DNA of 64,000 nt from an uncultured Candidatus Peribacteria bacterium. GTDB taxonomy: Bacteria > Patescibacteriota > Gracilibacteria > JAUYGZ01. Shown piece by piece: positions 1 to 64,000 of this stretch. The position numbers and the translations under genes were made by a program. How positions within the stretch are numbered: the first letter of the stretch is position 1; every line of letters begins with the position of its first letter. Below the pieces are notes generated by a model. That model saw only the letters and a list, made by a program, of their open reading frames with translations, was not told the origin of the DNA and ran no database searches. The stretch lies in the NCBI GenBank assembly GCA_964352145.1, contig CAYGQA010000001.1, forward strand, positions 152,617-216,616. The letters run 5' to 3'.

Positions 1-214
1 CGGCTTCTTGTAGTGTTTCTGCTCCTTTTTTGAGCTGTTCCCAGCTTGCACTAGCTTCGCTACTAGTCGGTACTTGTAGTGGTTTACCAGTTGCATCTGT
101 TTTCAGGGTTCCTGATGAGATCTTATAGTTGGTACCCTCAGGAGTATCTAGGAAGAGGAATCTTTTAGCGATGAGACTCATAGAGGCAGTAAAAATTGGA
201 AAATTTGGAAGCAT
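1..214 (-). CDS. hypothetical protein (C-terminal part lies beyond left window edge)
   Basis: Stop-free minus-strand frame from ATG 212-214 (second in-frame ATG 179-181) down to position 1. A consensus-like promoter lies just upstream. Absent from the supplied track because incomplete. Confidence 0.35.
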   Translation of the reverse strand, partial: MLPNFPIFTASMSLIAKRFLFLDTPEGTNYKISSGTLKTDATGKPLQVPTSSEASASWEQLKKGAETLQEA

Positions 215-240
215 GGTTTGATAATTATGTTTTAGCTTGA

Positions 241-269
241 TTTATACCTTAGATTTTTATAGTTGTCAA
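241..269 (-). promoter_or_regulatory. sigma-70-type promoter (TTGACA-17-TATAAA)
   Basis: Minus strand reads TTGACA (269-264), 17-nt spacer, TATAAA (246-241), about 27 nt upstream of ATG 214. Confidence 0.5.
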
Positions 270-283
270 TATTTAACAACTTA

Positions 284-1477
284 TTAAGACTGTAAATATC
301 CTGCATATTCTGATTCAAGTCTGTCGATATCATCGATGAGATCTTGTAAGAATGCTTTTTCTTCAAGGCTTGCCTGTTCTCTCATGCTGTAACCAAACAT
401 TATCTCAAGCTTGCGAATGTAGAGCATCGCAAAGGCACGATAGTTTTCAGTAATCGTCTCAAGTGCAATCGTAGGAATTCCTACTCTTTTTGAATCATAT
501 ATATTATTGAGCTTGAAAACTTTTTTATAATCATCATGGAGACTATCGAGATGATCCTGACCTGAGGAATCAACTAATGGCCTGAGTTGATCTATCTGAG
601 TATTGATTTCTTTTAATGCTTCTCGAGACAGAGGCCACTCTCCTGCTATAAGTTTTCTTAGAGATTCTGTCGTTTGATAGAGCATAGCTCTTGGGCTTTT
701 TTCTCTCTCTAATCTCCTCATATTTTCTTCTCCCTGTTCTAAGATAAAAAGATGCCTTCTTACTCCTACATGAGCATCTGGTAGTTTACGCAATTCACGA
801 GTCATAGTAGCTATGCGGACTCTCACTTTTTGATACTCCTCTAAGACTTCTACTATATGATCCAAGGCTAAGCTTTCCAGGACCTCATATCTCACTGTCG
901 CATACTTCCAATCAATGAAGAGTTCTTCTAAGTTTGTCTGGAGCTCTGGAGAGATTCCTGAAGGGAGAGGGGTGTTGTCGGTGCTAGGAGCAGGAGTGCT
1001 GTTTAAATCAGTACTTTGGATTGGAGATGGTGGAGGATTTGTTTGTGAACCTGAGCTACTTGCTGCACTCGTATTGTTAGCTTCTTGTGGCACCTGCGGG
1101 GGACTGCTTGGTCTTACTTTTTGAGCTGAAGTTGATTGAGCTGCGAGTGCATGTCCTATTTCAACTCTTTGAGACTGCTGTTGTAATCTCAATGTAAGCA
1201 GTATTTTTGTTATTCTTCCGAGTTCACGACTTTGATCTGTACTCAAAGGTCCCCTAAGTTGTGCTTCTAGGAGATGTAACAAGTTGGAATAAAATGCTTG
1301 TTGCTCTTGATCCAGAGTACCACTCGCTAATAGCTCTTTAAGTCTTTGGATTTTTACTTGCTGAGCAGTCTTCACTGCTTCTTCTCGAGACATGCTAAAT
1401 CGTTCTCTTTCTGCATTTTTAAGTGCTTCCGAAAGATCTTGATGACTAAGAGATGATAATGAAGACAGTTCACTCAT
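284..1477 (-). CDS. hypothetical protein, helical ends with central S/P/Q/T-rich low-complexity linker
   Basis: 397-aa ORF. Central segment SSPPQVPQEANNTSAASSSGSQTNPPPSPIQS. No signal peptide and no recognised family motif. Confidence 0.6.
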   Translation of the reverse strand: MSELSSLSSLSHQDLSEALKNAERERFSMSREEAVKTAQQVKIQRLKELLASGTLDQEQQAFYSNLLHLLEAQLRGPLSTDQSRELGRITKILLTLRLQQQSQRVEIGHALAAQSTSAQKVRPSSPPQVPQEANNTSAASSSGSQTNPPPSPIQSTDLNSTPAPSTDNTPLPSGISPELQTNLEELFIDWKYATVRYEVLESLALDHIVEVLEEYQKVRVRIATMTRELRKLPDAHVGVRRHLFILEQGEENMRRLEREKSPRAMLYQTTESLRKLIAGEWPLSREALKEINTQIDQLRPLVDSSGQDHLDSLHDDYKKVFKLNNIYDSKRVGIPTIALETITENYRAFAMLYIRKLEIMFGYSMREQASLEEKAFLQDLIDDIDRLESEYAGYLQS

Positions 1478-1495
1478 GCTAAAATATTAGTATTC

Positions 1496-1523
1496 ATTAT
1501 ATTTTATATTTGTCAAAAGTCAA
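1496..1523 (-). promoter_or_regulatory. sigma-70-type promoter (TTGACT-16-TATAAT)
   Basis: Minus strand: TTGACT (1523-1518), 16-nt spacer, TATAAT (1501-1496). Start codon at 1477, implying a very short 5' UTR without SD. Confidence 0.5.
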
Positions 1524-1563
1524 CAACAAGCTTAGTGCTTCTTGAGTCATTAGCTCCAACCTA

Positions 1564-1591
1564 TTGACAATTATAAATTTTAATCTATAAT
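1564..1591 (+). promoter_or_regulatory. sigma-70-type promoter (TTGACA-16-TATAAT)
   Basis: TTGACA 1564-1569, 16-nt spacer, TATAAT 1586-1591. It lies 22 nt upstream of ATG 1614. Confidence 0.55.
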
Positions 1592-1613
1592 ATTATTCTT
1601 ATTTCTCAGTACT

Positions 1614-2729
1614 ATGGCAGAAACTCATAGCAAACCAGAATCACAAAAAAAGCAGCTCTCACTGGCTTTCTTTAATGAACTCCCTACAAAAGTTCAACAA
1701 GCTAGCCAATCAGGAAAGAGCCTGGACGAGATATATAGAGAACTAAGTACATCTTTAGAAATTTTTTGGCGTGATCAAATGGGCCACCAGACTCCAGTGC
1801 CTGAACGATTTAAGGATGTCCTAGCAAAAGTTATTCAGCATTCATTTCCAAATTTTAAAGTGTCTGAAGTAGTAGCTACCCAACGAGTTCAAGTGCAGCA
1901 ACAACTCAGCACTACTGGTTCAGCTGTCCAAGCACCAGTATCTACTCCTCCTGTTCAAGCCTTACAGCCAGCCCAAGCTCCTGAGCAAGTTGCTTATGAC
2001 CCTGAGCTATCCTACGAATGGCAGCGAAGAAACTTTGAAAAACTGGCTCAATTGAGCTATTCGGCTCCTCGATATGCACAGACCCGTCACCTGTATGGGG
2101 TGTATGAACGCATTGCTGATCCGAGGTACCGTGGTGACTTTTTCCAAGAAGTTTTCAGAATCTATCCTGATGCGGATATTAGCGCTCGTCTCGATGCCAA
2201 ACTTCAAACAAGCTTGCCATATACTCCTGAAAAAATGATTCGCTTCATAGCTGAACCAAATCTACTGGAATACATCTATAGAGCAATTGCTGACCTCTAT
2301 GAAAATGGACTCGCTACAAACTATGACCTCAATCATATAGATCCTGAATATGATGGGAGACAAGTTGGTGTAGCAACTCTCTCATTAGTCAGCAAAAGTG
2401 ATGTTAAGAAGGAATATGCCAATATAGTAGAAACTTTGCGAGATGAATTTGCTATCACAGATTTAGCTGGCCTCCCAAACATCGGAAAGGCTCGTTATGG
2501 ATTGAGAGATGTCCTCTCCAAACAAGGAGCTTTAGATGGGAATATCGCTGATATGTATCTCGACATCGCACTCGTGAATATGCAGGTACTCCTAGATGCT
2601 CTGAGGAAAAAAATTGTTATCCAGAGTTTGGACAAGAGATGGTCTATAGCTCCAGGACGTGTTTTGAAGTGTTATGATCGTCCACATGGCAAGCTAGAAG
2701 ACATATGTCTGACAGATACAGCGTCATAA
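1614..2729 (+). CDS. hypothetical protein
   Basis: 371-aa ORF with a Q/P/A/V-rich linker (QQQLSTTGSAVQAPVSTPPVQALQPAQAPEQ). No recognised motif. Confidence 0.6.
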   Translation: MAETHSKPESQKKQLSLAFFNELPTKVQQASQSGKSLDEIYRELSTSLEIFWRDQMGHQTPVPERFKDVLAKVIQHSFPNFKVSEVVATQRVQVQQQLSTTGSAVQAPVSTPPVQALQPAQAPEQVAYDPELSYEWQRRNFEKLAQLSYSAPRYAQTRHLYGVYERIADPRYRGDFFQEVFRIYPDADISARLDAKLQTSLPYTPEKMIRFIAEPNLLEYIYRAIADLYENGLATNYDLNHIDPEYDGRQVGVATLSLVSKSDVKKEYANIVETLRDEFAITDLAGLPNIGKARYGLRDVLSKQGALDGNIADMYLDIALVNMQVLLDALRKKIVIQSLDKRWSIAPGRVLKCYDRPHGKLEDICLTDTAS

Positions 2730-2730
2730 C

Positions 2731-2759
2731 TTGACAACCTTTCACAAACAACGTATATT
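2731..2759 (+). promoter_or_regulatory. sigma-70-type promoter (TTGACA-17-TATATT)
   Basis: TTGACA 2731-2736, 17-nt spacer, TATATT 2754-2759. ATG at 2784. Confidence 0.55.
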
Positions 2760-2783
2760 TCTTTCTTCTTAAATTCAACACCC

Positions 2784-4307
2784 ATGCCAACTACACTCGA
2801 AGACCTCAACTTAAATACTCCTCCTCTAGAGGAGCTAGAAAATCATGCTTCTGAAGCTCAAGCTGAGCAGCTTAGAATCCATGATAATGCTGGCTTTGTT
2901 GAAAACCAGGTACTTGAAGTAGCTGATGCAGTAGATGATCTCGTATCTGCTAATCCAAAGAAGCTTGAAGCGACTCAAGAATGGATGAAGGCACTGAGTG
3001 CTGCACGTGCAATGACAGAGCAGATCTTCGATGATATCCCTGGAAAAAATGCCGTTGAACAAGAACGATCAACCCTCACTCAAATTGAACGAGACTTACT
3101 TCCTACTATCCCAGATAATTCTGAATATCCTGATAATGAAGCTCGCTTTTCTGAACTTAAAAGAAAGCTCACAGGACTTTTTGAATCTGGGGAAATGACC
3201 AGTAAAGCTGCTGTTCTTATCCTCTCTCAGATTTCTGAGACTATCAAAAAAGCTATTTCCGAGACTGATCGCATTAGTGATGAGGATAGTCAAAATCTTG
3301 TGAGTGATGAACTCATGCAGGCACTTTCCGAGCTTTACCAAAAGCACCAGGAGATGGTCATGACTGCAGATCAACTCATATCAGTAGCAAAATCAATTCT
3401 TTCTGTTGAACTTATAGCTGAATTAGAAAAAATAGAGGCTATAGAGCAACTCCTCAAAGACATCACAGAAGGAAGCACACCATTGCCGAGAGCTACTCGA
3501 AAACGAATAGAAATCAAAGAAGAGCTCCAACAACAAGACTGGTATATGTCAGCAAGAGCAGAAATATCAGCAAGTATGGTAAGGAAAGACAATCGTGATT
3601 CTTCAGATGCTCGTGCAGAAGTTGAAGATCTCTTTGCAGAACTCGAAGAAAGCCTCGACCAAAAAGTAGAAGAAGAAATCGCAAAACTCTGGCAAGATCT
3701 CAACCCAAATGCTCCAGGGAATAGAGCTGAGATACTCGCTGCTCTCTATACAGCCCGAAAACGAGCTGAAATAGTGGCTAGCTCACTTCGTAAGACCCTA
3801 AACCTGGCAACAGGTGTAGAAGAAGCTGACAGCTACCTCTCCGTAGAAATCATGGACATCCTCGAAAAGGCAGACAAAGATCCTGATGAACTCGAACGGA
3901 TCCTCAATGAAGCGATGACGATCCAGACTCAAGTCGTAGAAATACGTGCTGCGATCAAGAAGATTGGTGCAGGTGAGGTACACCTTGGACATCGAGAATT
4001 AGCAAAAGCAATCGAAGATTATGAATTCACCAGTGAGTTTGTAGATGGATCTAACTCTAATGGATCTGGTGGAACACCTCCAAGCGGAGGATCTGGTAAT
4101 GCACCTGCTGCTGCTGCTCAGAGCTCAGCAAGTACTCCTGCTAGCGGAACTCCAGCTCAAAGCTCTCCAAGCGCTAGTCCGGCTGCTGCTCCAGGAGCTC
4201 CAGCTGCGCCGGCACCTGGAAATCCAAATGCTCCTCAAACTCCAGCCCAAAAGAAAGCTGCTAAGAAAAAGAAGAAAGGAAATGGAGCTAGCGGAGGAGG
4301 GAACTAG
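2784..4307 (+). CDS. hypothetical acidic coiled-coil protein with A/P/S-rich and K-rich C-terminal tail
   Basis: 507-aa ORF. The long E/D/L/K-rich helical body ends in GSGGTPPSGGSGNAPAAAAQSSASTPASG...KKAAKKKKKGNG. No recognised family. Confidence 0.6.
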   Translation: MPTTLEDLNLNTPPLEELENHASEAQAEQLRIHDNAGFVENQVLEVADAVDDLVSANPKKLEATQEWMKALSAARAMTEQIFDDIPGKNAVEQERSTLTQIERDLLPTIPDNSEYPDNEARFSELKRKLTGLFESGEMTSKAAVLILSQISETIKKAISETDRISDEDSQNLVSDELMQALSELYQKHQEMVMTADQLISVAKSILSVELIAELEKIEAIEQLLKDITEGSTPLPRATRKRIEIKEELQQQDWYMSARAEISASMVRKDNRDSSDARAEVEDLFAELEESLDQKVEEEIAKLWQDLNPNAPGNRAEILAALYTARKRAEIVASSLRKTLNLATGVEEADSYLSVEIMDILEKADKDPDELERILNEAMTIQTQVVEIRAAIKKIGAGEVHLGHRELAKAIEDYEFTSEFVDGSNSNGSGGTPPSGGSGNAPAAAAQSSASTPASGTPAQSSPSASPAAAPGAPAAPAPGNPNAPQTPAQKKAAKKKKKGNGASGGGN

Positions 4308-4325
4308 AAAAGATAAAAAAGATAT

Positions 4326-4355
4326 TTAAAAAAGGCCCTCTGGGCCTTTTTTTAT
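4326..4355. terminator. bidirectional intrinsic terminator between convergent genes
   Basis: AAAAAAGGCCC-TCT-GGGCCTTTTTTT: a 5-bp GC stem (4334-4338/4342-4346) with an A-run on one side and a T-run on the other. Confidence 0.7.
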
Positions 4356-4373
4356 TATTTATATTTTGAGTAT

Positions 4374-6545
4374 TTAGCTTCCAGTGCTGGTCGCAGCATC
4401 ACCTGCTGACCTATTCAAATCTTGTTGCAATGATTCAGGCACATTTAATTCACCTGCTGGGATCAGACTTGCACTTGCATTGGCATTCATAGCATCAGCA
4501 AGTATTTGAACAACTTCCTGAAGACTTTCAATTTTCTGTGAAAGAGATGATATTTGTGTACTCTCGGTTTGCTGACCTTGAAGCTCTTGAGTTTTATTTT
4601 GTTCTGCTTCTTGAGTTTTTCTTTTAGCCTGTAATTCTCCAGCTAATTCACCAATGAACTCAATCGGCCCCTCTGACTTTTTTGCTGCTTTTGGTTGAGC
4701 ATATGAAGTCCCTACAGGTACTTGAGTAATAGCCATGAGATATTTGTAGATCTCTTTATTAGAGTTTTGAATCTCTTTTAGTAAGGGGTGTTTAATTAAT
4801 ATTTCCTTCTCTGATAATTCCCTTAGATTTTTTAGATCTTCTAATAGATCCATAAGCTGACGGCCTTCACTATCATCCTCGAACCCTGCCAAAAACTCTT
4901 TCATTTTCTTTTTATCTATCCCTCGGATCGTCTCCTGCGCCTCCTTCACTTTCTGCTTTTCTTGGAGTTTTTTTGCCTCTTCTTTTGCCTGTAGTTCAAG
5001 CATCAGCTCAAGAGCTTCGGGATTCACCGTTTGCTCGTAGAGTGATTTCAACACTCCAGCTGGTACTGGTTGCTTGGCATACTTTTCGTTGAGTCCATAG
5101 ACTCGTTGTACTCGCTCCAAGGCTTTCATAGCTTCAGTAGCTCGATCCATCACTTTTTGAGCTTCATCCATCGCTTTCTTAGCATTTGTACGCTCTGCCT
5201 CAGCTCCATCTTCTTTATTATTCACTCTCATCTGAGCGAGAGCCATTTGTTGAGTCATATCACTCATGATGCTTTTTGCGTCTTTTACTTTCGCTTCGAG
5301 AGCCATGAAGTTGGTATCAAAACTACTCTTCATAGCAGAGATATCTGAGCTATGAGCTGAAAGCATGTTTACCACTCGGTCCAGCTTCCCTTGCTGTTTT
5401 TCCAGCTTCTTTTCAAGCACTGCTTGAGTAGCATGTTTTTCTTGTCCATCTGTGTCTACCATAGGGAGACTGACCACGGTTTTTTCAGCAACATTTCCAG
5501 AGACCACCGCATTTCTTGGTGCTATTTCTCCCTGTTCAGACTTCACTACGCGTCCATCAATGATAGCGTTTTTTTGAACGCGAAAAGGGGTTGTTGTTTT
5601 GAATTCATAGAGGAACTGTCCTTTAGTAAGAGTGACAGTCCCTTTTTGAATGAGATCTTTTTGAAGGGAGATAGTCTTTAAACGGTCTTTGTGTTTATTT
5701 TCAAAAATCTGTAATCCTGGAAGTATTCTTTGTGTTAAATAGCCTGCTAAACCAATTGAAAGCAGGTTAGCTGTTGCCCCTACAGCAGTAAACCCTAAAG
5801 ATGTTGCTCCAATTATAGTAGAGACCAATGAGCCTTTTTTTGCAGTTAACCAAAGTTGTTTTATCCTACTTCCTTTTTCTTCAGCAGTCTTTTCAAGAGC
5901 CTCTATGTGATTCACTTGAGACTTTAAGAGTCCCAGTCGTGTCTGAGTTAAGTTTCGTGCTTGTTCGAGTGTCTTTACACGTCCAGTGAGTTCATTTGTT
6001 CGCATCAACTGATCTTTTTTGAGTCCCATTGACTCTACTACGTCAGCTAAGTTTTTATAAAAATCTGCTTCGTTGTCTGCTTTTTCATCAGAAGTCCCAT
6101 CATAATTTTGAGCTGTTTCGCTGAGTGTATTTAAGACATCTCGAGCAGTATCAGTTACTTCTTTATCTGCCGAAAGAGGGGATTGCTGTAAATCGCTTAT
6201 TCTGTTCCAAGTGTTTTTAGCGGTCATAGATCCCATGCGTCCCACCAAAGCCTCCATAACTGCTTTTCTTTTATCTGAATCAATTTTTCTACTAGTAACG
6301 ACTTCTTCTAGATTAATATTTACCCCCTCTAATTCATTTAAAAAAGAAAAGGCTTCTTTAAACTCCTTAGGGTTGTCGATCACGTATACTTGACCGACTT
6401 TTTCCATCAGACTTTTGCTGCTATCAGCAGTTTTGATCTCTTCTTGATCCTCTAGACCCCTATTTGAAGTATTTAGACTACTCTTGAACAGCAGACGTTT
6501 CGTGAGGAGTTCTTGAGATTTGAGATGGGTTTTTTTTATATTCAT
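4374..6545 (-). CDS. hypothetical coiled-coil protein with one long (bilobed) hydrophobic segment
   Basis: 723-aa ORF. Its single ~35-aa hydrophobic stretch is LVSTIIGATSLGFTAVGATANLLSIGLAGYL, flanked by long helical E/K/Q-rich regions. No family recognised. Confidence 0.6.
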   Translation of the reverse strand: MNIKKTHLKSQELLTKRLLFKSSLNTSNRGLEDQEEIKTADSSKSLMEKVGQVYVIDNPKEFKEAFSFLNELEGVNINLEEVVTSRKIDSDKRKAVMEALVGRMGSMTAKNTWNRISDLQQSPLSADKEVTDTARDVLNTLSETAQNYDGTSDEKADNEADFYKNLADVVESMGLKKDQLMRTNELTGRVKTLEQARNLTQTRLGLLKSQVNHIEALEKTAEEKGSRIKQLWLTAKKGSLVSTIIGATSLGFTAVGATANLLSIGLAGYLTQRILPGLQIFENKHKDRLKTISLQKDLIQKGTVTLTKGQFLYEFKTTTPFRVQKNAIIDGRVVKSEQGEIAPRNAVVSGNVAEKTVVSLPMVDTDGQEKHATQAVLEKKLEKQQGKLDRVVNMLSAHSSDISAMKSSFDTNFMALEAKVKDAKSIMSDMTQQMALAQMRVNNKEDGAEAERTNAKKAMDEAQKVMDRATEAMKALERVQRVYGLNEKYAKQPVPAGVLKSLYEQTVNPEALELMLELQAKEEAKKLQEKQKVKEAQETIRGIDKKKMKEFLAGFEDDSEGRQLMDLLEDLKNLRELSEKEILIKHPLLKEIQNSNKEIYKYLMAITQVPVGTSYAQPKAAKKSEGPIEFIGELAGELQAKRKTQEAEQNKTQELQGQQTESTQISSLSQKIESLQEVVQILADAMNANASASLIPAGELNVPESLQQDLNRSAGDAATSTGS

Positions 6546-6665
6546 AGATTTTAGCTGAAGGCTTGAAGCGGGAAGCTAGAAGCTGTTTTTATTGTTGATG
6601 TTTGTTTTCTTTGAATTTGTATAATTGTTTCTTGAATGAAAATTGGAAATTGAAAATTCGAAAAT

Positions 6666-7124
6666 TTACTTCTTCAGCTTATTCCGAATCTCATCTACCT
6701 CCGCCCCCTCCTTTTTCCCCGCTCTCATCTCCAGCTCTTTAGCAGTCGACACTTCGACATGCTCACAAGCAGCTTCGATCTCTTTGATCGCTCCTTGAGC
6801 AGCCTCAGTCAGCTCTTCACTAGCAGTCTCTAGCTGACTTTCAAAAGCATCCAGTTGCTGTTGGACTTTTTCAGCTTCGCGAAGAAGCCCTTCTTTGTAC
6901 TGTTTGAGGAGTTGTTGATAGCCTTCGTAAAGATTAAGATTGAAGCTTCCTTGAGCGATAGCATAGAGGAAGACCGCTTTATCAGCCTCTTCTATCGGAC
7001 TTAGGGCGATCTCTGCAGCTATCTCACCGATATTTTCTGCTGCTAGATCAGCACTCTGAGCTTCTTTCAGCTGAGCCTTTTTAAGGTCTTTTTTCTGAGA
7101 ATTTTTTTGTGGTTTTTGAGTCAT
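6666..7124 (-). CDS. hypothetical small coiled-coil protein
   Basis: 152-aa ORF, K/E/A/Q-rich and helical. No motif recognised. Confidence 0.5.
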   Translation of the reverse strand: MTQKPQKNSQKKDLKKAQLKEAQSADLAAENIGEIAAEIALSPIEEADKAVFLYAIAQGSFNLNLYEGYQQLLKQYKEGLLREAEKVQQQLDAFESQLETASEELTEAAQGAIKEIEAACEHVEVSTAKELEMRAGKKEGAEVDEIRNKLKK

Positions 7125-7185
7125 TTTTATTTTTTATTTCTCTATATTATAGCATATTTTTGTGGCTTAAGGAAGGGGGGGGTAA

Positions 7186-7238
7186 GGAGAATTGGGAGAA
7201 TTGGGAGGATTGGGAGGATTGGGAGGATTGGGAGGATA
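7186..7238. repeat. 9-bp tandem repeat (GGAG[A/G]ATTG, about 6 units)
   Basis: Direct reading: ggagaattg ggagaattg ggaggattg ggaggattg ggaggattg ggaggata. Confidence 0.9.
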
Positions 7239-7265
7239 AGTATCCATCTAAAATTCTCTCCTCAT

Positions 7266-7345
7266 AGGAGAGATCCCGCCACGCAAGTGAGCGGGAGAGA
7301 GGTTCAGGAGAGATCCCGCCACGCAAGTGAGCGGGAGAGAGGTTT
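7266..7345. repeat. 40-bp direct repeat x2, each with an internal hairpin
   Basis: aggagagatcccgccacgcaagtgagcgggagagaggtt occurs twice back to back. It contains the hairpin tcccgc-N11-gcggga. Confidence 0.9.
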
Positions 7346-7346
7346 C

Positions 7347-7388
7347 GCCCTTGGCCCTTGTTATTTGGCCCTTGGCCCTTGTTATTTT
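7347..7388. repeat. 21-bp direct repeat x2 overlapping the ATPase stop codon
   Basis: gcccttggcccttgttattt(g/t) occurs twice. The stop codon of the 7382..10144 gene lies inside the second copy. Confidence 0.85.
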
Positions 7389-10144
7389 ACCTTCATCCTC
7401 CAAATCAACTTCCTCATCTCCTCTACGAAGAGTACGAGTACTCCAGCTCCTATTACAATTCCCCATTCATTGAGATTGAGGCCTGTTGTCCTAAAGACCT
7501 TTTGAAAGAGAGGGAGATAGAGGATTGCTATTACTAGCAGCATAGAGACGACTATAGAGCCCCAGAGTTGCCAGAGGCTACGAAGCTTGAAGACTGAGTT
7601 ATGGAAACTTCTGGCATTGAAAGCATTGAAAAGTTGAATGATCACCAAGGCAGTAAAAGCAAGACTAGAGGCTTTCTTTTGAATAGGATTATCAGTTGTC
7701 AAAGACTCCCCAAAACTCCAACCATATTGGGTGAGTTCCCAGAAGTAAATCCCGACAACGATTGCTCCTATGAAGATCCCTATGCAAAGGAAATGCGTTA
7801 CGAAGGCTTTATTCATGATACGTTGCTTTTGATCGCGAGGCGCTTTATCCATCACATCTGGCTCTGCATGATCCAGTCCAAGAGCTATCCCTGGTAAGAT
7901 ATCTGTCCCTAGGTCGATGGCTAAGATCAGTGCTGCAGTCAGTGGAGCAGGGATCTGGAAGATAATTGCGGAAAATACCGTCACCAACTCACCGATATTG
8001 CAGGAGAAGATAAACCAGGTGAATTTTTTTAGGTTGGTATAGATCTTCCGCCCTTCTCTCACAGCTGTCACGATACTTGCGAATGAATCGTCGAGAAGGA
8101 TCATATTAGCTGTTTCTTTGCTGACTTCTGTCCCCGTGATCCCCATAGCAATCCCGAGATCTGCTCTCTTCAGAGCTGGAGCGTCATTTACCCCATCTCC
8201 AGTGACGGCCACGATCTCTCCCATACGCTTTAATCTGTCAACAATACGTCTCTTATGCTCTGGATTGACCCGAGAGAAGATAAGAGACTGGTCTTGCATT
8301 GTCTTAGGAGAGGATAGCTCTAGAGCTATCTTTACAGCGTCGGCTGCGACTATGAGGACTTTATCGAGTTGTTTGTCGCTCATCTTATCTATTTCTGTAC
8401 CGGAGTAGACCGGCGTTTTTTCGCTGGCAATGCCAATATCTTTAGCAATCGCTTTTGCTGTCAGGCCGTTATCTCCAGTGATGATGATGGTTCGGATACC
8501 CGCCTTATGACAAAGACCTACCGCTTTTGGTACAGCTGCTCGAGCTGGATCAATCATCCCAGCCAATCCGACGTAGATCAGGTCTTTTTCGAGCTTTTTC
8601 CCCGTCATACCTACTTTGTAGCTGCTAGGGAGTTGTCTGTAAGCGAACCCTATGACTCTCAAAGCCTGTTCAGCAAGGACTTTGTTTTGTTCTAAAATTT
8701 GCTTTTTGTGGGCAGTACTGAGTTTTTGTACTTTTCCATTTAGGAGGATCTTCGAGCATCTTTTGATCAGTTCATCTGGAGCTCCTTTCGTCAGGAGTTC
8801 ATACTTTTGATTTTTCCCTTTTCCCTTTTTACTTACTACTACGCTCATCATCTTCCTTTCACTATCGAAAGGCACTTCTTGTGCGATCTGTAGTTTCGCT
8901 ATCGTAGTTTTCTCAGCAGCTTCCAGTTTTTTTTGAGCTAATGTCAGCAAGGCTCCTTCTGTTGGATCTCCGATGACTCTGTAGGCGGACCCTTTTTTCT
9001 CTAAAACTGCCTCTGAGCAATACTGAGCTACTTCTCTCAACTTTTGGAGATTCTCTTTTTGAAACTTGGCTGATGTTTCTTTCGAGTTCCCAATGTGATT
9101 TTTAGCAATTTTTCCAGCATTTGGATTATACCCACTTCCCTTCACATCTAAGAGTTGATCTATTCCTAAGACGAGTTTCGTCACTGTCATCTCATTTTGA
9201 GTCAAGGTCCCTGTCTTATCACTACAGATGACGGTCGTAGAGCCAAGTGTTTCTATAGATGATAATCGCTTCACCACGGCATTCTTTTTGACCATTTTTT
9301 GTACGCCCAATGCTAAGGCAACAGTGATCGTAGCTGGCAAACCTTCTGGTACTGCTGCAACGGCTACAGATACCGCGAAGAGAAGGGAGTTGATGAAGCT
9401 TTGACCTTGGATAAACACTCCTGTGAGGATGAGAATGGCTGAGATCCCCAAGGTCACTTTTGTGACAAAGACTCCGATGTGAAAGAGTTCTTTTTGGAGA
9501 GGCGATTCATCTTTTACGGTGGTGGTGGTGAGATGTGCTATACGTCCAAATCTTGTTTTCATCCCTATCTCTGTCACTTTCATTTTCCCAGATCCTGCTA
9601 CAACAGTGGTCCCCATCGAGAGTTCATCTTTTATTTGTTTATGCACTGGTACTGATTCACCTGTGAGAGGAGCTTCATCGACTTTTATTTCATTAGACTC
9701 TATCATCACTCCATCAGCTGCGATTTTATCTCCAGCAGCCAATACGATGATATCCCCAGGGACGACATTTTCTGCTTTTATTTGCTGCTTCTGACCATTC
9801 CTTATCACTAAAGTCGTTGGAGAAATGAGCTTTTGTAGTGCTTCAAGGGCTTTCTCTGCTTTGAATTCCTGGAAGAACCCAATCCCTGCATTGATGATCA
9901 CAATCGCAAAAATCACCAAACCATCAATCAAACCGCCTTCTTCACCTTCGAAAAGACCAAATGCAATCGCAATCAGTGCAGAAACCATCAATAAGATTAC
10001 CATTAAGTCCGTAAACTGACGATAGAGCATCTTCCACCAAGGGTTTGGATTTACAGCTGTGAGGACATTTTTGCCGTATTTTTTTTGCAATTTTCGTACA
10101 GCAGCATTGTCGAGACCTTCCATGAGAGATTTTTTAGAAAACAT
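7382..10144 (-). CDS. P-type (P2, Ca2+-type) cation-transporting ATPase
   Basis: Motifs LTGESVPV (TGES), CSDKTGTLT (phosphorylation site), PEGLPA in TM4, and TGDGVNDAPALK hinge. Multiple TM helices at both ends. Confidence 0.9.
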   Translation of the reverse strand: MFSKKSLMEGLDNAAVRKLQKKYGKNVLTAVNPNPWWKMLYRQFTDLMVILLMVSALIAIAFGLFEGEEGGLIDGLVIFAIVIINAGIGFFQEFKAEKALEALQKLISPTTLVIRNGQKQQIKAENVVPGDIIVLAAGDKIAADGVMIESNEIKVDEAPLTGESVPVHKQIKDELSMGTTVVAGSGKMKVTEIGMKTRFGRIAHLTTTTVKDESPLQKELFHIGVFVTKVTLGISAILILTGVFIQGQSFINSLLFAVSVAVAAVPEGLPATITVALALGVQKMVKKNAVVKRLSSIETLGSTTVICSDKTGTLTQNEMTVTKLVLGIDQLLDVKGSGYNPNAGKIAKNHIGNSKETSAKFQKENLQKLREVAQYCSEAVLEKKGSAYRVIGDPTEGALLTLAQKKLEAAEKTTIAKLQIAQEVPFDSERKMMSVVVSKKGKGKNQKYELLTKGAPDELIKRCSKILLNGKVQKLSTAHKKQILEQNKVLAEQALRVIGFAYRQLPSSYKVGMTGKKLEKDLIYVGLAGMIDPARAAVPKAVGLCHKAGIRTIIITGDNGLTAKAIAKDIGIASEKTPVYSGTEIDKMSDKQLDKVLIVAADAVKIALELSSPKTMQDQSLIFSRVNPEHKRRIVDRLKRMGEIVAVTGDGVNDAPALKRADLGIAMGITGTEVSKETANMILLDDSFASIVTAVREGRKIYTNLKKFTWFIFSCNIGELVTVFSAIIFQIPAPLTAALILAIDLGTDILPGIALGLDHAEPDVMDKAPRDQKQRIMNKAFVTHFLCIGIFIGAIVVGIYFWELTQYGWSFGESLTTDNPIQKKASSLAFTALVIIQLFNAFNARSFHNSVFKLRSLWQLWGSIVVSMLLVIAILYLPLFQKVFRTTGLNLNEWGIVIGAGVLVLFVEEMRKLIWRMKVK

Positions 10145-10345
10145 TTTGTCTATTTTCTCATAAGCCTTCGAAATTCGGAATGAAGCGGGCTTGAAGTGGG
10201 GGAGTGAGTAGTGGGTAGTATGTAGTGAGCTTCAAAAATTCTGAAAATTTGAAAATTGATACTTCTTTCCTACAGTCAATTTCACATGATTGATTCAGTA
10301 TCAAAAACAGCTAAAGTAGATACCCTATGAGAGTATTTTGTACAC

Positions 10346-10374
10346 TTGACGAAATATAAACATTTGTATATATT
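10346..10374 (+). promoter_or_regulatory. candidate promoter (TTGACG-17-TATATT)
   Basis: TTGACG 10346-10351, 17-nt spacer, TATATT 10369-10374. ATG at 10404. Confidence 0.45.
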
Positions 10375-10403
10375 TATTGTGAATATTTTGTAATAGATGA
10401 ACC

Positions 10404-10709
10404 ATGGCACTTACCAAAGAGGACATATCACAGATCTCAGAGCTTTTCAATCAAGGCTTCGAGCAACTGATTTTACCTCGTTTTGATATAATAGATCATC
10501 GCTTTGATAAAGTTGATGAACGTTTAAATAAGCTTGAGAAAGGTCAGAAGTCTTTACAGAAAAGCCTTCATGATCATGTTTTTGATAATGAAGAGAAATA
10601 TCAAGAAGCTTATAAAAGTATTGGTCATTATAGAGAAAACACTCCTTCGCGAGACGAATTTAAAAGCTTAAAAGAAAGAGTCTTCAGATTAGAAAAACAT
10701 CATCAATAA
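10404..10709 (+). CDS. hypothetical small helical protein (paralog of 53273..53767)
   Basis: 101 aa. MALTKEDISQI and DHRFDKVDERLNKLE resemble MSLTKNDLQQI and DHRFEKMDIRFEKVDE in the 53273 ORF. Confidence 0.5.
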   Translation: MALTKEDISQISELFNQGFEQLILPRFDIIDHRFDKVDERLNKLEKGQKSLQKSLHDHVFDNEEKYQEAYKSIGHYRENTPSRDEFKSLKERVFRLEKHHQ

Positions 10710-10789
10710 CATTTCTACAATCAATAATTGATAATTTCAGAAGATCTTGTACTATTTCTTTACGAATTATTCTTTTAGAGTTTTGAGCT

Positions 10790-11311
10790 ATGGCCTATGT
10801 CATCTTCGATACAGAAACGACTGGTTTTACTCCTCAAACAGGTGATCGTATCATCGAAATAGCCGCAGTAAGAGTACATAATGGAGTAGTGACAGAGGAA
10901 ACTTTTGATGAGTTAATCAATCCACATCGTCCTATTCCTATGGATTCATTTAAGGTCCACGGGATTAGTAATGAGATGCTTGTAGGAGCAGCAGATGCTG
11001 CTGAGGTAATCCCACGTTTTTTGGATTTTGTGGGACAAGACACCCTCGTGGCACATAATGCAGAGTTTGATATGGCTTTCCTTCACCATGAGATGAGTCT
11101 TTTACATCTTGATATCTCTCAACTGCCAAATACCATCTGTACTGTTAGGATGTCTCGAAAAGAATTACCTGATCTGCCCAGACACAATCTTGATGCCTTA
11201 ACAAAACACTTTGGAATAAACGTAGAGAGAAGACATAGGGCCTTAGATGACGTGATAGCGACTGCCGAGATTTTCTTGAAGATTCATAAAGAGGAGCCGA
11301 CATTATTTTAA
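10790..11311 (+). CDS. DnaQ-like 3'-5' exonuclease (DEDDh family)
   Basis: Exo motifs IFDTETTG, HNAEFDMAFL and HRALDDV. Confidence 0.8.
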   Translation: MAYVIFDTETTGFTPQTGDRIIEIAAVRVHNGVVTEETFDELINPHRPIPMDSFKVHGISNEMLVGAADAAEVIPRFLDFVGQDTLVAHNAEFDMAFLHHEMSLLHLDISQLPNTICTVRMSRKELPDLPRHNLDALTKHFGINVERRHRALDDVIATAEIFLKIHKEEPTLF

Positions 11312-11407
11312 AGGAGAAGAATTTATACAGGCCAAAATTCATAAGGTACAAGGTCCAAATTCCAAGTTCCAAGGAAAGTCCGAAGCTCAATATCCAAAAA
11401 AAATCTT

Positions 11408-11468
11408 GCTAGCCCTTCTTTTTTGAAAAAGAGAAGGGCAGCCGATGCGAAGCAAGGCGGGATGAGAG
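11408..11468. repeat. CTCACC-hairpin repeat family, solo copy
   Basis: Hairpin gcccttcttttt-tga-aaaaagagaagggc, followed by ...aaggcgggatgagag. The reverse complement aligns by eye with copies at 32298, 32358 and 48498. Confidence 0.6.
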
Positions 11469-11579
11469 TATTAAGGACCAAGTGTTAAGGTCCAAAGATA
11501 AAGGATACCTTAAGCATTCTTCATTTTGTAAATAGGACAGTTTCTAGTTATCCATCGTATGTAAGCTATCCTTCTTTAT

Positions 11580-12053
11580 ATGGACACCCAAATGGATCGA
11601 AAAACTCAAAGAGCTCTGCAATTCGCCATCAAGTCCATCATGTATAAGCGCCAAAGTGTCGCAGAAATGACAGAACGTCTCGAAGAACGCCATCCCGGTG
11701 CTGATGGAGTAGCAGTAATCCAACGCTTAATAGAGCTTGATTACCTGAATGACCAAGCCTATTGCTCTGCTTTTATCAGACATAGGAGTCTCAGCTCTCC
11801 GAGGGGGAAATACCTTCTCTCTCAGGAACTCCGGAGGAAAGGGATAGGGTCTGATGAGATTACTTTGAGCTTAGAGAGCTTTGAAGAGAAGGAAATCATC
11901 CATGACTTAGCGCTTAATAAATGGAACAAACTCCATCGTTCTCCTTTAAAAAAACGTAAAGATCAATTGATGAGATTCCTTGCGAGTAGAGGTTTTGCTA
12001 TCTCAGAGGTAATAAACACCGTAAATACAATTGCCCAAGAAGGAGAAGAATGA
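11580..12053 (+). CDS. recX: RecX family regulatory protein
   Basis: 157 aa. Shows the RecX-type pattern YLNDQAYCSAFIRHR...GKYLLSQELRRKGI with repeated three-helix units. Confidence 0.7.
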   Translation: MDTQMDRKTQRALQFAIKSIMYKRQSVAEMTERLEERHPGADGVAVIQRLIELDYLNDQAYCSAFIRHRSLSSPRGKYLLSQELRRKGIGSDEITLSLESFEEKEIIHDLALNKWNKLHRSPLKKRKDQLMRFLASRGFAISEVINTVNTIAQEGEE

Positions 12054-12160
12054 TATACTTACTACGTAATGATGATTAGAAGTGAATCAGACTCCTCGTG
12101 AGTGTGGTTTTTTTGTTGTTTCTTTATTACTTATCAATTTTCCTTTCTAACTTAACAGAT

Positions 12161-13663
12161 ATGCAATCAAAATTTATGGCTGCCATTAATCAGTTGGCAT
12201 CCGAAAAAAATCTTCCTAAAGAAAAAGTCGTCGATATCGTAACCCATGCTCTCCGAGCGGCTTACCGTAAAGACTATGGGAACCGAGAACAAAATATCAA
12301 AGTCACTATCGATGAAGATACAGCGATAGCGACGGTATATATGATCAAAGAAGTCATCGGAGATGATGATGAGATGGAGTTTCCAGATCGACAGGCCACT
12401 GTGACTGAAGCGAAAAAATTTAAAAAAGATGCTAAGGTAGGGGATATCATAGAAATGGATGTCACACCTGCTGATTATGGTCGTATCGCTGCACAAAGTG
12501 CGAAACAAGTGATCATCCAACGAATACAAGAAGCTGAAAAAGATATCATCACTGATATGTATAAAGATCGAGAACATGAAATCCTCAACGGATATGTGAA
12601 TCGTGTTGAAGGACCTAATGTCTATGTCGATCTTGACCGTACTCAAGCTATCTTACGCCCACAAGATCAGATTCGACGTGAAAACTATAGCAATGGACAG
12701 CGTATTAAAGTCTATCTAGAGAAAGTGGTTGCATCTCCAAAAGGTCCTCGTCTTCTTATTTCACGTTCTCATCCAAAACTCGTGAACTGTTTGCTAGAGC
12801 TGGAAATCCCAGAAGTCAGAGAAGGAGTCGTTGAAATCAAAAATGTTGCTCGAGAAGCTGGTGTTAGATCTAAAGTAACGGTGACCTCAAATGATCCAAA
12901 TGTAGACCCTATTGGAGCTTGTGTTGGACAAAAAGGGGTTCGTATTCAGAGTATTATGGAAGAGTTTAATGGAGAACGAATCGATATCATCCAGCACTCT
13001 GAAGATGAGATCGTCATGCTTAATGCAGCTCTTGCTCCAGCAAAAATCTCTCATATTAACCTTGATGAAACCAATAAAAGAGCTCAAGTCTTCGTGCCTG
13101 TAGAGGAGAGAGCACTTGCTATCGGTAAAGGTGGTCAAAATGTTCGTTTAGCTTCAATGCTTACTGGATGGGAAATAGATATCATCGATCTCGATAAGCT
13201 TGATACTGCTACTCTTGATGAAGTGAAGAAGAAGCAGGTTGAAAACAAACTTAAAGGAGAAGATGCAAAAGGACCAAAAGCAAAACAAGAAAAAGTTGTT
13301 ATGCCTGTGGCTGCTGAAGATATTAAAGACCTTCCAGGGGTTTCAGCTGAAGTTGCTGAAAAACTTGAAGCTGCTGGATTTATGAAGAGTATCCAACTGA
13401 TGGGGCTTAACGCAGCTGCTATGACAGCTATCGAAGGGATCACTCAAGAAGAAGCTGAAATGGTTGAACAAGCTTTGAAAGGAAAACCAGAAGAACCAGC
13501 AGAAAAGGAAGCTAAAGAAAATGTTGAAACTGAAGAAAATGCAGCTGAACCTGAAGCGGCTGAAGAAGAAGTAAAGGAAAAGAAAGCAAAGAAGGTGAAA
13601 AAGGAGGAGAAGGAGGAGAAAGAGGAGAAAGAGGATGGTGAGGAAAAAGAAGAAGAGAAATAA
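12161..13663 (+). CDS. nusA: transcription termination/antitermination factor NusA with K/E-rich C-terminal tail
   Basis: N-terminal, S1 and two KH regions (IGACVGQKGVRIQ, AIGKGGQNVRLAS). Start placed at ATG 12161, because the track start at 12098 is a GTG preceding hydrophobic junk. Confidence 0.9.
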   Translation: MQSKFMAAINQLASEKNLPKEKVVDIVTHALRAAYRKDYGNREQNIKVTIDEDTAIATVYMIKEVIGDDDEMEFPDRQATVTEAKKFKKDAKVGDIIEMDVTPADYGRIAAQSAKQVIIQRIQEAEKDIITDMYKDREHEILNGYVNRVEGPNVYVDLDRTQAILRPQDQIRRENYSNGQRIKVYLEKVVASPKGPRLLISRSHPKLVNCLLELEIPEVREGVVEIKNVAREAGVRSKVTVTSNDPNVDPIGACVGQKGVRIQSIMEEFNGERIDIIQHSEDEIVMLNAALAPAKISHINLDETNKRAQVFVPVEERALAIGKGGQNVRLASMLTGWEIDIIDLDKLDTATLDEVKKKQVENKLKGEDAKGPKAKQEKVVMPVAAEDIKDLPGVSAEVAEKLEAAGFMKSIQLMGLNAAAMTAIEGITQEEAEMVEQALKGKPEEPAEKEAKENVETEENAAEPEAAEEEVKEKKAKKVKKEEKEEKEEKEDGEEKEEEK

Positions 13664-13672
13664 GACTTGATC

Positions 13673-13707
13673 AAAAAAGACGGGGATGTATATCCTCGTC
13701 TTTTTTT
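13673..13707 (+). terminator. intrinsic terminator after nusA
   Basis: GACGGGGA-N6-TCCTCGTC: an 8-bp stem with one G-U pair, followed by TTTTTTT (13701-13707). Confidence 0.7.
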
Positions 13708-13862
13708 GATAGAGAAAAACCATATATCACCTAACAATTAAAGATTCTCTATTACCTACACGATGACGAACTATGCAGACAACAGTATATCTCTCTAAAA
13801 ACACCTCTTTACTTTTTTAGCTGACTTTGAAGAGCTATACTTCTCACAAATCACTCACTCAA

Positions 13863-13980
13863 ATGCACAGAAATTCTATCATGATGATGATGCCTGTACT
13901 GCTCGACCCGAGCTAGAGTGTTTGTGAAAATTAACTTTCCTCATTCTCTTAGCTTGGCTAAGAGGAGTTTTTTATTTTAT
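13863..13980 (+). promoter_or_regulatory. candidate leader-peptide attenuator (MHRNSIMMMMPVLLDPS plus alternative hairpins plus terminator)
   Basis: Short ORF 13863-13916 has four consecutive ATG codons (13881-13892). It is followed by mutually exclusive pairings 13901-05/13909-13, 13912-18/13946-53 and 13946-53/13957-64, then a U-tract. See findings. Confidence 0.35.
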
Positions 13981-13988
13981 TTTTTCTT

Positions 13989-15050
13989 ATGTCACTTTCA
14001 AATTCACGTCTTTCATTTTTAGACGCTAACAGTAAGGATAAAGCTGTGGTGCCCAGTTCTTCTACTCAGGCTCTTCGAAATATCCCAGGACAGCTAAGCG
14101 GATGGGCATCTATACAGGATCCAGATATCCAGGGTGCTATGACCGAGCTCCATCTCCAAGATCTTCAAGCTGGAGCGAGCTTCGCTGTGACTGGCACCTG
14201 CGGTATGGGAGTAAGAAGAGTGAGAGAAAAAAATGATCTTCAGTCCTTTCCAAAAGGGATCCAAACTCTAAGTGGTCTGGAAGACTTCGTCTCTGACTCC
14301 AACGAGAAAGCCCTCAAGTCAGCACTAAGTGCTCGAGACCAATATGAACAAGAACATCAAGAAGCAGCTGCTGTGCTTGGCTCAATCGTCACGAGTAGTG
14401 ATTGCTATGACCCGAGGAAGAAAAAGCCTTTTGATCTTGGTAAGCATGGATCTCATGAGTCGGTGATAAATGCCTATAGAGAAGATCACATTGCCCAAAT
14501 ATCCGGTCTCACGAGTGACCCAAACAGGAAAGTGGATGCTCTTTTAATCGAAGCTGGAGGTGTTTCATTTCATGAGCTTTTAGCTATCGCTATGCTCTCA
14601 AGTGAATCTGAAACTCCGCTTATCGCAAGCTTAGTAGTGAATGATCAAGGAGACATCTTAGATCCTGATTTCACAGGAAGCTTGGAAGGTATTTCTCGAG
14701 AGCTACGAAGTATACTCGGCCCTCTTTTTCTTGGACTTGGACTGAACTGCAATAGCCATGAGGCCACTTTACAGGCATTACGAAAAGACAAGTCTTCTGA
14801 AATCAGGATGGTCTACCCTAACCAAGCACAGTTGAATACTGATCAAAGAGCGCGACATGCCTTTACGGAAGCTCGTAGTGCTTCAATTGATGAAGAAGTA
14901 CAATTTGCGGAGACTCTTTTGAAAGATTTTGAGCATGTATGTGTGATTGGTTGCTGTTGTAGAGATGAAAGAAGTGAAGTTCTAATTCACTCCTTTCGAC
15001 AGCTGATTGAAACTCGTTTTGCACCGATAAAGCAGCTCAGGTTCTCCTAG
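13989..15050 (+). CDS. homocysteine S-methyltransferase-family (Hcy-binding domain) protein
   Basis: PF02574-like landmarks: LQAGASFAVTGT (AGAdiixTnT), GLNC (Zn Cys), MVYPNQA (vyPNaG) and IGCCC (GGCC Zn Cys pair). Confidence 0.55.
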   Translation: MSLSNSRLSFLDANSKDKAVVPSSSTQALRNIPGQLSGWASIQDPDIQGAMTELHLQDLQAGASFAVTGTCGMGVRRVREKNDLQSFPKGIQTLSGLEDFVSDSNEKALKSALSARDQYEQEHQEAAAVLGSIVTSSDCYDPRKKKPFDLGKHGSHESVINAYREDHIAQISGLTSDPNRKVDALLIEAGGVSFHELLAIAMLSSESETPLIASLVVNDQGDILDPDFTGSLEGISRELRSILGPLFLGLGLNCNSHEATLQALRKDKSSEIRMVYPNQAQLNTDQRARHAFTEARSASIDEEVQFAETLLKDFEHVCVIGCCCRDERSEVLIHSFRQLIETRFAPIKQLRFS

Positions 15051-15082
15051 TATGATATACTATTGACCCTCTAATACTCCTT

Positions 15083-15466
15083 ATGAGTCACCTTTCTGTC
15101 ACAAAAATTTTTGAATTTGCTGCATCACATTTCCTTACCAAATATCATGGAAAATGTGAAAACTTACATGGCCACAACTATAAACTAGAAGTGACTGTAG
15201 TAGGTGAATTAAATGAAGATGACTTGGTGCTGGACTTTGTTCTTTTGAAAAAAATAGTCAAAGAGAAGATCATAGATAAGCTCGATCATACTCACTTGAA
15301 TGATACATTTGACAACCCTTCGGCAGAAGTTATCGCCATATGGATCTGGGAGCAACTTGAGTCAGAGCTCAGTTTGCATGAGATCAAACTCTGGGAAACG
15401 TCGACCTGTTTTGTCACTTACCGTGGAAAAAATGGATTCAATAGTCCTCAGCCTGGGAACAAATAA
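15083..15466 (+). CDS. 6-pyruvoyl-tetrahydropterin synthase / QueD-family protein (possible FolB-replacing PTPS-III type)
   Basis: Motifs FAASHFL, KCENLHGHNYKLEV and LDHTHLND. Its last 35 nt overlap the folK start. Confidence 0.8.
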   Translation: MSHLSVTKIFEFAASHFLTKYHGKCENLHGHNYKLEVTVVGELNEDDLVLDFVLLKKIVKEKIIDKLDHTHLNDTFDNPSAEVIAIWIWEQLESELSLHEIKLWETSTCFVTYRGKNGFNSPQPGNK

Positions 15467-15914
15467 AGGAGATCGAGAAGCTTATCTAGAGCAAGCTCAT
15501 GAGCTTCTCAAAGGTAAAGGGATCTCTGTCCTTAAAGCATCTTCAGTCTACGAATCAGAACCTGTTGGGTATGCTGATCAGGGTGACTTTTTAAATCAGC
15601 TCCTTATAGTAGAGACGACATTAAAGTCAGAAGAGTTGCTCAAAACTTGTCTTGGCATAGAATCAGAAATGGGAAGAGTAAGAAGCATTAAAAATGGCCC
15701 AAGAGTCATTGATATAGACCTTCTTTTTTATCATGATGAAGTATCTGACAAGGAAGATCTTATCTTACCTCACCCTAGGATATCAGAACGTCTCTTTGTC
15801 TTAATCCCATTAGTGGAATTACTCGCTCATGAAATACACCCAATAATAGGGGTCAGCTCTCAAAAATTATTAGAGAACTGCAAAGATCAGAGCAAAGTGG
15901 AAAAATACAAGTAA
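15432..15914 (+). CDS. folK: 2-amino-4-hydroxy-6-hydroxymethyldihydropteridine diphosphokinase (HPPK)
   Basis: Motifs LGTNKGD, YESEPVG, NGPRVIDIDLL and LILPHPRISERLFVLIPL. Start set at ATG 15432, because the track ORF beginning at 15300 starts inside the PTPS gene. Confidence 0.85.
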   Translation: MDSIVLSLGTNKGDREAYLEQAHELLKGKGISVLKASSVYESEPVGYADQGDFLNQLLIVETTLKSEELLKTCLGIESEMGRVRSIKNGPRVIDIDLLFYHDEVSDKEDLILPHPRISERLFVLIPLVELLAHEIHPIIGVSSQKLLENCKDQSKVEKYK

Positions 15915-15986
15915 GTAAGAGCTTCAATATGCTCAGTATTTTTTCTCTAAGAGTTTTAAGATGATTACTTCAATGACATTTAAAAA

Positions 15987-16014
15987 TTGAAATATACTTA
16001 ATTTATCGTATACT
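15987..16014 (+). promoter_or_regulatory. candidate promoter (TTGAAA-16-TATACT)
   Basis: TTGAAA 15987-15992, 16-nt spacer, TATACT 16009-16014. folE ATG at 16039. Confidence 0.4.
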
Positions 16015-16038
16015 TAAGCCTCAAAATACTCTTCCATC

Positions 16039-16632
16039 ATGAACCATTCTCTCAAACAGATTGTAGAAAAGATGCCAACTCCTGGAATGAGTGAAGAGAC
16101 TTTTAAAGAATGGATTCGATCACTTGGAGAAGATCCTGAAAGAGAAGGTCTCCAAGATACCTATCGCCGTTTCACCGAGAGTCGACAAGAGCTCTTCTCT
16201 GGATACCATGTCGACCCCGCTTCAGTGATGACGCTTTTTGATTCTGAAGGATATGATGAGATGGTCATCTGTCGTGACATCGATTTTTTTTCTACCTGTG
16301 AGCACCACTTGCTGCCATTTTATGGACGTGCACATATCGGATATATCCCTGATAAGAAGATCGTTGGATTATCTAAATTTTCTCGAGTGATAGACGTCTT
16401 CGCAAGACGCATGCAAAACCAAGAACGACTGACTACTCAGATTGCTGACTTCTTCATGGAGCAGCTCAAGCCTAGGGGCCTAGGAGTCATCCTTGAAGCA
16501 GAACATCTATGTATCAAATCAAGAGGAGCAGACAAACAAAACTCTGAAGTAACGACTTCATCATTTCAAGGACTCCTCAAGAAACGACCAGAAACCCGCT
16601 CAGAGTTTCTTCATCTCGTTCGCAAATCTTAA
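16039..16632 (+). CDS. folE: GTP cyclohydrolase I
   Basis: Motifs STCEHHLLPFYG, HIGYIP and RRMQNQERLT. Confidence 0.9.
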   Translation: MNHSLKQIVEKMPTPGMSEETFKEWIRSLGEDPEREGLQDTYRRFTESRQELFSGYHVDPASVMTLFDSEGYDEMVICRDIDFFSTCEHHLLPFYGRAHIGYIPDKKIVGLSKFSRVIDVFARRMQNQERLTTQIADFFMEQLKPRGLGVILEAEHLCIKSRGADKQNSEVTTSSFQGLLKKRPETRSEFLHLVRKS

Positions 16633-16634
16633 GT

Positions 16635-17930
16635 ATGAATCTCCAGATTAATCAGCTTGATATTCCTCACAGCCCACGCGAGCTTTTTTTGATGATTCCT
16701 GATGAAATTACAGGACTCGTGTACTTCTCTAGTGATGGATCTGAAGGCTCTCGATACAGTGTGATCGCTATGAATCCGGTAGAACAGTTCCGCTATGATG
16801 GTTCTCAAGTGTGGAGAAATGGGGAAAAAAGTGACAGAAGTTTTCATGAACTCATGAATGAGATCCTACGAGAGAGAAAAATCACAGCAAAGAGTCATCT
16901 CCCTTTTTTGGGAGGGCTGATTGGATCGATCGACTATGAATATGGATACGAATTAATGCAGCTGCCTAAAGCTCCAATGGGAGATCATCAAGTCTTCTGG
17001 AATGTCTACGACCATCTGCTTATCTTTGATCACCAAGAGAGTATATGGTCAGAAGTACTGAGATCCGAGACGCCAGCTTTTGCTTGGAGAGAATGGCCTG
17101 AGAGAAGAGAGAAGAAAAATCATGCTCTACAACTACAAGCCCTTTGGGATGAAGAGCAATATACCGAAGCCTTTCAAGAGGTCCATAAAAATATCCAAAA
17201 AGGGGAGATCTACCAGGCTTGTTTAAGCTTTCCTTTTGAAGGACCACAAGTACAGAGACCCCGGGAATCTTTTACTGAATTGATCGAGAGAAACCCAGCA
17301 CCCATGGCAGCTTATCTCGAGCAAGGGGACCGACAAATCCTCAGCCTGTCTCCAGAACGGTTCCTTCATTGGGATGGCTCTCGTATAGAAACAAAACCCA
17401 TCAAAGGGACTCGACCTCGTTCTTCAGATCCTTCAGAAGACTTGAAAATGCAGAAAGAACTTTTAGAAGATGAGAAAGAACGAGCTGAACTCAATATGAT
17501 CACTGATTTATTGAGGAATGATCTGTCCCAAGTCTGTGAAGCTGGCACCGTGCAAGTCTTGCTTCATCATGCCTTACAGACTTGTCCTAGTATCTGGCAT
17601 ACTTATTCACATATCGTCGGTAAAACGAAGCAGGGGATATCAGCTTGGGATATCATTCGGAAGACTTTCCCTGGAGGGTCTATCAGTGGATGTCCGAAGA
17701 GAAGAGCTTTAGAGATCCTAAGAGACTTAGAACATTCTCCTCGAGGGGTTTATACCGGTTGTATCGGATATATCAGTGACCATGGTCAGATGGACTTGAA
17801 TATTGCCATTCGCACACTAGAAAACAAGCCAACAGCAGTACGAGCAAGTTTTGGAGGAGGTATCGTCTACGATTCAGAAGCTAAAAGGGAATATCAGGAA
17901 TGTTATGATAAGGCTCGCATTTTTTTATAG
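16635..17930 (+). CDS. pabB: aminodeoxychorismate synthase component I (chorismate-binding enzyme)
   Basis: Motifs ERAELNMITDLLRNDL, FPGGSISGCPKRRALEIL and RGVYTGCIGY. The folate gene context favours PabB over TrpE. Confidence 0.8.
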   Translation: MNLQINQLDIPHSPRELFLMIPDEITGLVYFSSDGSEGSRYSVIAMNPVEQFRYDGSQVWRNGEKSDRSFHELMNEILRERKITAKSHLPFLGGLIGSIDYEYGYELMQLPKAPMGDHQVFWNVYDHLLIFDHQESIWSEVLRSETPAFAWREWPERREKKNHALQLQALWDEEQYTEAFQEVHKNIQKGEIYQACLSFPFEGPQVQRPRESFTELIERNPAPMAAYLEQGDRQILSLSPERFLHWDGSRIETKPIKGTRPRSSDPSEDLKMQKELLEDEKERAELNMITDLLRNDLSQVCEAGTVQVLLHHALQTCPSIWHTYSHIVGKTKQGISAWDIIRKTFPGGSISGCPKRRALEILRDLEHSPRGVYTGCIGYISDHGQMDLNIAIRTLENKPTAVRASFGGGIVYDSEAKREYQECYDKARIFL

Positions 17931-18463
17931 AGTTCATTGATACCCAAAGAACTCCATACCTTTATTTGCTGGGATTCCTCTGAAAAATACACTACGACCT
18001 CATAAGGGGGAATAAGAAGGAAATGCCGTTGGGCTATTTCTCTTAAGAGATCTTCTAGACGTGTTGTATGGAAGTTTATTTCTTTTAGGATAGAAGGGAT
18101 GTACGCGATGGATTGCTTGTATTCTCTTTCAAATCTTTCTTTACCGATACAGACACAGAGTTCATAGTTTGATTTTTTTGATTTGAGCATGCTGGCAAGT
18201 GCTCCTTCTTCCGCTCTACTGAGGACTGGGATTCTCTTTAACCTTTTTCCATCCGCTTCTTTTTCTTCTTGCACCTCTCCAATAGGGGAAAGCATCCAAT
18301 CGGACTCCAATAAAGTTCTTCTTTGCAGCAGCCATGCTTTTACGTTCCCGATAGCTTCTGAGACTTGTAATTCTTCCAAGCTCATTTCATTACTGCAGCT
18401 AGGTTCACTTGATAAAGCTTTATCTGATAATAATTCTTTTTTTGACATTTGTTGGTATGACAT
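17903..18463 (-). CDS. hypothetical protein (antisense-oriented insert in the folate cluster)
   Basis: 186-aa ORF. Its 3' end overlaps the pabB 3' end by 28 nt. No motif recognised. Confidence 0.45.
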   Translation of the reverse strand: MSYQQMSKKELLSDKALSSEPSCSNEMSLEELQVSEAIGNVKAWLLQRRTLLESDWMLSPIGEVQEEKEADGKRLKRIPVLSRAEEGALASMLKSKKSNYELCVCIGKERFEREYKQSIAYIPSILKEINFHTTRLEDLLREIAQRHFLLIPPYEVVVYFSEESQQIKVWSSLGINELYKKMRALS

Positions 18464-18581
18464 AACGACAATTATTTCGCCAATATAGTATCTATTTTTC
18501 TTGAAAAATCCAGCCCAGTCTCTTCAGCTTGGAGATGAGAAGCTTTCTTCTTATAATAAGAGTCAGTTTTTTCTCTTTCTT

Positions 18582-19397
18582 ATGCAGCAAATCTATACTT
18601 ACTTCGTTCCAAAAGGTTCATCGGAAGATCCTGATGGAGTCCTGAAAAATGATGCAGACTATCAGTTAGGAAAAGCTGTTTATACCTCTATCAGAACATA
18701 TGCAGGAAAGCCTTTTCGCTTAGAGAAGCATATGCTTCGATTACAAGCATCAGCTCAGTTATTAGGTATTGAGCTCAAACACCCTCTTGAAGAGATAAAA
18801 AAAGCACTTCAAGTACTGGTTTCAAAAAACACAAAAACTGAGCATTTTTTGAAAATAAGCCTCACTCCCAATAATGTCGTCATCATCTCTCGGCCTCTTC
18901 ATATCGATGAATCTATATACAAAGGTGTTTCTTTAGGGGTAGCAGAGCTTGAGAGAGAAATTGTTGAAGCCAAGACCTTTCCTACAGAGAACATCAAAAT
19001 GGCTTATGAGAAGGCTGCTTTGTCTGGTCATCATGATGTCTTACTAGTAGATAAGAAGGGAAATATCACTGAAGGATCACGATCAAATATCCTTTGGATC
19101 AAAGGAAATGCTTTGTATTTTTGTTCTCATGCACTTGGAGGCATCACTCAGGAGGAAGTCATACGTTGCGCAGCTGATCTTTTTGATACAGGAATAATCG
19201 AATGCATTCAAAAAACTTCTACAGGTCTTCCTCTTGATGAACTTGGCAACATAGATGAACTCTTCCTCACTCAAACGAGTCGAGGAATTGTACCAGTGAC
19301 TCGAGTAGGGGATATCAGTATAGCGAATGGAAAAGTTGGCCCTAAAACACTAATCCTTCGTCAGCAATTTCAAAAAAATACTCAGCACACACTATGA
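18582..19397 (+). CDS. pabC: aminodeoxychorismate lyase / class IV aminotransferase-fold protein
   Basis: Fold-type IV pattern FRLEKHMLRLQASAQLLGI. Lies between pabB and folP. Start set at ATG 18582, because the track start at 18501 is a TTG. Confidence 0.7.
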   Translation: MQQIYTYFVPKGSSEDPDGVLKNDADYQLGKAVYTSIRTYAGKPFRLEKHMLRLQASAQLLGIELKHPLEEIKKALQVLVSKNTKTEHFLKISLTPNNVVIISRPLHIDESIYKGVSLGVAELEREIVEAKTFPTENIKMAYEKAALSGHHDVLLVDKKGNITEGSRSNILWIKGNALYFCSHALGGITQEEVIRCAADLFDTGIIECIQKTSTGLPLDELGNIDELFLTQTSRGIVPVTRVGDISIANGKVGPKTLILRQQFQKNTQHTL

Positions 19398-20170
19398 CGA
19401 TCGACTTTAAAAAAAGGCTCTTAATGGGCATCTTGAATATCACTCCTGATTCTTTTTCAGACGGAGCTCAATTTATTGAAGAGAAAGAGGCTCTTCGTCG
19501 TATCGGAGAAATGCTCGAAGAGGGAGCTGATATCATCGATATCGGAGCTGAGTCTACTTTTGGACCTGAATCTCAGATCAGCCCTGAAGTAGAGTGGGAA
19601 CGACTTAAACCAGTGCTCACTCAGATCGACTATGATCGGGCATTTGTTTCTTTAGATACTTCTAAAGCAGCTGTTGCTGAGCAGGGACTCAAACTCGGTG
19701 TGCAAATGATCAATGATGTGACAGCTTTACATGGAGACGAGAGCATGATCGATGTTTTGCTGAAATACACACCCTATATCTGCTTGATGTATTCAGCTGA
19801 TAAGAGCCCATATGCGACTCGGACAGATCATCAATATGATGATGTGATTGAAACAGTTTCACAATTTTTGAAGAAACAGGCTGATCTTTTGATGAGAGCT
19901 GATTTCCCTCAAGAAAAGATCATCATTGATCCTGGCTTGGGATTCTTTCTTTCCTCAGATCCGGCTGTCAGCTGGGAAGTGATCGATCGCTTAAAGGAAC
20001 TGCGAGAGCTTGGCTTTCCTATCCTCATCGGTCCTTCTATGAAGTCTTTCTTAGGTGGAGAGATCGCTGATCGCGGACCAGCATCTGTGCTAGCCGCTCA
20101 GAAATGTTTTGAAAATGGAGCTAGCATCCTGAGGATTCATGATGTATCAGCTCATAGAGTTTTACAATAG
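19394..20170 (+). CDS. folP: dihydropteroate synthase
   Basis: Motifs GILNITPDSFSDG, DIGAEST, MINDVTAL and DPGLGF. Overlaps the pabC stop by 4 nt. Confidence 0.9.
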   Translation: MTIDFKKRLLMGILNITPDSFSDGAQFIEEKEALRRIGEMLEEGADIIDIGAESTFGPESQISPEVEWERLKPVLTQIDYDRAFVSLDTSKAAVAEQGLKLGVQMINDVTALHGDESMIDVLLKYTPYICLMYSADKSPYATRTDHQYDDVIETVSQFLKKQADLLMRADFPQEKIIIDPGLGFFLSSDPAVSWEVIDRLKELRELGFPILIGPSMKSFLGGEIADRGPASVLAAQKCFENGASILRIHDVSAHRVLQ

Positions 20171-20181
20171 GCCCCTAAAGC

Positions 20182-20211
20182 TTGACGAAAACTCACAACA
20201 CTTGCTACACT
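20182..20211 (+). promoter_or_regulatory. candidate promoter (TTGACG-18-TACACT)
   Basis: TTGACG 20182-20187, 18-nt spacer, TACACT 20206-20211. The TTG used as the ORF start in the track is part of the -35 box. Confidence 0.4.
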
Positions 20212-20238
20212 CATGTCTTGTTTGATTTACATCATCAT

Positions 20239-20844
20239 ATGCTCAAAAAAGCTGAGTCGCTCTTGAACTATAAAGTTCCTATTATAAAAGAAGAGGGTGC
20301 TTGCACTGGTTCTGACTGCATGGGCTCTTTTAATGCTGAAGAGTATCTTCCCTTTCTCCTTGATGAAGATAAGAGTGAACTCCTATTTGCAATGGATGAC
20401 TTGATGGAAGAGATGTTTGCTCTAGAGAATGTTGACTGGTGTGGAGTCTATATGAGTATACCTGCTCGAGAGCACCTTGAAGTCTATGATCCTTGTTTAC
20501 TCAAGATAAGCTACAGAGGAGCTATTAGCCGTGGTCTTTTCCCACTCACTGAAGCCTTTGCAGAAAAAAGCAATAATTCAACAGTGGCTCTCAGCGCAAA
20601 ACCTGTCACGGTAGATGATGTCCAAGACTATGTGACTTCCGGAGGTTGTTATTATGAATGTGATATGAGAGTTCGTTCGGAGTACTGTCATCCGCTCTTT
20701 GCTCATGATGGCAAGGTCGTTGGTATCGTCGATGTCGAATCGTTTACTCCGAATACTTTTTCTGATGAGGAAAGAATGCAAAAAATCCATCAGATGCTCG
20801 AATGCATAGAAGCCTTATTGAGAGCTTTTAGTGCTGATCAGTAA
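20239..20844 (+). CDS. GAF-domain protein (free methionine-R-sulfoxide reductase-like)
   Basis: VDDVQDYVTSGGCYYECDMRVRSEYCHPLFAHDGKVVGIVDVESF resembles the fRMsr/GAF core pattern DV..fpgHIaCd..s.SEivvPl...g..iGVLDiDS. Start set at ATG 20239. Confidence 0.5.
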   Translation: MLKKAESLLNYKVPIIKEEGACTGSDCMGSFNAEEYLPFLLDEDKSELLFAMDDLMEEMFALENVDWCGVYMSIPAREHLEVYDPCLLKISYRGAISRGLFPLTEAFAEKSNNSTVALSAKPVTVDDVQDYVTSGGCYYECDMRVRSEYCHPLFAHDGKVVGIVDVESFTPNTFSDEERMQKIHQMLECIEALLRAFSADQ

Positions 20845-20862
20845 AGAAAAAACTGTTACAAT

Positions 20863-20887
20863 GAGGCTACTTTTTGCCTCTTTTTTT
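20863..20887 (+). terminator. weak intrinsic terminator
   Basis: GAGGC-N8-GCCTC followed by TTTTTTT. Lies upstream of the preferred metG start. Confidence 0.4.
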
Positions 20888-20894
20888 GTATTAC

Positions 20895-22451
20895 ATGTCA
20901 GATACTGATTCAAAGACTTTTTCGATTACTACAGCTATTGCCTATGTGAATGGAGCTCCGCACATCGGACATGCTTTAGAATTCGTAGAAGCTGATTGCC
21001 TGGCTCGATACCATCGAATGATTGGAGATGATGTGTATTTTTTGACGGGTACTGATGAACATGGATCGAAAATCGTTGCAACGGCAGAGAAACAAGGAGT
21101 GAGCGTAGAAGAACTGGTAGATACCAATGCTCAGAAATTCAAAGATATGATGAGTCAGTATGCCATCCAATATGATCAATTTATCCGTACCTCTGACCAA
21201 GAAAAACACTGGCCTTCAGTGCATAAGATCTGGGAAAAGATGGCTGAAAAAGGTGATATCTACAAAGGTGAATACAAAGGTCTCTACTGTGTCGGATGTG
21301 AAGAATACAAACTTGAAAAGGACCTCGTGGAAGGGAACTGTCCGAATCATGATACGGCTCCTGAAGAGGTCGAACAGGAAAACTATTTTTTCAAACTCTC
21401 GAAGTATTCTGATCAAATTGCGGAGCTTTTGAAGTCCAAGAAACTTCGTATTGTTCCAGAGTACCGAGCGAATGAGATCATTGCTATGTGTGAGCAAGGA
21501 CTAGAAGACGTGAGTTTCTCTCGCCCAAAAGAACAACTTTCATGGGGAGTACCTGTCCCAGGTGATGAAGATCAGGTCATGTATGTCTGGTGCGATGCCC
21601 TGACGAATTATATTTCTGGGCTTGATTATGCCAATGAAGGAGAGCTATATAAGAAATACTGGCCGACTGACTGCCATGTGATTGGAAAAGATATCTTGAG
21701 ATTTCACGCTGGGATCTGGATTGGGATGCTTCTCTCTGCTGAGCTTCCACTACCGAAGGCTGAGCTCGTCCATGGATGGATTCATTTTGAAGGGGGACGG
21801 ATGAGTAAATCTAAGGGGAATGTGGTTGATCCGATCGAACTCGCAAATATCTATGGAGTAGATGCTACTCGTTATTATTTATTGGCAGAGATCCCAGTAG
21901 GAGGAGATGGGAATTTTGGATATGAGATCTTCACTAATAAAATCAACGCTGATCTGGCAAATAATCTCGGAAATTTTATCAATCGAGTGCTCTCTATGAC
22001 TGAGAGATATCTGGAAGGGAAGGTCCCCGCTCAGAAACAAGATACTCCTTCTGAGATTGATGACCTGTGGCAAGAATATCACGCTGCTTTTGTAGATTTT
22101 GATCATCAGAAAGCTGCTCAGTCACTCATCCAAGTCGTGAATATAGGGAATAAACTTATCGCTGATCTCAAACCTTGGGAAATTGCAAAAGATGAGTCAC
22201 TACAAGAAGAGCTCGCTCAACTCCTGAGAAGACTGCTCAAATTTGTACTGCATGTCGCTTTCATGCTAGAACCTTTTTGCCCAGAGAAAGCTCAGCAGAT
22301 CGCTGCAAGCTTCGAGCTTGATGACCAGCTAGATGCTACGGGACTGAAGAAATTGCAACAGAATACTTTACTTGATGAAGTCAAAATGGTCACAAAAGGA
22401 GATATTCTTTTCAATCGTGTCGAAGTACCTGAACCTTCTGAAAATGAGTAA
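20895..22451 (+). CDS. metG: methionyl-tRNA synthetase
   Basis: HIGH-type APHIGHALE, KMSKS-type RMSKSKGN, and Zn knuckle CVGCEEY...CPNH. Start set at ATG 20895. Confidence 0.9.
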   Translation: MSDTDSKTFSITTAIAYVNGAPHIGHALEFVEADCLARYHRMIGDDVYFLTGTDEHGSKIVATAEKQGVSVEELVDTNAQKFKDMMSQYAIQYDQFIRTSDQEKHWPSVHKIWEKMAEKGDIYKGEYKGLYCVGCEEYKLEKDLVEGNCPNHDTAPEEVEQENYFFKLSKYSDQIAELLKSKKLRIVPEYRANEIIAMCEQGLEDVSFSRPKEQLSWGVPVPGDEDQVMYVWCDALTNYISGLDYANEGELYKKYWPTDCHVIGKDILRFHAGIWIGMLLSAELPLPKAELVHGWIHFEGGRMSKSKGNVVDPIELANIYGVDATRYYLLAEIPVGGDGNFGYEIFTNKINADLANNLGNFINRVLSMTERYLEGKVPAQKQDTPSEIDDLWQEYHAAFVDFDHQKAAQSLIQVVNIGNKLIADLKPWEIAKDESLQEELAQLLRRLLKFVLHVAFMLEPFCPEKAQQIAASFELDDQLDATGLKKLQQNTLLDEVKMVTKGDILFNRVEVPEPSENE

Positions 22452-23028
22452 ACTTAGCGACATCGTTGATTTCATCTTTGAAATAGGTCAGCTCAAACGC
22501 ATACCACATATTGGCTGGTTTCATGCTGGTGTGCCAAATCCTGAGCGGGTAGGGGAACATGCCTTCAGGGCATCGCAGATGGCCTATATCCTCGCTGATA
22601 TGGAAGGAGCTGATGGGATGAAGACCACTCTGATGACCTTAATCCATGATAATGGAGAGGCTCGAATAGGGGACCATGATCTGGTGACTCAACAATATAT
22701 CGATGCTAAAGCTGCCGAACAAAAGGCTTTTGAAGACCAGTGTAATAAATTGCCAGATCATATCGGTGGACTCTGGGTGGACTTATTTCGTGAACGCGAA
22801 GCGAAAGAGAGCATCGAAGCGAAGTGCTCTAAGGATGCCGATATGCTTGAGCAGGCCTTCCAAGCCAAGGAATATTTAGAACAAGGTTTCCAAAATGCTC
22901 AAAAATGGATCGATAATATTCAAGACTCTTTGCATACTGACTCAGCTCGAGAACTCCTGGAAGAAATGAAAAAACGAAGTTTTATGGATTGGGCTGATTT
23001 TGCTCAGCGGACCAAAGCTAAAGGCTAA
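22444..23028 (+). CDS. HD-domain phosphohydrolase (YfbR-like)
   Basis: GEHAFRASQ...LIHDNGEARIGDHD (H..HD..D pattern). ATG 22444 overlaps the metG stop by 8 nt. Confidence 0.7.
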   Translation: MSKLSDIVDFIFEIGQLKRIPHIGWFHAGVPNPERVGEHAFRASQMAYILADMEGADGMKTTLMTLIHDNGEARIGDHDLVTQQYIDAKAAEQKAFEDQCNKLPDHIGGLWVDLFREREAKESIEAKCSKDADMLEQAFQAKEYLEQGFQNAQKWIDNIQDSLHTDSARELLEEMKKRSFMDWADFAQRTKAKG

Positions 23029-23054
23029 TGGCCAATAGCTGATAGCTCCACCAA

Positions 23055-23510
23055 TCAGTCTCCCAAATTTAAAGAAAACAGTTCGTTACGATATTTTTGA
23101 AACCCCAATCTTTCATATAGTTGCATTGCTCTATAGTTGTCTGGAGTGACTTCGAGCTGGATCATTACTGCGTTCTTAAACTTTGATTTTTTAATATATT
23201 CTATAAATCCAGAAGCTACTCCTTGAGATCTATATTTTTTCTTCACATATACCTCATCTATTGTCAGAATATTTCCACCAAATTCATTGCTCCAAAAATA
23301 AATAAGTATAGCATAACCGATCACTAATGCTTCTTTTTCAAAGACCACTATGCTTCCTCTTTCTGGTTCTTTATGAAGCACTTCAAGAGTTTTTTTAGCC
23401 TTCTTATCTGTGAAGGTCTCAGTGCCTGGATCCTCGATATAAAGAGACTTCATCATCTCTTTAAGCTCTTTGAAGTCTGTAAGTCTAAATATTCTATAAT
23501 TGACTTTCAT
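23055..23510 (-). CDS. GNAT family N-acetyltransferase
   Basis: Acetyl-CoA binding pattern RSQGVASGFIEY and LYERLGF. Confidence 0.75.
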   Translation of the reverse strand: MKVNYRIFRLTDFKELKEMMKSLYIEDPGTETFTDKKAKKTLEVLHKEPERGSIVVFEKEALVIGYAILIYFWSNEFGGNILTIDEVYVKKKYRSQGVASGFIEYIKKSKFKNAVMIQLEVTPDNYRAMQLYERLGFQKYRNELFSLNLGD

Positions 23511-23618
23511 AAATCTCTTTTAGCGATATATGAAAGATTTTACATTACTATGCCTTACTGTGTCTTCTACATTTCAGAATTTTCAGAATTTTAATTTCAC
23601 CATCTGAACATTGCCTTT

Positions 23619-24512
23619 TTATAGGTATAACTGCTTGCTTAAAAGAAAGCGAATAATGGACAGATAATTGCTTGAATATGGAGTATACAGTCTGCCAAAA
23701 GCAATCAACATGACATAACGCTTTACACAGATATCTTCTCGAAAATCTTTTTGATACCCTTGTATGAATGACTGAAGACAAATAACTTCTTCTTGGTTTT
23801 CACTCTCAGTCAAGCTTCCTTCTGCCATATCGACCCAAGCAATAGCAAGATCTAATAGAGGATCACCTGAAAAAATATCAGGATTTTTATCAAAAAGAAC
23901 AAGCTCTGCATCTTTTATAAGGACATTATTACTATGGATATCTGCATGAATGAGAGAATACTGATCATCGTTTCGCTCTAACAAAGGCTCTATAAAAAGC
24001 TCAATTTTTTTCAGTTCTTCTTTGTTTAACCCATAAGCCTTATGCTCATGGCATTTTTTCCAGGCTTTTTTTCTTTTCTTCTCTAAATATGCTGACCATG
24101 TTTGCACTTCTTTTTCAGCATTTTCTTTATAATAAAAGCATTCTTTATAATGTATTTGATGTATCTTTTGAAGAACTTCACCCCATTTTCTACAGTTTTT
24201 TGGAGTAAATCGATCTGATAGAGTTATTGAACCCTCTATATATTCAAGAAGTATCTCATTTTTTCTTAGAGACTTATCAGTGAAACTCCTTAAGGAAGGA
24301 AGCTTATGTTGAGAAAGTGTTTGATGAAAAAGAAGCTCTGTGATGAGTTCATTTTTTTCTCCACGCTTTAAGATCATTTTTTTCCCTTCTTTTTCAACGA
24401 GGAAAAGCTCAGATGAAAAACTCCCCGGCATGCTCTGAATAATTTTCATTTCATAGATATTAAGGTTTAAGAGGTGCTTCTTACAGTGTAAACCTCTCAA
24501 GGAAAATGTCAT
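23619..24512 (-). CDS. aminoglycoside/choline-kinase-like phosphotransferase (APH fold)
   Basis: Catalytic loop LIHADIHSNNVLI, and FDKNPDIFSGDPLLDLA (DxD-type). Confidence 0.65.
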   Translation of the reverse strand: MTFSLRGLHCKKHLLNLNIYEMKIIQSMPGSFSSELFLVEKEGKKMILKRGEKNELITELLFHQTLSQHKLPSLRSFTDKSLRKNEILLEYIEGSITLSDRFTPKNCRKWGEVLQKIHQIHYKECFYYKENAEKEVQTWSAYLEKKRKKAWKKCHEHKAYGLNKEELKKIELFIEPLLERNDDQYSLIHADIHSNNVLIKDAELVLFDKNPDIFSGDPLLDLAIAWVDMAEGSLTESENQEEVICLQSFIQGYQKDFREDICVKRYVMLIAFGRLYTPYSSNYLSIIRFLLSKQLYL

Positions 24513-24597
24513 CTTTCCTTCTCTACACTTCCTTATTGTGTCGTATTACATTTCGATTGAAGAGGCAATTTGTTAGATGGGAAATTGAAAATTGATC

Positions 24598-26406
24598 ATG
24601 CTATACTCTCCCTACTTAATCGCTTCTAGCTACCAGCCTCAAGCTATTAGCCACCAGCCCTCTATGAAAACCCTCTACATCGATATCGACGAACAGATCA
24701 CTGAAGTGTTGAAGAAAGTTTCTGCTCTAAAAGGAAAACAAATCCTTTTGGTCATCCCTCGTAAGGCGGTGCTTTTTAATAATGTGATTCATTTTAAACT
24801 CCTTAAAAAAACAGCCAATAAAGAAGGGAAGGAGCTCCAGATATTCACAAATGATGATAAAGGGCTCCTCATGATCGAAAAAGCTGGTATTAAAAAATAC
24901 GAAGGACATGCTAAAAAAAGAAAAACCCTCAAAAGTGCTCAGATAGCACGTCTCCCCAAAGAAGCCCCGCAACAGATGGGAACGAAAATTTCTATCACTG
25001 AGGTCTCTGAAAAATCTCGAAAGGATTCTCGCAGTCATTTAGCTTCTAGTCCACAAAAGAAGCGGAAGAAAAAAGAACAGAGAGAATGGACCACCTTCTT
25101 TCTCTTCAATACTTTGCGAAAAAAAACATTACTGGGCTTTTCGGCAGTGGCTTTGTTATTTTTCTTTTTAGTCCTTTATATCGCTATTCCTTCAGCAACT
25201 ATCTCACTCACTCCGTCGTCCAATGTCTTGGAAGGAACAGTAAATGTCATCTTCGCGGACGCAGCTAATCGTGAAGATTTGTTTCGAAACCCTAGTAATC
25301 ACAGTATCCCTACACTGCCTTTGGATCTTACTTTTGAGCAGCAAATCCTCTATAAACCTACTGGTAAAGTGTTTACTGGTTCTTTGTCGCGCTGCAATAT
25401 CAAGATCTACAACGAACGGACTTCAGCCTGGAACTTGATTCCAAAAACGCGTTTGAAAGATAATACAGGAGTGATCTTTAGGACAAAAGATGACCTAGAA
25501 GTTCCCGCAGCTCGATTTGAAGTCGTGAAAGATGAAAATGGCAATGCCTCACGACAAAAAGTACCCGGAAGCTTGATTGTTTCGGTCGTAGCTGATGAAT
25601 TCGATGAAAATGAAAATATCATCGGAGCTCGAGGAAATCTCCCTGCTGAGACAAAATTTTTCCTTCCGGGACTCTCGACCTTTAACCAGTCCCTGTTGTA
25701 TGGCGTAAATGAAAAACCTTGCCTCGGTGGAGTGACAGAATTTTATCCTATCGTCACAGAAAACGATGTCATAGCCTCTCAAGAAAAAATCATCCAAGAG
25801 TTAGAAGCCTCAGCTCTCCAGTATTTGAGAGATTTCATCGAAGGAGAAAATGTCAAAAGAGCCGAATCAGAACAAGAAGGGGAAGCCCTTTCTAAGATTG
25901 CCCTTTTTGATACCCCACAAGCCATTAAATATGAAATACTCGACACAAAAGTACCACCTGATCTGGTAGGAGAAAGGATGAGCGAATTTAGTGTTTCTGG
26001 TGAAATGAGGGTTCAAGGTATCGCTTATGAAGAACAAAGTTTCTTTGAACTCCTCGAGCAAGGACTGCTCTCCAGAGTGCACCCTCAAAAAGTCCTCTCG
26101 AGGATTGATTTTGAATCTGCTACTCAAAATATCGTGTATAGTGATTCTAATCTTGAGAGCCTGGATATGATCAAGGTGTCTGTCACTGTCAGGGGAGTAG
26201 AAGAATATAATTTTGATCCACGGACCGATGAAGGGAAAAGAGTGGTGGAGCGAATAATGCAGTATGTTCCTGGTAAAACCAGCCTAGATGCTCATTACTT
26301 CATCGCAAATCTGGAGCAAATCCAAAAAGCGAGCATCAGTATCTGGCCTTTTTGGAAAGGAGAACTACCGACCAGAAGGTCGAGTATCTCGATAAATGTG
26401 AAATAG
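24598..26406 (+). CDS. hypothetical membrane-anchored protein
   Basis: Single TM helix LLGFSAVALLFFFLVLYIAIP after a basic linker. The start is uncertain: TTG 24592, ATG 24598 or ATG 24667 (MKTLYIDID). Confidence 0.55.
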   Translation: MLYSPYLIASSYQPQAISHQPSMKTLYIDIDEQITEVLKKVSALKGKQILLVIPRKAVLFNNVIHFKLLKKTANKEGKELQIFTNDDKGLLMIEKAGIKKYEGHAKKRKTLKSAQIARLPKEAPQQMGTKISITEVSEKSRKDSRSHLASSPQKKRKKKEQREWTTFFLFNTLRKKTLLGFSAVALLFFFLVLYIAIPSATISLTPSSNVLEGTVNVIFADAANREDLFRNPSNHSIPTLPLDLTFEQQILYKPTGKVFTGSLSRCNIKIYNERTSAWNLIPKTRLKDNTGVIFRTKDDLEVPAARFEVVKDENGNASRQKVPGSLIVSVVADEFDENENIIGARGNLPAETKFFLPGLSTFNQSLLYGVNEKPCLGGVTEFYPIVTENDVIASQEKIIQELEASALQYLRDFIEGENVKRAESEQEGEALSKIALFDTPQAIKYEILDTKVPPDLVGERMSEFSVSGEMRVQGIAYEEQSFFELLEQGLLSRVHPQKVLSRIDFESATQNIVYSDSNLESLDMIKVSVTVRGVEEYNFDPRTDEGKRVVERIMQYVPGKTSLDAHYFIANLEQIQKASISIWPFWKGELPTRRSSISINVK

Positions 26407-26489
26407 AAACATCGTGAATAAAGTGCCCGTACACTTAACCTTCACTTAATGTCTGAAGAGTATCTTGAGAGTATTCTTAATTTCATACT

Positions 26490-26870
26490 ATGAAATCCCC
26501 TCATTCTTTTCGCAAACTTATTGTTTGGCAGAAGGCAAAAGAGCTCAGCCTCTATGTCTATGACAATATGTATTCATTTCCAAAGTCAGAACAACATGCT
26601 CTCTGTCCTCAGTTAAAAAGCGTCAGTTACTCCATCGTTGCCAACATTGCAGAAGGGAACAATAGAAAGTTAAAAAAAGACAGAGCTCATTTTTTTACTC
26701 TTGCTCTCTCTTCTCTGACAGAACTCGATTGCCTACTAGAGCTCAGTCACGATCTTCGATACCTGAGTGACGATGCTTATGAAGTGTTTTTAGAGGAACT
26801 CAATAAAACTCAATACCTTCTGCAAAGACTCATCAAGGGTACAGATAAAAAACTCTCTAAAAGTTCCTAA
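26490..26870 (+). CDS. four-helix-bundle protein (23S rRNA intervening-sequence protein family)
   Basis: Typical pattern FRKLIVWQKA...FPKSEQHAL..QLKSVSYSIVANIAEGNNRK...ELDCLLELS. Confidence 0.8.
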   Translation: MKSPHSFRKLIVWQKAKELSLYVYDNMYSFPKSEQHALCPQLKSVSYSIVANIAEGNNRKLKKDRAHFFTLALSSLTELDCLLELSHDLRYLSDDAYEVFLEELNKTQYLLQRLIKGTDKKLSKSS

Positions 26871-26882
26871 AGTTCTTTAGTT

Positions 26883-28511
26883 CTATTTCCCTAAAGTTTT
26901 CACAAGACGAAACAAACCTCTCCTTAAGAAGAGAAATACTACTGCTCCATAAATCCCTGCTCCCAGTGTCGTCATGAGGATGATCTGAGAGATAAGCATG
27001 AGAGTACCATCAGCATAAGAGAAGCTATTGGAAATGGAGGAGAGGATGAAAGTCATCACTCCTGAGGCAATCAAGAATATTAGGGTGTTTTTAAAAGGGA
27101 AAAAAGAATGCCCTTTTAGATATTTTTTTGTCAAAATAAAAGTCAGTACTATGACGGCTAGACTACTCGTGATAGAGCTAGAAAGCCCAATCCCGATCAC
27201 TCCCATCCTTTGTGAGAGATACCAAGCTAAAACAGTATTCACTATCACTGTCACGAGCATGACGTAAAAAGGTCGAACAGTATCGTGAAAAGCAAAGAAC
27301 ACTCGTGTCACAAGAGGCATTACTGCTGCCGCTACCAGTCCTATACAGAGATAGGCGAGTGTACTAGAGGTCATCAGGACTGCTTGATCATCGAACACAC
27401 CACCTTCTAAGATGAGCTTCACGATCGGTATGCGTAATACATAGAGTCCGAAGGCAGCTGGAATCATCAGTAAAAAGAGATGATCAAGTTTATCGCGAAG
27501 ATAATCTGATAACTTCAGGTACTGCTCATCTATCACGAAATGACTCAACACAGAAAAACTACTAACTGCTATTGAAATGCCAATGATACCGATTGGGAAA
27601 GACTGGATATCCTGAGCGTAACGAAGAACGGTTAAATTCCCAGCGAAGAGGAGTGTAGCGATGACTCCTTCTATAAAAAAGTTCACCTGGAAGCTTGCCA
27701 TACTGAGGATACGAGGAATCGCTGTGACGAGTAGTTTTTTAAACTCGGGGCTCCAATGAAGTGTTGGTCTCCATCTGAAGCCAAGTTTTAATGCTGGATA
27801 GAACTGTACAGATGCATGAAAGAAGGCTCCTAAAACCACTCCATAAGCTACACCATTCACCCCATACTGAGGAGCTAATACGAGAATCCCAAAAATAATC
27901 CCGATATTATAAACGATTGGAGCGAGGGCATATCCCCAAAAAGTCCTAAAAGCGTTTTGAATACCTGCAAAAAGTGAGGAACAAGTAAAAAAGAGAGGAG
28001 AGAAGAGCATTATCCTTAAGAGTTGTACTGTTTGCTCTTGATTTTCAGCAGAGAAAGCCGGGTAAAGTAACTCTACGAATGGTTTTGCAAAAAGAAAGAC
28101 CAGTACTGAAATGAGTGCAATGAAGAGAAGAAAGCCATTCATGACTGATGAAACGAATTCTTGAGCTTTTTTGCTGTCTTTTTTTTGTAAAGAAAGGAAT
28201 AAAGGAACAAAAGATGCGGATATTGCTCCAAAGACCAACAAACGATATAATGTGTCAGGTACTTGAAATGCTGCAAAATAAGCATCACTAAGCTCTGTAG
28301 CACCAAAAGAATCAGCAAGAGCGTGATTTCTATAGACTCCTAGAAGTCTTGAAAGAAGAGAGGACAGAGCCAGAAGAAAGGTCATTGTCGTTGTAAATCG
28401 CAGTATAAAAGTCATCTGATTGTAGCATATACATAAGGAATACAGCTTGAACATTGAGTATTTACCCAAAAAATGGTATAATAAATAGAAAATTTGCAGT
28501 ATTGGGTTCAT
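26883..28511 (-). CDS. murJ: lipid II flippase MurJ (MviN)
   Basis: LLSRLLGVYRNHALADSFGATELSDAYFAAFQVPD plus about 14 TM helices. The true start is probably an internal ATG (M33 or M43 of the track ORF). Confidence 0.85.
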   Translation of the reverse strand: MNPILQIFYLLYHFLGKYSMFKLYSLCICYNQMTFILRFTTTMTFLLALSSLLSRLLGVYRNHALADSFGATELSDAYFAAFQVPDTLYRLLVFGAISASFVPLFLSLQKKDSKKAQEFVSSVMNGFLLFIALISVLVFLFAKPFVELLYPAFSAENQEQTVQLLRIMLFSPLFFTCSSLFAGIQNAFRTFWGYALAPIVYNIGIIFGILVLAPQYGVNGVAYGVVLGAFFHASVQFYPALKLGFRWRPTLHWSPEFKKLLVTAIPRILSMASFQVNFFIEGVIATLLFAGNLTVLRYAQDIQSFPIGIIGISIAVSSFSVLSHFVIDEQYLKLSDYLRDKLDHLFLLMIPAAFGLYVLRIPIVKLILEGGVFDDQAVLMTSSTLAYLCIGLVAAAVMPLVTRVFFAFHDTVRPFYVMLVTVIVNTVLAWYLSQRMGVIGIGLSSSITSSLAVIVLTFILTKKYLKGHSFFPFKNTLIFLIASGVMTFILSSISNSFSYADGTLMLISQIILMTTLGAGIYGAVVFLFLRRGLFRLVKTLGK

Positions 28512-28568
28512 GAAGAGTAATTCTTTGGATCCCTCACTCCTTTTGTTAATTGGAATTTTTCCTCACAT

Positions 28569-29129
28569 ATGGCTGACACTCCAAACACTCTCGAGAATAA
28601 AGAAGAAGTAAAAGCTGCTCCAAAGCAGTCACAAGCTGTCGAATCACCTAGCTCTCCGCAAGGTTTAGATTCAAGTCGTCAAAATATTGCTGGTGCTCTA
28701 GAAGGAGCAGCTGAAGGAGGAGATAGCGTAGATAGCATGGAGAGCTCTGAAAAAGTCAGTGAGATGGCCGCTGAAGGGCGAGAGAGAAAAGGGGATGGCT
28801 TTAAAAAAGGATCAAAAAAAGATGATGGGAAGAAAGACGATGGAGATGGGAAAAAAGACGATCAGTTTGTGTTTGATGAAACAAACCTTCCTCCAGCTCC
28901 AGCAATGATCAAAAAAATCGAGAAACAATTAAGAACTGATATCTCAATGTTAGAAAAAGAAGCTCGCAAATATCAAGGAGGGCTCTTTAGAAAAGCGAAT
29001 TACTCGAAATACTCTGAGACAATGATAGAAATAAGGAAAAAAACTATCCTGCTCAAAAGACTTGTCAGTATGGCTGCTGATCAACTCAAAAAAATGTTTT
29101 TGCATATGTTTGGAAAGAAAGAAGCTTAG
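28569..29129 (+). CDS. hypothetical protein with K/D/G-rich low-complexity centre
   Basis: 186-aa ORF containing GDGFKKGSKKDDGKKDDGDGKKDD. No motif recognised. Confidence 0.5.
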   Translation: MADTPNTLENKEEVKAAPKQSQAVESPSSPQGLDSSRQNIAGALEGAAEGGDSVDSMESSEKVSEMAAEGRERKGDGFKKGSKKDDGKKDDGDGKKDDQFVFDETNLPPAPAMIKKIEKQLRTDISMLEKEARKYQGGLFRKANYSKYSETMIEIRKKTILLKRLVSMAADQLKKMFLHMFGKKEA

Positions 29130-29136
29130 TTTTTTA

Positions 29137-29772
29137 TCACTTTGTAAGACTTGTCACTGCTTTTTTGATTTGCACTTCGAAATCATCATCCATGTTTAAT
29201 ACGTTGAAGCTCATTCTATTGGCTTCTTTTTTTAAGGAATCTCCATAATATTTTACCATCATTGCTATCTTAAAGAATGTTTCCTCATTCTTTGTTTTGT
29301 TCAAAATCCAATCATTTGGAGTCGAACTTTTTCTGACATTTTCTACGAATTTTTCTCTATCTGATTTTACAAGAAAAACAACCTTGAAGTTCTCAATGCC
29401 GTACTTTTTTATTAAGAATGCAACAAGCTGAGGGGTCACATGATATCCTTCTATGATGTAATCATTTCCATCTTTAATTTCACATATAGAAAACATCTCA
29501 ATTGCTAAGTAACTGCTTTCAGCTTGTTGCATATATTTTTTGGCTATTTCTACTGGAGTAGCAGCAGCATAGGTTTCGTCATTGGTTTCCCCATTCATTA
29601 AGCTATGCGGGTAGAGATCATTTATATTTTTTGGTGCATACTTCTTGGTATATTCCTTAGCGACTACTTCTAAAGTATCAGAGGATACCCATGGAATAGA
29701 GAGTTTCTTTGCGAGTTGTTTTGCAAGGGTAGTTTTACCACATTTTGGAGGCCCACCTATGAGATATATCAT
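29137..29772 (-). CDS. P-loop NTPase / kinase-like protein
   Basis: N-terminal Walker A motif IGGPPKCGKTT. Size and layout resemble small nucleotide/metabolite kinases. Confidence 0.55.
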   Translation of the reverse strand: MIYLIGGPPKCGKTTLAKQLAKKLSIPWVSSDTLEVVAKEYTKKYAPKNINDLYPHSLMNGETNDETYAAATPVEIAKKYMQQAESSYLAIEMFSICEIKDGNDYIIEGYHVTPQLVAFLIKKYGIENFKVVFLVKSDREKFVENVRKSSTPNDWILNKTKNEETFFKIAMMVKYYGDSLKKEANRMSFNVLNMDDDFEVQIKKAVTSLTK

Positions 29773-29915
29773 ACTTTTTTTAAAGAAATCGATAGTAGTA
29801 TGTCATACATTGCACTCACTACTCCATATTTTCATAGTTTAGCACTATGAAACGCTGTAGAGAGCTCTTCTGTTTGTTAAAATAGGACAAGCTCTTTATT
29901 TGATGTTTCTCAAAG

Positions 29916-31112
29916 ATGAAAAAACGCAACCTCGTCCCTCTCGTTCTCTTTTGTATTATATTTCTGGCCTACAGCCTGTACTTCGTAAAGGTCATCAATA
30001 CTACGGAGCAACTTGAGCCAAACTCTATCGCAAAGACTATCAAAAAAGCCCTAGAAAATAGGGCCACAACAGACAACAATATCGACACTCCCAAGATAGC
30101 TGAACCTCTCAGTGAACCTCTTAAGCGCTATGTCAATTACCGTTGGCTCAATGTCCGTGAAAATCCAGTGATCGGAAGTAAAGTCATTGAGAAAATTTAT
30201 ATGAATGATGAAGTGAGTGTTCTTTCTTATCCCACTTCTGGATGGGCTTTGATCGAGACTGGAGATGGTAACAAAGGATATGTTGCTAGAGATTATCTCA
30301 GCGATAAACTTCCACAGACTGCTCCGATAGTGACTACTCCAGAAGTACCTAAAGTCACTGAAGTGGTAGATACTCCAGATGTCCCTGTGATTGATAGCAT
30401 TGCTGAAGATCCTGAAACAAGTATTGTTAGCCAACAAGGAGAACAAGTCATTTACGATCTCCCTGTTATAATCTACCACCATATTTCTGATGAAACACAA
30501 CTCTATCCACCGAGTATGGTTTTGCCTGAGATTAATTTCTTCGCACAACTCGACTATTTAGTAGAGAATGGATTTAAAGCCGTCACATTCAGAGAGCTTG
30601 ATGCTGCGAGGAAAGGATCACAAGCACTTTCTTCTAAAAGTGTGATCATTACTTTTAATGGAGGATATGATGATGCTTATGTAGCTGCACAACATCTGAA
30701 TGGTAAAGGATTAAAAGGAGTTTTCTTCATCACGACAGACAAGATCGGGACTGAAGGTCATCTTGACTGGAGACAAGTGAAAAAAATGCACGAATGGGGT
30801 ATGGAAATAGGATCAGCTGGAGTAACGGGAGCGAGTCTTCTTTCTTCAGGAGAATTCTATGTGCGTGATGAGATCTTTAGATCAAAACAAATCATCGACG
30901 AGCAACTTGGTAAACCGATCATTACTTTCGCTTACTCAAATGGTGCCTTTAATAATTCTGTAAAAGAAATCGTAGAAGAAGCAGGCTACCTCTTTGCTCG
31001 GAGCTCAAACGATGGAAGCCGTTATTCTAATAAACAATTCTTTGAAATACCTACACTGCGAGTGTTCTTCCCTGCAGGTGCGAATCAGTTCCGAGTATGG
31101 TTAGGACAATAA
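29916..31112 (+). CDS. membrane-anchored SH3b plus polysaccharide deacetylase (NodB-type) protein
   Basis: N-terminal TM helix, SH3b-like WLNVRENPVIGSKV...GYVARDYL, and deacetylase-like IYHHISD and ITFNGGYDDAY. Confidence 0.7.
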   Translation: MKKRNLVPLVLFCIIFLAYSLYFVKVINTTEQLEPNSIAKTIKKALENRATTDNNIDTPKIAEPLSEPLKRYVNYRWLNVRENPVIGSKVIEKIYMNDEVSVLSYPTSGWALIETGDGNKGYVARDYLSDKLPQTAPIVTTPEVPKVTEVVDTPDVPVIDSIAEDPETSIVSQQGEQVIYDLPVIIYHHISDETQLYPPSMVLPEINFFAQLDYLVENGFKAVTFRELDAARKGSQALSSKSVIITFNGGYDDAYVAAQHLNGKGLKGVFFITTDKIGTEGHLDWRQVKKMHEWGMEIGSAGVTGASLLSSGEFYVRDEIFRSKQIIDEQLGKPIITFAYSNGAFNNSVKEIVEEAGYLFARSSNDGSRYSNKQFFEIPTLRVFFPAGANQFRVWLGQ

Positions 31113-31163
31113 TTATATACATTTGAATATATTTTTTACTAGCTGAAAAAGAGAATAAAATAT

Positions 31164-31195
31164 AAAGTAGCTCTGAAATACGAGCTACTTTTTTG
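31164..31195 (+). terminator. intrinsic terminator
   Basis: AAAGTAGCTC-N8-GAGCTACTTT (10-bp stem) running into TTTTTT. Confidence 0.7.
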
Positions 31196-31206
31196 ATGAA
31201 TAAGAG

Positions 31207-32280
31207 ATGAATAATGAAACGATTGCTTTAGCATGCCTCCGAGAGATAGGACTGACTCCGAGCACACTGTGGAGACTTAGAGAATTTTTTGGTGAGCTTA
31301 AGAGTGCTTGGGAAAGCACTTCTTTTGCAGGCTTACAGCTAAAAGACAAGGAACTGCAAGCCCTCTCATTACGTAGTCCGGAGCTTTGGCAGAAGATAGG
31401 TCAAAAAGTAAAGAACTATCAAGTATCAAGTCTTCACAGAGAAGACGAATATTTTCCTCTTCTCTTAAAAGAAATTTCTTCAACTCCTCCTTTTCTCTTT
31501 GCAAGAGGGGATCTCAATGCCTTAATGGCGAAGCATCCTATAGCTGTGGTGGGGACTCGTGAGATGTCTTCCTATGGAGAACGAGTACTGCGCCGTATCA
31601 TTCCTCCGCTGGTGAAGGCTGGAGCTACGATCGTCTCAGGTCTTGCTTATGGGATCGATGCACTCTCTCATGAGATTGCTCTAGAGTATGGTGGCACTTG
31701 TATAGCGGTCTTTGGATCTGGAGTGGATGTGATCTACCCAAGGAAGAACAAAGCCCTGGCTGATCGTATCCTTTTGAATGGAGGAGTCTTGTTATCAGAA
31801 CAAGGCTTAGGAGTGAGACCACAAGCTTCATTCTTCCCAGCAAGAAACCGTATCATCTCTGGCCTCTCCAAAGCGACTCTTGTCATCGAGGCTAAAAAAA
31901 AGTCTGGATCCTTGATCACGGCGAGATTTGCATTGGATCAAAATCGAGATGTCTACTCAGTCCCAGGTTCGATCTTCGAAGACAAGCAAGCAGGTACTAA
32001 TCAACTCATTGCGCAAGGTGCATACCCTCTCATAGATGAAGAATCCTTCATCAAGCAATTAGGCTTGGAGATGGAGAAAGAAGCTGTCAGTACTCAAGTC
32101 TTGAGTTTTGATACTCCTGTGGAGCAACAGCTCTACGAACTCTTAAAAGAGGTCTTAGACCTCGATACCTTGTGTAGAAAGACTGGACTAGCTGCCTCTC
32201 AGATCAATCAAACACTCTCACTGATGGAGCTGAAGGGGATGTTGAGATCTGTGCAGGGAAGGAGATATGTGCGCATGTAG
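31207..32280 (+). CDS. dprA: DNA processing protein DprA (Smf)
   Basis: VVGTREMSSYG, SGLAYGIDALSHE, FPARNRIISGLS and SGSLITARFALDQNRDVYSVPG. Confidence 0.85.
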   Translation: MNNETIALACLREIGLTPSTLWRLREFFGELKSAWESTSFAGLQLKDKELQALSLRSPELWQKIGQKVKNYQVSSLHREDEYFPLLLKEISSTPPFLFARGDLNALMAKHPIAVVGTREMSSYGERVLRRIIPPLVKAGATIVSGLAYGIDALSHEIALEYGGTCIAVFGSGVDVIYPRKNKALADRILLNGGVLLSEQGLGVRPQASFFPARNRIISGLSKATLVIEAKKKSGSLITARFALDQNRDVYSVPGSIFEDKQAGTNQLIAQGAYPLIDEESFIKQLGLEMEKEAVSTQVLSFDTPVEQQLYELLKEVLDLDTLCRKTGLAASQINQTLSLMELKGMLRSVQGRRYVRM

Positions 32281-32297
32281 CGAATAAGCTTCGAGTG

Positions 32298-32414
32298 GAA
32301 CTCACCCCGCCTAACGGCTTTCCCTCTCTTCTGCCGAGAGAGGGACTATCATTGGTTGAAACTCACCCTTCCGCTCTTACGAGCTCCCTCCCTCTCTTCT
32401 GTCGAGAGAGGGAC
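32298..32414. repeat. CTCACC-hairpin repeat family, two tandem copies (32298-32346, 32358-32414)
   Basis: gaactcaccccgcctaacggctttCCCTCTCttctgccGAGAGAGGGa and gaaactcacccttccgctcttacgagctccctCCCTCTCttctgtcGAGAGAGGGac. Confidence 0.7.
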
Positions 32415-32434
32415 TCTGATTGTTTAAGATTGTT

Positions 32435-32851
32435 ATGAAGGATTCAAAATATTTATCGAGAAAACTCCGTAGATTTCAAACGAAGGCTGAGAAAAAACTT
32501 TGGTATTTGATAAGAAATAAAGCCCTAGAAGATACACGTTTTACCAGGCAACATCCTCTCCATGTCATAGTAGACCAAAAAAAGAGGTTCTTTATTGCAG
32601 ATTTTTACTGTCCTGAACAAAAGCTTGTCATAGAAATCGATGGAAAGATTCATGAGAAACAAAAAGAATATGATGCATATAGAACTGATTGTTTATGCCT
32701 TATTGGGCTTCAAGTAGTTCGATTTACGAATGAGGAAGCAATAGAAAATCCTGAACTTGTCCTACATTCACTCCGAAACACTCTACGTTCCCTCTCTCGG
32801 CAGAAGAGAGGGAAAGAATCCGTAAGGATGAAAGGGCGCGTCCTTCCGTAG
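32435..32851 (+). CDS. DUF559 (Vsr-like endonuclease fold) protein
   Basis: LRRFQTKAEKKLW..FTRQHPL...FIADFYCPEQKLVIEIDGKIHE...VVRFTNEE. The last ~20 codons are encoded by the downstream repeat copy. Start set at ATG 32435. Confidence 0.8.
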   Translation: MKDSKYLSRKLRRFQTKAEKKLWYLIRNKALEDTRFTRQHPLHVIVDQKKRFFIADFYCPEQKLVIEIDGKIHEKQKEYDAYRTDCLCLIGLQVVRFTNEEAIENPELVLHSLRNTLRSLSRQKRGKESVRMKGRVLP

Positions 32852-32894
32852 CTAGAGATGGTTTTGGGGAGGGAGCGAAGGAGGATGAGTTCCA
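32789..32894. repeat. CTCACC-hairpin repeat family, inverted orientation
   Basis: tCCCTCTCtcggcagaaGAGAGGGaaagaatccgtaagg...ggaggatgagttcc is the reverse-complement layout of the copies at 32298-32414. Confidence 0.65.
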
Positions 32895-32979
32895 ATAAAT
32901 CTAAGTCTCATCTTGTCCCTTTCCTCTTGAAGAATCTCTTAATTTCCGTAGAATTATCCTCGCAATTTACTTTGTTTAA

Positions 32980-33054
32980 GCCATCTTAGCTCAGGGGTAG
33001 AGCACACCCATGGTAAGGGTGGGGTCCCGGGTTCAATTCCCGGAGATGGCTCCA
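32980..33054 (+). tRNA. tRNA-Thr (anticodon GGU), CCA encoded
   Basis: Cloverleaf read by hand: acceptor GCCATCT/AGATGGC, D arm GCTC..GAGC, anticodon stem CACCC/GGGTG with loop AT-GGT-AA, T arm CCGGG-TTCAATT-CCCGG, discriminator T, then CCA. Confidence 0.9.
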
Positions 33055-33168
33055 GAAGAATATATTAGAAAACCTAAGGTTAATGATTATTTATCTGTAA
33101 ACTCCATTACTGTTCATCAAATTAGATTTTGATTATCTAACATCAATAAATATTTCATCATCTGAACT

Positions 33169-33345
33169 ATGACTCCTAGAAAAATTATATTTCTCAATCT
33201 CATGATTTCTTTTCTTTTTGCGATTGCCATTCTCTTCTCCGATTATTTGGCTGGAGAGCAATATGATCCAGAGTTCATTAGGAATATGCTGATCGCTCTC
33301 TGGTTTATTCCTTTTTCCTTTCTTTCCGTATTAGGAACCAAATAA
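33169..33345 (+). CDS. possible small membrane protein (58 aa, two hydrophobic segments)
   Basis: ATG 33169 to TAA 33343-33345 encodes MTPRKIIFLNLMISFLFAIAILFSDYLAGEQYDPEFIRNMLIALWFIPFSFLSVLGTK. Below the track length cutoff. Confidence 0.3.
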   Translation: MTPRKIIFLNLMISFLFAIAILFSDYLAGEQYDPEFIRNMLIALWFIPFSFLSVLGTK

Positions 33346-33362
33346 TCTCTTGGTGACTGTTG

Positions 33363-33788
33363 CTAAACAGTACAACTTGCGCAGAGTCCATAAAACTCCA
33401 GACTATGAGACATCACTCGAAAATTTCTTTTTTTCTGAATAGATGATTCTACTGATTCGAGATGTTTATCCATTTCAAAAGCTTGAATTGATTCACAAGA
33501 GTTACACACGAGATGATGGTGATGTTGACCTTCTTTGTATTCATAACGTATGACTCCATCTTTCAAAACCACTTCTTGAGCAATATCTTGTTGATTTAAA
33601 AACTGTAACTCTCGATAGATTGTAGAGATATTTGGATTTAACTCCTGCTTCTTAAGCAGATTTAGGATGTCTTGAGCAGAAAGGGCACAGTGCTCATCCA
33701 TTAAGTGCTTTAGGATAGCCAAGCGAACTTTGGTCATTCGAAAGCCTGATTTTCTCAAGCGAGCTGTAAGGGCTTCTAGTGAAATCAT
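33363..33788 (-). CDS. zur: Fur-family metalloregulator, probably Zur
   Basis: Winged-helix N-terminus, HHHH..C..C and C..C metal sites. Last gene of the znuACB operon. Confidence 0.75.
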   Translation of the reverse strand: MISLEALTARLRKSGFRMTKVRLAILKHLMDEHCALSAQDILNLLKKQELNPNISTIYRELQFLNQQDIAQEVVLKDGVIRYEYKEGQHHHHLVCNSCESIQAFEMDKHLESVESSIQKKRNFRVMSHSLEFYGLCASCTV

Positions 33789-34588
33789 ATCCTTTTCCCT
33801 TTAAAAATAAACGAAAGACAAAAACAAATCAACGCGACCAATACAATAGTCCCTCCGCTCGCAAGATCTAAGTAAAAAGAACTATAGAGTCCTGTGAAGG
33901 TAGCAAAGACTGATACCAAAAGCGCTATCAGTAGTGTTGACTTAAAATCTTTTCTCCATAAAAAGGCCGTAAGCGCTGGTATCACCATCAAGGCTCCTAT
34001 CAAAAGGACTCCTACTATCTGGATGGAAAGTGACACCGTGACAGCAGCAAGTGTGATCAAAAGGATATTGTATCTTTCGACAGCAATACCTTCTACCTGA
34101 GCAAGATCTTCATCGAAACTCAACAAAAAGAATCGTTCATAGTTCCAGTATAAGATCCCCAGTATACTCACCGTCAAAGCAGCGATGATCCCGAGTTCAT
34201 CCCATGAGATGGTCGTAATGCTCCCGAAGAGAAAGCTGAAAAGATCGCTATTGAATCCATCTGCCAGGCTTATCAAGACTACTGAGATCGCTAAGCTACC
34301 AGAGAGAAACAAAGCTAACAATGACTCTCCAAAAAGCCCATGATAGTGCCTGAGCTTTTCGATGGCAAAAGAAGCTATCAAGGTGACTACAAGTGCTCCT
34401 AATAGGGGACTGACATTAAGTAATAATCCTCCTGCTACACCGACAAGAGAAACATGTGCAAGGGTATCTGCCATATATGAATACCTCCGGATCACCAGAA
34501 AAGTCCCTATCAAAGGAGCTATAGTGGCGATCATCAAGCCCCCAAGGAAGGCTCTGAGCATGAAGTCATAGGAGAATATTTCTAACAT
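33785..34588 (-). CDS. znuB: zinc/manganese ABC transporter permease
   Basis: 267 aa with about 8 TM helices, ABC-3 family layout. Overlaps neighbouring genes by 1-4 nt. Confidence 0.85.
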   Translation of the reverse strand: MLEIFSYDFMLRAFLGGLMIATIAPLIGTFLVIRRYSYMADTLAHVSLVGVAGGLLLNVSPLLGALVVTLIASFAIEKLRHYHGLFGESLLALFLSGSLAISVVLISLADGFNSDLFSFLFGSITTISWDELGIIAALTVSILGILYWNYERFFLLSFDEDLAQVEGIAVERYNILLITLAAVTVSLSIQIVGVLLIGALMVIPALTAFLWRKDFKSTLLIALLVSVFATFTGLYSSFYLDLASGGTIVLVALICFCLSFIFKGKRI

Positions 34589-35334
34589 TATTTGTGTTTA
34601 TGGATATGGGAATGGTCTATTTTTTTCATATTTGATCCGTAGAGTTTTTTTAGAGCTTCATCATTGACAATGTCTTTCGGGGTCCCATGACATACGAGAG
34701 TTTGATTTAAACAAAAGACGTGTTTGACATGTAGTGCGATAGTATCGATATCATGAGATATCAGGATGATACTGATCCCTTGTTTGTTGAGATCTGAGAG
34801 GAAATCATAAAATTCATTTTTCCCTGAGATATCTATGGCGAGTGTTGGCTCATCCAATATCAAAACTTCTGGTTTACCGATCAAGGCTCTTGCGATCAAG
34901 ACTCTTTGCAGTTGCCCTCCAGAAAGTTCTCCTATCAATTGATCTCTTATATCCCAAACCCCAGCTCTTTTAAGAGCTTTCTCGACTTCTTTCATTTTTG
35001 CTTTTTTGCCTCTTTGTGGATAGGCATGGATTTTGACGACTTCTTCGACAGTTGCTGGGAAGTTTCTGGTGCCTTCTCCCATCAATTGGGGGACGTAACC
35101 GATACGATGCCCGAGATGTCGTTTATCACTACAAGCACAACGAACCTTGCCTTTTGTAGGGTTGATCAGTCCAAGGAGGATTTTTATCAGAGTCGTTTTA
35201 CCACCACCATTAGGTCCGATGATACCGACGTAATCACCTTTTTCGATCTCAAAACTGACATCCTTGAGGACCCATTCTTTATCGTACTTGAAGGAAAGAT
35301 CTTTGACCGATATGCATGAGTCATTTACTGACAT
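34588..35334 (-). CDS. znuC: zinc/manganese ABC transporter ATP-binding protein
   Basis: Walker A GPNGGGKTT, signature LSGGQLQR, Walker B LILDEP. Confidence 0.9.
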   Translation of the reverse strand: MSVNDSCISVKDLSFKYDKEWVLKDVSFEIEKGDYVGIIGPNGGGKTTLIKILLGLINPTKGKVRCACSDKRHLGHRIGYVPQLMGEGTRNFPATVEEVVKIHAYPQRGKKAKMKEVEKALKRAGVWDIRDQLIGELSGGQLQRVLIARALIGKPEVLILDEPTLAIDISGKNEFYDFLSDLNKQGISIILISHDIDTIALHVKHVFCLNQTLVCHGTPKDIVNDEALKKLYGSNMKKIDHSHIHKHK

Positions 35335-36431
35335 TGGAGAGCTATTTTAAGATTTGTGAGGTTTTCTCGCATCAGAGAGAGGTAATCGACACCGGCATCA
35401 GCTTGATCTGGAGTGAGTCCTTCTATTGGGTTTAAAACCAAGATCTCCGCATTGGCTTCAGCAGCGATCGTCGTAGCCAGTTTATCACTGACGAGTGTTT
35501 CGAAGAAGACATGTTGTATTCCTTTGTCCTGAGCAAGATCAGTCAACTCTGCCATGTGCTTAGCTGATGGCTCTGACTGAGGAGAAATACCAGAAATAGA
35601 ATGAAAATCGATATCGTAACGAGCTCCTAAATACGCAAAAGCATCGTGACTAACGATCACTTCACTGAGTGCACAGCTGCTGAATGCTGCAGTAAAGTCT
35701 TGGTCCAAAGACTCTAAACTTTGCAGATACTCTGCCGCATTTTGTTGATAGATATCGCTGTGTTCTGGATCAATCTTGCTAAGTGTATCCATGATGATAG
35801 TGATCTGCTCTTGGGCTAATACTGGATCCAACCAGATATGTGGATCGAATTCTCCATGATTGTGTTCGTCATGATCTTCATGATCTTCTTCATCCTCGTG
35901 TTCATCTTCATGTTCATCATGGTTCTCTTCGTGCTCATCATCCTCGTGTTCATCTTCATGTTCATCATGGTTCTCTTCGTGCTCATCATCCTCGTGTTCA
36001 TCATGGTCTTCTTTCTCTTCTTCATGTTTCATAAGCTCGAGTTTTTGACTTATTTCGAGAGTGTTTTTGAGTGCAATACTCTTCTGTGCATCTTCTGCCC
36101 ACGGCTCAAAACTCGCTCCCATGTAGACAAAAAGATCTGCTGCTTGTAGTTCCGCGAGTTCACGTGGAGAAGGTTCGAAATCGTGAGGCTCTCCTCCTAC
36201 AGGAGTCATGTTTGTAACTTGTACTCGATCTCCTCCCACTTTTGCAGTGAAGTGAGCAAGTGGGTAAAAGCTGGCCATTATTTGTAAAGGACCATCGCTA
36301 TCGACTTGAGAGAGTTCTTGGTTTTCCTGTTCATTCTCGTGACCACGTCCGTCTTCATCATGGTGAATATCCGCTTGGCAAGCGCTTAAGAGGAGAGAGA
36401 ATGTGAGAAAAGGAATGAGTAATTTTTTCAT
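35325..36431 (-). CDS. znuA: zinc ABC transporter substrate-binding lipoprotein with His/Asp/Glu-rich loop
   Basis: Lipobox LLLSAC, cluster A-I SBP pattern, and a ~55-aa loop HDEHEDDEHEENHDEHEDEHED... typical of ZnuA. Confidence 0.85.
   Translation of the reverse strand: MKKLLIPFLTFSLLLSACQADIHHDEDGRGHENEQENQELSQVDSDGPLQIMASFYPLAHFTAKVGGDRVQVTNMTPVGGEPHDFEPSPRELAELQAADLFVYMGASFEPWAEDAQKSIALKNTLEISQKLELMKHEEEKEDHDEHEDDEHEENHDEHEDEHEDDEHEENHDEHEDEHEDEEDHEDHDEHNHGEFDPHIWLDPVLAQEQITIIMDTLSKIDPEHSDIYQQNAAEYLQSLESLDQDFTAAFSSCALSEVIVSHDAFAYLGARYDIDFHSISGISPQSEPSAKHMAELTDLAQDKGIQHVFFETLVSDKLATTIAAEANAEILVLNPIEGLTPDQADAGVDYLSLMRENLTNLKIALQCQ
35891..36004. repeat. 48-bp in-frame tandem repeat (2.4 units) encoding the ZnuA acidic/His loop
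   Basis: catcctcgtgttcatcttcatgttcatcatggttctcttcgtgctcat occurs at 35891-35938 and 35939-35986, with a partial third unit. Confidence 0.85.
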
Positions 36432-36477
36432 AAAACATATTAAAAGACTGCCCTAGTATAAGGCGATTATTCTTTTT

Positions 36478-36492
36478 TGCAAATGATTTGCA
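36478..36492. promoter_or_regulatory. candidate Zur operator (perfect 7-1-7 palindrome)
   Basis: TGCAAAT-G-ATTTGCA lies 47-61 nt upstream of the znuA start, followed by an AT-rich Fur-box-like sequence (cattatgattatt). Confidence 0.45.
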
Positions 36493-36505
36493 TTATGATT
36501 ATTCC

Positions 36506-37111
36506 TTAGTGAAGCTCCACCTCATAGAAATGAGAGTAGCAGGCTGGAGCACCTCGGCCACCCGATAGGGTGAGTTTTGTCAGCTTAAATTGCAACTGTT
36601 CTGCAGTATCTAAAGCGTCAAAGAAGGCTTGAGCATCTTCTCCGCTTATCTCTCTACTAGCAAAGCCTTGTTCATCGGAGTCATTGGAATACACAATACT
36701 TGAGTCTTCTCGACATCCGATCATGATCTCTGCGAGCGCTCCTTCGTTTGAAGGACGAGCATAAGCGTTTCCACTGTTTTCTTTTAAAAACTCTTCAAAT
36801 TGTTTATTACCCGTTTCTGTGACTTTGAGAAAAATTGCTTCATAATTTGTTTCACAAGGTTCTTCACAAAAAGCTTCTGGGATGGTTTTTTGTATTAATG
36901 ATCCTGCTACATAGAGTTCTCCAAAAAAATTCCCATACTCGTTGAATTCAAAATTCCCCTCAGGGAGTACTACTGCTGATTTATCTTGTATTAATTCCTG
37001 AGTTTCAGTGCCCTTTTCTTTATCAGAAACACTCATATTAGAAGGGGACTCTGAAATAGAGCTACATGCCGTAAGGCTAAACAAAGCGAGAACGATAACA
37101 TATTTTTTCAT
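36506..37111 (-). CDS. hypothetical lipoprotein
   Basis: Signal peptide plus lipobox MKKYVIVLALFSLTAC. No further motif recognised. Confidence 0.6.
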   Translation of the reverse strand: MKKYVIVLALFSLTACSSISESPSNMSVSDKEKGTETQELIQDKSAVVLPEGNFEFNEYGNFFGELYVAGSLIQKTIPEAFCEEPCETNYEAIFLKVTETGNKQFEEFLKENSGNAYARPSNEGALAEIMIGCREDSSIVYSNDSDEQGFASREISGEDAQAFFDALDTAEQLQFKLTKLTLSGGRGAPACYSHFYEVELH

Positions 37112-37165
37112 AATAGAGGTGAGGGATACTTTTTCATCATTAGAGTTTGAAGCAGTTTTTGAAAC

Positions 37166-38341
37166 TTACTTTTTATAGCGAATCAAATAGATCGCCTCAG
37201 CTGCATCATCTGAAACTAAGAGTGACCCGTCAGGCATTACTTCCACATCTACTGGTCTTCCCCAAGCAGATTGTCCTTGCAGCCATCCTTCTGCGAAAGG
37301 CTCATATGAGATAGCTTTTCCATCTTCCAGTCGAACAAGACTTATACGGTAGCCAGTTTTTTCACTGCGATTCCAAGATCCATGTTCAGCGATGAAGATT
37401 TGTTGATCATACTCAGTAGGGAACTGTTCTCCTGTATAAAACCTCATACCGAGTGCAGCGACATGTGGACCGAGGAGTTGTTCTGGTGCTGTAAATTCTT
37501 CGCATTCTCTCCCCCTGGCATAGTTCTCATCGAGGAGATAACCAGCATGACAAACAGGGAATCCGAAATGTTCTCCAAGCTCTGAAACTCGATTTAATTC
37601 GTCAGCAGGTTGATCATCTCCTAACCAGTCTGCACCATTTTCTGTAAACCAGAGCTGATCAGTGTCTGGATGCCAATCAAAACCAACGGTATTGCGAATA
37701 CCAGCAGCTACCATTTCGAAGTCTGTGCCATCAAGATTCATCCTATGAAGAGCAGAGTAAATGGGTGCTGATTCACAGATATTACAAGGAGCTCCTACGG
37801 GGATATAGATCTTGTTCTCTGGTCCTAGGCGGATAAATTTCCAGCCATGGTGTGCGTCTGTTGGAAGGTCATCTTTGATCACTACTGGCCTAGGAGGAGA
37901 CGATAAGTTGTTTTCTATATCGTCAAAGCGAATGATCCTACTGATCTCGGCAACGTAAAGACTGCCATCCTTGATGACGACTCCATTTGGACTATTTAAG
38001 CCTGAAGCGATGGTGAAGAACTGATCAGCCTTACCATCTTGATCCAGATCTTTAAGAGCATAGACTTTACCGGTCTTACGCGTTCCTACGAAGAGAGTTC
38101 CTTCAGGGCTGAGAGCCATAGACCTGGCACCATCTACACCTGATGCGAAGAGAGAGATCTCAAAACCTTCTGGAAGGACTATCTGATCCAGAGGAAGTGA
38201 ATGTACTTGGAGTTTTGCTTCTATTTCTTCTGCTTCGGCATCGTTTTCTATGATGATGGGATAAGCAGGTGCATCTACAAAAGTCGATGGTGTACAGGCA
38301 GAGAGTAAGATACTCACGAAGAGCAGGAGGGATTTTTTCAT
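37166..38341 (-). CDS. PQQ-dependent sugar (glucose/sorbosone) dehydrogenase-like beta-propeller lipoprotein
   Basis: Lipobox ILLSAC. GSDH-family-like stretches PNGVVIKDGSLYVAE, HGSWNRS and GRPVDVEVMPDGSLLVSDD. Confidence 0.65.
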   Translation of the reverse strand: MKKSLLLFVSILLSACTPSTFVDAPAYPIIIENDAEAEEIEAKLQVHSLPLDQIVLPEGFEISLFASGVDGARSMALSPEGTLFVGTRKTGKVYALKDLDQDGKADQFFTIASGLNSPNGVVIKDGSLYVAEISRIIRFDDIENNLSSPPRPVVIKDDLPTDAHHGWKFIRLGPENKIYIPVGAPCNICESAPIYSALHRMNLDGTDFEMVAAGIRNTVGFDWHPDTDQLWFTENGADWLGDDQPADELNRVSELGEHFGFPVCHAGYLLDENYARGRECEEFTAPEQLLGPHVAALGMRFYTGEQFPTEYDQQIFIAEHGSWNRSEKTGYRISLVRLEDGKAISYEPFAEGWLQGQSAWGRPVDVEVMPDGSLLVSDDAAEAIYLIRYKK

Positions 38342-38465
38342 AAAAATTGTTGAGGAGTTGAAATTCCTTAAAAGTCTCTTTTAGCTTACAAGACTGCTTA
38401 GGAGTCCTCAAGTTTTGCCACATAGCTAAGTATTGTCTTGAGATTTGAGAGCTTAGGAATACCAA

Positions 38466-39533
38466 CTAACGCCTTACTAGCGACCCAATCTTCTCCCACA
38501 AACTCATTTTCCCTAGACTCGGTCTTACTGCTCTCTTATACCTTTTAAAAGTATGAGGTACTCCAGCTCTTAGTTTCCGTTGCTTCTCTATCGGCATCAG
38601 CGAGATTTTTTTACACTTTGGCGTGCAAGCGTGATTCATTTGCTCTCCACACTTTTCACATTGGATGAACAGGAGATTACACATTGCATTAGAGCAGTTT
38701 ACATATCTATCACAATCCTCTCCACATTGATCACAATCTGCTAAAACGTCATCTGTGATGGTCTCTGCTATACGATCATCGAAGACAAAATTTTTCCCTA
38801 CAAATCGAGACTTTTGACCTTTCTGAGCCATCTCATGAGCGTAGTTGATGATTCCTCCGTGCAGTTGGTTGACGTCATTAAAACCTTGTTTTTTTAAGTA
38901 GGCTGAAGCTTTTTCACAGCGAATACCGCCAGTACAGTAGAGGAGGACTTTCTGATCTTCTTTGCCTTTCAGCATCTCTTTTACCATTGGGAGCTCTTCT
39001 CGGAAGGTATCGACATCAGGAGTAAGCGCATTTTCGAATTTTCCGATACGGCTCTCATAGTGATTCCTCATATCTACACAGATCGCTCCATTTTCGAGTT
39101 CTTTATTAAATTCCTCTGGATCGAGGTGCTTGCCGACATTGGTTACATCGTAGTCTTCTTCGGTCAGACCATCAGCTACGATTTGTTTTTTGACTTTGAT
39201 GGTCAGTTTCCAAAATGATTCAGCAGGTTCTTCTACAGCTATTTTAAAAGGCATGTTTTTGAATTCTGGATGAGCGAAAAGCTTTGCTACAAATTCATCC
39301 CAATGTGGCTCTGGCACACAGATCTGAGCGTTAATCCCTTCACGCGCGACATAGGTACGACCAAGAACTCCTAGATCTTGCCATTCTTCATACAGCTTGT
39401 CTCTCATCTGTTGAGCGTCTTCGACGATGACATATCGATAAAAAGAGAGCGTTTTTCTGCTAAAGTTTTCTTGAGAGATTTTCTCAAGGGCTTGTTCTTT
39501 ATTTAATCGGTTGAAGAGCAGACTCATAATCAT
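38466..39533 (-). CDS. trhO: rhodanese-domain tRNA uridine(34) hydroxylase TrhO (UPF0176/YceA)
   Basis: LLYCTGGIRCEKASAYLKKQGF..V.QLHGGIINY, plus a Cys-rich C-terminal extension. Confidence 0.8.
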   Translation of the reverse strand: MIMSLLFNRLNKEQALEKISQENFSRKTLSFYRYVIVEDAQQMRDKLYEEWQDLGVLGRTYVAREGINAQICVPEPHWDEFVAKLFAHPEFKNMPFKIAVEEPAESFWKLTIKVKKQIVADGLTEEDYDVTNVGKHLDPEEFNKELENGAICVDMRNHYESRIGKFENALTPDVDTFREELPMVKEMLKGKEDQKVLLYCTGGIRCEKASAYLKKQGFNDVNQLHGGIINYAHEMAQKGQKSRFVGKNFVFDDRIAETITDDVLADCDQCGEDCDRYVNCSNAMCNLLFIQCEKCGEQMNHACTPKCKKISLMPIEKQRKLRAGVPHTFKRYKRAVRPSLGKMSLWEKIGSLVRR

Positions 39534-39642
39534 ATTTCGTTAAAGACAAGCCTATTTTAGGCATTTTTCAGTATTCTGCAAGCGTCTCGTAAGCTTTACA
39601 TATCTTGGTTTTACCATTATAATAGGCTCCTTTTTCATTCTT

Positions 39643-41349
39643 ATGGAAAAACTAGAGAGAACTGCAATGACGGCTAGGGGGCTTGAGTCTTTAGATACAG
39701 CTAAAAACACAGCTGAATCAGCTGTGTTGAATGAACTTTCTGAGCAAGTCCGCGTACAGTCTGAGATCATCTTAGATCAATCAAAAGATGCTTTGATGTT
39801 CTTTTTGAGTATCTTGAGCTCACTTGCCGTACTTTTCAAAGAAAACCCACAGAAACTCCGGCTGCTTATGCCAGTGCTCCTGATGCTATTTTCTCAAGGC
39901 TGTATGTATGCCCCAAAGTATGAGGACTATTATGACGAATCAATACAAGACGTCGAATACCAAGAGCAACACACACGCAAGAATCGAATCGTAAGACTCA
40001 CCGCTAATGCTGATGTAAACGGTGAAGATATTGCTGCTGTTACTACAGAAATCAACCCTTGCCAGAGACAACGGATCATAGAGAATATGGAAACAATGAT
40101 CAAAGACATCTCCAAAGAAGACTTCGAAGAATACTTAAGTCTCTGCGAGAAGGCAAAAAGAGTCTGTGGGATCATGAATCCAGATCGCTACTCTCCTCGA
40201 TTATTGGAAGAAGTCGTGAAGAACTATGAATCTCGAGAACATAATGCTGGACTCAAACAAGTCCTCATACTTACTTCTCGTAAAGACGTCGAAAAGACTT
40301 TCGATATCCAAGCTCTTAGCGTTCAGAGTCATGAAGTGGAAGAGCTCACAAAATACTATAAAGTCATCCTGATAGAGACAGGATCAGAAAGTGAACTACA
40401 GACTCATCTCAATATCTTGCATAGAGATGGCATCCTGGAAAGAGCTCAACTGAGATCAGTGCTTGTGATCTCTCATGGAAATCCTAGCACTACAGAAAAT
40501 GGTATTACGGAGAAAAACATAGGGATGCTCAGAAGACTGAATCAACTTTGGGTTCCTGGTCAAGAATCTTCATTTGTCTTCTTCTCCTGTCGCTCAGCTG
40601 AAGGAGGTCATGACAGGATCAATCTTGCCAATCGAGCATCTATTATGTTTCCTAATACCAAAGTATTTGGATGTACTACTGTCGTAGAATCTGTAAATTA
40701 TGATTTAGATGAACAGGGGAGACTGGTAAAGGGATCACTCGAGATGTCTACGTTCTTTAGTATTGGTAGTGACACTTTCCGACCAGACAGAAAGAAAGCG
40801 GTAAAGAAGACTGCTCAAGCTCTCCAGGAAGAACTCCGAACAAATAAAAAGACTCAATGTCAGAGAAAGTTTGAATTTTTTCATGAAGCGGTTCAACTCG
40901 GTATCATTGACACAGAATCTCTCACAAATATCTGCACGGAAAACCTTGACATGAAGAGTTATTCCATCTTACAGGCTGCAGGATGGATGAAGAGCGAGCT
41001 AAAAAACTATGATAAAAAAGTAGATATACCTCTTGAAATAGCCTGTGCATATGCCTCAGAAGGAGTAAGAGGAAGGTCTGGGATGATGAAACTTTATGAA
41101 AATGAAATAAGCCCAGCAGAATTTTCTTTTCTTAGAGAAGCAGCTAGGTCTTCCCGGCTAAATAGAAACATTATCCACCCAGCTGCCTTGGCGATGTTTA
41201 AAAAAAACAGTGTCAAGCCACAAGATCTGGTCAGATTCATCTATCAAAGAGAAATGGATCCTCTTAAAATCATTAAGCAAGTTCATAGCGATCGATTATT
41301 GGCTCAAGCAAAAAGAAATCAACAATACTCTGTAGTCAGTAGTGATTAG
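39643..41349 (+). CDS. hypothetical membrane-associated protein with possible clan-CD-like His/Cys dyad
   Basis: 568 aa with two N-terminal hydrophobic segments. Two motifs, VLVISHG and SFVFFSC, each have a hydrophobic strand preceding the H-G or C residue. Confidence 0.55.
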   Translation: MEKLERTAMTARGLESLDTAKNTAESAVLNELSEQVRVQSEIILDQSKDALMFFLSILSSLAVLFKENPQKLRLLMPVLLMLFSQGCMYAPKYEDYYDESIQDVEYQEQHTRKNRIVRLTANADVNGEDIAAVTTEINPCQRQRIIENMETMIKDISKEDFEEYLSLCEKAKRVCGIMNPDRYSPRLLEEVVKNYESREHNAGLKQVLILTSRKDVEKTFDIQALSVQSHEVEELTKYYKVILIETGSESELQTHLNILHRDGILERAQLRSVLVISHGNPSTTENGITEKNIGMLRRLNQLWVPGQESSFVFFSCRSAEGGHDRINLANRASIMFPNTKVFGCTTVVESVNYDLDEQGRLVKGSLEMSTFFSIGSDTFRPDRKKAVKKTAQALQEELRTNKKTQCQRKFEFFHEAVQLGIIDTESLTNICTENLDMKSYSILQAAGWMKSELKNYDKKVDIPLEIACAYASEGVRGRSGMMKLYENEISPAEFSFLREAARSSRLNRNIIHPAALAMFKKNSVKPQDLVRFIYQREMDPLKIIKQVHSDRLLAQAKRNQQYSVVSSD

Positions 41350-41383
41350 AAGAATGATATACTGTATTGGCTTCTTTCTTTTT

Positions 41384-41656
41384 ATGAAACATCTCAACAT
41401 CATCATCACTGGCCTTGTCCAAGGCGTCTGCTTCAGAGCTCGTACTTTAGAAAAGGCTAAAGAACTAGGGGTTCGTGGTTTTGTAAGGAATGAAGCCGAT
41501 GGATCAGTTTTAATTGAAGCTGAAGGAGGTGATGATGCTCTACAAGTATTTGTTGATTGGGTGAATGTGGGGCCAGAGAGGGCTGAGGTCGGATCTGTGA
41601 GTGTGGAGGAAGGGGAGTTGGTTTCATACTCAAACTTTGTTATTGATCGTTCATGA
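41384..41656 (+). CDS. acyP: acylphosphatase
   Basis: ITGLVQGVCFRARTLEKAKELGVRGFVRNEADGSVLIEAEG. Start set at ATG 41384, because the track start is a GTG at 41342. Confidence 0.8.
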   Translation: MKHLNIIITGLVQGVCFRARTLEKAKELGVRGFVRNEADGSVLIEAEGGDDALQVFVDWVNVGPERAEVGSVSVEEGELVSYSNFVIDRS

Positions 41657-42210
41657 AGAAACGCTTATTTATAGGTATACCTGTCTCTGAAGATATTGAG
41701 AAGTTTTCTAAGCAAGTAGATGAGAAGAATAGTCATCAGGTCAATGCTCGATGGACTCCACGAAAAAATCTGCATATGACAGTTGTTTTCCTCGGATCTG
41801 TAGAAGAAGATGATATCCCAAAGCTAGCATCAGATCTTCATGATCTTGCAAAATCCCTCAAATCTTTTTCTTTGGAATGGTCACATTGTAGTACTGCTCC
41901 AGCTCGTACAAATCCTCCCACTATGATCTGGTCACAGTATAATTCAAGCCTTGCGTGGGAAAAACTTGTGGATGCTGTGAGAAAGATTGTTGCGCCATAT
42001 ATGCAAAAAGCTGACTTTCGCCAACAACAAATCCCTCATATCACCTTAGCTCGTTTTAGAAGTGCAGCTTTTGTAAAAGATGCAAGATTTGAAGGTCTAA
42101 CACTAGAGAATACGCCTTTTACTATTGAAAAATTTTGTCTTTATAAATCCATACCTTCAGCATCTGGATCTAGATATCATGTTCTCAATTCCTTCGATTT
42201 ACAAGGATGA
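41653..42210 (+). CDS. thpR: RNA 2',3'-cyclic phosphodiesterase (2H family, LigT/ThpR)
   Basis: Two HxT/S motifs: HMTVVFLG and HITLARF. Confidence 0.75.
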   Translation: MKKRLFIGIPVSEDIEKFSKQVDEKNSHQVNARWTPRKNLHMTVVFLGSVEEDDIPKLASDLHDLAKSLKSFSLEWSHCSTAPARTNPPTMIWSQYNSSLAWEKLVDAVRKIVAPYMQKADFRQQQIPHITLARFRSAAFVKDARFEGLTLENTPFTIEKFCLYKSIPSASGSRYHVLNSFDLQG

Positions 42211-43118
42211 ACCAATACAAACAAGAACGAAGAGGGGAATTGATGGTCTTGGGACAAGCATTTGTCTATGGCCTCTTCCCGGTGATCCTCAGTTATTCGG
42301 GTGGGAAGATACCTCCCTTGTTTTTTGCGGGTCTCTCTACACTCATCTCAGGGACGGTTATTTTGATGTATTTGATCTACAGCAAAAAAACTCATGAGCT
42401 TTGGAATATAAAAGCTTGGCCATATATCCTGAAACTCTGCCTGTTTATGGTAATTGGATATTGTTTTATGTATATCGGAGGCAGTCAGACGACCGGTATT
42501 AATATTTCCATATTAGCTCAAGCTGAGATAGTCTTTACCTTTTTCTTCGCTGGACTCTTTTTTGGAGAAAGAATGCCCCGTAAGAAGGCTTTAGCAGGTC
42601 TCTTGGTTATCTTTGGTACGATTATGGTGGTCTACAATGGTGCCTTCAATCTCAACCCTGGCGACCTTATGATACTAGCAGCGACGGCTATTTTCCCTTT
42701 TGGAAACAAGAATGCAAAAAAAGCTATGGACCACGTCTCTCCACAGACCGTTTTAACGATCAGATCATTTATAAGTTCAGCAGCATTTTTGAGTTTGAGT
42801 TTTCTTTTTGAAACAGCACTCACTGATGTACACAATATCATTGTAAGCAATTGGGAGATTATTCTCATCAATGGGATTATCATCTTTTCATTAACCAAAG
42901 TCATGTGGTACGAAGGACTAAAGAGACTAGAGCTCTCCAAAGCGATCACTCTTGGGATGACCTTCACTGCCTTTGGAGTCGCCTATTCTATGCTTCTTCT
43001 GAATGAAGTTCCCTCAATCTACCAACTCATAGGATTCGTCATCGTGATGCTTGGGGTATTCATCATCACGAGGAAGGAAAGGGGAGTGACATCTTTTGAT
43101 GTACTTGAGGAAATCTAA
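42207..43118 (+). CDS. EamA/DMT-family transporter
   Basis: 303 aa with about 10 TM helices arranged as two EamA-like halves. Confidence 0.7.
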   Translation: MNQYKQERRGELMVLGQAFVYGLFPVILSYSGGKIPPLFFAGLSTLISGTVILMYLIYSKKTHELWNIKAWPYILKLCLFMVIGYCFMYIGGSQTTGINISILAQAEIVFTFFFAGLFFGERMPRKKALAGLLVIFGTIMVVYNGAFNLNPGDLMILAATAIFPFGNKNAKKAMDHVSPQTVLTIRSFISSAAFLSLSFLFETALTDVHNIIVSNWEIILINGIIIFSLTKVMWYEGLKRLELSKAITLGMTFTAFGVAYSMLLLNEVPSIYQLIGFVIVMLGVFIITRKERGVTSFDVLEEI

Positions 43119-43236
43119 TTGATAATGACCAATCTGTAGCAATGAGCCATCAATGATCAATGTTTTTTTGATAATTGATGCTTGGGATTTTATTGATAAT
43201 TGTGATTTGATCATTGATCATTACTCCGAAGGAGTA

Positions 43237-43926
43237 CTACCAGCGTACCCAAGACTTCTTCCCAAACAAGGATTTCTCAACCCCCATCTCATAGTAGAGA
43301 GGCTTCGGAATACCAATGTCGAGGATGTAGATTTCTCCAGCCCGTTCACGAGCTTCTTTCGAAGCGAAAACCTCTTTAGGGATCGTAAATGTCAGTGTCG
43401 AATCTGCCTGAACCGTAAGACTTTCTCCTTTGAACTCGATGGACTCCATTCCCGAAGGGAGATCACAGGACATAATCTTAGCGTGTTGAGCATTCATCCA
43501 TTTGATCAGCAACTCATGATCTTTTTTGAGTTCTCCTTTGAAACCAAAACCAAAGAGGCAGTCAACTATGAGACTGGGTTCTGGTTCTTCTATTTGCTCT
43601 GCGCATTCTATACCGAGCTTATGACAAGATTCTAAGTTTTGTTTTACTACGCCCTCATAAGCTTCCTCTGGGAAAGCAAGAAGCACTGAAACCTTTGCTC
43701 CCCAGTTGTGAAGTACGCGAGCACAGACTAAGCCATCTCCTCCATTATTTCCCTTCCCACAGATGATCAAGATCTCCTTCTGAGCTATCGGAGCATACCT
43801 CTCTCTCAAAAAACCCGCCATCCGAGCTCCAGCGACCTCCATCAGCTGAAGAAGGCTAATGCCATACTCCGACTCAGCTTTTTCATCGATTTTTTTAAGA
43901 GTTTTGCCGTTTACGTAGGGGATCAT
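43237..43926 (-). CDS. nnrE: NAD(P)H-hydrate epimerase (YjeF N-terminal domain)
   Basis: Motif ICGKGNNGGDGLVCARVL. Confidence 0.8.
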   Translation of the reverse strand: MIPYVNGKTLKKIDEKAESEYGISLLQLMEVAGARMAGFLRERYAPIAQKEILIICGKGNNGGDGLVCARVLHNWGAKVSVLLAFPEEAYEGVVKQNLESCHKLGIECAEQIEEPEPSLIVDCLFGFGFKGELKKDHELLIKWMNAQHAKIMSCDLPSGMESIEFKGESLTVQADSTLTFTIPKEVFASKEARERAGEIYILDIGIPKPLYYEMGVEKSLFGKKSWVRW

Positions 43927-44059
43927 AACTTAGTAATTACCAATTATCACTTACCAATTTTCAATCAATATTCAAGTTTCAAATCCCAAGAACCGTATGA
44001 ATCTAACAAATCTCACCCTCCTAATACTCTCCATTCTCTTAATACTCTCAATACTCTTA

Positions 44060-44920
44060 CTAGAGTAACACCGGCTGCACATGCCCATCTCCACTCAACT
44101 CATGCTCATCAATGACGTTTTGATTAGCGAGGAGAGCCTTAGGGACCTCTATGTTGATCCCAACCGGACAATGATCACTTCCCATCACATCAGGCAGGAT
44201 AAACCCATCCCTTACTTTATCTTTGATATTGTCTGAGCAATAGAAATAATCAATCCTCCAGCCGACGTTACGGCCTCTAGATCCTGCACGCATACTCCAC
44301 CACGAGTAGTGGTCTGGTTCTTCTGGGTGAAAGATCCTGAAAGTGTCATGAAAACCAGCCCCTTCAAAGCGGTCCATCCAATCTCTTTCCATCGGCAGAA
44401 ACCCAGAGATCTTTATATTATCTTTAGGGCGAGCGAGATCGATCGGATGATGAGCAGTATTCACATCACCACACATGATCACTTTTTTTCCCTTCTTCAC
44501 TTCTTCCATGGCACGCTTCTGGAAGGCTTCGTAGAAGCCCATCTTAAACTCCAGTCTCTCAGGGCTTCCTTTCCCATTAGGGAAGTAAATATTGAAGAGG
44601 ACTATATCTCCGAACTCTGCAATGAGCGTACGTCCTTCTTGGTCGAATTCTTCTACGCCAAGTCCATATGAGATACGGTCTGGCTTCCATTTGGTGAAGA
44701 TTGCAGTACCGCTGTATCCCTTTTTACCTTTCGAAGAGTTCCAATAGGTCGTATATCCATCAGGAAGAAGAAGCTCTTCATCAAGCTGTTCTTTTTCAGC
44801 TTTGGTTTCTTGGAGACAGACGATGTCTGGTTGCTTTGATTGAAGCCATTCTAAAAAACCTTTTCGTTGTGCGGCTCTGACGCCGTTGACATTCCAGGAG
44901 AGGATCTTGATGTTTTGCAT
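44060..44920 (-). CDS. xth: exodeoxyribonuclease III
   Basis: ILSWNVNG, DIVCLQETK, GDVNTAH and SDHCPV. Confidence 0.9.
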   Translation of the reverse strand: MQNIKILSWNVNGVRAAQRKGFLEWLQSKQPDIVCLQETKAEKEQLDEELLLPDGYTTYWNSSKGKKGYSGTAIFTKWKPDRISYGLGVEEFDQEGRTLIAEFGDIVLFNIYFPNGKGSPERLEFKMGFYEAFQKRAMEEVKKGKKVIMCGDVNTAHHPIDLARPKDNIKISGFLPMERDWMDRFEGAGFHDTFRIFHPEEPDHYSWWSMRAGSRGRNVGWRIDYFYCSDNIKDKVRDGFILPDVMGSDHCPVGINIEVPKALLANQNVIDEHELSGDGHVQPVLL

Positions 44921-44981
44921 AATGAAGAAATTTTTATAAAGAGACTATAAGCAATTCCCTTAAATCATGCAAAGAGACTCT

Positions 44982-46115
44982 TCACTGCACTAAAACCTCT
45001 ATTTTCTTTCTCCTTGCTGGCACCTCTAATCTCTCCATGGCTTTTGTTTCTATTAGACGTACTTGTTCTCTACTACAGCCTAAAATTTTCCCTATCTTCA
45101 CTAAACTGATTCTACCTGAAGAATATAAACCATTCCTCATGCATAATACTTCCCTTTGAAGGAATGTGAGTTCATTAAGGACAGCCCTAAACCTTTTCTT
45201 TATTTCTTCTCTTTCTATTTGATCAGGCACTTTTTCTTGCTTGTAGGCTATACAGTCTTTGAGTTTCACCGGTCTTTGATCGACTTCTTGTTCATCATGT
45301 ACTTCTTTCGGTGACTTTGCTTTTTCTTCGAAAGAAAAGAGGTGTGCAGTTGCTATCATGACTCGTATGATTCGCTGTCGAGGCTTGTCAAAATTTCTTG
45401 CGATATCATCAAAACAAGCCCTTTCTCCATTTTCTGCAAAGGACTCAATGTAATCATCATATTGGCGTATTTCTCTGTAATAATTATTATTGATTTTAAG
45501 CATATATTTAGTAACTCCGATGAAATTCATCATTTTTCCTATTATACATCTGTATGCATAAGTAATAAATGATACCTCCAAGTTTCCTTGAAAGCTTACT
45601 ACAGCTTCTATAAGAGCTATATTTCCTTCTTGCACAAGATCCATACGATCCCATTCGTTTCTCTTTCGAAATTTATTTGCAATTGATACAACGAGCCTTG
45701 AATATTGATGTACTACCTTTTCAGTAAGTATATCAATATTTATCCATTGATCGATAATAAATTGACTTAATCCGTTTTCTGGATTTTCTCTCACATACTG
45801 ATCACATAGCCCTCTGAGTTCAGCCTCTTTGAGCTTTGAACCTTCAATAGAAGCTTTTTCATTTTCAGGACCCAGAGCTTGCTCATGGAGATTCGATGTA
45901 TCTCTGTCTTCTGGATTTGTATTTTGATTTTTTTGATGAAGATTAAGTAATCCAAGAAAAAATGGATGAGCATAAACTTTCTTAAAAAGCTCGTCTTTAT
46001 GTGTTTTTCTTTTACATAAAAGCTCTAAAACTTGTTCATTACTCAGACGTTCCTTGACAGGGCCAATACTTTCGAAGTAATCATCTAAGTCATTTTGGTA
46101 GATGTTCTCTTTCAT
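44982..46115 (-). CDS. sigma-70-family RNA polymerase sigma factor with atypical N-terminal ~150 aa
   Basis: Region 2-like DLVQEGNIALIEAV and region 4 HTH SLVKIGKILGCSREQVRLIETKAMERL. Confidence 0.75.
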   Translation of the reverse strand: MKENIYQNDLDDYFESIGPVKERLSNEQVLELLCKRKTHKDELFKKVYAHPFFLGLLNLHQKNQNTNPEDRDTSNLHEQALGPENEKASIEGSKLKEAELRGLCDQYVRENPENGLSQFIIDQWINIDILTEKVVHQYSRLVVSIANKFRKRNEWDRMDLVQEGNIALIEAVVSFQGNLEVSFITYAYRCIIGKMMNFIGVTKYMLKINNNYYREIRQYDDYIESFAENGERACFDDIARNFDKPRQRIIRVMIATAHLFSFEEKAKSPKEVHDEQEVDQRPVKLKDCIAYKQEKVPDQIEREEIKKRFRAVLNELTFLQREVLCMRNGLYSSGRISLVKIGKILGCSREQVRLIETKAMERLEVPARRKKIEVLVQ

Positions 46116-46217
46116 TCGATTATTTACGAAAATTTCTTAAAAAAGTATCATAATGTAATATGTTTTTTATGAATTCGCCACTCTTAAAAGAGAGAAGGTG
46201 CTGTTATTTATAATCAA

Positions 46218-46802
46218 CTAATCAAAGAGAAAGCTCAACCAGTACCAGCTATACGCCAAGTATTCCCGACTAAGTCTTGCTTTCGTGTTCGCTCTGGCAT
46301 CCTCTACGGGAATCATACGTCCTACCTTGATCCCGAGATGAGATGCAGTCATGTTTGCTCTGGCAAGATGAAAGTCATGACTAAGGATATCTACACTGTC
46401 GCATGCTTGTTGGCGAATGAGTGACTTACTGAAGGTCAGATTTTCCAGAGTGCTTGTACTCTTATCTTCGAGGATGAGTTTCTCTTCGGATATACCTGAG
46501 ATGATCAGCTGTTCTTTCATCACTTCAGCTTCTGTTTTTTCTTCATCAAGACTCCCTCCCGTGAGGATGACAGACTGGACTTCATCCTTGATGACTTTCT
46601 GCGCCATAGATAGCCGCTCCCTCATCATCAAACCTGGGATACCTCCAGGCAAACTTCGAGAGCCTAATATGATCAAGCACTCAGAGGGATTCTTGTCTTC
46701 CCATTGAGGATTGTAATGGTTTACCTGATATACACTGTGTCCAAAAATCAGAACAGGACTGATAAGTGTAGCGATAATCAAACTGGTCACGTATTTCTTC
46801 AT
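46218..46802 (-). CDS. DUF218 (YdcF/ElyC/SanA-like) protein
   Basis: N-terminal TM helix, then CLIILGS, VILTGG, EAEVMKEQL and EDKSTSTLENL. Confidence 0.7.
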   Translation of the reverse strand: MKKYVTSLIIATLISPVLIFGHSVYQVNHYNPQWEDKNPSECLIILGSRSLPGGIPGLMMRERLSMAQKVIKDEVQSVILTGGSLDEEKTEAEVMKEQLIISGISEEKLILEDKSTSTLENLTFSKSLIRQQACDSVDILSHDFHLARANMTASHLGIKVGRMIPVEDARANTKARLSREYLAYSWYWLSFLFD

Positions 46803-46859
46803 AAAAAAGGTAGCTCGATTATAGGCGAGCGCTTGAGATGAGCAATACGAATCTGTGAT

Positions 46860-47474
46860 TTATGCTGCCTTTTGCTTGAGCACTTGTAAAACACTTGTTC
46901 TGGTCGCATCCGAGAAGCGAATAATGGGTTTCTGCAAAGGTGTGAACGCTTTCGAAACCCGGAAGGGGACTAGCTGACCATCATTCTTAGAAACGTGTGA
47001 TTTTTCATCTAAATGGTACCCATTTTCCCCAGCTTCTAGATCCTTGAAAGACTGTTTTCCCATGGTGACGGCCATCCCTCTCTTCACAGCTAGTTTTACG
47101 ACTGAGAGTTGCGTCGTTTCGATCATAAGTGAATAGCGGAGAGCATCTCTATTCGAAAGAGCTTGAACTCGTTGCTCGAGAGCGTAGAGCATCTCTGTAC
47201 CGATCCCTTGTCCTCTGAATGCAGGATTGACGATACGATGCGAGACATTGATGAGACCAGATACCTCTTCCCATATCAGGTGGAAGACGTCTAGATTTTT
47301 GTAAGAAAGAAGCGCTGAATATCCTGATTGAGGCAAAGGAAAGAATCGGAACTCAAGATTTTCTCCGAGCTGCACACATTGATAGGCTTCACTCGTTTTC
47401 ATGACCTGTTTGATCTTCTCCCAGTGTGTAGGAGTTAATTGTAGTGTTTCGTTTTGGTTTTTTTGTTTTTCCAT
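46860..47474 (-). CDS. GNAT-family acetyltransferase-like protein
   Basis: VNPAFRGQGIGTEMLYALE (Q/RxxGxG/A motif). Confidence 0.6.
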   Translation of the reverse strand: MEKQKNQNETLQLTPTHWEKIKQVMKTSEAYQCVQLGENLEFRFFPLPQSGYSALLSYKNLDVFHLIWEEVSGLINVSHRIVNPAFRGQGIGTEMLYALEQRVQALSNRDALRYSLMIETTQLSVVKLAVKRGMAVTMGKQSFKDLEAGENGYHLDEKSHVSKNDGQLVPFRVSKAFTPLQKPIIRFSDATRTSVLQVLKQKAA

Positions 47475-47770
47475 GGTTGGCTCGAAGCTTGAAGCAAGAA
47501 GCGAGAGGCTTGATGCTTGAAGCAGAATTCGGATTTTTTTTATTTTTTGACTTCTTTTTTTGAAATTTGGAAACCGAAAATTGCTCAGATTTCTTATTAT
47601 TATACCATTTTTATTATTCTTAGCCCATTGTGCTTTCTGTACTTATTCTTTAAAATGTTGCGGAGTTATAATTGAGATATTTGAGAATAATGAGTCGCTT
47701 CAAGCTTCCAGCCTCAAGCAAAATTTTTCCTAATTAGTCCAATTCAATCCTAGAGTATCCAAAAAACATC

Positions 47771-48214
47771 ATGAAAATTTTAAGTACCAACAAAAAGGCC
47801 AAATTTGATTACGAAATCGTCGAAGAATACTCGGCTGGTATTAAGCTAGAAGGACGAGAAATCAAATCGCTACGCAATCAAAAACCCGCTTTTGCAGGGA
47901 GTTATGTCACGATCAGCAATGGAAAACCTATGCTCCATGATCTGAATATCCCTCGATATAAGCACGACCCTTCTCCAGAATATGATCCAAAGAGGGAACG
48001 TCTGCTTCTTTTGAAGCAATCAGAAATCAACCGTATCCAAGGAAAACTCAAAGAACAGGGAGTGACTGTGGTACCCATCGCGATCGGACTTGAGCGGCAA
48101 TGGGCCAAGGTGACGATAGGTATCGTCCGTGGTAAAAAGCAGCATGACAAAAGACAGACCATCCGTGACCGTGAAGATAAGCGAAAAATGCAACGAGTGA
48201 TGAAGCAATATTAA
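47771..48214 (+). CDS. smpB: SsrA-binding protein SmpB
   Basis: NKKAKFDYEI, GIKLEGREIKSLR and a basic C-terminal tail KKQHDKRQTIRDREDKRKM. Confidence 0.9.
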   Translation: MKILSTNKKAKFDYEIVEEYSAGIKLEGREIKSLRNQKPAFAGSYVTISNGKPMLHDLNIPRYKHDPSPEYDPKRERLLLLKQSEINRIQGKLKEQGVTVVPIAIGLERQWAKVTIGIVRGKKQHDKRQTIRDREDKRKMQRVMKQY

Positions 48215-48246
48215 AATGTTTATATTTATATCAAGGAGAAGCTAAT

Positions 48247-48423
48247 ATGGGCAAAAAAGAAAAACAATTTTATCTTTGGTGGAGAGATCGTGTCTCTCTT
48301 TCAGAGAAATTAAGAATAATGTCAATTGAAAGCTCTGTAGTGATTAAAATGATGCAAACTGTTGATATTTTTTTAATTGATCCTGGTAAAAACCTCCCTG
48401 AAAAATTCAATACTTTTCACTGA
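48247..48423 (+). CDS. possible small protein (58 aa)
   Basis: ATG 48247 is preceded by AAGGAG at -13 to -8, one of the very few canonical SD sequences I saw in the window. Encodes MGKKEKQFYLWWRDRVSLSEK.... Below the track cutoff. Confidence 0.35.
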   Translation: MGKKEKQFYLWWRDRVSLSEKLRIMSIESSVVIKMMQTVDIFLIDPGKNLPEKFNTFH

Positions 48424-48497
48424 CTAAAGTAATAAAGAAAAATCTCATACTGCTTTTTTAGATTATCTTAAGCCTTACAAAAGCTCAGTCAATCTAA

Positions 48498-48545
48498 GCC
48501 CTTCTCTTGAGGCAAGAGAGGAAAGCCTTTAGGCAGGGTGAGTTC
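48498..48545. repeat. CTCACC-hairpin repeat family, solo copy (inverted orientation)
   Basis: The reverse complement gaactcaccctgcctaaaggctttcctctcttgcctcaagagaagggc matches the first ~26 nt of the 32298 copy at all but 2 positions. Confidence 0.6.
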
Positions 48546-48601
48546 ATCAGCGGCGAAGACGATCCACAAATAAGCTCAACTATTTTTAAAATAGTAAAAT
48601 T

Positions 48602-48680
48602 GTGCCTCGCTACCACACAGACCTGAGTCCCTACGAGGGATACAGTGAAGTATGGACAGCGAGGCGATGCTCTCTGCTAG
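48602..48680 (-). terminator. cassette 3' hairpin H1 (conserved stem, U-rich tail), end of array
   Basis: Minus strand GCCUCGCUG-U-CCAUAC...GUGUGG-UAGCGAGGC with an internal UCCC-UCGUA-GGGA hairpin, followed by AAUUUUACUAUUUU. The G-U pairs work only on the minus strand. Confidence 0.55.
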
Positions 48681-49273
48681 TTTTCGATGTTTGCCATTTT
48701 TGAATTTACAATTCTTCTTAAACGTATAAATAAAGAGGCAAATTTTGGCATTAAATCCTCCTTATTTTCGGCTGCTAATTCTCTATCGAGAAAACTTTTT
48801 GCTATGGTTAGAAGAGCAAGTGAATCTACAAAACCTAGGTAATATTTGTAGAGAAAATCATCCATATCCTCAATCTCTTTCTGTGAGAGATCTTTAGGAT
48901 TTAGCATTGCGTTCTGTATCACTTCTAAACTAACTTTCTTTTTTTCTTCTTTTTTTTCTCGAGCTTCTGCTTCTTCATCGAGAACTTTTTGAGCCTCCTT
49001 AATCAAAAGTTTTTTTAAATTAGTTTCAATTTCGGAGTTTGGAACTAATCCTTTTTTTTCTTCATCTGCTTCTACAACCAATTCTGAATTATAATCCATT
49101 ACATAATATGTAAAGTTTTTTTCCAAAGGAATTTCCGAAGAATATTTTTGAAGGAGCTCCTTGAAGGGTTTTGTTTTTTCAGTACTTAAACTATCCCCTC
49201 TAGTAAGAGCCTCTAAACTCAGTCCGGACTCTTCTTTTCTTGAAAAAGAGATTTCTAAAATTATTGGATTCAT
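48677..49273 (-). CDS. cassette A protein (hypothetical, 198 aa)
   Basis: ORF body directly 3' of conserved leader L1. Start placed at AUG 49271-49273, because the track start at 49318 lies inside the leader. Confidence 0.6.
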   Translation of the reverse strand: MNPIILEISFSRKEESGLSLEALTRGDSLSTEKTKPFKELLQKYSSEIPLEKNFTYYVMDYNSELVVEADEEKKGLVPNSEIETNLKKLLIKEAQKVLDEEAEAREKKEEKKKVSLEVIQNAMLNPKDLSQKEIEDMDDFLYKYYLGFVDSLALLTIAKSFLDRELAAENKEDLMPKFASLFIRLRRIVNSKMANIEN

Positions 49274-49280
49274 CACATTA

Positions 49281-49396
49281 CCAACCAGCAGAGAGCGAAC
49301 TCCCTGCGGCCTTTTCATATATATTTTTTACAAATGAATACCCAAAGCAGAAGCTTTGAATGAGGCTCCACACGGAGTTCTCTGAATACTGATTGG
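49281..49396 (-). ncRNA. conserved structured cassette leader L1
   Basis: Closing helices CCAAUCAG/CUGGUUGG, CAGAG/CUCUG, AACUCC/GGAGUU and UGUGG/CCGCA, with apical hairpin CAAAGC-UUCU-GCUUUG. Nearly identical to L2-L4. Confidence 0.55.
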
Positions 49397-49425
49397 TTCG
49401 ATTTTTCAAGGTTCTTTAAAAATGC

Positions 49426-49501
49426 GTGCCTCGCTGCCATACCGGTCTGGCTCCCACGAAGGGAGGAGATATGGTCAACGAGGCGTGGCCTCTGCTGTTA
49501 G
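49426..49501 (-). terminator. cassette 3' hairpin H2
   Basis: GCCUCGUUG-A-CCAUA...UAUGG-CAGCGAGGC with internal CUCCC-UUCGU-GGGAG, followed by GCAUUUUUAAAG. Overlaps the cassette B stop codon. Confidence 0.5.
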
Positions 49502-50091
49502 TCGTCTTTCTTGAGCATAATTCTTATCAAATCAAGTTGTGCTGCTACTTGATTGTGAAGAGTAAGATCCTTGTCTTCTGTGCAGTCTCCATATTCTTTC
49601 ATTTCATCAAGATCTTTTTCAATCTGAACTGCGACGGGCAATATCCTGAGGATATCTGTAAGTAAGTCAGGTATATTTACCCCATCTGTTTTATCTCTCA
49701 AAGAGAAATTCACTATGTCACTTATTATGTCTTCCATTCTTTTACTAGTTTCTTTTATCTCTTGATCTTCCAAGTCTGATAGAATTGTTTTCGTAGTGTT
49801 TACGAGAAAAGCACCCAAATCTTTGAGAAAATCATCAGATAAATTTCCTCCTTGAGTTGCTTTTTCAGAACTCAAAAGACCTGAATCACTTGAGTAAACA
49901 AGAAAATCAAACTCTATTTCTGCAGGAATGTTATCCTTGTTTTGACAGAGAAAATGCTGGAATATATTTAGTTTTGCAGGATTTAACACTTCTTTTTCTT
50001 TGATGGTTAAGCTCACCATCATTCCTTTTTCTACTTTCTTACAGAAGCAAAGCCTTAAAACCTCTTCAGATGAATTTCCGCGTACTACCAT
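49498..50091 (-). CDS. cassette B protein (hypothetical, 197 aa)
   Basis: ORF body 3' of leader L2. Start placed at AUG 50089-50091. Ends ...KKDD, followed by UAACAGCAGAGG. Confidence 0.6.
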   Translation of the reverse strand: MVVRGNSSEEVLRLCFCKKVEKGMMVSLTIKEKEVLNPAKLNIFQHFLCQNKDNIPAEIEFDFLVYSSDSGLLSSEKATQGGNLSDDFLKDLGAFLVNTTKTILSDLEDQEIKETSKRMEDIISDIVNFSLRDKTDGVNIPDLLTDILRILPVAVQIEKDLDEMKEYGDCTEDKDLTLHNQVAAQLDLIRIMLKKDD

Positions 50092-50098
50092 CACATCA

Positions 50099-50214
50099 CC
50101 AACCAGCAGAGAGCGAACTCCCTGCGGCCCTTTCATATATATTTTTTACAAATGAATACCCAAAGCCGAAGCTTTGAATGAGGCTCCACACGGAGTTCTC
50201 TGAATACTGATTGG
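50099..50214 (-). ncRNA. conserved structured cassette leader L2
   Basis: Same helices as L1. The apical hairpin is CAAAGC-UUCG-GCUUUG. Confidence 0.55.
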
Positions 50215-50243
50215 CCCGTTTTTTCAAGGTTCTTAATAAAGTT

Positions 50244-50320
50244 GTGCCATCGCTGCCATATCGGTTCTTCTCCCTCGGAGGGAGGAGATATGGACAGCGA
50301 GGCGATGCCTCTGCTGTTAG
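50244..50320 (-). terminator. cassette 3' hairpin H3
   Basis: GCCUCGCUG-U-CCAUAUC...GAUAUGG-CAGCGAUGGC with internal CUCCC-UCCGA-GGGAG, followed by AACUUUAUUAAG. Overlaps the cassette C stop codon. Confidence 0.5.
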
Positions 50321-50934
50321 TCGTCTTGACTTAAAAGTTCTCTAAGCTCCTGAATAAGCTTCTTTGTTTTTGAAAGAGTCGGAATTTCGGAGATGAATTT
50401 TTTCTCATCTGCATCTAACTTACCTGTTACATCTTTCAAGTCACAAAAAAGAGACTCCGCTCTAAGTGCATTATCAATTTCTGCTAAACAAGTCTTCAAT
50501 TTGTCTGCAAAAGCACAATCAAGAGCCTCAATATCTAAAACACTCACCCCTCTTAACTTCTTCGTAGCTTTTTCAAGATTTACTTCTTTTTCATCAAGAC
50601 GCTGAAGTAAATTTGAAGCTAAAGTGAGCATACGCCCACGAAGTCTTTTGCAAAATTTTGAAGCAGACTTTATGCTGCCTTCGATTTTTCTAAAAGACAA
50701 AGCCTCTGTGTCGAGTACTACCTCAAAACTGTATATCTCCTCGGATTCAAACTCTTCTTTGTTCTTGTTTATGAACGCTTCCATGCGTTCCAAGCTGGTT
50801 TCAATAAGCTCTTTCTCTTTACAAGAAAAAGTTACTTCTACGTTCCTTGAGCCTTTTCTTCTGAAAAAAGATACATGAAGTACTTGATCGTCTTCATAAA
50901 GCTGTCCTTCAGAAAAATCTCCAATTACTACCAT
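50317..50934 (-). CDS. cassette C protein (hypothetical, 205 aa)
   Basis: ORF body 3' of leader L3. Start placed at AUG 50932-50934. The 263-aa track ORF reads through the leader and promoter. Ends ...SQDD, followed by UAACAGCAGAGG. Confidence 0.6.
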   Translation of the reverse strand: MVVIGDFSEGQLYEDDQVLHVSFFRRKGSRNVEVTFSCKEKELIETSLERMEAFINKNKEEFESEEIYSFEVVLDTEALSFRKIEGSIKSASKFCKRLRGRMLTLASNLLQRLDEKEVNLEKATKKLRGVSVLDIEALDCAFADKLKTCLAEIDNALRAESLFCDLKDVTGKLDADEKKFISEIPTLSKTKKLIQELRELLSQDD

Positions 50935-50941
50935 CACATTA

Positions 50942-51056
50942 CCAACCAGCAGAGAGCGAACTCCCTGTGGCCCTTCATACGCATAACTTACAAATGAATA
51001 CCCAAAGTCGAAACTTTGAGTGAGGCTCCACACGGAGTTCTCTGAATACTGATTGG
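50942..51056 (-). ncRNA. conserved structured cassette leader L3
   Basis: Same helices as L1. The apical hairpin CAAAGU-UUCG-ACUUUG shows a compensatory C-G to U-A change. CCACA replaces CCGCA, turning a U-G pair into U-A. Confidence 0.55.
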
Positions 51057-51089
51057 TTCGATTTTTCAAAGTACACCAAAAGAGTGCAC

Positions 51090-51118
51090 AGTTTACTTTA
51101 CATCTCATATTATGTCAA
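51090..51118 (-). promoter_or_regulatory. cassette promoter P2 (TTGACA-17-TAAACT)
   Basis: Minus strand: TTGACA (51118-51113), 17-nt spacer, TAAACT (51095-51090). The block is shared with P1. Confidence 0.55.
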
Positions 51119-51142
51119 TAATTTCTGACATTATAAAAAGTT

Positions 51143-51217
51143 GTGCGTCGCTGCCATACGTTCGATTCCCTACGAGGGAGGAGGTATGGACAGCGAGGCA
51201 TGTGCCTCTGCTGTTAA
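51143..51217 (-). terminator. cassette 3' hairpin H4
   Basis: GCCUCGCUG-U-CCAUACC...ACGUAUGG-CAGCGACGC with internal UCCC-UCGUA-GGGA, followed by AACUUUUUAUAAUG. Confidence 0.5.
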
Positions 51218-51245
51218 TTTAAGTTCTCTTCTTTGCTTGATCAAA

Positions 51246-51551
51246 CTACTGATTCATTCTCATTCCAAGGTTGATGGCATGCGCATACAGTTGATGCAGA
51301 ATATCAGACGACATACTCAAAAGATTCTCGTTTGGTTTTACAGCAATTCCACCATCATGAGGTTCATATACCTCAATACTGATTACTTTCCCTATAGGAA
51401 AGTTCTCAATATTCTGTTCGATATACTCCACTAAAAATTTTTGAACTTCTTTTAAAGAATCTGGAATCTCCTGTGAGAAGTTGATATCAAATTCTTTGGA
51501 AGATTTTTTTCTGAGAATCTCAATTCGGATGAGTTCTTTTTTAGTCCCCAT
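51246..51551 (-). CDS. cassette D protein (hypothetical, 101 aa; N-domain only)
   Basis: ORF body 3' of leader L4. Start placed at AUG 51549-51551, because the track start at 51563 is a TTG inside the leader helix. Confidence 0.6.
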   Translation of the reverse strand: MGTKKELIRIEILRKKSSKEFDINFSQEIPDSLKEVQKFLVEYIEQNIENFPIGKVISIEVYEPHDGGIAVKPNENLLSMSSDILHQLYAHAINLGMRMNQ

Positions 51552-51559
51552 TCTTTTTA

Positions 51560-51681
51560 CCAACCAGCAGAGAGCGAACTCCCTGCGGCCCTTTCTTTAC
51601 ACTTGTTTCTAAAAACAACATAAAACCCAAAGCAGAAGCTTTGAATGAGGCTCCACACGGAGTTCTCTGAATACTGATTGG
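51560..51681 (-). ncRNA. conserved structured cassette leader L4
   Basis: Same closing helices and apical hairpin as L1. The A/U linker is replaced by a small extra hairpin, UUGUUU-UUAG-AAACAA. Confidence 0.55.
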
Positions 51682-51714
51682 TTCGATTTTTCAAAGTACA
51701 CCAAAAGAGTGCAC

Positions 51715-51743
51715 AGTTTACTTTACATTTATAATTCTGTCAA
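51715..51743 (-). promoter_or_regulatory. cassette promoter P1 (TTGACA-17-TAAACT)
   Basis: Minus strand: TTGACA (51743-51738), 17-nt spacer, TAAACT (51720-51715). It lies 31 nt downstream of the asnS stop. Confidence 0.55.
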
Positions 51744-51773
51744 CAATCTCTGACATTTAATCTGAAAAATGTC

Positions 51774-53063
51774 TTAAGGAGCCAGACGGTTCATAAGACG
51801 AGGGAAGGGGATGGTCTCTCTGACATGCTTCAATCCGCACATCCATCCGACGATACGCTCGAGTCCATAACCAAATCCAGAGTGAGGAACTGATCCGTAT
51901 CGACGTAAGTCCATATACCATTCAAGGCCTTTTTCAGGGACATTATGCTCAGACATCCATTTTTTCATGAGCTCTAGATCATCTTCTCGTTGTGAACCTC
52001 CGATGATTTCTCCGTATCCTTCAGGAGCAAGAAGATCGACACAGAGACAATTTTGTTCATCTTCAGTTCTCTTCATGTAGAAGGCTTTTACCTTCGCTGG
52101 GTAATGAGTGACGAAGATTGGTTGGTCATATTTTTTTGTCAGGATAGTCTCATCATCACCTCCAAGGTCTCTATCAGCGGTGATATCAGAGCCCATTGAT
52201 TGCAGCTCAGCGACTGCCTCAGCGTGAGTCATACGTTTGAAAGGACCTTTGATCTTTTTCAGTGGCTCGAGATCTCTTTCGAGAGTGAGCAGTTCTTTTT
52301 CTTTATTTTCCAAGACTCTTTTGATGACATGCAACATGAGGGATTCTTGGATATCGATGATTCCTTCGAGGTCACAGAAGGTAGCCTCAGCATCCATCAT
52401 CCAAAACTCTGTCAGGTGACGTCTTGTCTTTGATTTCTCTGAACGAAATACTGGTCCAAAATCAAAACCACGTCCACAACTCATCACGGCTGCCTCAAGG
52501 TAGAGTTGTCCAGATTGAGCGAGATAAGCTTGTCCTTCGTCGAAGTATTCCATTTCAAAGAGTTCTGTTGAACCTTCACAGGCATTATTCGTCATGATCG
52601 GTGTATCGACTTTCATAAAGCCGTTTGTATGCATCCATTCGAAGGTGGCTCGGATGACTTCGTCACGGACTCTTTGTACTGCGAGTTGTTTTTGAGAGCG
52701 AAGCCAGAGATGTCTATTGTCGAGGAGGAACTCCGGACCATGTTCTTTTTTTCCAATTGGGTATTCTTCCGCTATTTGGATGATTTCTATATCAGAAACC
52801 TGTATTTCAAACACATCCTCTTTTTTTGGATGTTGAGAGATGGTACCAGTCACTCGTACAGATGATTCGATAGTCAGTTGTTCTGCTTTTTCCATGACTT
52901 CTGGAGCGACTGCAGAAGCCTCTACGACTCCTTGCATTACCCCGGTCCCATCACGTAGCTGAAGGAAGGCAATCTTCCCAGACCCTCGCTTGTTGTACAT
53001 CCATCCTTGGATAGTGACCGTTTGGTCGACGAAATCTTTAGCATCTTTAATGAAAAAACTCAT
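51774..53063 (-). CDS. asnS: asparaginyl-tRNA synthetase
   Basis: Class IIb enzyme with an OB-fold N-terminus, FRSEKSKTRRHLTEFWMMDAE and GFGYGLERIV. Length is typical of AsnRS. Start set at ATG 53061-53063, because the track start is a TTG. Confidence 0.85.
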   Translation of the reverse strand: MSFFIKDAKDFVDQTVTIQGWMYNKRGSGKIAFLQLRDGTGVMQGVVEASAVAPEVMEKAEQLTIESSVRVTGTISQHPKKEDVFEIQVSDIEIIQIAEEYPIGKKEHGPEFLLDNRHLWLRSQKQLAVQRVRDEVIRATFEWMHTNGFMKVDTPIMTNNACEGSTELFEMEYFDEGQAYLAQSGQLYLEAAVMSCGRGFDFGPVFRSEKSKTRRHLTEFWMMDAEATFCDLEGIIDIQESLMLHVIKRVLENKEKELLTLERDLEPLKKIKGPFKRMTHAEAVAELQSMGSDITADRDLGGDDETILTKKYDQPIFVTHYPAKVKAFYMKRTEDEQNCLCVDLLAPEGYGEIIGGSQREDDLELMKKWMSEHNVPEKGLEWYMDLRRYGSVPHSGFGYGLERIVGWMCGLKHVRETIPFPRLMNRLAP

Positions 53064-53272
53064 GGAAAACAATAAAAAAAACAGTGATAGCAGTATAATG
53101 GAGCCTTCATAAATACCAAAAGAGAATGCGTCGTTTTATTACGGTGACAAAGTAAACTCCTCTAAAGATTCTTGCCAAAGATGAAGTTCAGATGAAGACT
53201 ATAGATCATTTTATTGAAGACCTTGAGAGGCAGGCGTAGGATAAATATCCATTATGAATAAACACAGGAATC

Positions 53273-53767
53273 ATGAGCCTTACGAAAAATGATCTCCAGC
53301 AGATCAAAAATGTCGTCACTGAAGTGATCGATGAAAAAGTCCCGAAGATGATAGATGAAGGTATAGAAAGGAAAGTGCCAAAAATGATAGAAGATGCTAT
53401 CGATAAGAAGGTACCTAAAATGATAGAAGACGCTATCGACAAGAAAGTGCCTGCAATGATCCAAGAAGGAGCTTCTGAAGTTTTTGTACAAGGCTTCGAG
53501 AATTATGTCATCCCATATGTAGACTCAAAATTTAATGAACTAAAAGGAGAAATGGATCACAGATTTGAAAAAATGGATATTAGGTTTGAAAAAGTAGATG
53601 AGACATTCAAAAAACTCAACAACAATATGGATAAGCATGTCTTAAGTCTTCACGAAAGAATCGATGACTCAATAACACTTAATGATCGTTATTATTACGA
53701 CTGTGCCACAAAGAACGAGCATAAAGCTCTTATCACAGGAGTGAATCGACTTGAATCTGCTCTTTAA
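53273..53767 (+). CDS. hypothetical helical protein with 12-aa tandem repeats (paralog of 10404..10709)
   Basis: KVPKMIDEGIER / KVPKMIEDAIDK / KVPKMIEDAIDK / KVPAMIQEG. The N-terminus and DHRFEK motif are shared with the 10404 ORF. Confidence 0.55.
   Translation: MSLTKNDLQQIKNVVTEVIDEKVPKMIDEGIERKVPKMIEDAIDKKVPKMIEDAIDKKVPAMIQEGASEVFVQGFENYVIPYVDSKFNELKGEMDHRFEKMDIRFEKVDETFKKLNNNMDKHVLSLHERIDDSITLNDRYYYDCATKNEHKALITGVNRLESAL
53336..53470. repeat. 36-bp in-frame tandem repeat (about 3.75 units)
   Basis: Units at 53336-53371, 53372-53407 and 53408-53443, with a partial unit at 53444-53470. Confidence 0.85.
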
Positions 53768-54501
53768 TTGCTCTGCTGCCACATCACCTCGAAGAGACTT
53801 GATAAGATATCGTAAGCAGCTTGAGAATCCAGGATGAAACCAAACATCTCTTGTTTTTTGAATGAGCTTATAGAAACCTTACTAGCTCCGAAAAGCAGTA
53901 ACTCTATATATAACTCTTTTTGCGAAAGAGAATCTAAAAGTCGATGTTCTGTATAAATCCCGGGATCATCTTTTTTGATCTTTTGATTCTTTTTTGTGTT
54001 GGGGCATATAAGCCTAGCGAAGTTCTTTCGATCTTTTCTCATCGGGATGATTTCTTTTCTGATGTACTCAAAAAGCGCCGCTGGCATATGACTATAATCA
54101 GTAAAACCCATCGTTTCACCTTTTTCATGACCCAACTCTAAGAGGATCTCTTTCATTCCTTCTAAACCGTCGAAGAAACGTATACGAGGTTTTAGAGGGC
54201 TTTCAAAAGCCATATCTATCAACTGAGGAAGCATATTTTCAGCGAGCGCTGCTGATTGTTTAAAACGATTCACTAAAATCTGAGGATTAAGTGCAGAAGC
54301 ATACTTCACTCCTTTTTTCTTTATCGTTTTAACAACAGCTTTTTTTTCTAAAACTTCTATGACGGGGTAAACAGTACTTCTTTTGATCCCAGTTTTTGCT
54401 GCGACTTGAGAGTAGGGGAGCTCTCCCATGCTTAAAATGGCTAAATAAATCTTCGCTTCTTTTTCTGAGAAACCGTTTTTTATCAGGATGTCTTGTATCA
54501 T
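53764..54501 (-). CDS. TrmB-family transcriptional regulator
   Basis: N-terminal wHTH GFSEKEAKIYLAILSMGELPYSQVAAKTGIKRSTVYPVIEVLEKKAVV. Confidence 0.7.
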   Translation of the reverse strand: MIQDILIKNGFSEKEAKIYLAILSMGELPYSQVAAKTGIKRSTVYPVIEVLEKKAVVKTIKKKGVKYASALNPQILVNRFKQSAALAENMLPQLIDMAFESPLKPRIRFFDGLEGMKEILLELGHEKGETMGFTDYSHMPAALFEYIRKEIIPMRKDRKNFARLICPNTKKNQKIKKDDPGIYTEHRLLDSLSQKELYIELLLFGASKVSISSFKKQEMFGFILDSQAAYDILSSLFEVMWQQSN

Positions 54502-54510
54502 ACTTTTATT

Positions 54511-55743
54511 CTATATTTCCTCCTCTATCCTTAACAACTGATTATACTTCGCAATCCTATCTGTCCGACTCAAGCTTCCCGTCTTGATTTGTCCTGAATT
54601 CAAGCCTACAGCAAGATCGGCGATACTGGTGTCTTCTGACTCCCCAGAACGATGTGATACGATTACATTCATACCATTATTTTGTGCCATTTGGATAGCG
54701 TCTATGGTTTCTGAAAGGGTACCGATTTGATTAAATTTGATGAGGATAGCATTACAGGCCTTCTTATCGATCGCTTCTTTGAGTTTTTTAACATTTGTAA
54801 CCAATAGATCATCTCCTACGATTTGTACTTTATCACCGAGTTTCTCAGTAATCTTGATCCAGCCTTCCCAGTCATCTTCATGGAGAGGATCTTCGATAGA
54901 AACAATGGGGAACTTCTCACACAAGTAAGCGTAATACTCTATTAGTTTTTCAGATTCCGTTTCTTCTCCTTCGATGATATAGACTCCTTTTTCCGGATGA
55001 TAAAATTCAGAAGCTGCTGCATCGAGAGCGAATTCCATTTGATCCATATGTCCTGCAGCTTCGCTTGCTTCTACCATCACAGCTAGAGCTTCCTCATGAG
55101 TATGTAAGTTTGGCGCGAAACCTCCCTCATCTCCGACGGAAGTCGCCATATTTTTTGTTTGGAGGATCTTCCTCATATGATGGAAAACTTCAGCTCCGAT
55201 ACGGAGATTTTCTGAGAAAGTGTCAGCCTTTGGAAAAAGCATAAACTCTTGGATGTCCAAAGTATTGTCAGCATGCTCTCCTCCATTGATGACATTCATC
55301 ATCGGTCGAGGAAGACTCATTTTTTTAGTTTCTGATATTTCTGCAAGGTACTGATAAAACTTTTGCCCTTTTTCCATAGCACTGAGTCGAGCATAGGCGA
55401 GTGAGACCCCTAAGATAGCATTCGCACCTAAGCGTCCTTTATTTTCAGTCCCATCTACATCATTCAAATGTTGGTCAAGATCTCGTTGCAGTCCTAGCTC
55501 CATCCCCATGATTGAGTCTTTTATCTCTGTATTTACATTCTGAACTGCCTTTAAGACACCCTTTCCTCTATATACTGACTCATCTCCATCTCGAAGCTCA
55601 ACAGCCTCATAAGCTCCTGTAGATGCTCCGCTAGGGACGATAGCCCAGGCCTTATGATTCTCAGAAAAAATCTCTACTTCAACAGTAGGATTACCTCGGC
55701 TATCGAGGACTTGGCGGGCTTTGAGATCGGTGATTGTTGGCAT
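54511..55743 (-). CDS. eno: enolase
   Basis: [33 protein letters not shown] and [22 protein letters not shown]. Confidence 0.95.
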
Positions 55744-55898
55744 GGATTATTAGGAATTAGGAGGTAGGGGATTAGCTCGTAGCTTGTAGAGAGAGCAGTA
55801 AATAGTAGATAGTAACTAGTGGGAACAGTGTTTGAGTTTTGAAATTTTGGTGTTTGTGATTTGAATGAAAATTAGAAATTGAAAATTGAAAATTCTTG

Positions 55899-56183
55899 CT
55901 ATGGAGCCAGCTCTACTTCCCGCTCACACTTAGCAATAAGCGTTGCCTTACTCATCTCAGTACAGATACTCTCGTCTTTTTTTTCTACCGCTAACCTCAT
56001 GTAGCAATTATTCGCAGCATTTTGACTGAGTTTCTCACAATCATCCGTCTCTGTGATCTCTTCTGCTACTGGAGGGACTTGATTGAGTACTTGTGTCTGG
56101 AGTTGCTGACCATTGATCAAATATGCAGAGCTTCCTACTACGATAAGGACCATACCGACAATGAGATACGAAGGGTGTTTCAT
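55899..56183 (-). CDS. hypothetical small membrane-anchored Cys-containing protein
   Basis: 94 aa. N-terminal TM helix YLIVGMVLIVVGSSAYLI, with four Cys residues in the C-terminal half. Confidence 0.45.
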   Translation of the reverse strand: MKHPSYLIVGMVLIVVGSSAYLINGQQLQTQVLNQVPPVAEEITETDDCEKLSQNAANNCYMRLAVEKKDESICTEMSKATLIAKCEREVELAP

Positions 56184-56192
56184 AAGAAGGTA

Positions 56193-58802
56193 TTATGCTT
56201 TCTTAAGCGCTGCTTGAGCTGCTGCAAGACGAGCGATCGGGACTCGAAAAGGTGAGCAAGAGACATAGTCAAAACCAAGTGATATACAGAACTCTACTGA
56301 GCTTGGCTCACCTCCATGCTCTCCACAGATACCTAGCTTGATATCTGGACGTACTGAGCGTCCTTTTTCGACTGCCATTTGCATGAGCGCTCCGATACCA
56401 GACTGGTCGATGACCGCAAATGGATCGTTTTTGAGGATGCCTTTTTCTTGATATAACCCGATGAACTTCCCAGCATCATCTCGAGAGAAGCCGAAGGCCA
56501 TTTGTGTCAGATCGTTGGTACCAAAAGAGAAAAACTCTGCTTTTTTAGCGATACTATCAGCGACCAGGCAGGCTCTAGGGATTTCGATCATCGTCCCTAC
56601 TTTATATTCTAGTTCAATTCCTGATTCTTCGATCAATTGATCTGCAAACTTTCGTATCTTCTTTTCAAGATGGTCGAACTCTTCTGAAATGGCTACCAAA
56701 GGCACCATGATCTCAGGATAGACGTCCTTCCCTGTTTTTTTCACTTCTATAGCTGCCATGATAATGGCCTTTGCTTGCATGATTGGGATCTCTGGATAGC
56801 TGATCGCCAGTCGACATCCACGATGCCCAAGCATAGGATTGACTTCATGGAGACCTTTAATCTTTTCTTTCACATCCTCAGCAGAAAGATTGAGCTCATG
56901 AGCTACTGCAGAGATCTCTTCATCTTCTTGAGGGAGGAATTCGTGAAGTGGTGGATCAAGCAGACGGATAGTTACAGGACGTCCATCCATAATGTCAAAA
57001 ATTTGTACGAAATCATCTTTTTGATAGGGGAGCAGCTTGTCGATAGCCATGATCCTTTTTTCAATCGTATCAGAAAGAATCATTTCACGGACATGAAGTA
57101 TTCTTTGGGTGTCGAAGAACATGTGCTCTGTCCGACAAAGCCCAATCCCTTCTGCTCCAAACTTTATCGCATTTTTACAATCATTTGGTGTCTCAGCATT
57201 TGTCCTGACTTTGATAGTCCGTGCTTCATCTACCCATTTCATCAGTGTTTCGAAATGTTCTCCTAGCTGAGGTGCAACCGTCTTCACTTCTCCTTCGATC
57301 ACCTCACCAGTATTCCCTGAGAGAGTGATCACATCACCTTTTTTAAAAGTTTTCCCGTCGACAGAAAAGGTCTCTTCTTTATAATTAATCTTCACCTCTC
57401 CAGCTCCAGACACACAACATTTCCCCATACCACGAGCAACGACCGCTGCATGAGAAGTCATCCCTCCAGTCGAAGTCAGGATCCCTTCAGCTGCGTGCAT
57501 CCCAGCGATATCTTCTGGAGAAGTCTCGTGTCGCACTAAGACTACTTTTTCTTTATTTGAGTGTGCTTCAACTGCTGCTTCTGTTGTAAACACTACTTTC
57601 CCACAGGCTGCCCCAGGAGATGCTGGGAGACCTTTGGTAAGCACTGTTTTCTCTGCATTTGGATCTATATCGTCGTGAAGCATTGGCTCGAGACAATTTG
57701 GGTCTATACGAAGGATAGCTGTTTGTTGATCGATAAGTCCTTCGGAAACCATATCTACGGCGATACGTACCGCTGACTGACCTGTCCTTTTACCAGTACG
57801 AGTTTGGAGGAGGAAAAGCCGTCCTTTTTCGATCGTAAACTCGATATCTTGCATATCGTGGTAGTGCTTTTCAAGTTTTTCAAAGATATCCGTTAGCTCT
57901 TTATAGACTTCCGGCATTTGTTGATTGAGATCATCGATTTTGTTTGGTGTACGGGTCCCTGCTACTACATCTTCACCCTGAGCATTCATGAGGTACTCTC
58001 CATAATAATGGTTTTCACCAGTGGCAGGATCTCTTGTAAAAGCCACTCCTGTCCCAGAATCTTCTCCCATATTTCCAAAAACCATTGATTGGACGTTCAC
58101 TGCTGTACCCCAATCATGAGCGATCTTGTTGATATTTCGGTAAGTAATCGCACGTTTGTTGTTCCAAGAGCTGAAGACAGCGTCGATAGCACCTGTGAGT
58201 TGATCCCATGGATCCTCAGGGAAGTCCTTACCAGAATGTTCTTTTACGACAGCTTTTAAGGTAGCGACTAATCCTTTCAAATCTTCAGCTGTCAGATCTG
58301 TATCTGCAGTCACTCCTTTGGCAGCTTTGAGCTCATTAAGTTTTTCTTCGAAATGATGACCATTGAGTCCCATCACAACATTTCCATACATAGAAATAAA
58401 ACGGCGATACGCATCATAGGCGAATCGCTCGTTGTTTGTTTCTGAGATAAGTCCTTGGACAGTGAGGTCGTTTAGACCGAGATTTAACACCGTGTCCATC
58501 ATTCCTGGCATGCTCACGCGAGCACCAGACCGTACTGAGACCAAGAGAGGATTTGATTGATCACCGAATTTTTTTCCCATCTCTTGCTCTACTCCAGAGA
58601 TGTACTTTTTCACTTCTTCTTCAAAACCTTCGACGTGTTTTTCTTCTTTTAAATACTCAATGCAGTACTCTGTACTGATGGTGAATCCTTGTGGAACAGG
58701 TAAGCCTAAGCCAGTCATTTCTGACAAATTGGCCCCTTTACCACCAAGGAGATTTTTGAGTTCTTTGCTCCCTTCAGCGAAGGAGTAAATGTATTTGTCC
58801 AT
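56193..58802 (-). CDS. ppdK: pyruvate, phosphate dikinase
   Basis: ATP-grasp N-terminus, phosphohistidine loop GGMTSHAAVVARGMGK, and PEP-utilizer C-terminus GICGEHGGEP. Confidence 0.95.
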   Translation of the reverse strand: MDKYIYSFAEGSKELKNLLGGKGANLSEMTGLGLPVPQGFTISTEYCIEYLKEEKHVEGFEEEVKKYISGVEQEMGKKFGDQSNPLLVSVRSGARVSMPGMMDTVLNLGLNDLTVQGLISETNNERFAYDAYRRFISMYGNVVMGLNGHHFEEKLNELKAAKGVTADTDLTAEDLKGLVATLKAVVKEHSGKDFPEDPWDQLTGAIDAVFSSWNNKRAITYRNINKIAHDWGTAVNVQSMVFGNMGEDSGTGVAFTRDPATGENHYYGEYLMNAQGEDVVAGTRTPNKIDDLNQQMPEVYKELTDIFEKLEKHYHDMQDIEFTIEKGRLFLLQTRTGKRTGQSAVRIAVDMVSEGLIDQQTAILRIDPNCLEPMLHDDIDPNAEKTVLTKGLPASPGAACGKVVFTTEAAVEAHSNKEKVVLVRHETSPEDIAGMHAAEGILTSTGGMTSHAAVVARGMGKCCVSGAGEVKINYKEETFSVDGKTFKKGDVITLSGNTGEVIEGEVKTVAPQLGEHFETLMKWVDEARTIKVRTNAETPNDCKNAIKFGAEGIGLCRTEHMFFDTQRILHVREMILSDTIEKRIMAIDKLLPYQKDDFVQIFDIMDGRPVTIRLLDPPLHEFLPQEDEEISAVAHELNLSAEDVKEKIKGLHEVNPMLGHRGCRLAISYPEIPIMQAKAIIMAAIEVKKTGKDVYPEIMVPLVAISEEFDHLEKKIRKFADQLIEESGIELEYKVGTMIEIPRACLVADSIAKKAEFFSFGTNDLTQMAFGFSRDDAGKFIGLYQEKGILKNDPFAVIDQSGIGALMQMAVEKGRSVRPDIKLGICGEHGGEPSSVEFCISLGFDYVSCSPFRVPIARLAAAQAALKKA

Positions 58803-58907
58803 TCGATTACGAGTTATGCTTGATTATGTATGAGGATTTTTGCAGGACTACTTTAGCATTTTTGTTCGGTTTGTGAAGAAGAATAAGTGAGTTGGGTGAC
58901 AGGATAC

Positions 58908-58964
58908 GTCAAGGGTCGAGAGTCAAGGGTCGAGAGCATCACTTGACTCTCGACCCTTGACTCT
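58908..58964. repeat. 14-bp direct repeat x2 plus 18-bp perfect inverted repeat
   Basis: gtcaagggtcgaga occurs twice (58908-58935). The arm agagtcaagggtcgagag (58919-58936) pairs perfectly with ctctcgacccttgactct (58947-58964), leaving a 10-nt loop. Confidence 0.85.
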
Positions 58965-59049
58965 GGACCGTAATAAACACTTTCTAAAACTCGTAAAATC
59001 AACAAAATCCTCTATACTGGAACCCCATTATTCCCTTAGGAATCACCTC

Positions 59050-60051
59050 ATGTTCTCCTGGTCTGACTATAATAACGACAAACCTGCTATCATCCACTCT
59101 CCGATGTCTGGCTATACTGATTCGGCATGCAAGCAGATTTCAAGGATGGTTGCACCTGACTGCATTGTCGTGACGGAGTTTTTATCAACGGATGCGATTT
59201 TTTATAACTCGAAAAAGACGCTTAAGATGATGGCTATCGACGAATCTGAGCATCCTGTCATACTTCAAGTGTTTGGGAAGAATCCAGAGCGCTTCGTCCA
59301 TGCTGCGAAGATGGCGGAGGAAATGGGCTACGATGGTGTCGATATCAACATGGGTTGTCCTGCGAAAAAAATCATTGGTTCAGATCACGGATCAGCTTTA
59401 GTGAAAATTAAAAACAGGTGTACGGCTATGAAGATCGTCTCTGACATGGCAAAAGCCGTGAAAATACCAATCTCAGTGAAAACTCGTATTGGCTGGGACA
59501 ACTACGATGATTTGGTAAATTTTTGTCTAGAACTAGAAAAAAATGGCTGCGCTTCTGTCGGGATCCACGGAAGAACTACTAAACAAGCCTATACTGGTAT
59601 GGCCAACTGGGATCCAATCTACGAAGTCAAAAGACAGCTCAAAATCCCCGTCATGGGTAATGGTGACGTCATGTCTGTCAGTGCTTATCGTGAACGAATA
59701 GGGGATCTTGATGGTGTATTCGTCGCCCGTGGGACCTTCGGTGATCCATGGATTTTGGCTGATATCCTAGAATACACGAAGAACAAAGAAGAATTTGATA
59801 AACTTTCAGATGAAGAGCTAGATGCTCGTTTCCCTCGAGCAGGGGATATCCCATGGGAACGGAAAAAACCTGTCGCTATCGCTCACTGCGAAGTATCTGT
59901 GAAAACTAAAGGAGAGAAGCTGGGTATGCTTGAAATGCGAAAGCACTTAGCGGCGTATATCAAAGGAATCCCAAATGCGAAAGAGTATCGAGAAAAACTC
60001 GTCCGAGTCGAAAGCTTGGATGAGGCGGTGAAGATTATTGAGGGGATCTAG
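59050..60051 (+). CDS. tRNA-dihydrouridine synthase
   Basis: SPMSGYTD, DINMGCP and IHGRT. Start set at ATG 59050, because the track start at 58957 is a TTG inside the inverted repeat. Confidence 0.85.
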   Translation: MFSWSDYNNDKPAIIHSPMSGYTDSACKQISRMVAPDCIVVTEFLSTDAIFYNSKKTLKMMAIDESEHPVILQVFGKNPERFVHAAKMAEEMGYDGVDINMGCPAKKIIGSDHGSALVKIKNRCTAMKIVSDMAKAVKIPISVKTRIGWDNYDDLVNFCLELEKNGCASVGIHGRTTKQAYTGMANWDPIYEVKRQLKIPVMGNGDVMSVSAYRERIGDLDGVFVARGTFGDPWILADILEYTKNKEEFDKLSDEELDARFPRAGDIPWERKKPVAIAHCEVSVKTKGEKLGMLEMRKHLAAYIKGIPNAKEYREKLVRVESLDEAVKIIEGI

Positions 60052-60060
60052 TGGGAAGCC

Positions 60061-60119
60061 GGAATATTTTTTATCGTAGAGGCGTTGCAATGCAAGGCCT
60101 CTACGATAAAAAATATTCC
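60061..60119. terminator. long perfect hairpin between convergent genes (bidirectional terminator candidate)
   Basis: ggaatattttttatcgtagaggc (60061-60083) pairs with gcctctacgataaaaaatattcc (60097-60119): a 23-bp perfect stem with a 13-nt loop that is itself partly palindromic. Confidence 0.7.
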
Positions 60120-60227
60120 TACAACTGTTCCTCATTGAAAATCCATCCGTTCTTGATTTAATCTTTCTTTTAAAGATTTCAGCACCTCAAATAACCAACA
60201 CCTTCATTTATCAAGCGAATAAAGCTC

Positions 60228-63200
60228 CTACATTTTTGCTTCATCTACAACCCAGCCATTGAGTTTCTTTATTCTCTTACTATTTTCCATACTGGTATCT
60301 CCCATACCACTGCTATTAAGCGAACCAATAACCTCAGCACCCCAAGAATGCTGACTTGCTAAACTCTTCACATGATTCATAAAAGAGCCCATCACTTTCT
60401 TCCACTGACCAGCAGGGTCGAACGTTTCCTTATTATATGGAGTATATGAGCTTCGATCTGCTTTACCTGTCTCTGGATTTACTCCTAAACTCTTCACCAT
60501 GTGAAACCCTGCCATATACTTGAAATCTCTACGAAGCTCAGATGACATGCTATCGATACCATCAAGATGTTCACTACTTTGTCCCATTCTTTGATGAGGC
60601 CCTGTTGCACCCTCAAGGATAAGTTTCTCAAAATTTGTTGTACCAGAGGAAGCTCTTTCTTCTTTGTGTTTACTTTCAAAATTTGGTGAACCATCCAAAG
60701 TGTTCATATTATAATCTTTTGTTCGTCCTTTCTGTCGAGTCATAAAAGAGGCATAAGCTTGAGTCTTACAGATTGATTTGTAAGCGTTCCATACTGTTCT
60801 CTTGAAGGTCAAAGCATCTTTCATCTTCGATTTGTCTCCCATGGCTTCCATATAGGCTCCAAATTCATAATGAATCCCACGATAAGCAGCTACGATATCA
60901 TGAGGTCTTGCTTCGATATTCCCCTGAGTATTTGGTGAAAGAGCATTTTCAATCTGAGCCCATTCATAACACGGTGAGAAAATACCAATACACGAGTTAT
61001 CCATTTTTCTATGAAACTCTGGTTGAGCTTCACGATATGCCTGCAGTTGATGAACCGTGACTTCGATATCTTCTAATGATTTATCCTCCTCTGCAGCTTT
61101 TTTTTGCTTGTCTGTCACCAAAAATTTCCATTTTCCAGAAGCTCTTATACCCTTCAATGGGAGAGTACTTTGACCTTGGTAAAAGAGGACCACTGGATTG
61201 TCGTAATCTAAACTATGACCACCAGCAAGAGCTTTCTTAATATGATCACTTAAACCACAAATTTCTGCCTGTTTTGGCTCGAGGAGAGCATGTATTGGTA
61301 AATCATTTGTATGAGCTGTCTGGAGACGGCGAACATGATCAAGCTTCACAATCCCCATGGAGATCATAGCCTGCATGATGGCAAAATTTGTCCCTGAATC
61401 ATTATCTCCTTGCTCGAGATCTTGTTCAATATTTCCCACTAATTCTCCTGGATGCATTTTCTTTAGTTCTGCTATACCAGAGTCGGTTTTGAGGAGCTCC
61501 CAGTAATGCTCATAGTATCGTGCTTTTTCACGCCCACTATTACCAGAAAAATTATCCCAAGACTCTTTTCGTTTTGATTCATATTTGCTCGCTGATGCTG
61601 AACGCCAAGACTGCCAGGTACCATCTCCCCAGATATCATCCATCGCTGAACGCAAATGCTCGATCATCTTAAATCTTACCTCTTCATCGGACTCCATATC
61701 TGCTTCAGACACATTCATTGGAATGGTCATGCCTTTGGTATAGAGGTTTAATTGCTTGAAAAATCTTCTATCGAGTAAGTCTTCTAAAGTGATAACCCCT
61801 CTATTCTCCATACCTTCGAGTAGAGCTGCCTTGAGTTCAAATTGATCTGATGCTGTGTAAATTTTTTCTATGACTTGATCATGACCAAAATCCCCGAAAG
61901 CATCTTTAAACTCATTTACACGCTTATCCTCTTCTCCTTGATAAAGCTTTGTAAACTCATTCCCGACCAGAGTTCCAGCGAAGACATTCATGAGGAGCTC
62001 GTAGGATCCAATCTTCACTCGGAAATCTGCTAAACCGGTAATATGCTCGATCATCTGGTCAGTAGCCATCCAGATATGCTGGGGCGAGTACCAATCCATT
62101 TTCTTCCAAAAATCATTTAATACTTCTCCCGGTAAGTCCCTAGCAAAGCGCCCTACATTTAAACCCATCTGCGCTGCCATCTCAGCGCCTCCTACCGTAC
62201 CTCCGAGGACCATACTGTTAAACTGAGCCATACGCCCAGCCATGACGGGGTAGTCTTTGGCTATCTCTCTGAGTTTTTCTTCAGATATCTTTGTCCCACC
62301 AGGAATCCCAAGACCACGACATTCTTTATCCGATTCAATGCCCATAACATAGTCCTGAAGCCCATCAAAAGCATCTAATGAAGCCTCTTCATTTACTGTC
62401 CCGTCTTCGTTGTAAACGATGGCCTCTTGATAGTTTGCGATTGCTTCGATCTGCATATTTTCGTTGTTCGCTCCGAAACTCATCTGAAAAGCCCCTTCAT
62501 CTATCAATGAATTGGAAATATTTTGCAACTCCTCAAACTCACGTTCCCTTTTAAAGGTTCCATCTTTTCCTTCCAAACTCATGTACTTTTTATCGAAAAA
62601 GTTGCGATCCTTAGCAGAGCTGATCCGATCATCATCGATGACCCAAGCTATCTGAGTATCTTTTCGTTCTTCCTTATAAAAAGTCTTTAAAGTGGCATCA
62701 GGACTTTTTAAGGTCATCAACGGAAAGAATGAAGCATCTATAAAAAGTCTGTCTCCAATCTGCCCTCTCTCAAAGAGCTTCTCAAGTTGTACATAATTCC
62801 CTTGGAGGATGTATTCTTGAGCTACCCTTAGTAAATGCCTGGATCGATCTAAATAGGTCGCAGGATTAGGCTCACCTGGGACTCTATGTATTTGGTAGCC
62901 TCCATTGTTCATCATGGGCACCTTGTTGGTAGAGTGGAACCTGATCGCTGTCAGCGGGTGATCCATACTCATCACCTTACTGAGCATTTTGAGTTGAGTG
63001 TGACCTTTGTTCACTTCATGAAATCCTCCAAAAAGTGCCTCCATCCCTTCTCGGACATTATTTGGATTATTAAAATCTGCATCGAGCTTGAAAAATTTTG
63101 CTTTACGAAGCTCTTCTACGTGAGCATACCTTTCTTGATGCTCTCGGGCATTCATGAGACTTTCGAGCTGTTGTTTCTCTAAGATTGGCAGGTCTTGCTG

Positions 63201-63992
63201 AGCCCAGCTGACTTCTGTCACTCTCTGAGTACCCATGTAGAGTGGTTTCCCTTTATCATCATAGACTGGCTCATCAATTTTAAATTGTTGGACCTTTAAT
63301 GTTTTTTGAAGATATCTACGAGAATCGTCGAAGGCATCCTTATCATGATCTTCAGAAAACTCTCTATCAACGATCTCCTGCATTTGTTCTAGATGAGTTC
63401 TGATGTCATCGAGCACAACTGGATTCACAATGATAGGACTGTTCTCGTTATCAATCTTCTCTTCTTTTTCTTCTTTCTTCTTCCCAAGAGGGGATTGAGG
63501 ATTCTCTTTTTTCCATTTATGAAAGAAACTAAAGAGATTGAAGTAAGGGTCAATTTTTTTAAATTTTTTGATCTGATCTTCATCGACAGCTCTCTCTCCT
63601 AGGTAAGCGATCACATCTTGCTCAGCTAACTCTAGAATGCCATTGATATCTTCATCTGAGCTGGCAGCAGCGAGTCGAATAAGAATAGGCTTCATTGGTC
63701 CTTCATCTTTTTCAACTTCTTTCCCATCTAGAGCTTCATCGATATCAGTATCCTTCTCATTCTTTTTGATCCCATAGACAAATTTTAGAGCCTTCAAAGC
63801 TTGCTTGAGTTCGCTACGCTTCTGGAAACTCATCCAATCACTCTGATCTTCTACTGCCTGATCAGTGTTATAGATCTCTTCTCGGAAGTGTTGGATTTGT
63901 TTTTTAAGAGCTGACATTTCTCCGTTTATTTGATCCAAGTATCTATCAATCATTGTTTGATTGTGCATTTCCACAGGTAGCATTCTATTCAA
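60228..63992 (-). CDS. very large hypothetical protein (at least 1254 aa; N-terminus may lie beyond right window edge)
   Basis: Uninterrupted ORF. The track start is a TTG at 63990-63992 and the frame stays open to the window end. First in-frame ATG at 63981-63983. No catalytic motif recognised. Confidence 0.6.
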   Translation of the reverse strand: MNRMLPVEMHNQTMIDRYLDQINGEMSALKKQIQHFREEIYNTDQAVEDQSDWMSFQKRSELKQALKALKFVYGIKKNEKDTDIDEALDGKEVEKDEGPMKPILIRLAAASSDEDINGILELAEQDVIAYLGERAVDEDQIKKFKKIDPYFNLFSFFHKWKKENPQSPLGKKKEEKEEKIDNENSPIIVNPVVLDDIRTHLEQMQEIVDREFSEDHDKDAFDDSRRYLQKTLKVQQFKIDEPVYDDKGKPLYMGTQRVTEVSWAQQDLPILEKQQLESLMNAREHQERYAHVEELRKAKFFKLDADFNNPNNVREGMEALFGGFHEVNKGHTQLKMLSKVMSMDHPLTAIRFHSTNKVPMMNNGGYQIHRVPGEPNPATYLDRSRHLLRVAQEYILQGNYVQLEKLFERGQIGDRLFIDASFFPLMTLKSPDATLKTFYKEERKDTQIAWVIDDDRISSAKDRNFFDKKYMSLEGKDGTFKREREFEELQNISNSLIDEGAFQMSFGANNENMQIEAIANYQEAIVYNEDGTVNEEASLDAFDGLQDYVMGIESDKECRGLGIPGGTKISEEKLREIAKDYPVMAGRMAQFNSMVLGGTVGGAEMAAQMGLNVGRFARDLPGEVLNDFWKKMDWYSPQHIWMATDQMIEHITGLADFRVKIGSYELLMNVFAGTLVGNEFTKLYQGEEDKRVNEFKDAFGDFGHDQVIEKIYTASDQFELKAALLEGMENRGVITLEDLLDRRFFKQLNLYTKGMTIPMNVSEADMESDEEVRFKMIEHLRSAMDDIWGDGTWQSWRSASASKYESKRKESWDNFSGNSGREKARYYEHYWELLKTDSGIAELKKMHPGELVGNIEQDLEQGDNDSGTNFAIMQAMISMGIVKLDHVRRLQTAHTNDLPIHALLEPKQAEICGLSDHIKKALAGGHSLDYDNPVVLFYQGQSTLPLKGIRASGKWKFLVTDKQKKAAEEDKSLEDIEVTVHQLQAYREAQPEFHRKMDNSCIGIFSPCYEWAQIENALSPNTQGNIEARPHDIVAAYRGIHYEFGAYMEAMGDKSKMKDALTFKRTVWNAYKSICKTQAYASFMTRQKGRTKDYNMNTLDGSPNFESKHKEERASSGTTNFEKLILEGATGPHQRMGQSSEHLDGIDSMSSELRRDFKYMAGFHMVKSLGVNPETGKADRSSYTPYNKETFDPAGQWKKVMGSFMNHVKSLASQHSWGAEVIGSLNSSGMGDTSMENSKRIKKLNGWVVDEAKM

Positions 63993-64000
63993 AGCGATCT

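Follow-up and report, generated by a model that had tools for sequence, protein, structure and literature searches.

We report a rod-like RNA leader that occurs in four almost identical copies of ~116-122 nt on the minus strand of a patescibacterial genome, with each copy lying 5' of a start codon. It was found in a 64,000-nt stretch of DNA (here called the window), and the genome is placed near Peregrinibacteria/Peribacteria MAGs. The leader rod is real and had not been described before; it is a candidate RNA control element, seen in one genome only. In kind, it is a structured mRNA leader or intercistronic hairpin, which is a known type of element, and it belongs to no described RNA family; what is unusual is that the orphan paralogues bracketed by the leader and by a companion hairpin on the 3' side are hyper-divergent. 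We propose, with a probability of roughly 45%, that the rod acts as a shared cis-acting double-stranded RNA (dsRNA) signal, i.e., an RNase III-type processing site or a site for a dsRNA-binding factor, for processing or translation gating.

The leaders belong to a minus-strand array of four tandem units located between asnS (51774-53072, minus) and smpB (47771-48214, plus). Each unit is composed of a ~125-nt leader, an ORF, and a ~75-nt hairpin directly 3' of the stop codon. The features of the array are as follows:

50099-50214, minus: leader copy B, with rod arms, P3 hairpin, and variable linker (-54.7 kcal/mol, z = -6.0)
49281-49396, minus: leader copy A (161.5 bits with the covariance model, z = -6.1)
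50942-51056, minus: leader copy C, 1 nt shorter by deletion, with C-G to U-A in P3 and U-G to U-A in the rod (z = -6.4)
51560-51681, minus: leader copy D, with the linker replaced and 6 nt longer (z = -6.3)
48677-49273, minus: cassette A ORF, 198 aa counted from the AUG 3' of the rod
49498-50091, minus: cassette B ORF, 197 aa counted from the AUG 3' of the rod
50317-50936, minus: cassette C ORF, 205 aa counted from the AUG 3' of the rod
51246-51551, minus: cassette D ORF, 101 aa, N-terminal domain only
48602-48680, minus: 3' element of A, a long hairpin directly 3' of the stop codon
49426-49497, minus: 3' element of B, a hairpin
50243-50316, minus: 3' element of C, a hairpin
51143-51213, minus: 3' element of D, a hairpin
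51715-51743, minus: promoter-like TTGACA-N17-TAAACT 5' of leader D (10/12 consensus matches), next to a small hairpin (51696-51714)
51090-51118, minus: promoter-like site 5' of leader C, like that of D, next to a small 5' hairpin (51071-51089)

Inspection of the sequences upstream of leaders B and A revealed no such promoter-like site, and these two units directly follow the 3' hairpin of the preceding unit. With promoter-like sites before C and D alone, transcription of B and A must run on from the preceding unit through its 3' hairpin. The rod was also considered as a single-strand promoter (Frpo-like), an idea rejected by eye, as it has no properly spaced -35/-10 pair. Between the 3' hairpin of cassette A and smpB lie ~385 nt (48215-48600) that form part of an island missing from the closest relative; gene callers annotate a 58-aa ORF there on the plus strand (48247-48423), which has no Pfam match.

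In the upstream regions of 47 ORFs, we found that the genes of the window almost uniformly lack a Shine-Dalgarno sequence. Where TATAAT-like -10 boxes are present, they are located at a median distance of ~20 nt 5' of the start codon, which implies very short leaders, and a structured leader of ~150 nt is therefore exceptional here. All three stop codons are used (TAA 26, TAG 14, and TGA 7), indicating the standard genetic code.

The initial annotation had placed one leader at positions 50099-50214, and arm-probe matches show this to be the exact span of the copy B rod, which runs from CCAATCAG to CTGGTTGG on the minus strand. Probes corresponding to the 5' arm (23 nt) and the 3' arm (24 nt) each gave four matches with 0 mismatches, compared with 0 expected by chance; even with 3 mismatches allowed, there were no matches in the 64 kb beyond the four copies. 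The copies adopt one common fold of -51.9 to -54.7 kcal/mol (z = -6.0 to -6.4), where z-scores refer to 200 dinucleotide shuffles, of which 0/200 folded as well in every copy. The plus strand folds far more weakly (-32 to -38 kcal/mol; z = -2.9 to -3.8) because each copy contains 5-7 G-U pairs on the minus strand, at which the opposite strand would have A-C.

According to RNAalifold, the rod opens with an 11-bp P1 and a 3x3 internal loop; 2 bp, a bulge, and 7 bp come next, and a G-G mismatch separates these from the last 5 bp. It leads into a three-way junction that carries P3, a conserved 9-bp hairpin, alongside a 3-bp stem and a second hairpin that is weak and variable (P4). The energy of this minimum-free-energy (MFE) register is -49 to -51 kcal/mol. 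A 24-bp register had been described earlier (helices of 8, 5, 6, and 5 bp separated by a UAUU bulge, a CGCU bulge, and a G-G mismatch); with its interior optimized, it is a legal structure of -45 to -47 kcal/mol, but it is not the MFE and lies 3.7 kcal/mol above the register with the 11-bp P1. The apical hairpin of that description, CAAAGY-UUCK-RCUUUG, is present on reading both the sequence and the alignment. In contexts of ~200 nt, the rod folds as an autonomous domain, and the sequence around the AUG immediately 3' of it stays open; the spacer between rod and AUG is 7 nt long in A, B, and C and 8 nt long in D, within the 6-8 nt claimed previously.

In the reading that we prefer, each copy would be the non-coding mRNA leader of its paralogue and, for B and A, an intercistronic spacer. 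The rod would serve as a static signal of high stability. As its 3' arm stops 7-8 nt short of an AUG that lacks a Shine-Dalgarno sequence, the region from -8 to -40, which the 30S subunit needs open, would be locked in dsRNA, and in the predicted fold the rod should dominate 30S access. The signal would cut the C-B-A transcript, and any asnS read-through into D, into single-gene mRNAs, whose 3' ends the companion hairpin would protect. In addition, it would open the start-codon region or keep it closed, placing the four paralogues under joint post-transcriptional control. We infer transcription, cleavage or binding, and the direction of regulation. An RNase III substrate has at least ~20 bp of near-continuous dsRNA, and the predicted rod provides 25 bp in all four copies, interrupted by a 3x3 loop, a bulge, and a mismatch. 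No RNase III gene was detected among the ORFs scanned in the 64-kb window.

RNase III processing hairpins of polycistronic mRNA include the R sites of the phage T7 early region and those in leaders where cleavage unmasks a start codon. The leader resembles T7-type sites in being a long imperfect duplex with internal loops that lies between cistrons or 5' of a start, in having a duplex of at least two helical turns, and in leaving a stable hairpin at the 3' end of the upstream message. In contrast to the predicted 116- to 122-nt rod with its three-way junction, the T7 sites are simple hairpins of ~50-60 nt; they have no sequence relationship to the leader, and leader cleavage is only a prediction. 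The nearest documented analogue of the proposed dsRNA signal is provided by the Correia elements (~105-155 bp), which are co-transcribed with the adjacent gene and form mRNA hairpins that are bound or cleaved by RNase III, so that expression of the adjacent gene is altered (PMC2649163).

The four cassette proteins share 16-23% pairwise identity, such that homology is barely detectable and they are distant paralogues; by comparison, the junction blocks, i.e., the non-coding flanks, are 87-100% identical. A word-indexed protein search with B as the query returned B alone, and an exhaustive HMMER profile search of 1.84 billion representatives yielded only the four array proteins and two marginal low-complexity matches. 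The proteins have no match in Pfam, PHROGs, or PADLOC, and no signal peptides. AlphaFold predicts an N-terminal beta-beta-alpha-beta-beta-alpha domain with confidence (pLDDT 90). With the models as queries, Foldseek returned no match better than E = 0.01 against PDB and BFVD; ERH- and p19-like Foldseek matches were dropped as not significant.

Across the four leader copies, 3 of the 69 rod columns vary, as do 4/23 in P3, 21/32 in the linker with P4, and 9/18 in the flanks. The difference between the rod and the remaining columns (34/73) is highly significant (Fisher p = 2e-9), and so is that between the rod and the linker enclosed by its arms (p = 7e-11). These sequence comparisons support the view that the leader is under much stronger constraint than its surroundings. 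Of the 28 rod pairs, 25 never vary, 2 show one-sided changes that keep pairing (A-U to G-U and U-G to U-A), and 1 is broken. In P3, there is one compensatory change from C-G to U-A and one change from U-G to C-G. Thus, pairing is preserved in all but one of the helix changes in the rod and P3. Two further double changes occur in P4, though this hairpin is unconvincing (z = -2 to 0).

Two of the substitutions had been cited as covariation support by the initial annotation, namely, a C-G to U-A swap on both arms of the apical stem and CCGCA becoming CCACA (U-G to U-A), and the alignment places both of them in copy C. The support itself was overstated: no pair in the rod changes on both sides, and such double changes number one in P3 and two in the weak P4. 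In column shuffles, 48/500 equaled the observed number of covarying pairs. The covariation is therefore weak and too small to prove a selected fold, and it could not be enlarged because no homologue was found in any collection searched. The invariance of the arms would fit sequence-specific recognition or concerted evolution as well as structure alone.

Concerted evolution leads to an explanation that we regard as unlikely but deserving of serious consideration, in which the conservation is a DNA-level by-product of unequal crossing-over or gene conversion of 240-nt tandem junction blocks, each comprising an ORF end, a 3' hairpin, a spacer, and a leader, or of homology arms for cassette swapping, and the fold has no function. 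The conserved blocks do span the C-to-B and B-to-A junctions as units (240 nt, 91% identity) and reach a few codons into the ORFs, which, like the zero covariation in the rod arms, favors this explanation. The absence of the array from the closest relative indicates that it is young or dynamic, and a post-stop segment that resembles the leader 5' arm could be a cassette-bounding direct repeat. However, variation is far from uniform: a 32-nt linker that is 66% variable is enclosed by two invariant 33-nt arms, a pattern that a simple conversion tract over the leader cannot explain. The strand asymmetry that G-U pairs confer on the structure and the retention of pairing in the few helix changes also speak against a functionless fold, and independent assemblies of four sequencing runs agree at 100% identity and give no hint of rearrangement.

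Variable gene families with conserved UTRs are known from the Mycoplasma vsp/vsa/vpma loci, which rely on site-specific inversion and encode surface lipoproteins, and from the hyperplastic regions of T4-type phages, in which promoter-stem-loop cassettes undergo phage recombination. The array shares with them near-identical non-coding flanks, highly divergent coding bodies, and a tandem arrangement. It differs in having no inverted copies or signal peptides, in that no recombinase occurs among the scanned ORFs, and in that the flank is itself a large RNA fold.

Searches beyond the window returned no other copy of the leader. The earlier statement that the fold matches no Rfam family was borne out by a scan of Rfam 15 at E <= 10 over positions 46000-54000, which yielded nothing but noise (15-21 bits) without meaningful overlap with any leader; at gathering thresholds, the whole window contains one tRNA only. 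Transition-tolerant (R/Y) arm patterns had 0 matches in IMG/VR, GTDB representative genomes, and JGI metagenomes, sets that evidently do not include the source genome, so that 0 matches here means that they include no close relative. The 3'-hairpin pattern likewise had 0 matches in metagenomes and IMG/VR, and blastn of a 248-nt junction block produced only chance matches of ~26 nt in phages and none in plasmids. A covariance model of the leader (R1) run over the asnS loci of 80 relatives (1.14 Mb) recovered the four window copies only, as it did with filters off on the closest relative and Logan contigs.

In the closest representative, asnS is 81% identical and is followed by 120 nt and then by a bidirectional terminator and smpB; the ~3.5-kb island is missing. 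Logan contigs from four runs match the window at 100% identity; they break where the leader is repeated, which independently confirms the two ends of the array, and they show no population variation. Repeats 3' of asnS in one relative (L050) proved to be a conserved coding domain and were rejected as an analogous array.

Several other relatives carry near-perfect palindromic rods of ~125 nt that fold at -60 to -73 kcal/mol and do so equally well on either strand; one of these rods lies directly 3' of asnS. Their positions are as follows:

L078: 5550-5672
L013: 280-402
L034: 18489-18612
L051: 4708-4832 and 6276-6400
L062: 4692-4795 and 9354-9458

Three of these rods have common interior motifs (CAAGGAAACAAG, an apical GTATTAAAAATAC hairpin, and GTTGACGCAG) and differ in their arms, which makes them one family with covarying arms. 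In L013, the palindrome adjoins a 6S RNA match at 392-551 (minus) that scores 45.9 bits, just under the gathering score of 46.4.

Such palindromes bear on an origin that we consider improbable, whereby the leader is a domesticated miniature inverted repeat of the Correia/ERIC/REPIN type that was inserted 5' of an ancestral gene and then co-duplicated. The leader is indeed a ~120-nt imperfect palindrome with terminal inverted repeats of ~30 nt, relatives do harbor intergenic palindromic rods of ~125 nt, including the one right after asnS, and Correia elements of ~105-155 bp are likewise imperfect palindromes that occur 5' of a variable paralogous family (opa), where they act at the RNA level (PMC2649163). 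Correia elements, however, number ~120 dispersed copies in both orientations, generate target duplications, and can disrupt genes, whereas the leader has four copies within the 64 kb in a single orientation and at a fixed distance from the AUG, all of them in the array. There is no target-site duplication either (CGAA on one side and TAAT on the other). Moreover, the G-U pairs of the leader make it strand-specific, unlike the palindromes of the relatives, which fold alike on both strands and match neither Rfam nor model R1.

Elsewhere in the window, two ~58-nt palindromes (58914-58969 and 60061-60119; 86% and 95% self-complementary) flank a dihydrouridine synthase gene (58957-60051) and may be bidirectional terminators. 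In-frame repeats with a 36-nt period (KVPKMIEDAIDK) occur at 53336-53460 in a 164-aa orphan adjoining asnS, and others with a 48-nt period at 35887-36002 within a ZnuA-like gene. In addition, positions 15300-20170 encode a folate-pathway cluster, comprising HPPK, GTP cyclohydrolase I, a chorismate-binding enzyme, a class IV aminotransferase, and a pterin-binding DHPS; Patescibacteria are usually of reduced biosynthesis, which makes such a cluster notable.

The three-way junction and its internal loops, which are invariant across the copies, are also features that might be expected of a ligand- or protein-responsive attenuator or riboswitch, in which P3 and its U-rich tail would form a terminator modulated by formation of the rod. 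In every copy, P3 with the U-rich run resembles a terminator, the tail being best in D (UUUUAUGUUGUUUUU), and attenuation would be an alternative way for the leader to act. Nevertheless, there is a single dominant fold on which MFE and centroid agree, P3 is nested inside the rod in that fold, and neither prediction offers a mutually exclusive alternative. Switches do not typically have an 11-bp P1 within a rod as stable as -52 to -55 kcal/mol, there is no Rfam match even at E <= 10, and the orphan genes have no metabolic link. We therefore find such a switch rather implausible; a ligand or temperature sensor in general seems unlikely, as the predicted rod reaches -52 to -55 kcal/mol and no other fold competes with it.

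The companion 3' hairpins are stable (z = -3.7 to -4.9). They do not have the form of an intrinsic terminator, as the U-run begins 5-7 nt past the stem, and a terminator scan made no call. Their G-U pairs had been said to fix the transcribed strand, a claim that does not hold, since 2 of the 4 hairpins fold equally well or better on the plus strand. The possibility of a tRNA-like 3' element was rejected, as the T-loop-like GTTCGATTC is found in one copy only. At the ends of the ORFs and their stop codons, segments of the form ACGACTAA-CAG-CAGAGGC (minus 49488-49505, 50307-50327, 51204-51216, and 48668-48684) resemble the leader 5' arm minus its UAUU bulge and can pair over 12-13 bp with the leader 3' arm. 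In addition, CAGCAGAGGC looks like CAGCGAGGC, the 3' side of the companion hairpin, and a small alternative hairpin is possible right after the stop. These ORF-end repeats could be cassette-bounding direct repeats or competing pairings.

A more speculative proposal, to which we attach only a small chance, is that the 5' rod, the 3' hairpin, and the repeat found at both cassette ends (ACYAA(Y)CAG..CAGAG) constitute a structure-defined cassette frame, or else that the four proteins are dsRNA-binding autoregulators of the rod. If the former were true, this would be a new recombination or RNA-level system of Patescibacteria that uses folded signals without an integron integrase and that duplicates, exchanges, or individually expresses fast-evolving orphan genes. 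If the latter were true, the four orphan proteins would represent a new family of dsRNA-binding proteins that recognize the invariant rod.

That the leader is non-coding RNA, as originally claimed, agrees with our findings that no frame with a start codon is consistently open and that reading frames do not explain the conservation. We consider it very unlikely that the leader is coding, either as an N-terminal MK[G/R]PQGVRSLLVG extension or as a small protein of 43-45 aa that spans the leader (TTG...NRTNQYSENSVWSL...SAGW, followed by a stop). In favor of the extension, gene callers start A and B at an upstream ATG. Its frame behaves as the initial annotation described, with the ATG present in A and B but shifted in C, where the 1-nt deletion leaves only a 14-codon uORF closing in UGAUG, and absent in D, where the peptide frame is also out of frame with the ORF body. 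The TTG-initiated ORF (MKNRTNQYSENSVWSLIQSF...SAGW) extends across the whole leader in A (49278-49409), B (50096-50227), and D (51557-51694), all on the minus strand, and the 6-nt insertion of D preserves its frame. In copy C, however, the 1-nt deletion breaks this ORF and fuses it to the main ORF, and its only start is a TTG without a Shine-Dalgarno sequence. From translations read by eye, ~6 of the ~8 differences between copies in this frame are non-synonymous and ~2 synonymous, and two of the differences are the compensatory RNA pair. The leader peptides have no Pfam or PHROG match, and the TTG-initiated ORF is probably fortuitous.

Finally, tandem ORFs spaced by ~120-nt imperfect palindromes with extra-helical bases superficially resemble integron arrays such as those of the Vibrio cholerae repeats (VCR), but an integron-like array with the rod as an attC-type folded recombination site between cassettes is scarcely credible, given that there are no RYYYAAC/GTTRRRY core sites at the hairpin base (at the rod base, CCAATCAG/CTGGTTGG, GTTGGTA fails the core consensus at 2 positions and its complement is absent on the 5' side), that no tyrosine recombinase occurs among the scanned window ORFs, that C and D have their own promoter-like sites, that the ORFs are paralogous rather than unrelated, and that the leader lies at the cassette 5' end, with a separate hairpin occupying the 3' end, where attC would sit. 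More broadly, the scanned ORFs of the window include no integrase, transposase, or reverse transcriptase, and the neighbors of the array are housekeeping genes.

If the rod is a functional RNA, as in the dsRNA-signal reading that we favor, it would join a very short list of structured, lineage-specific regulatory RNAs known from the candidate phyla radiation, a group in which, to our knowledge, leaders are short and lack a Shine-Dalgarno sequence and post-transcriptional control is almost unknown. The pairing of invariant untranslated frames with paralogues of ~20% identity marks a small, recently acquired island in which selection seems to be stronger on the RNA signals than on the proteins. 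The island thus offers an unusual, testable setting for the origin and regulation of orphan gene families.

Follow-up and report, generated by a model that had tools for sequence, protein, structure and literature searches.

The hairpin-ended 3′ element of orphan-gene cassettes in a Peribacteria genome looks like message-level control rather than an integron-like swapping site

The element that closes each of four tandem orphan-gene cassettes in a Candidatus Peribacteria genome looks like a means of message-level control rather than an integron-like site for swapping DNA. The window analysed here is a stretch of 64,000 nucleotides from a 1.63-Mb Patescibacteria MAG of 41% GC. Within it, four minus-strand cassettes (D, C, B and A) sit between asnS (51774-53072, minus) and smpB (47771-48214, plus), and each runs from a ~140-nt rod-like leader through a variable ORF to a short box and a long hairpin. 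What is new is that this frame occurs in four of the nine genomes of the order, as eight cassettes, that the hairpin covaries as a structure of the sense strand, and that in seven of the eight the box is the best complement of the leader. Only a tRNA reaches the Rfam gathering score in the 64-kb window, a permissive Rfam search (E<=10) of positions 48300-51900 gives no meaningful match, and a search of the 1.63-Mb host genome finds no cassette elements elsewhere.

The cassettes differ in how they could be transcribed. A promoter-like TTGACA-17-TAAACT followed by a small 5′ stem-loop precedes leaders D and C only, at 51715-51743 and, as a second copy, at 51090-51118 (both minus). The C/B and B/A junctions (50224-50245 and 49406-49427) lack this ~60-nt block of promoter and stem-loop (compare 51066-51140, minus), so that genes B and A are either expressed by read-through from C or silent. 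No convincing antisense promoter was found in the inter-ORF blocks. As for base composition, ORFs A-D (48677-51551) have 32-36% GC (GC3 24-35%) against 42-45% in the adjacent housekeeping genes, and a nearby sigma-factor gene has a GC content about as low as theirs. Logan contigs (runs ERR3534977-ERR3534995), independently assembled from the same organism and carrying an identical smpB or asnS, stop exactly at the repeated leader/promoter blocks; these repeats break short-read assemblies, and the order of the four cassettes is therefore known from the MAG assembly alone.

A covariance model of the leader, run on the class (401 genomes) and then, with relaxed filters, on the order (nine genomes), matches eight leaders in four genomes, which represent three genera of one family and four kinds of locus. 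Four leaders lie in the host window, one in the same-genus genome G001 (between a purQ-like gene and a peroxiredoxin), two in G004 (at the asnS/smpB site and at an ABC transporter/helicase site) and one in G005 (after hflX). Of the eight cassettes known from these four genomes, four are recent copies of one another. A weak match to the leader model in G164 (25 bits) was treated as chance. A scan of the genome collection returned only the same-genus MAG, and a first exact-pattern scan of metagenome contigs returned nothing; the 20 matches of a second such scan were dismissed as chance, none of them fitting the leader model even with the filters off. The asnS/smpB site holds no cassette in G003, none in G005, where an unrelated gene is present, one in G004 and four in the host. 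The first-pass annotation had proposed a comparison of relatives at the inverted-repeat junctions: cassette content does vary (0, 0, 1, 4), but the unit that varies is the whole cassette and not the ORF between inverted repeats, which indicates that gain, loss or duplication affects everything from promoter to hairpin. In G004 the hairpin lies directly against the smpB stop codon. Where single cassettes stand at unrelated loci, they retain leader, box and a hairpin, and the partner of the box is thus the cassette's own leader. All eight assembled cassettes have one orientation relative to their leaders. The unrelated gene at the G005 site (L059, G005:C2, 3176-3664) is a 162-aa ORF, co-directional with smpB.

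The framed genes are orphans. Genes D (51246-51551, 101 aa), C (50317-50934, 205 aa), B (49498-50091, 197 aa) and A (48677-49273, 198 aa), all on the minus strand, have no Pfam match, and in a profile search of 1.84 billion representative proteins the four products match only themselves. All-against-all BLASTP and phmmer comparison of the eight cassette proteins, which are hydrophilic and 101-265 aa long, reveals weak similarity among B, C and D and nothing else. The AlphaFold model of protein A has a pLDDT of 76 overall and of 84-94 across its first 100 residues, and a Foldseek search of this model against the PDB gives nothing at E<=0.001. By eye, all eight proteins show an N-terminal beta-beta-alpha-beta-beta pattern, with which model A agrees. 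This common pattern points to one very fast-evolving family, and the eight proteins are probably such a family rather than unrelated captured genes.

The 3′ hairpin was initially described as conserved, unusually long, bulged and terminator-like; its coordinates are correct, and all four copies fold as claimed. That of cassette C (50246-50303, minus) comprises a 9-bp outer stem, a bulged U, a 6-bp inner stem and a CCC/GGG apex, with a folding energy of -36.8 kcal/mol (z -4.8), and is followed by a U-rich run at 50232-50240 (minus). The hairpins of cassettes D (51145-51199), B (49428-49484) and A (48604-48665), also minus, share this plan, so that all four are 55-62 nt long with a 9-bp outer stem, one bulged base, a 6-bp inner stem, a small CCC-loop-GGG apex and a displaced U-run; their energies range from -29 to -39 kcal/mol (z = -3.0 to -5.1 against shuffles). 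In a canonical intrinsic terminator, a GC-rich stem-loop is followed by a U-run within 0-2 nt. Here the U-run starts 4-5 nt past the main stem in all four copies, and this displacement is why a consensus terminator scan skips them.

A covariance model of box plus hairpin matches the four window copies and one copy in another genus (G004), and the absence of any other copy from the family implies that the long hairpin is not the general terminator of the lineage. The G004 copy belongs to the syntenic cassette at asnS/smpB; it keeps the bulge and the inner CCAUA/UAUGG, and its outer arms are changed (ACACUUGCG/CGUAGGUGU). In the alignment of the five hairpins, 94.9% of cells are paired and five pairs are changed on both sides, a number reached by 0 of 500 shuffles, and the main stem contains seven G.U cells and no A.C cell. 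Five compensatory pairs, together with seven G.U against zero A.C, identify the sense strand as the one that folds. At the level of alignment, this shows a hairpin predicted to fold in the sense transcript and kept, with compensatory changes, between two genera at asnS/smpB. All five long hairpins, in both genera, have kept the single bulged base. As single-stranded DNA, both strands of the hairpin fold about equally well, with no strand preference in the energies. The remaining cassettes end differently: G004 locus 2 and G005 in canonical short terminators, G001 in a different long hairpin. The empty site of G003 (L060, G003:C7, 2957-3078) has a ~75-nt compound bidirectional terminator (AAAAAAACUCACCCCC...GGGGGGGUGAGUUUUUUU, with an inner CCC..GGG hairpin), whose architecture resembles that of the cassette hairpin and which may be its evolutionary source.

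At the other end of each cassette, the rod-like leader presents a strand to which the box is complementary. Leader A spans 49268-49405, with the 3′ strand CUCUGCUGGUU, the partner of the box, at 49283-49293; leader B spans 50086-50223 (3′ strand 50101-50111), leader C 50929-51065 (50944-50954) and leader D 51547-51690 (51562-51572), all on the minus strand. In the rod alignment, 95.4% of cells are paired, with 14 compensatory pairs and many G.U, and the leader model gives the sense strand 148-164 bits, compared with 23-29 for the antisense. Sequence identity between leaders A and B is 93%, loops included, and the box target is identical in all four window leaders. Most cassette leaders are devoid of a Shine-Dalgarno sequence. 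Each leader also contains an apical hairpin (CAAAGCUUCUGCUUUGGGU then AUUCAUUUGU; 49340-49361, 50158-50179, 51000-51021 and 51625-51646, minus) that was scored as terminator-like and that, in leader C, carries a compensatory C-G to U-A change. A TTG-started frame of 43-45 codons runs across leaders A, B and D (49278-49409, 50096-50227 and 51557-51694, minus) and stops at a UAA 4-7 nt ahead of the main start. This upstream frame was rejected as probably not coding: a 1-nt indel breaks it in leader C, and it meets an early stop in G001.

The four window cassettes end in a box, (UA)ACAGCAGAG or UAGCAGAGAGC, that is complementary to the leader 3′ strand CUCUGCUGGUU. Box C (AACAGCAGAG, 50309-50318, minus) overlaps the stop TAA at 50319-50317, box B (49490-49499, minus) the stop TAA at 49498-49500, and box A (AACUAGCAGAGAGC, 48669-48682, minus) the stop TAG at 48677-48679. 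The claim that every ORF ends in or just before this conserved string thus holds for A, B and C but not for D, which stops (51246-51248) 31 nt ahead of its box (51206-51215, minus). The string GCCTCGCTG has just two further occurrences in the 1.63-Mb genome. Likewise, the 10-11-nt complementarity with the leader that had been noticed is real but longer in the host genome, at 14-15 bp: cassettes B-D can form a 15-bp helix with two 1-nt bulges, and cassette A a continuous helix of 14 bp (13 Watson-Crick pairs and one U.G). Across the seven boxed cassettes, the helix has 8-13 nt of perfect pairing and 13-15 bp when bulges are allowed.

In seven of the eight cassettes, the longest Watson-Crick complement that the downstream mRNA offers to the leader 3′ strand is the box, at the end of the ORF and immediately before the hairpin; only the G005 cassette lacks a box. 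The perfect complement measures 8 nt in winD, winC and winB, a length reached by 44, 55 and 48 of 500 shuffles, respectively, 10 nt in winA (2/500) and in G001 (3/500), and 13 nt in both G004_1 and G004_2 (0/500 each). A match of 8 nt is by itself unremarkable, as ~10% of shuffles attain it. The two G004 cassettes lengthen the invariant core with bases that match their own leader (AAACC/GGUUU versus UGACC/GGUCA), so that each G004 box pairs over 13 nt with its own leader versus 11 nt with that of the other cassette. Covariation of the box:leader helix is not significant (three compensatory pairs, equalled in 86 of 500 shuffles; score reached by 40 of 500), and its 7-bp core never varies among boxed cassettes. 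The lack of variation in CUCUCUGCUGG fits a strand that has two partners to serve.

Could the hairpin be a plain terminator caught in a recent tandem duplication? It would then derive from the bidirectional terminator between the convergent genes asnS and smpB, the likeness of the flanks would reflect duplication or gene conversion, and the complementarity of the box would be functionless. The empty-site terminator of G003 shares outer arms and a CCC..GGG apex with the cassette hairpins, the hairpin adjoins the smpB stop in G004, and ordinary short terminators end G004 locus 2 and G005; the near-identity of leaders A and B, in loops as well as stems, fits homogenisation, and the non-significant covariation of the box helix points the same way. 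Against this, three genera retain a box where the ORF ends, at unrelated loci too, and its complementarity is extended in a cassette-specific manner that twice yields 13 perfect nucleotides, never reached in 500 shuffles. The U-run stands 4-5 nt off the stem, the bulge holds the same position across genera, and with B and A promoterless, hairpins C and B are not efficient terminators unless B and A are silent. On balance, we regard a mere terminator as an unlikely account, second among the alternatives, which we rank as RNA processing or a trans-acting sRNA, then a plain terminator, then a DNA recombination site.

The reading that we prefer, in which the box acts on the leader of the message, is illustrated by the way the two ends compete. 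The box copies the 5′ strand of the rod minus its 4-nt internal loop; lacking this loop, it can form a continuous helix with CUCUCUGCUGG and displace the 5′ strand of the rod. Folding of inter-ORF blocks and of full mRNAs agrees with the earlier proposal that CUCUGCUGG can pair with the box or with the 5′ strand of its own leader, but not with both at once. Forced box:leader pairing costs 0-5 kcal/mol in full-length mRNAs and 0-2 kcal/mol between box(n) and leader(n+1) in inter-ORF blocks, and the pairing is already part of the minimum free energy structure in winA, in G004_1 (full mRNA) and in block B_A. The rod-closed and box-paired folds, which differ by 0-5 kcal/mol, are hence nearly isoenergetic. 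Six of the seven boxes either contain the stop codon or are separated from it by no more than about 10 nt (1-9 nt), and the start codon is 9-23 nt past the leader strand, a distance that shrinks to 6 nt should cassettes A-C start at their in-frame GUG. Given these positions, the box helix would close the ORF into a loop with stop beside start. A further pairing was considered in the host genome, where the boxes CAGCAGAGGC can pair, in addition, with the 5′ arm GCCUCGCUG of the hairpin that follows (50295-50318, 51191-51215, 49476-49499 and 48657-48678, minus). The resulting early hairpin (-7 to -16 kcal/mol) excludes the outer stem of the long hairpin and resembles an anti-terminator open to disruption by a terminating ribosome; being absent in G001 and G004, it was rejected as part of a conserved mechanism.

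The same arrangement could also be read as a processing or trans-acting module, in which rod and hairpin are sites for RNase III or another nuclease that cuts the read-through RNA, or in which box and hairpin form a 3′-UTR sRNA whose seed, CAGCAGAG, pairs with sister leaders in trans. The usual layout of a 3′-UTR-derived sRNA is a seed directly 5′ of a stable hairpin with a U-rich tail, which the succession of box, hairpin and U tail matches. The host genome contains an RNase III gene, the target is identical in all four window leaders, and B and A must come from read-through transcripts. Yet the helices, interrupted by bulges or loops every 6-11 bp, are short for classical RNase III sites, and single-cassette genomes retain the box. 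Moreover, each G004 box matches its own leader better (13 vs 11 nt), a preference that favours pairing in cis. We therefore consider this module improbable, although it heads our alternatives.

The first-pass annotation had noted a likeness to integron attC logic. In a wider form of this reading, the element would be an attC-like, Xer-type or inversion site, whose bulged hairpin and inverted repeats, recognised as DNA, would allow a recombinase to insert, excise, invert or exchange cassettes at the CUCUGCUGG/CCAGCAGAG junctions. Several features do recall such a system: the number of cassettes at one locus differs among genera (none, none, one, four), homologous frames surround ORFs without detectable similarity at unrelated loci, the conserved extrahelical base is reminiscent of attC, both DNA strands fold about equally as single strands, and the genome encodes two Xer-like recombinases. 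IntI is normally encoded beside its array. These two, on contigs other than that of the window (C25 and C9), are the only tyrosine recombinases found by a genome-wide search, in keeping with the remark that no intI lies nearby; they score 146 and 193 bits against a TIGR02249 cut-off of 265, and the better match to the IntI profile aligns in two stretches that skip positions 179-232, the IntI-specific segment. The Xer-like recombinase on contig C9 (G000, C9:54962-55444), of 273 aa, scores best against archaeal-type XerA and integron-integrase subfamily models, below their cut-offs and without the IntI insertion. No serine recombinase or invertase was found in the host genome.

Neither R′′ (RYYYAAC) nor R′ (GTTRRRY) core sites occur at the ends of the hairpin, and the putative core was rightly noted to deviate from GTTRRRY: the two plus-strand ends read GTTAGTC and GTTGTGC, both of which depart from this consensus. 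Cassettes of integrons are promoterless and are read from a common Pc, whereas D and C carry their own promoters and every cassette its own ~140-nt leader; the G.U pairs are confined to the sense strand, and the unit of gain and loss is the whole cassette, not the inter-repeat segment. The repeat flanks differ between cassettes of one genome yet stay complementary within each, which fits intramolecular pairing better than recognition by one protein. Nor do the cassettes resemble an inverton, which combines inverted repeats with an invertase and occurs in both orientations, as there is no invertase and all eight share one orientation; an invertible promoter was rejected, single cassettes having the repeats around the ORF and not around the promoter. 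With no IntI, no cores, resident promoters, sense-only G.U and the whole cassette as the unit, the attC-like logic is not supported, and a DNA recombination site, last in our ranking, seems to us very improbable.

Based on the above data, we propose an RNA-level 3′ module, made of a terminator or stabiliser hairpin and of a 5′-3′ pairing switch read by the terminating ribosome, a mechanism to which we give an even chance of being right. The element would be the 3′ half of a self-contained frame that consists of promoter, 5′ stem-loop, rod-like leader, ORFan gene, box and hairpin. The hairpin may act as a leaky terminator, a 3′-end protector or both; leakiness is required by the lack of separate promoters for cassettes B and A. 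The conserved bulge of the hairpin might serve in recognition. The box would toggle the leader between a closed rod and a 5′-3′ paired state beside the start codon, and a terminating ribosome would decide the state of the leader by covering or melting the box. In this way the switch would report whether the ORF is translated, and translation could thereby govern the stability or processing of the mRNA, or re-initiation on it, in the manner of hbs and icaR. In cassette D, where the stop lies 31 nt ahead of the box, the ribosome-sensing step would be weakened. It counts against the switch that the local rod is a very stable structure and the first to form as the RNA is transcribed. The array of four may have arisen by tandem duplication of a single cassette, the state seen in G004; the coding parts would then have diverged until no longer recognisable, and the cassette flanks would have been maintained or homogenised.

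A further extension, which we think quite improbable, would make leader, box and hairpin a portable 'closed-loop' frame peculiar to Peribacteria, and perhaps a wider habit of Patescibacteria. The 13-15-bp helix would tie stop to start in the absence of a Shine-Dalgarno sequence and hand ribosomes back to the start, or on to that of the next cassette, and the flanks would serve as homology arms for duplicating, losing and exchanging hypervariable ORFans without an integrase.

The proposed switch has precedents in single genes. In Bacillus subtilis, the hbs mRNA forms a ~14-bp interaction between its 5′ and 3′ UTRs (PMC5737220). As predicted for the cassettes, a long-range helix joins a structured 5′ UTR to the 3′ end of the same mRNA and competes with a local structure; the hbs helix links the fate of the mRNA to ribosomes, the same link that we propose here (PMC5737220). 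In contrast to hbs, the cassette box overlaps or adjoins the stop codon and resembles one of the two strands of a long leader rod, and the frame is repeated around different ORFans; the sequences are not homologous. In Staphylococcus aureus icaR mRNA, a 3′-UTR motif pairs with the Shine-Dalgarno region of the 5′ UTR (PMC3868564). The cassettes share with icaR a short 3′ motif that can pair beside the start codon of its own message, in a duplex that could be a substrate of RNase III, but their target is not a Shine-Dalgarno sequence, and whereas the icaR motif is buried far inside a long 3′ UTR, theirs is at the stop codon.

Fold-back (fbi/tac) pairing is also a property of type I toxin mRNAs such as hok and aapA1, which encode small hydrophobic toxins and are accompanied by an antisense RNA. 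With these the cassettes have in common a predicted 5′-3′ pairing and two mutually exclusive folds of the full-length mRNA; in contrast, the cassette ORFs are hydrophilic and of 101-265 aa, and no antisense partner is seen. The likeness to integron cassettes lies in tandem variable ORFs, conserved imperfect hairpins with an extrahelical base and content that varies between relatives, and the differences in the lack of IntI and cores, the presence of promoters and long leaders, a conserved block that is mostly 5′ UTR and strand-specific G.U pairs that speak for RNA. An attC site has two or three extrahelical bases and an unpaired central spacer, whereas the cassette hairpin has one extrahelical base. 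Phage 'morons' are autonomous units of promoter, ORF and terminator, and the cassettes resemble them as self-contained units between conserved genes, present or absent among relatives, but differ in their shared homologous structured leader, in their 5′-3′ complementarity and in their chromosomal location in a small Patescibacteria genome.

To our knowledge, functional 5′-3′ communication in bacterial mRNAs comprises only a handful of single-gene cases. Here the same 5′-3′ arrangement, which has no Rfam match, frames fast-evolving orphan genes in an uncultured lineage with small genomes, where it is found in several genera. Should the switch prove real, one candidate 'integrase-less integron' would be struck off the list, and the cassettes would provide a compact and testable case of an mRNA that monitors whether it is being translated, which may help to explain how Patescibacteria manage the expression and turnover of many lineage-specific genes.
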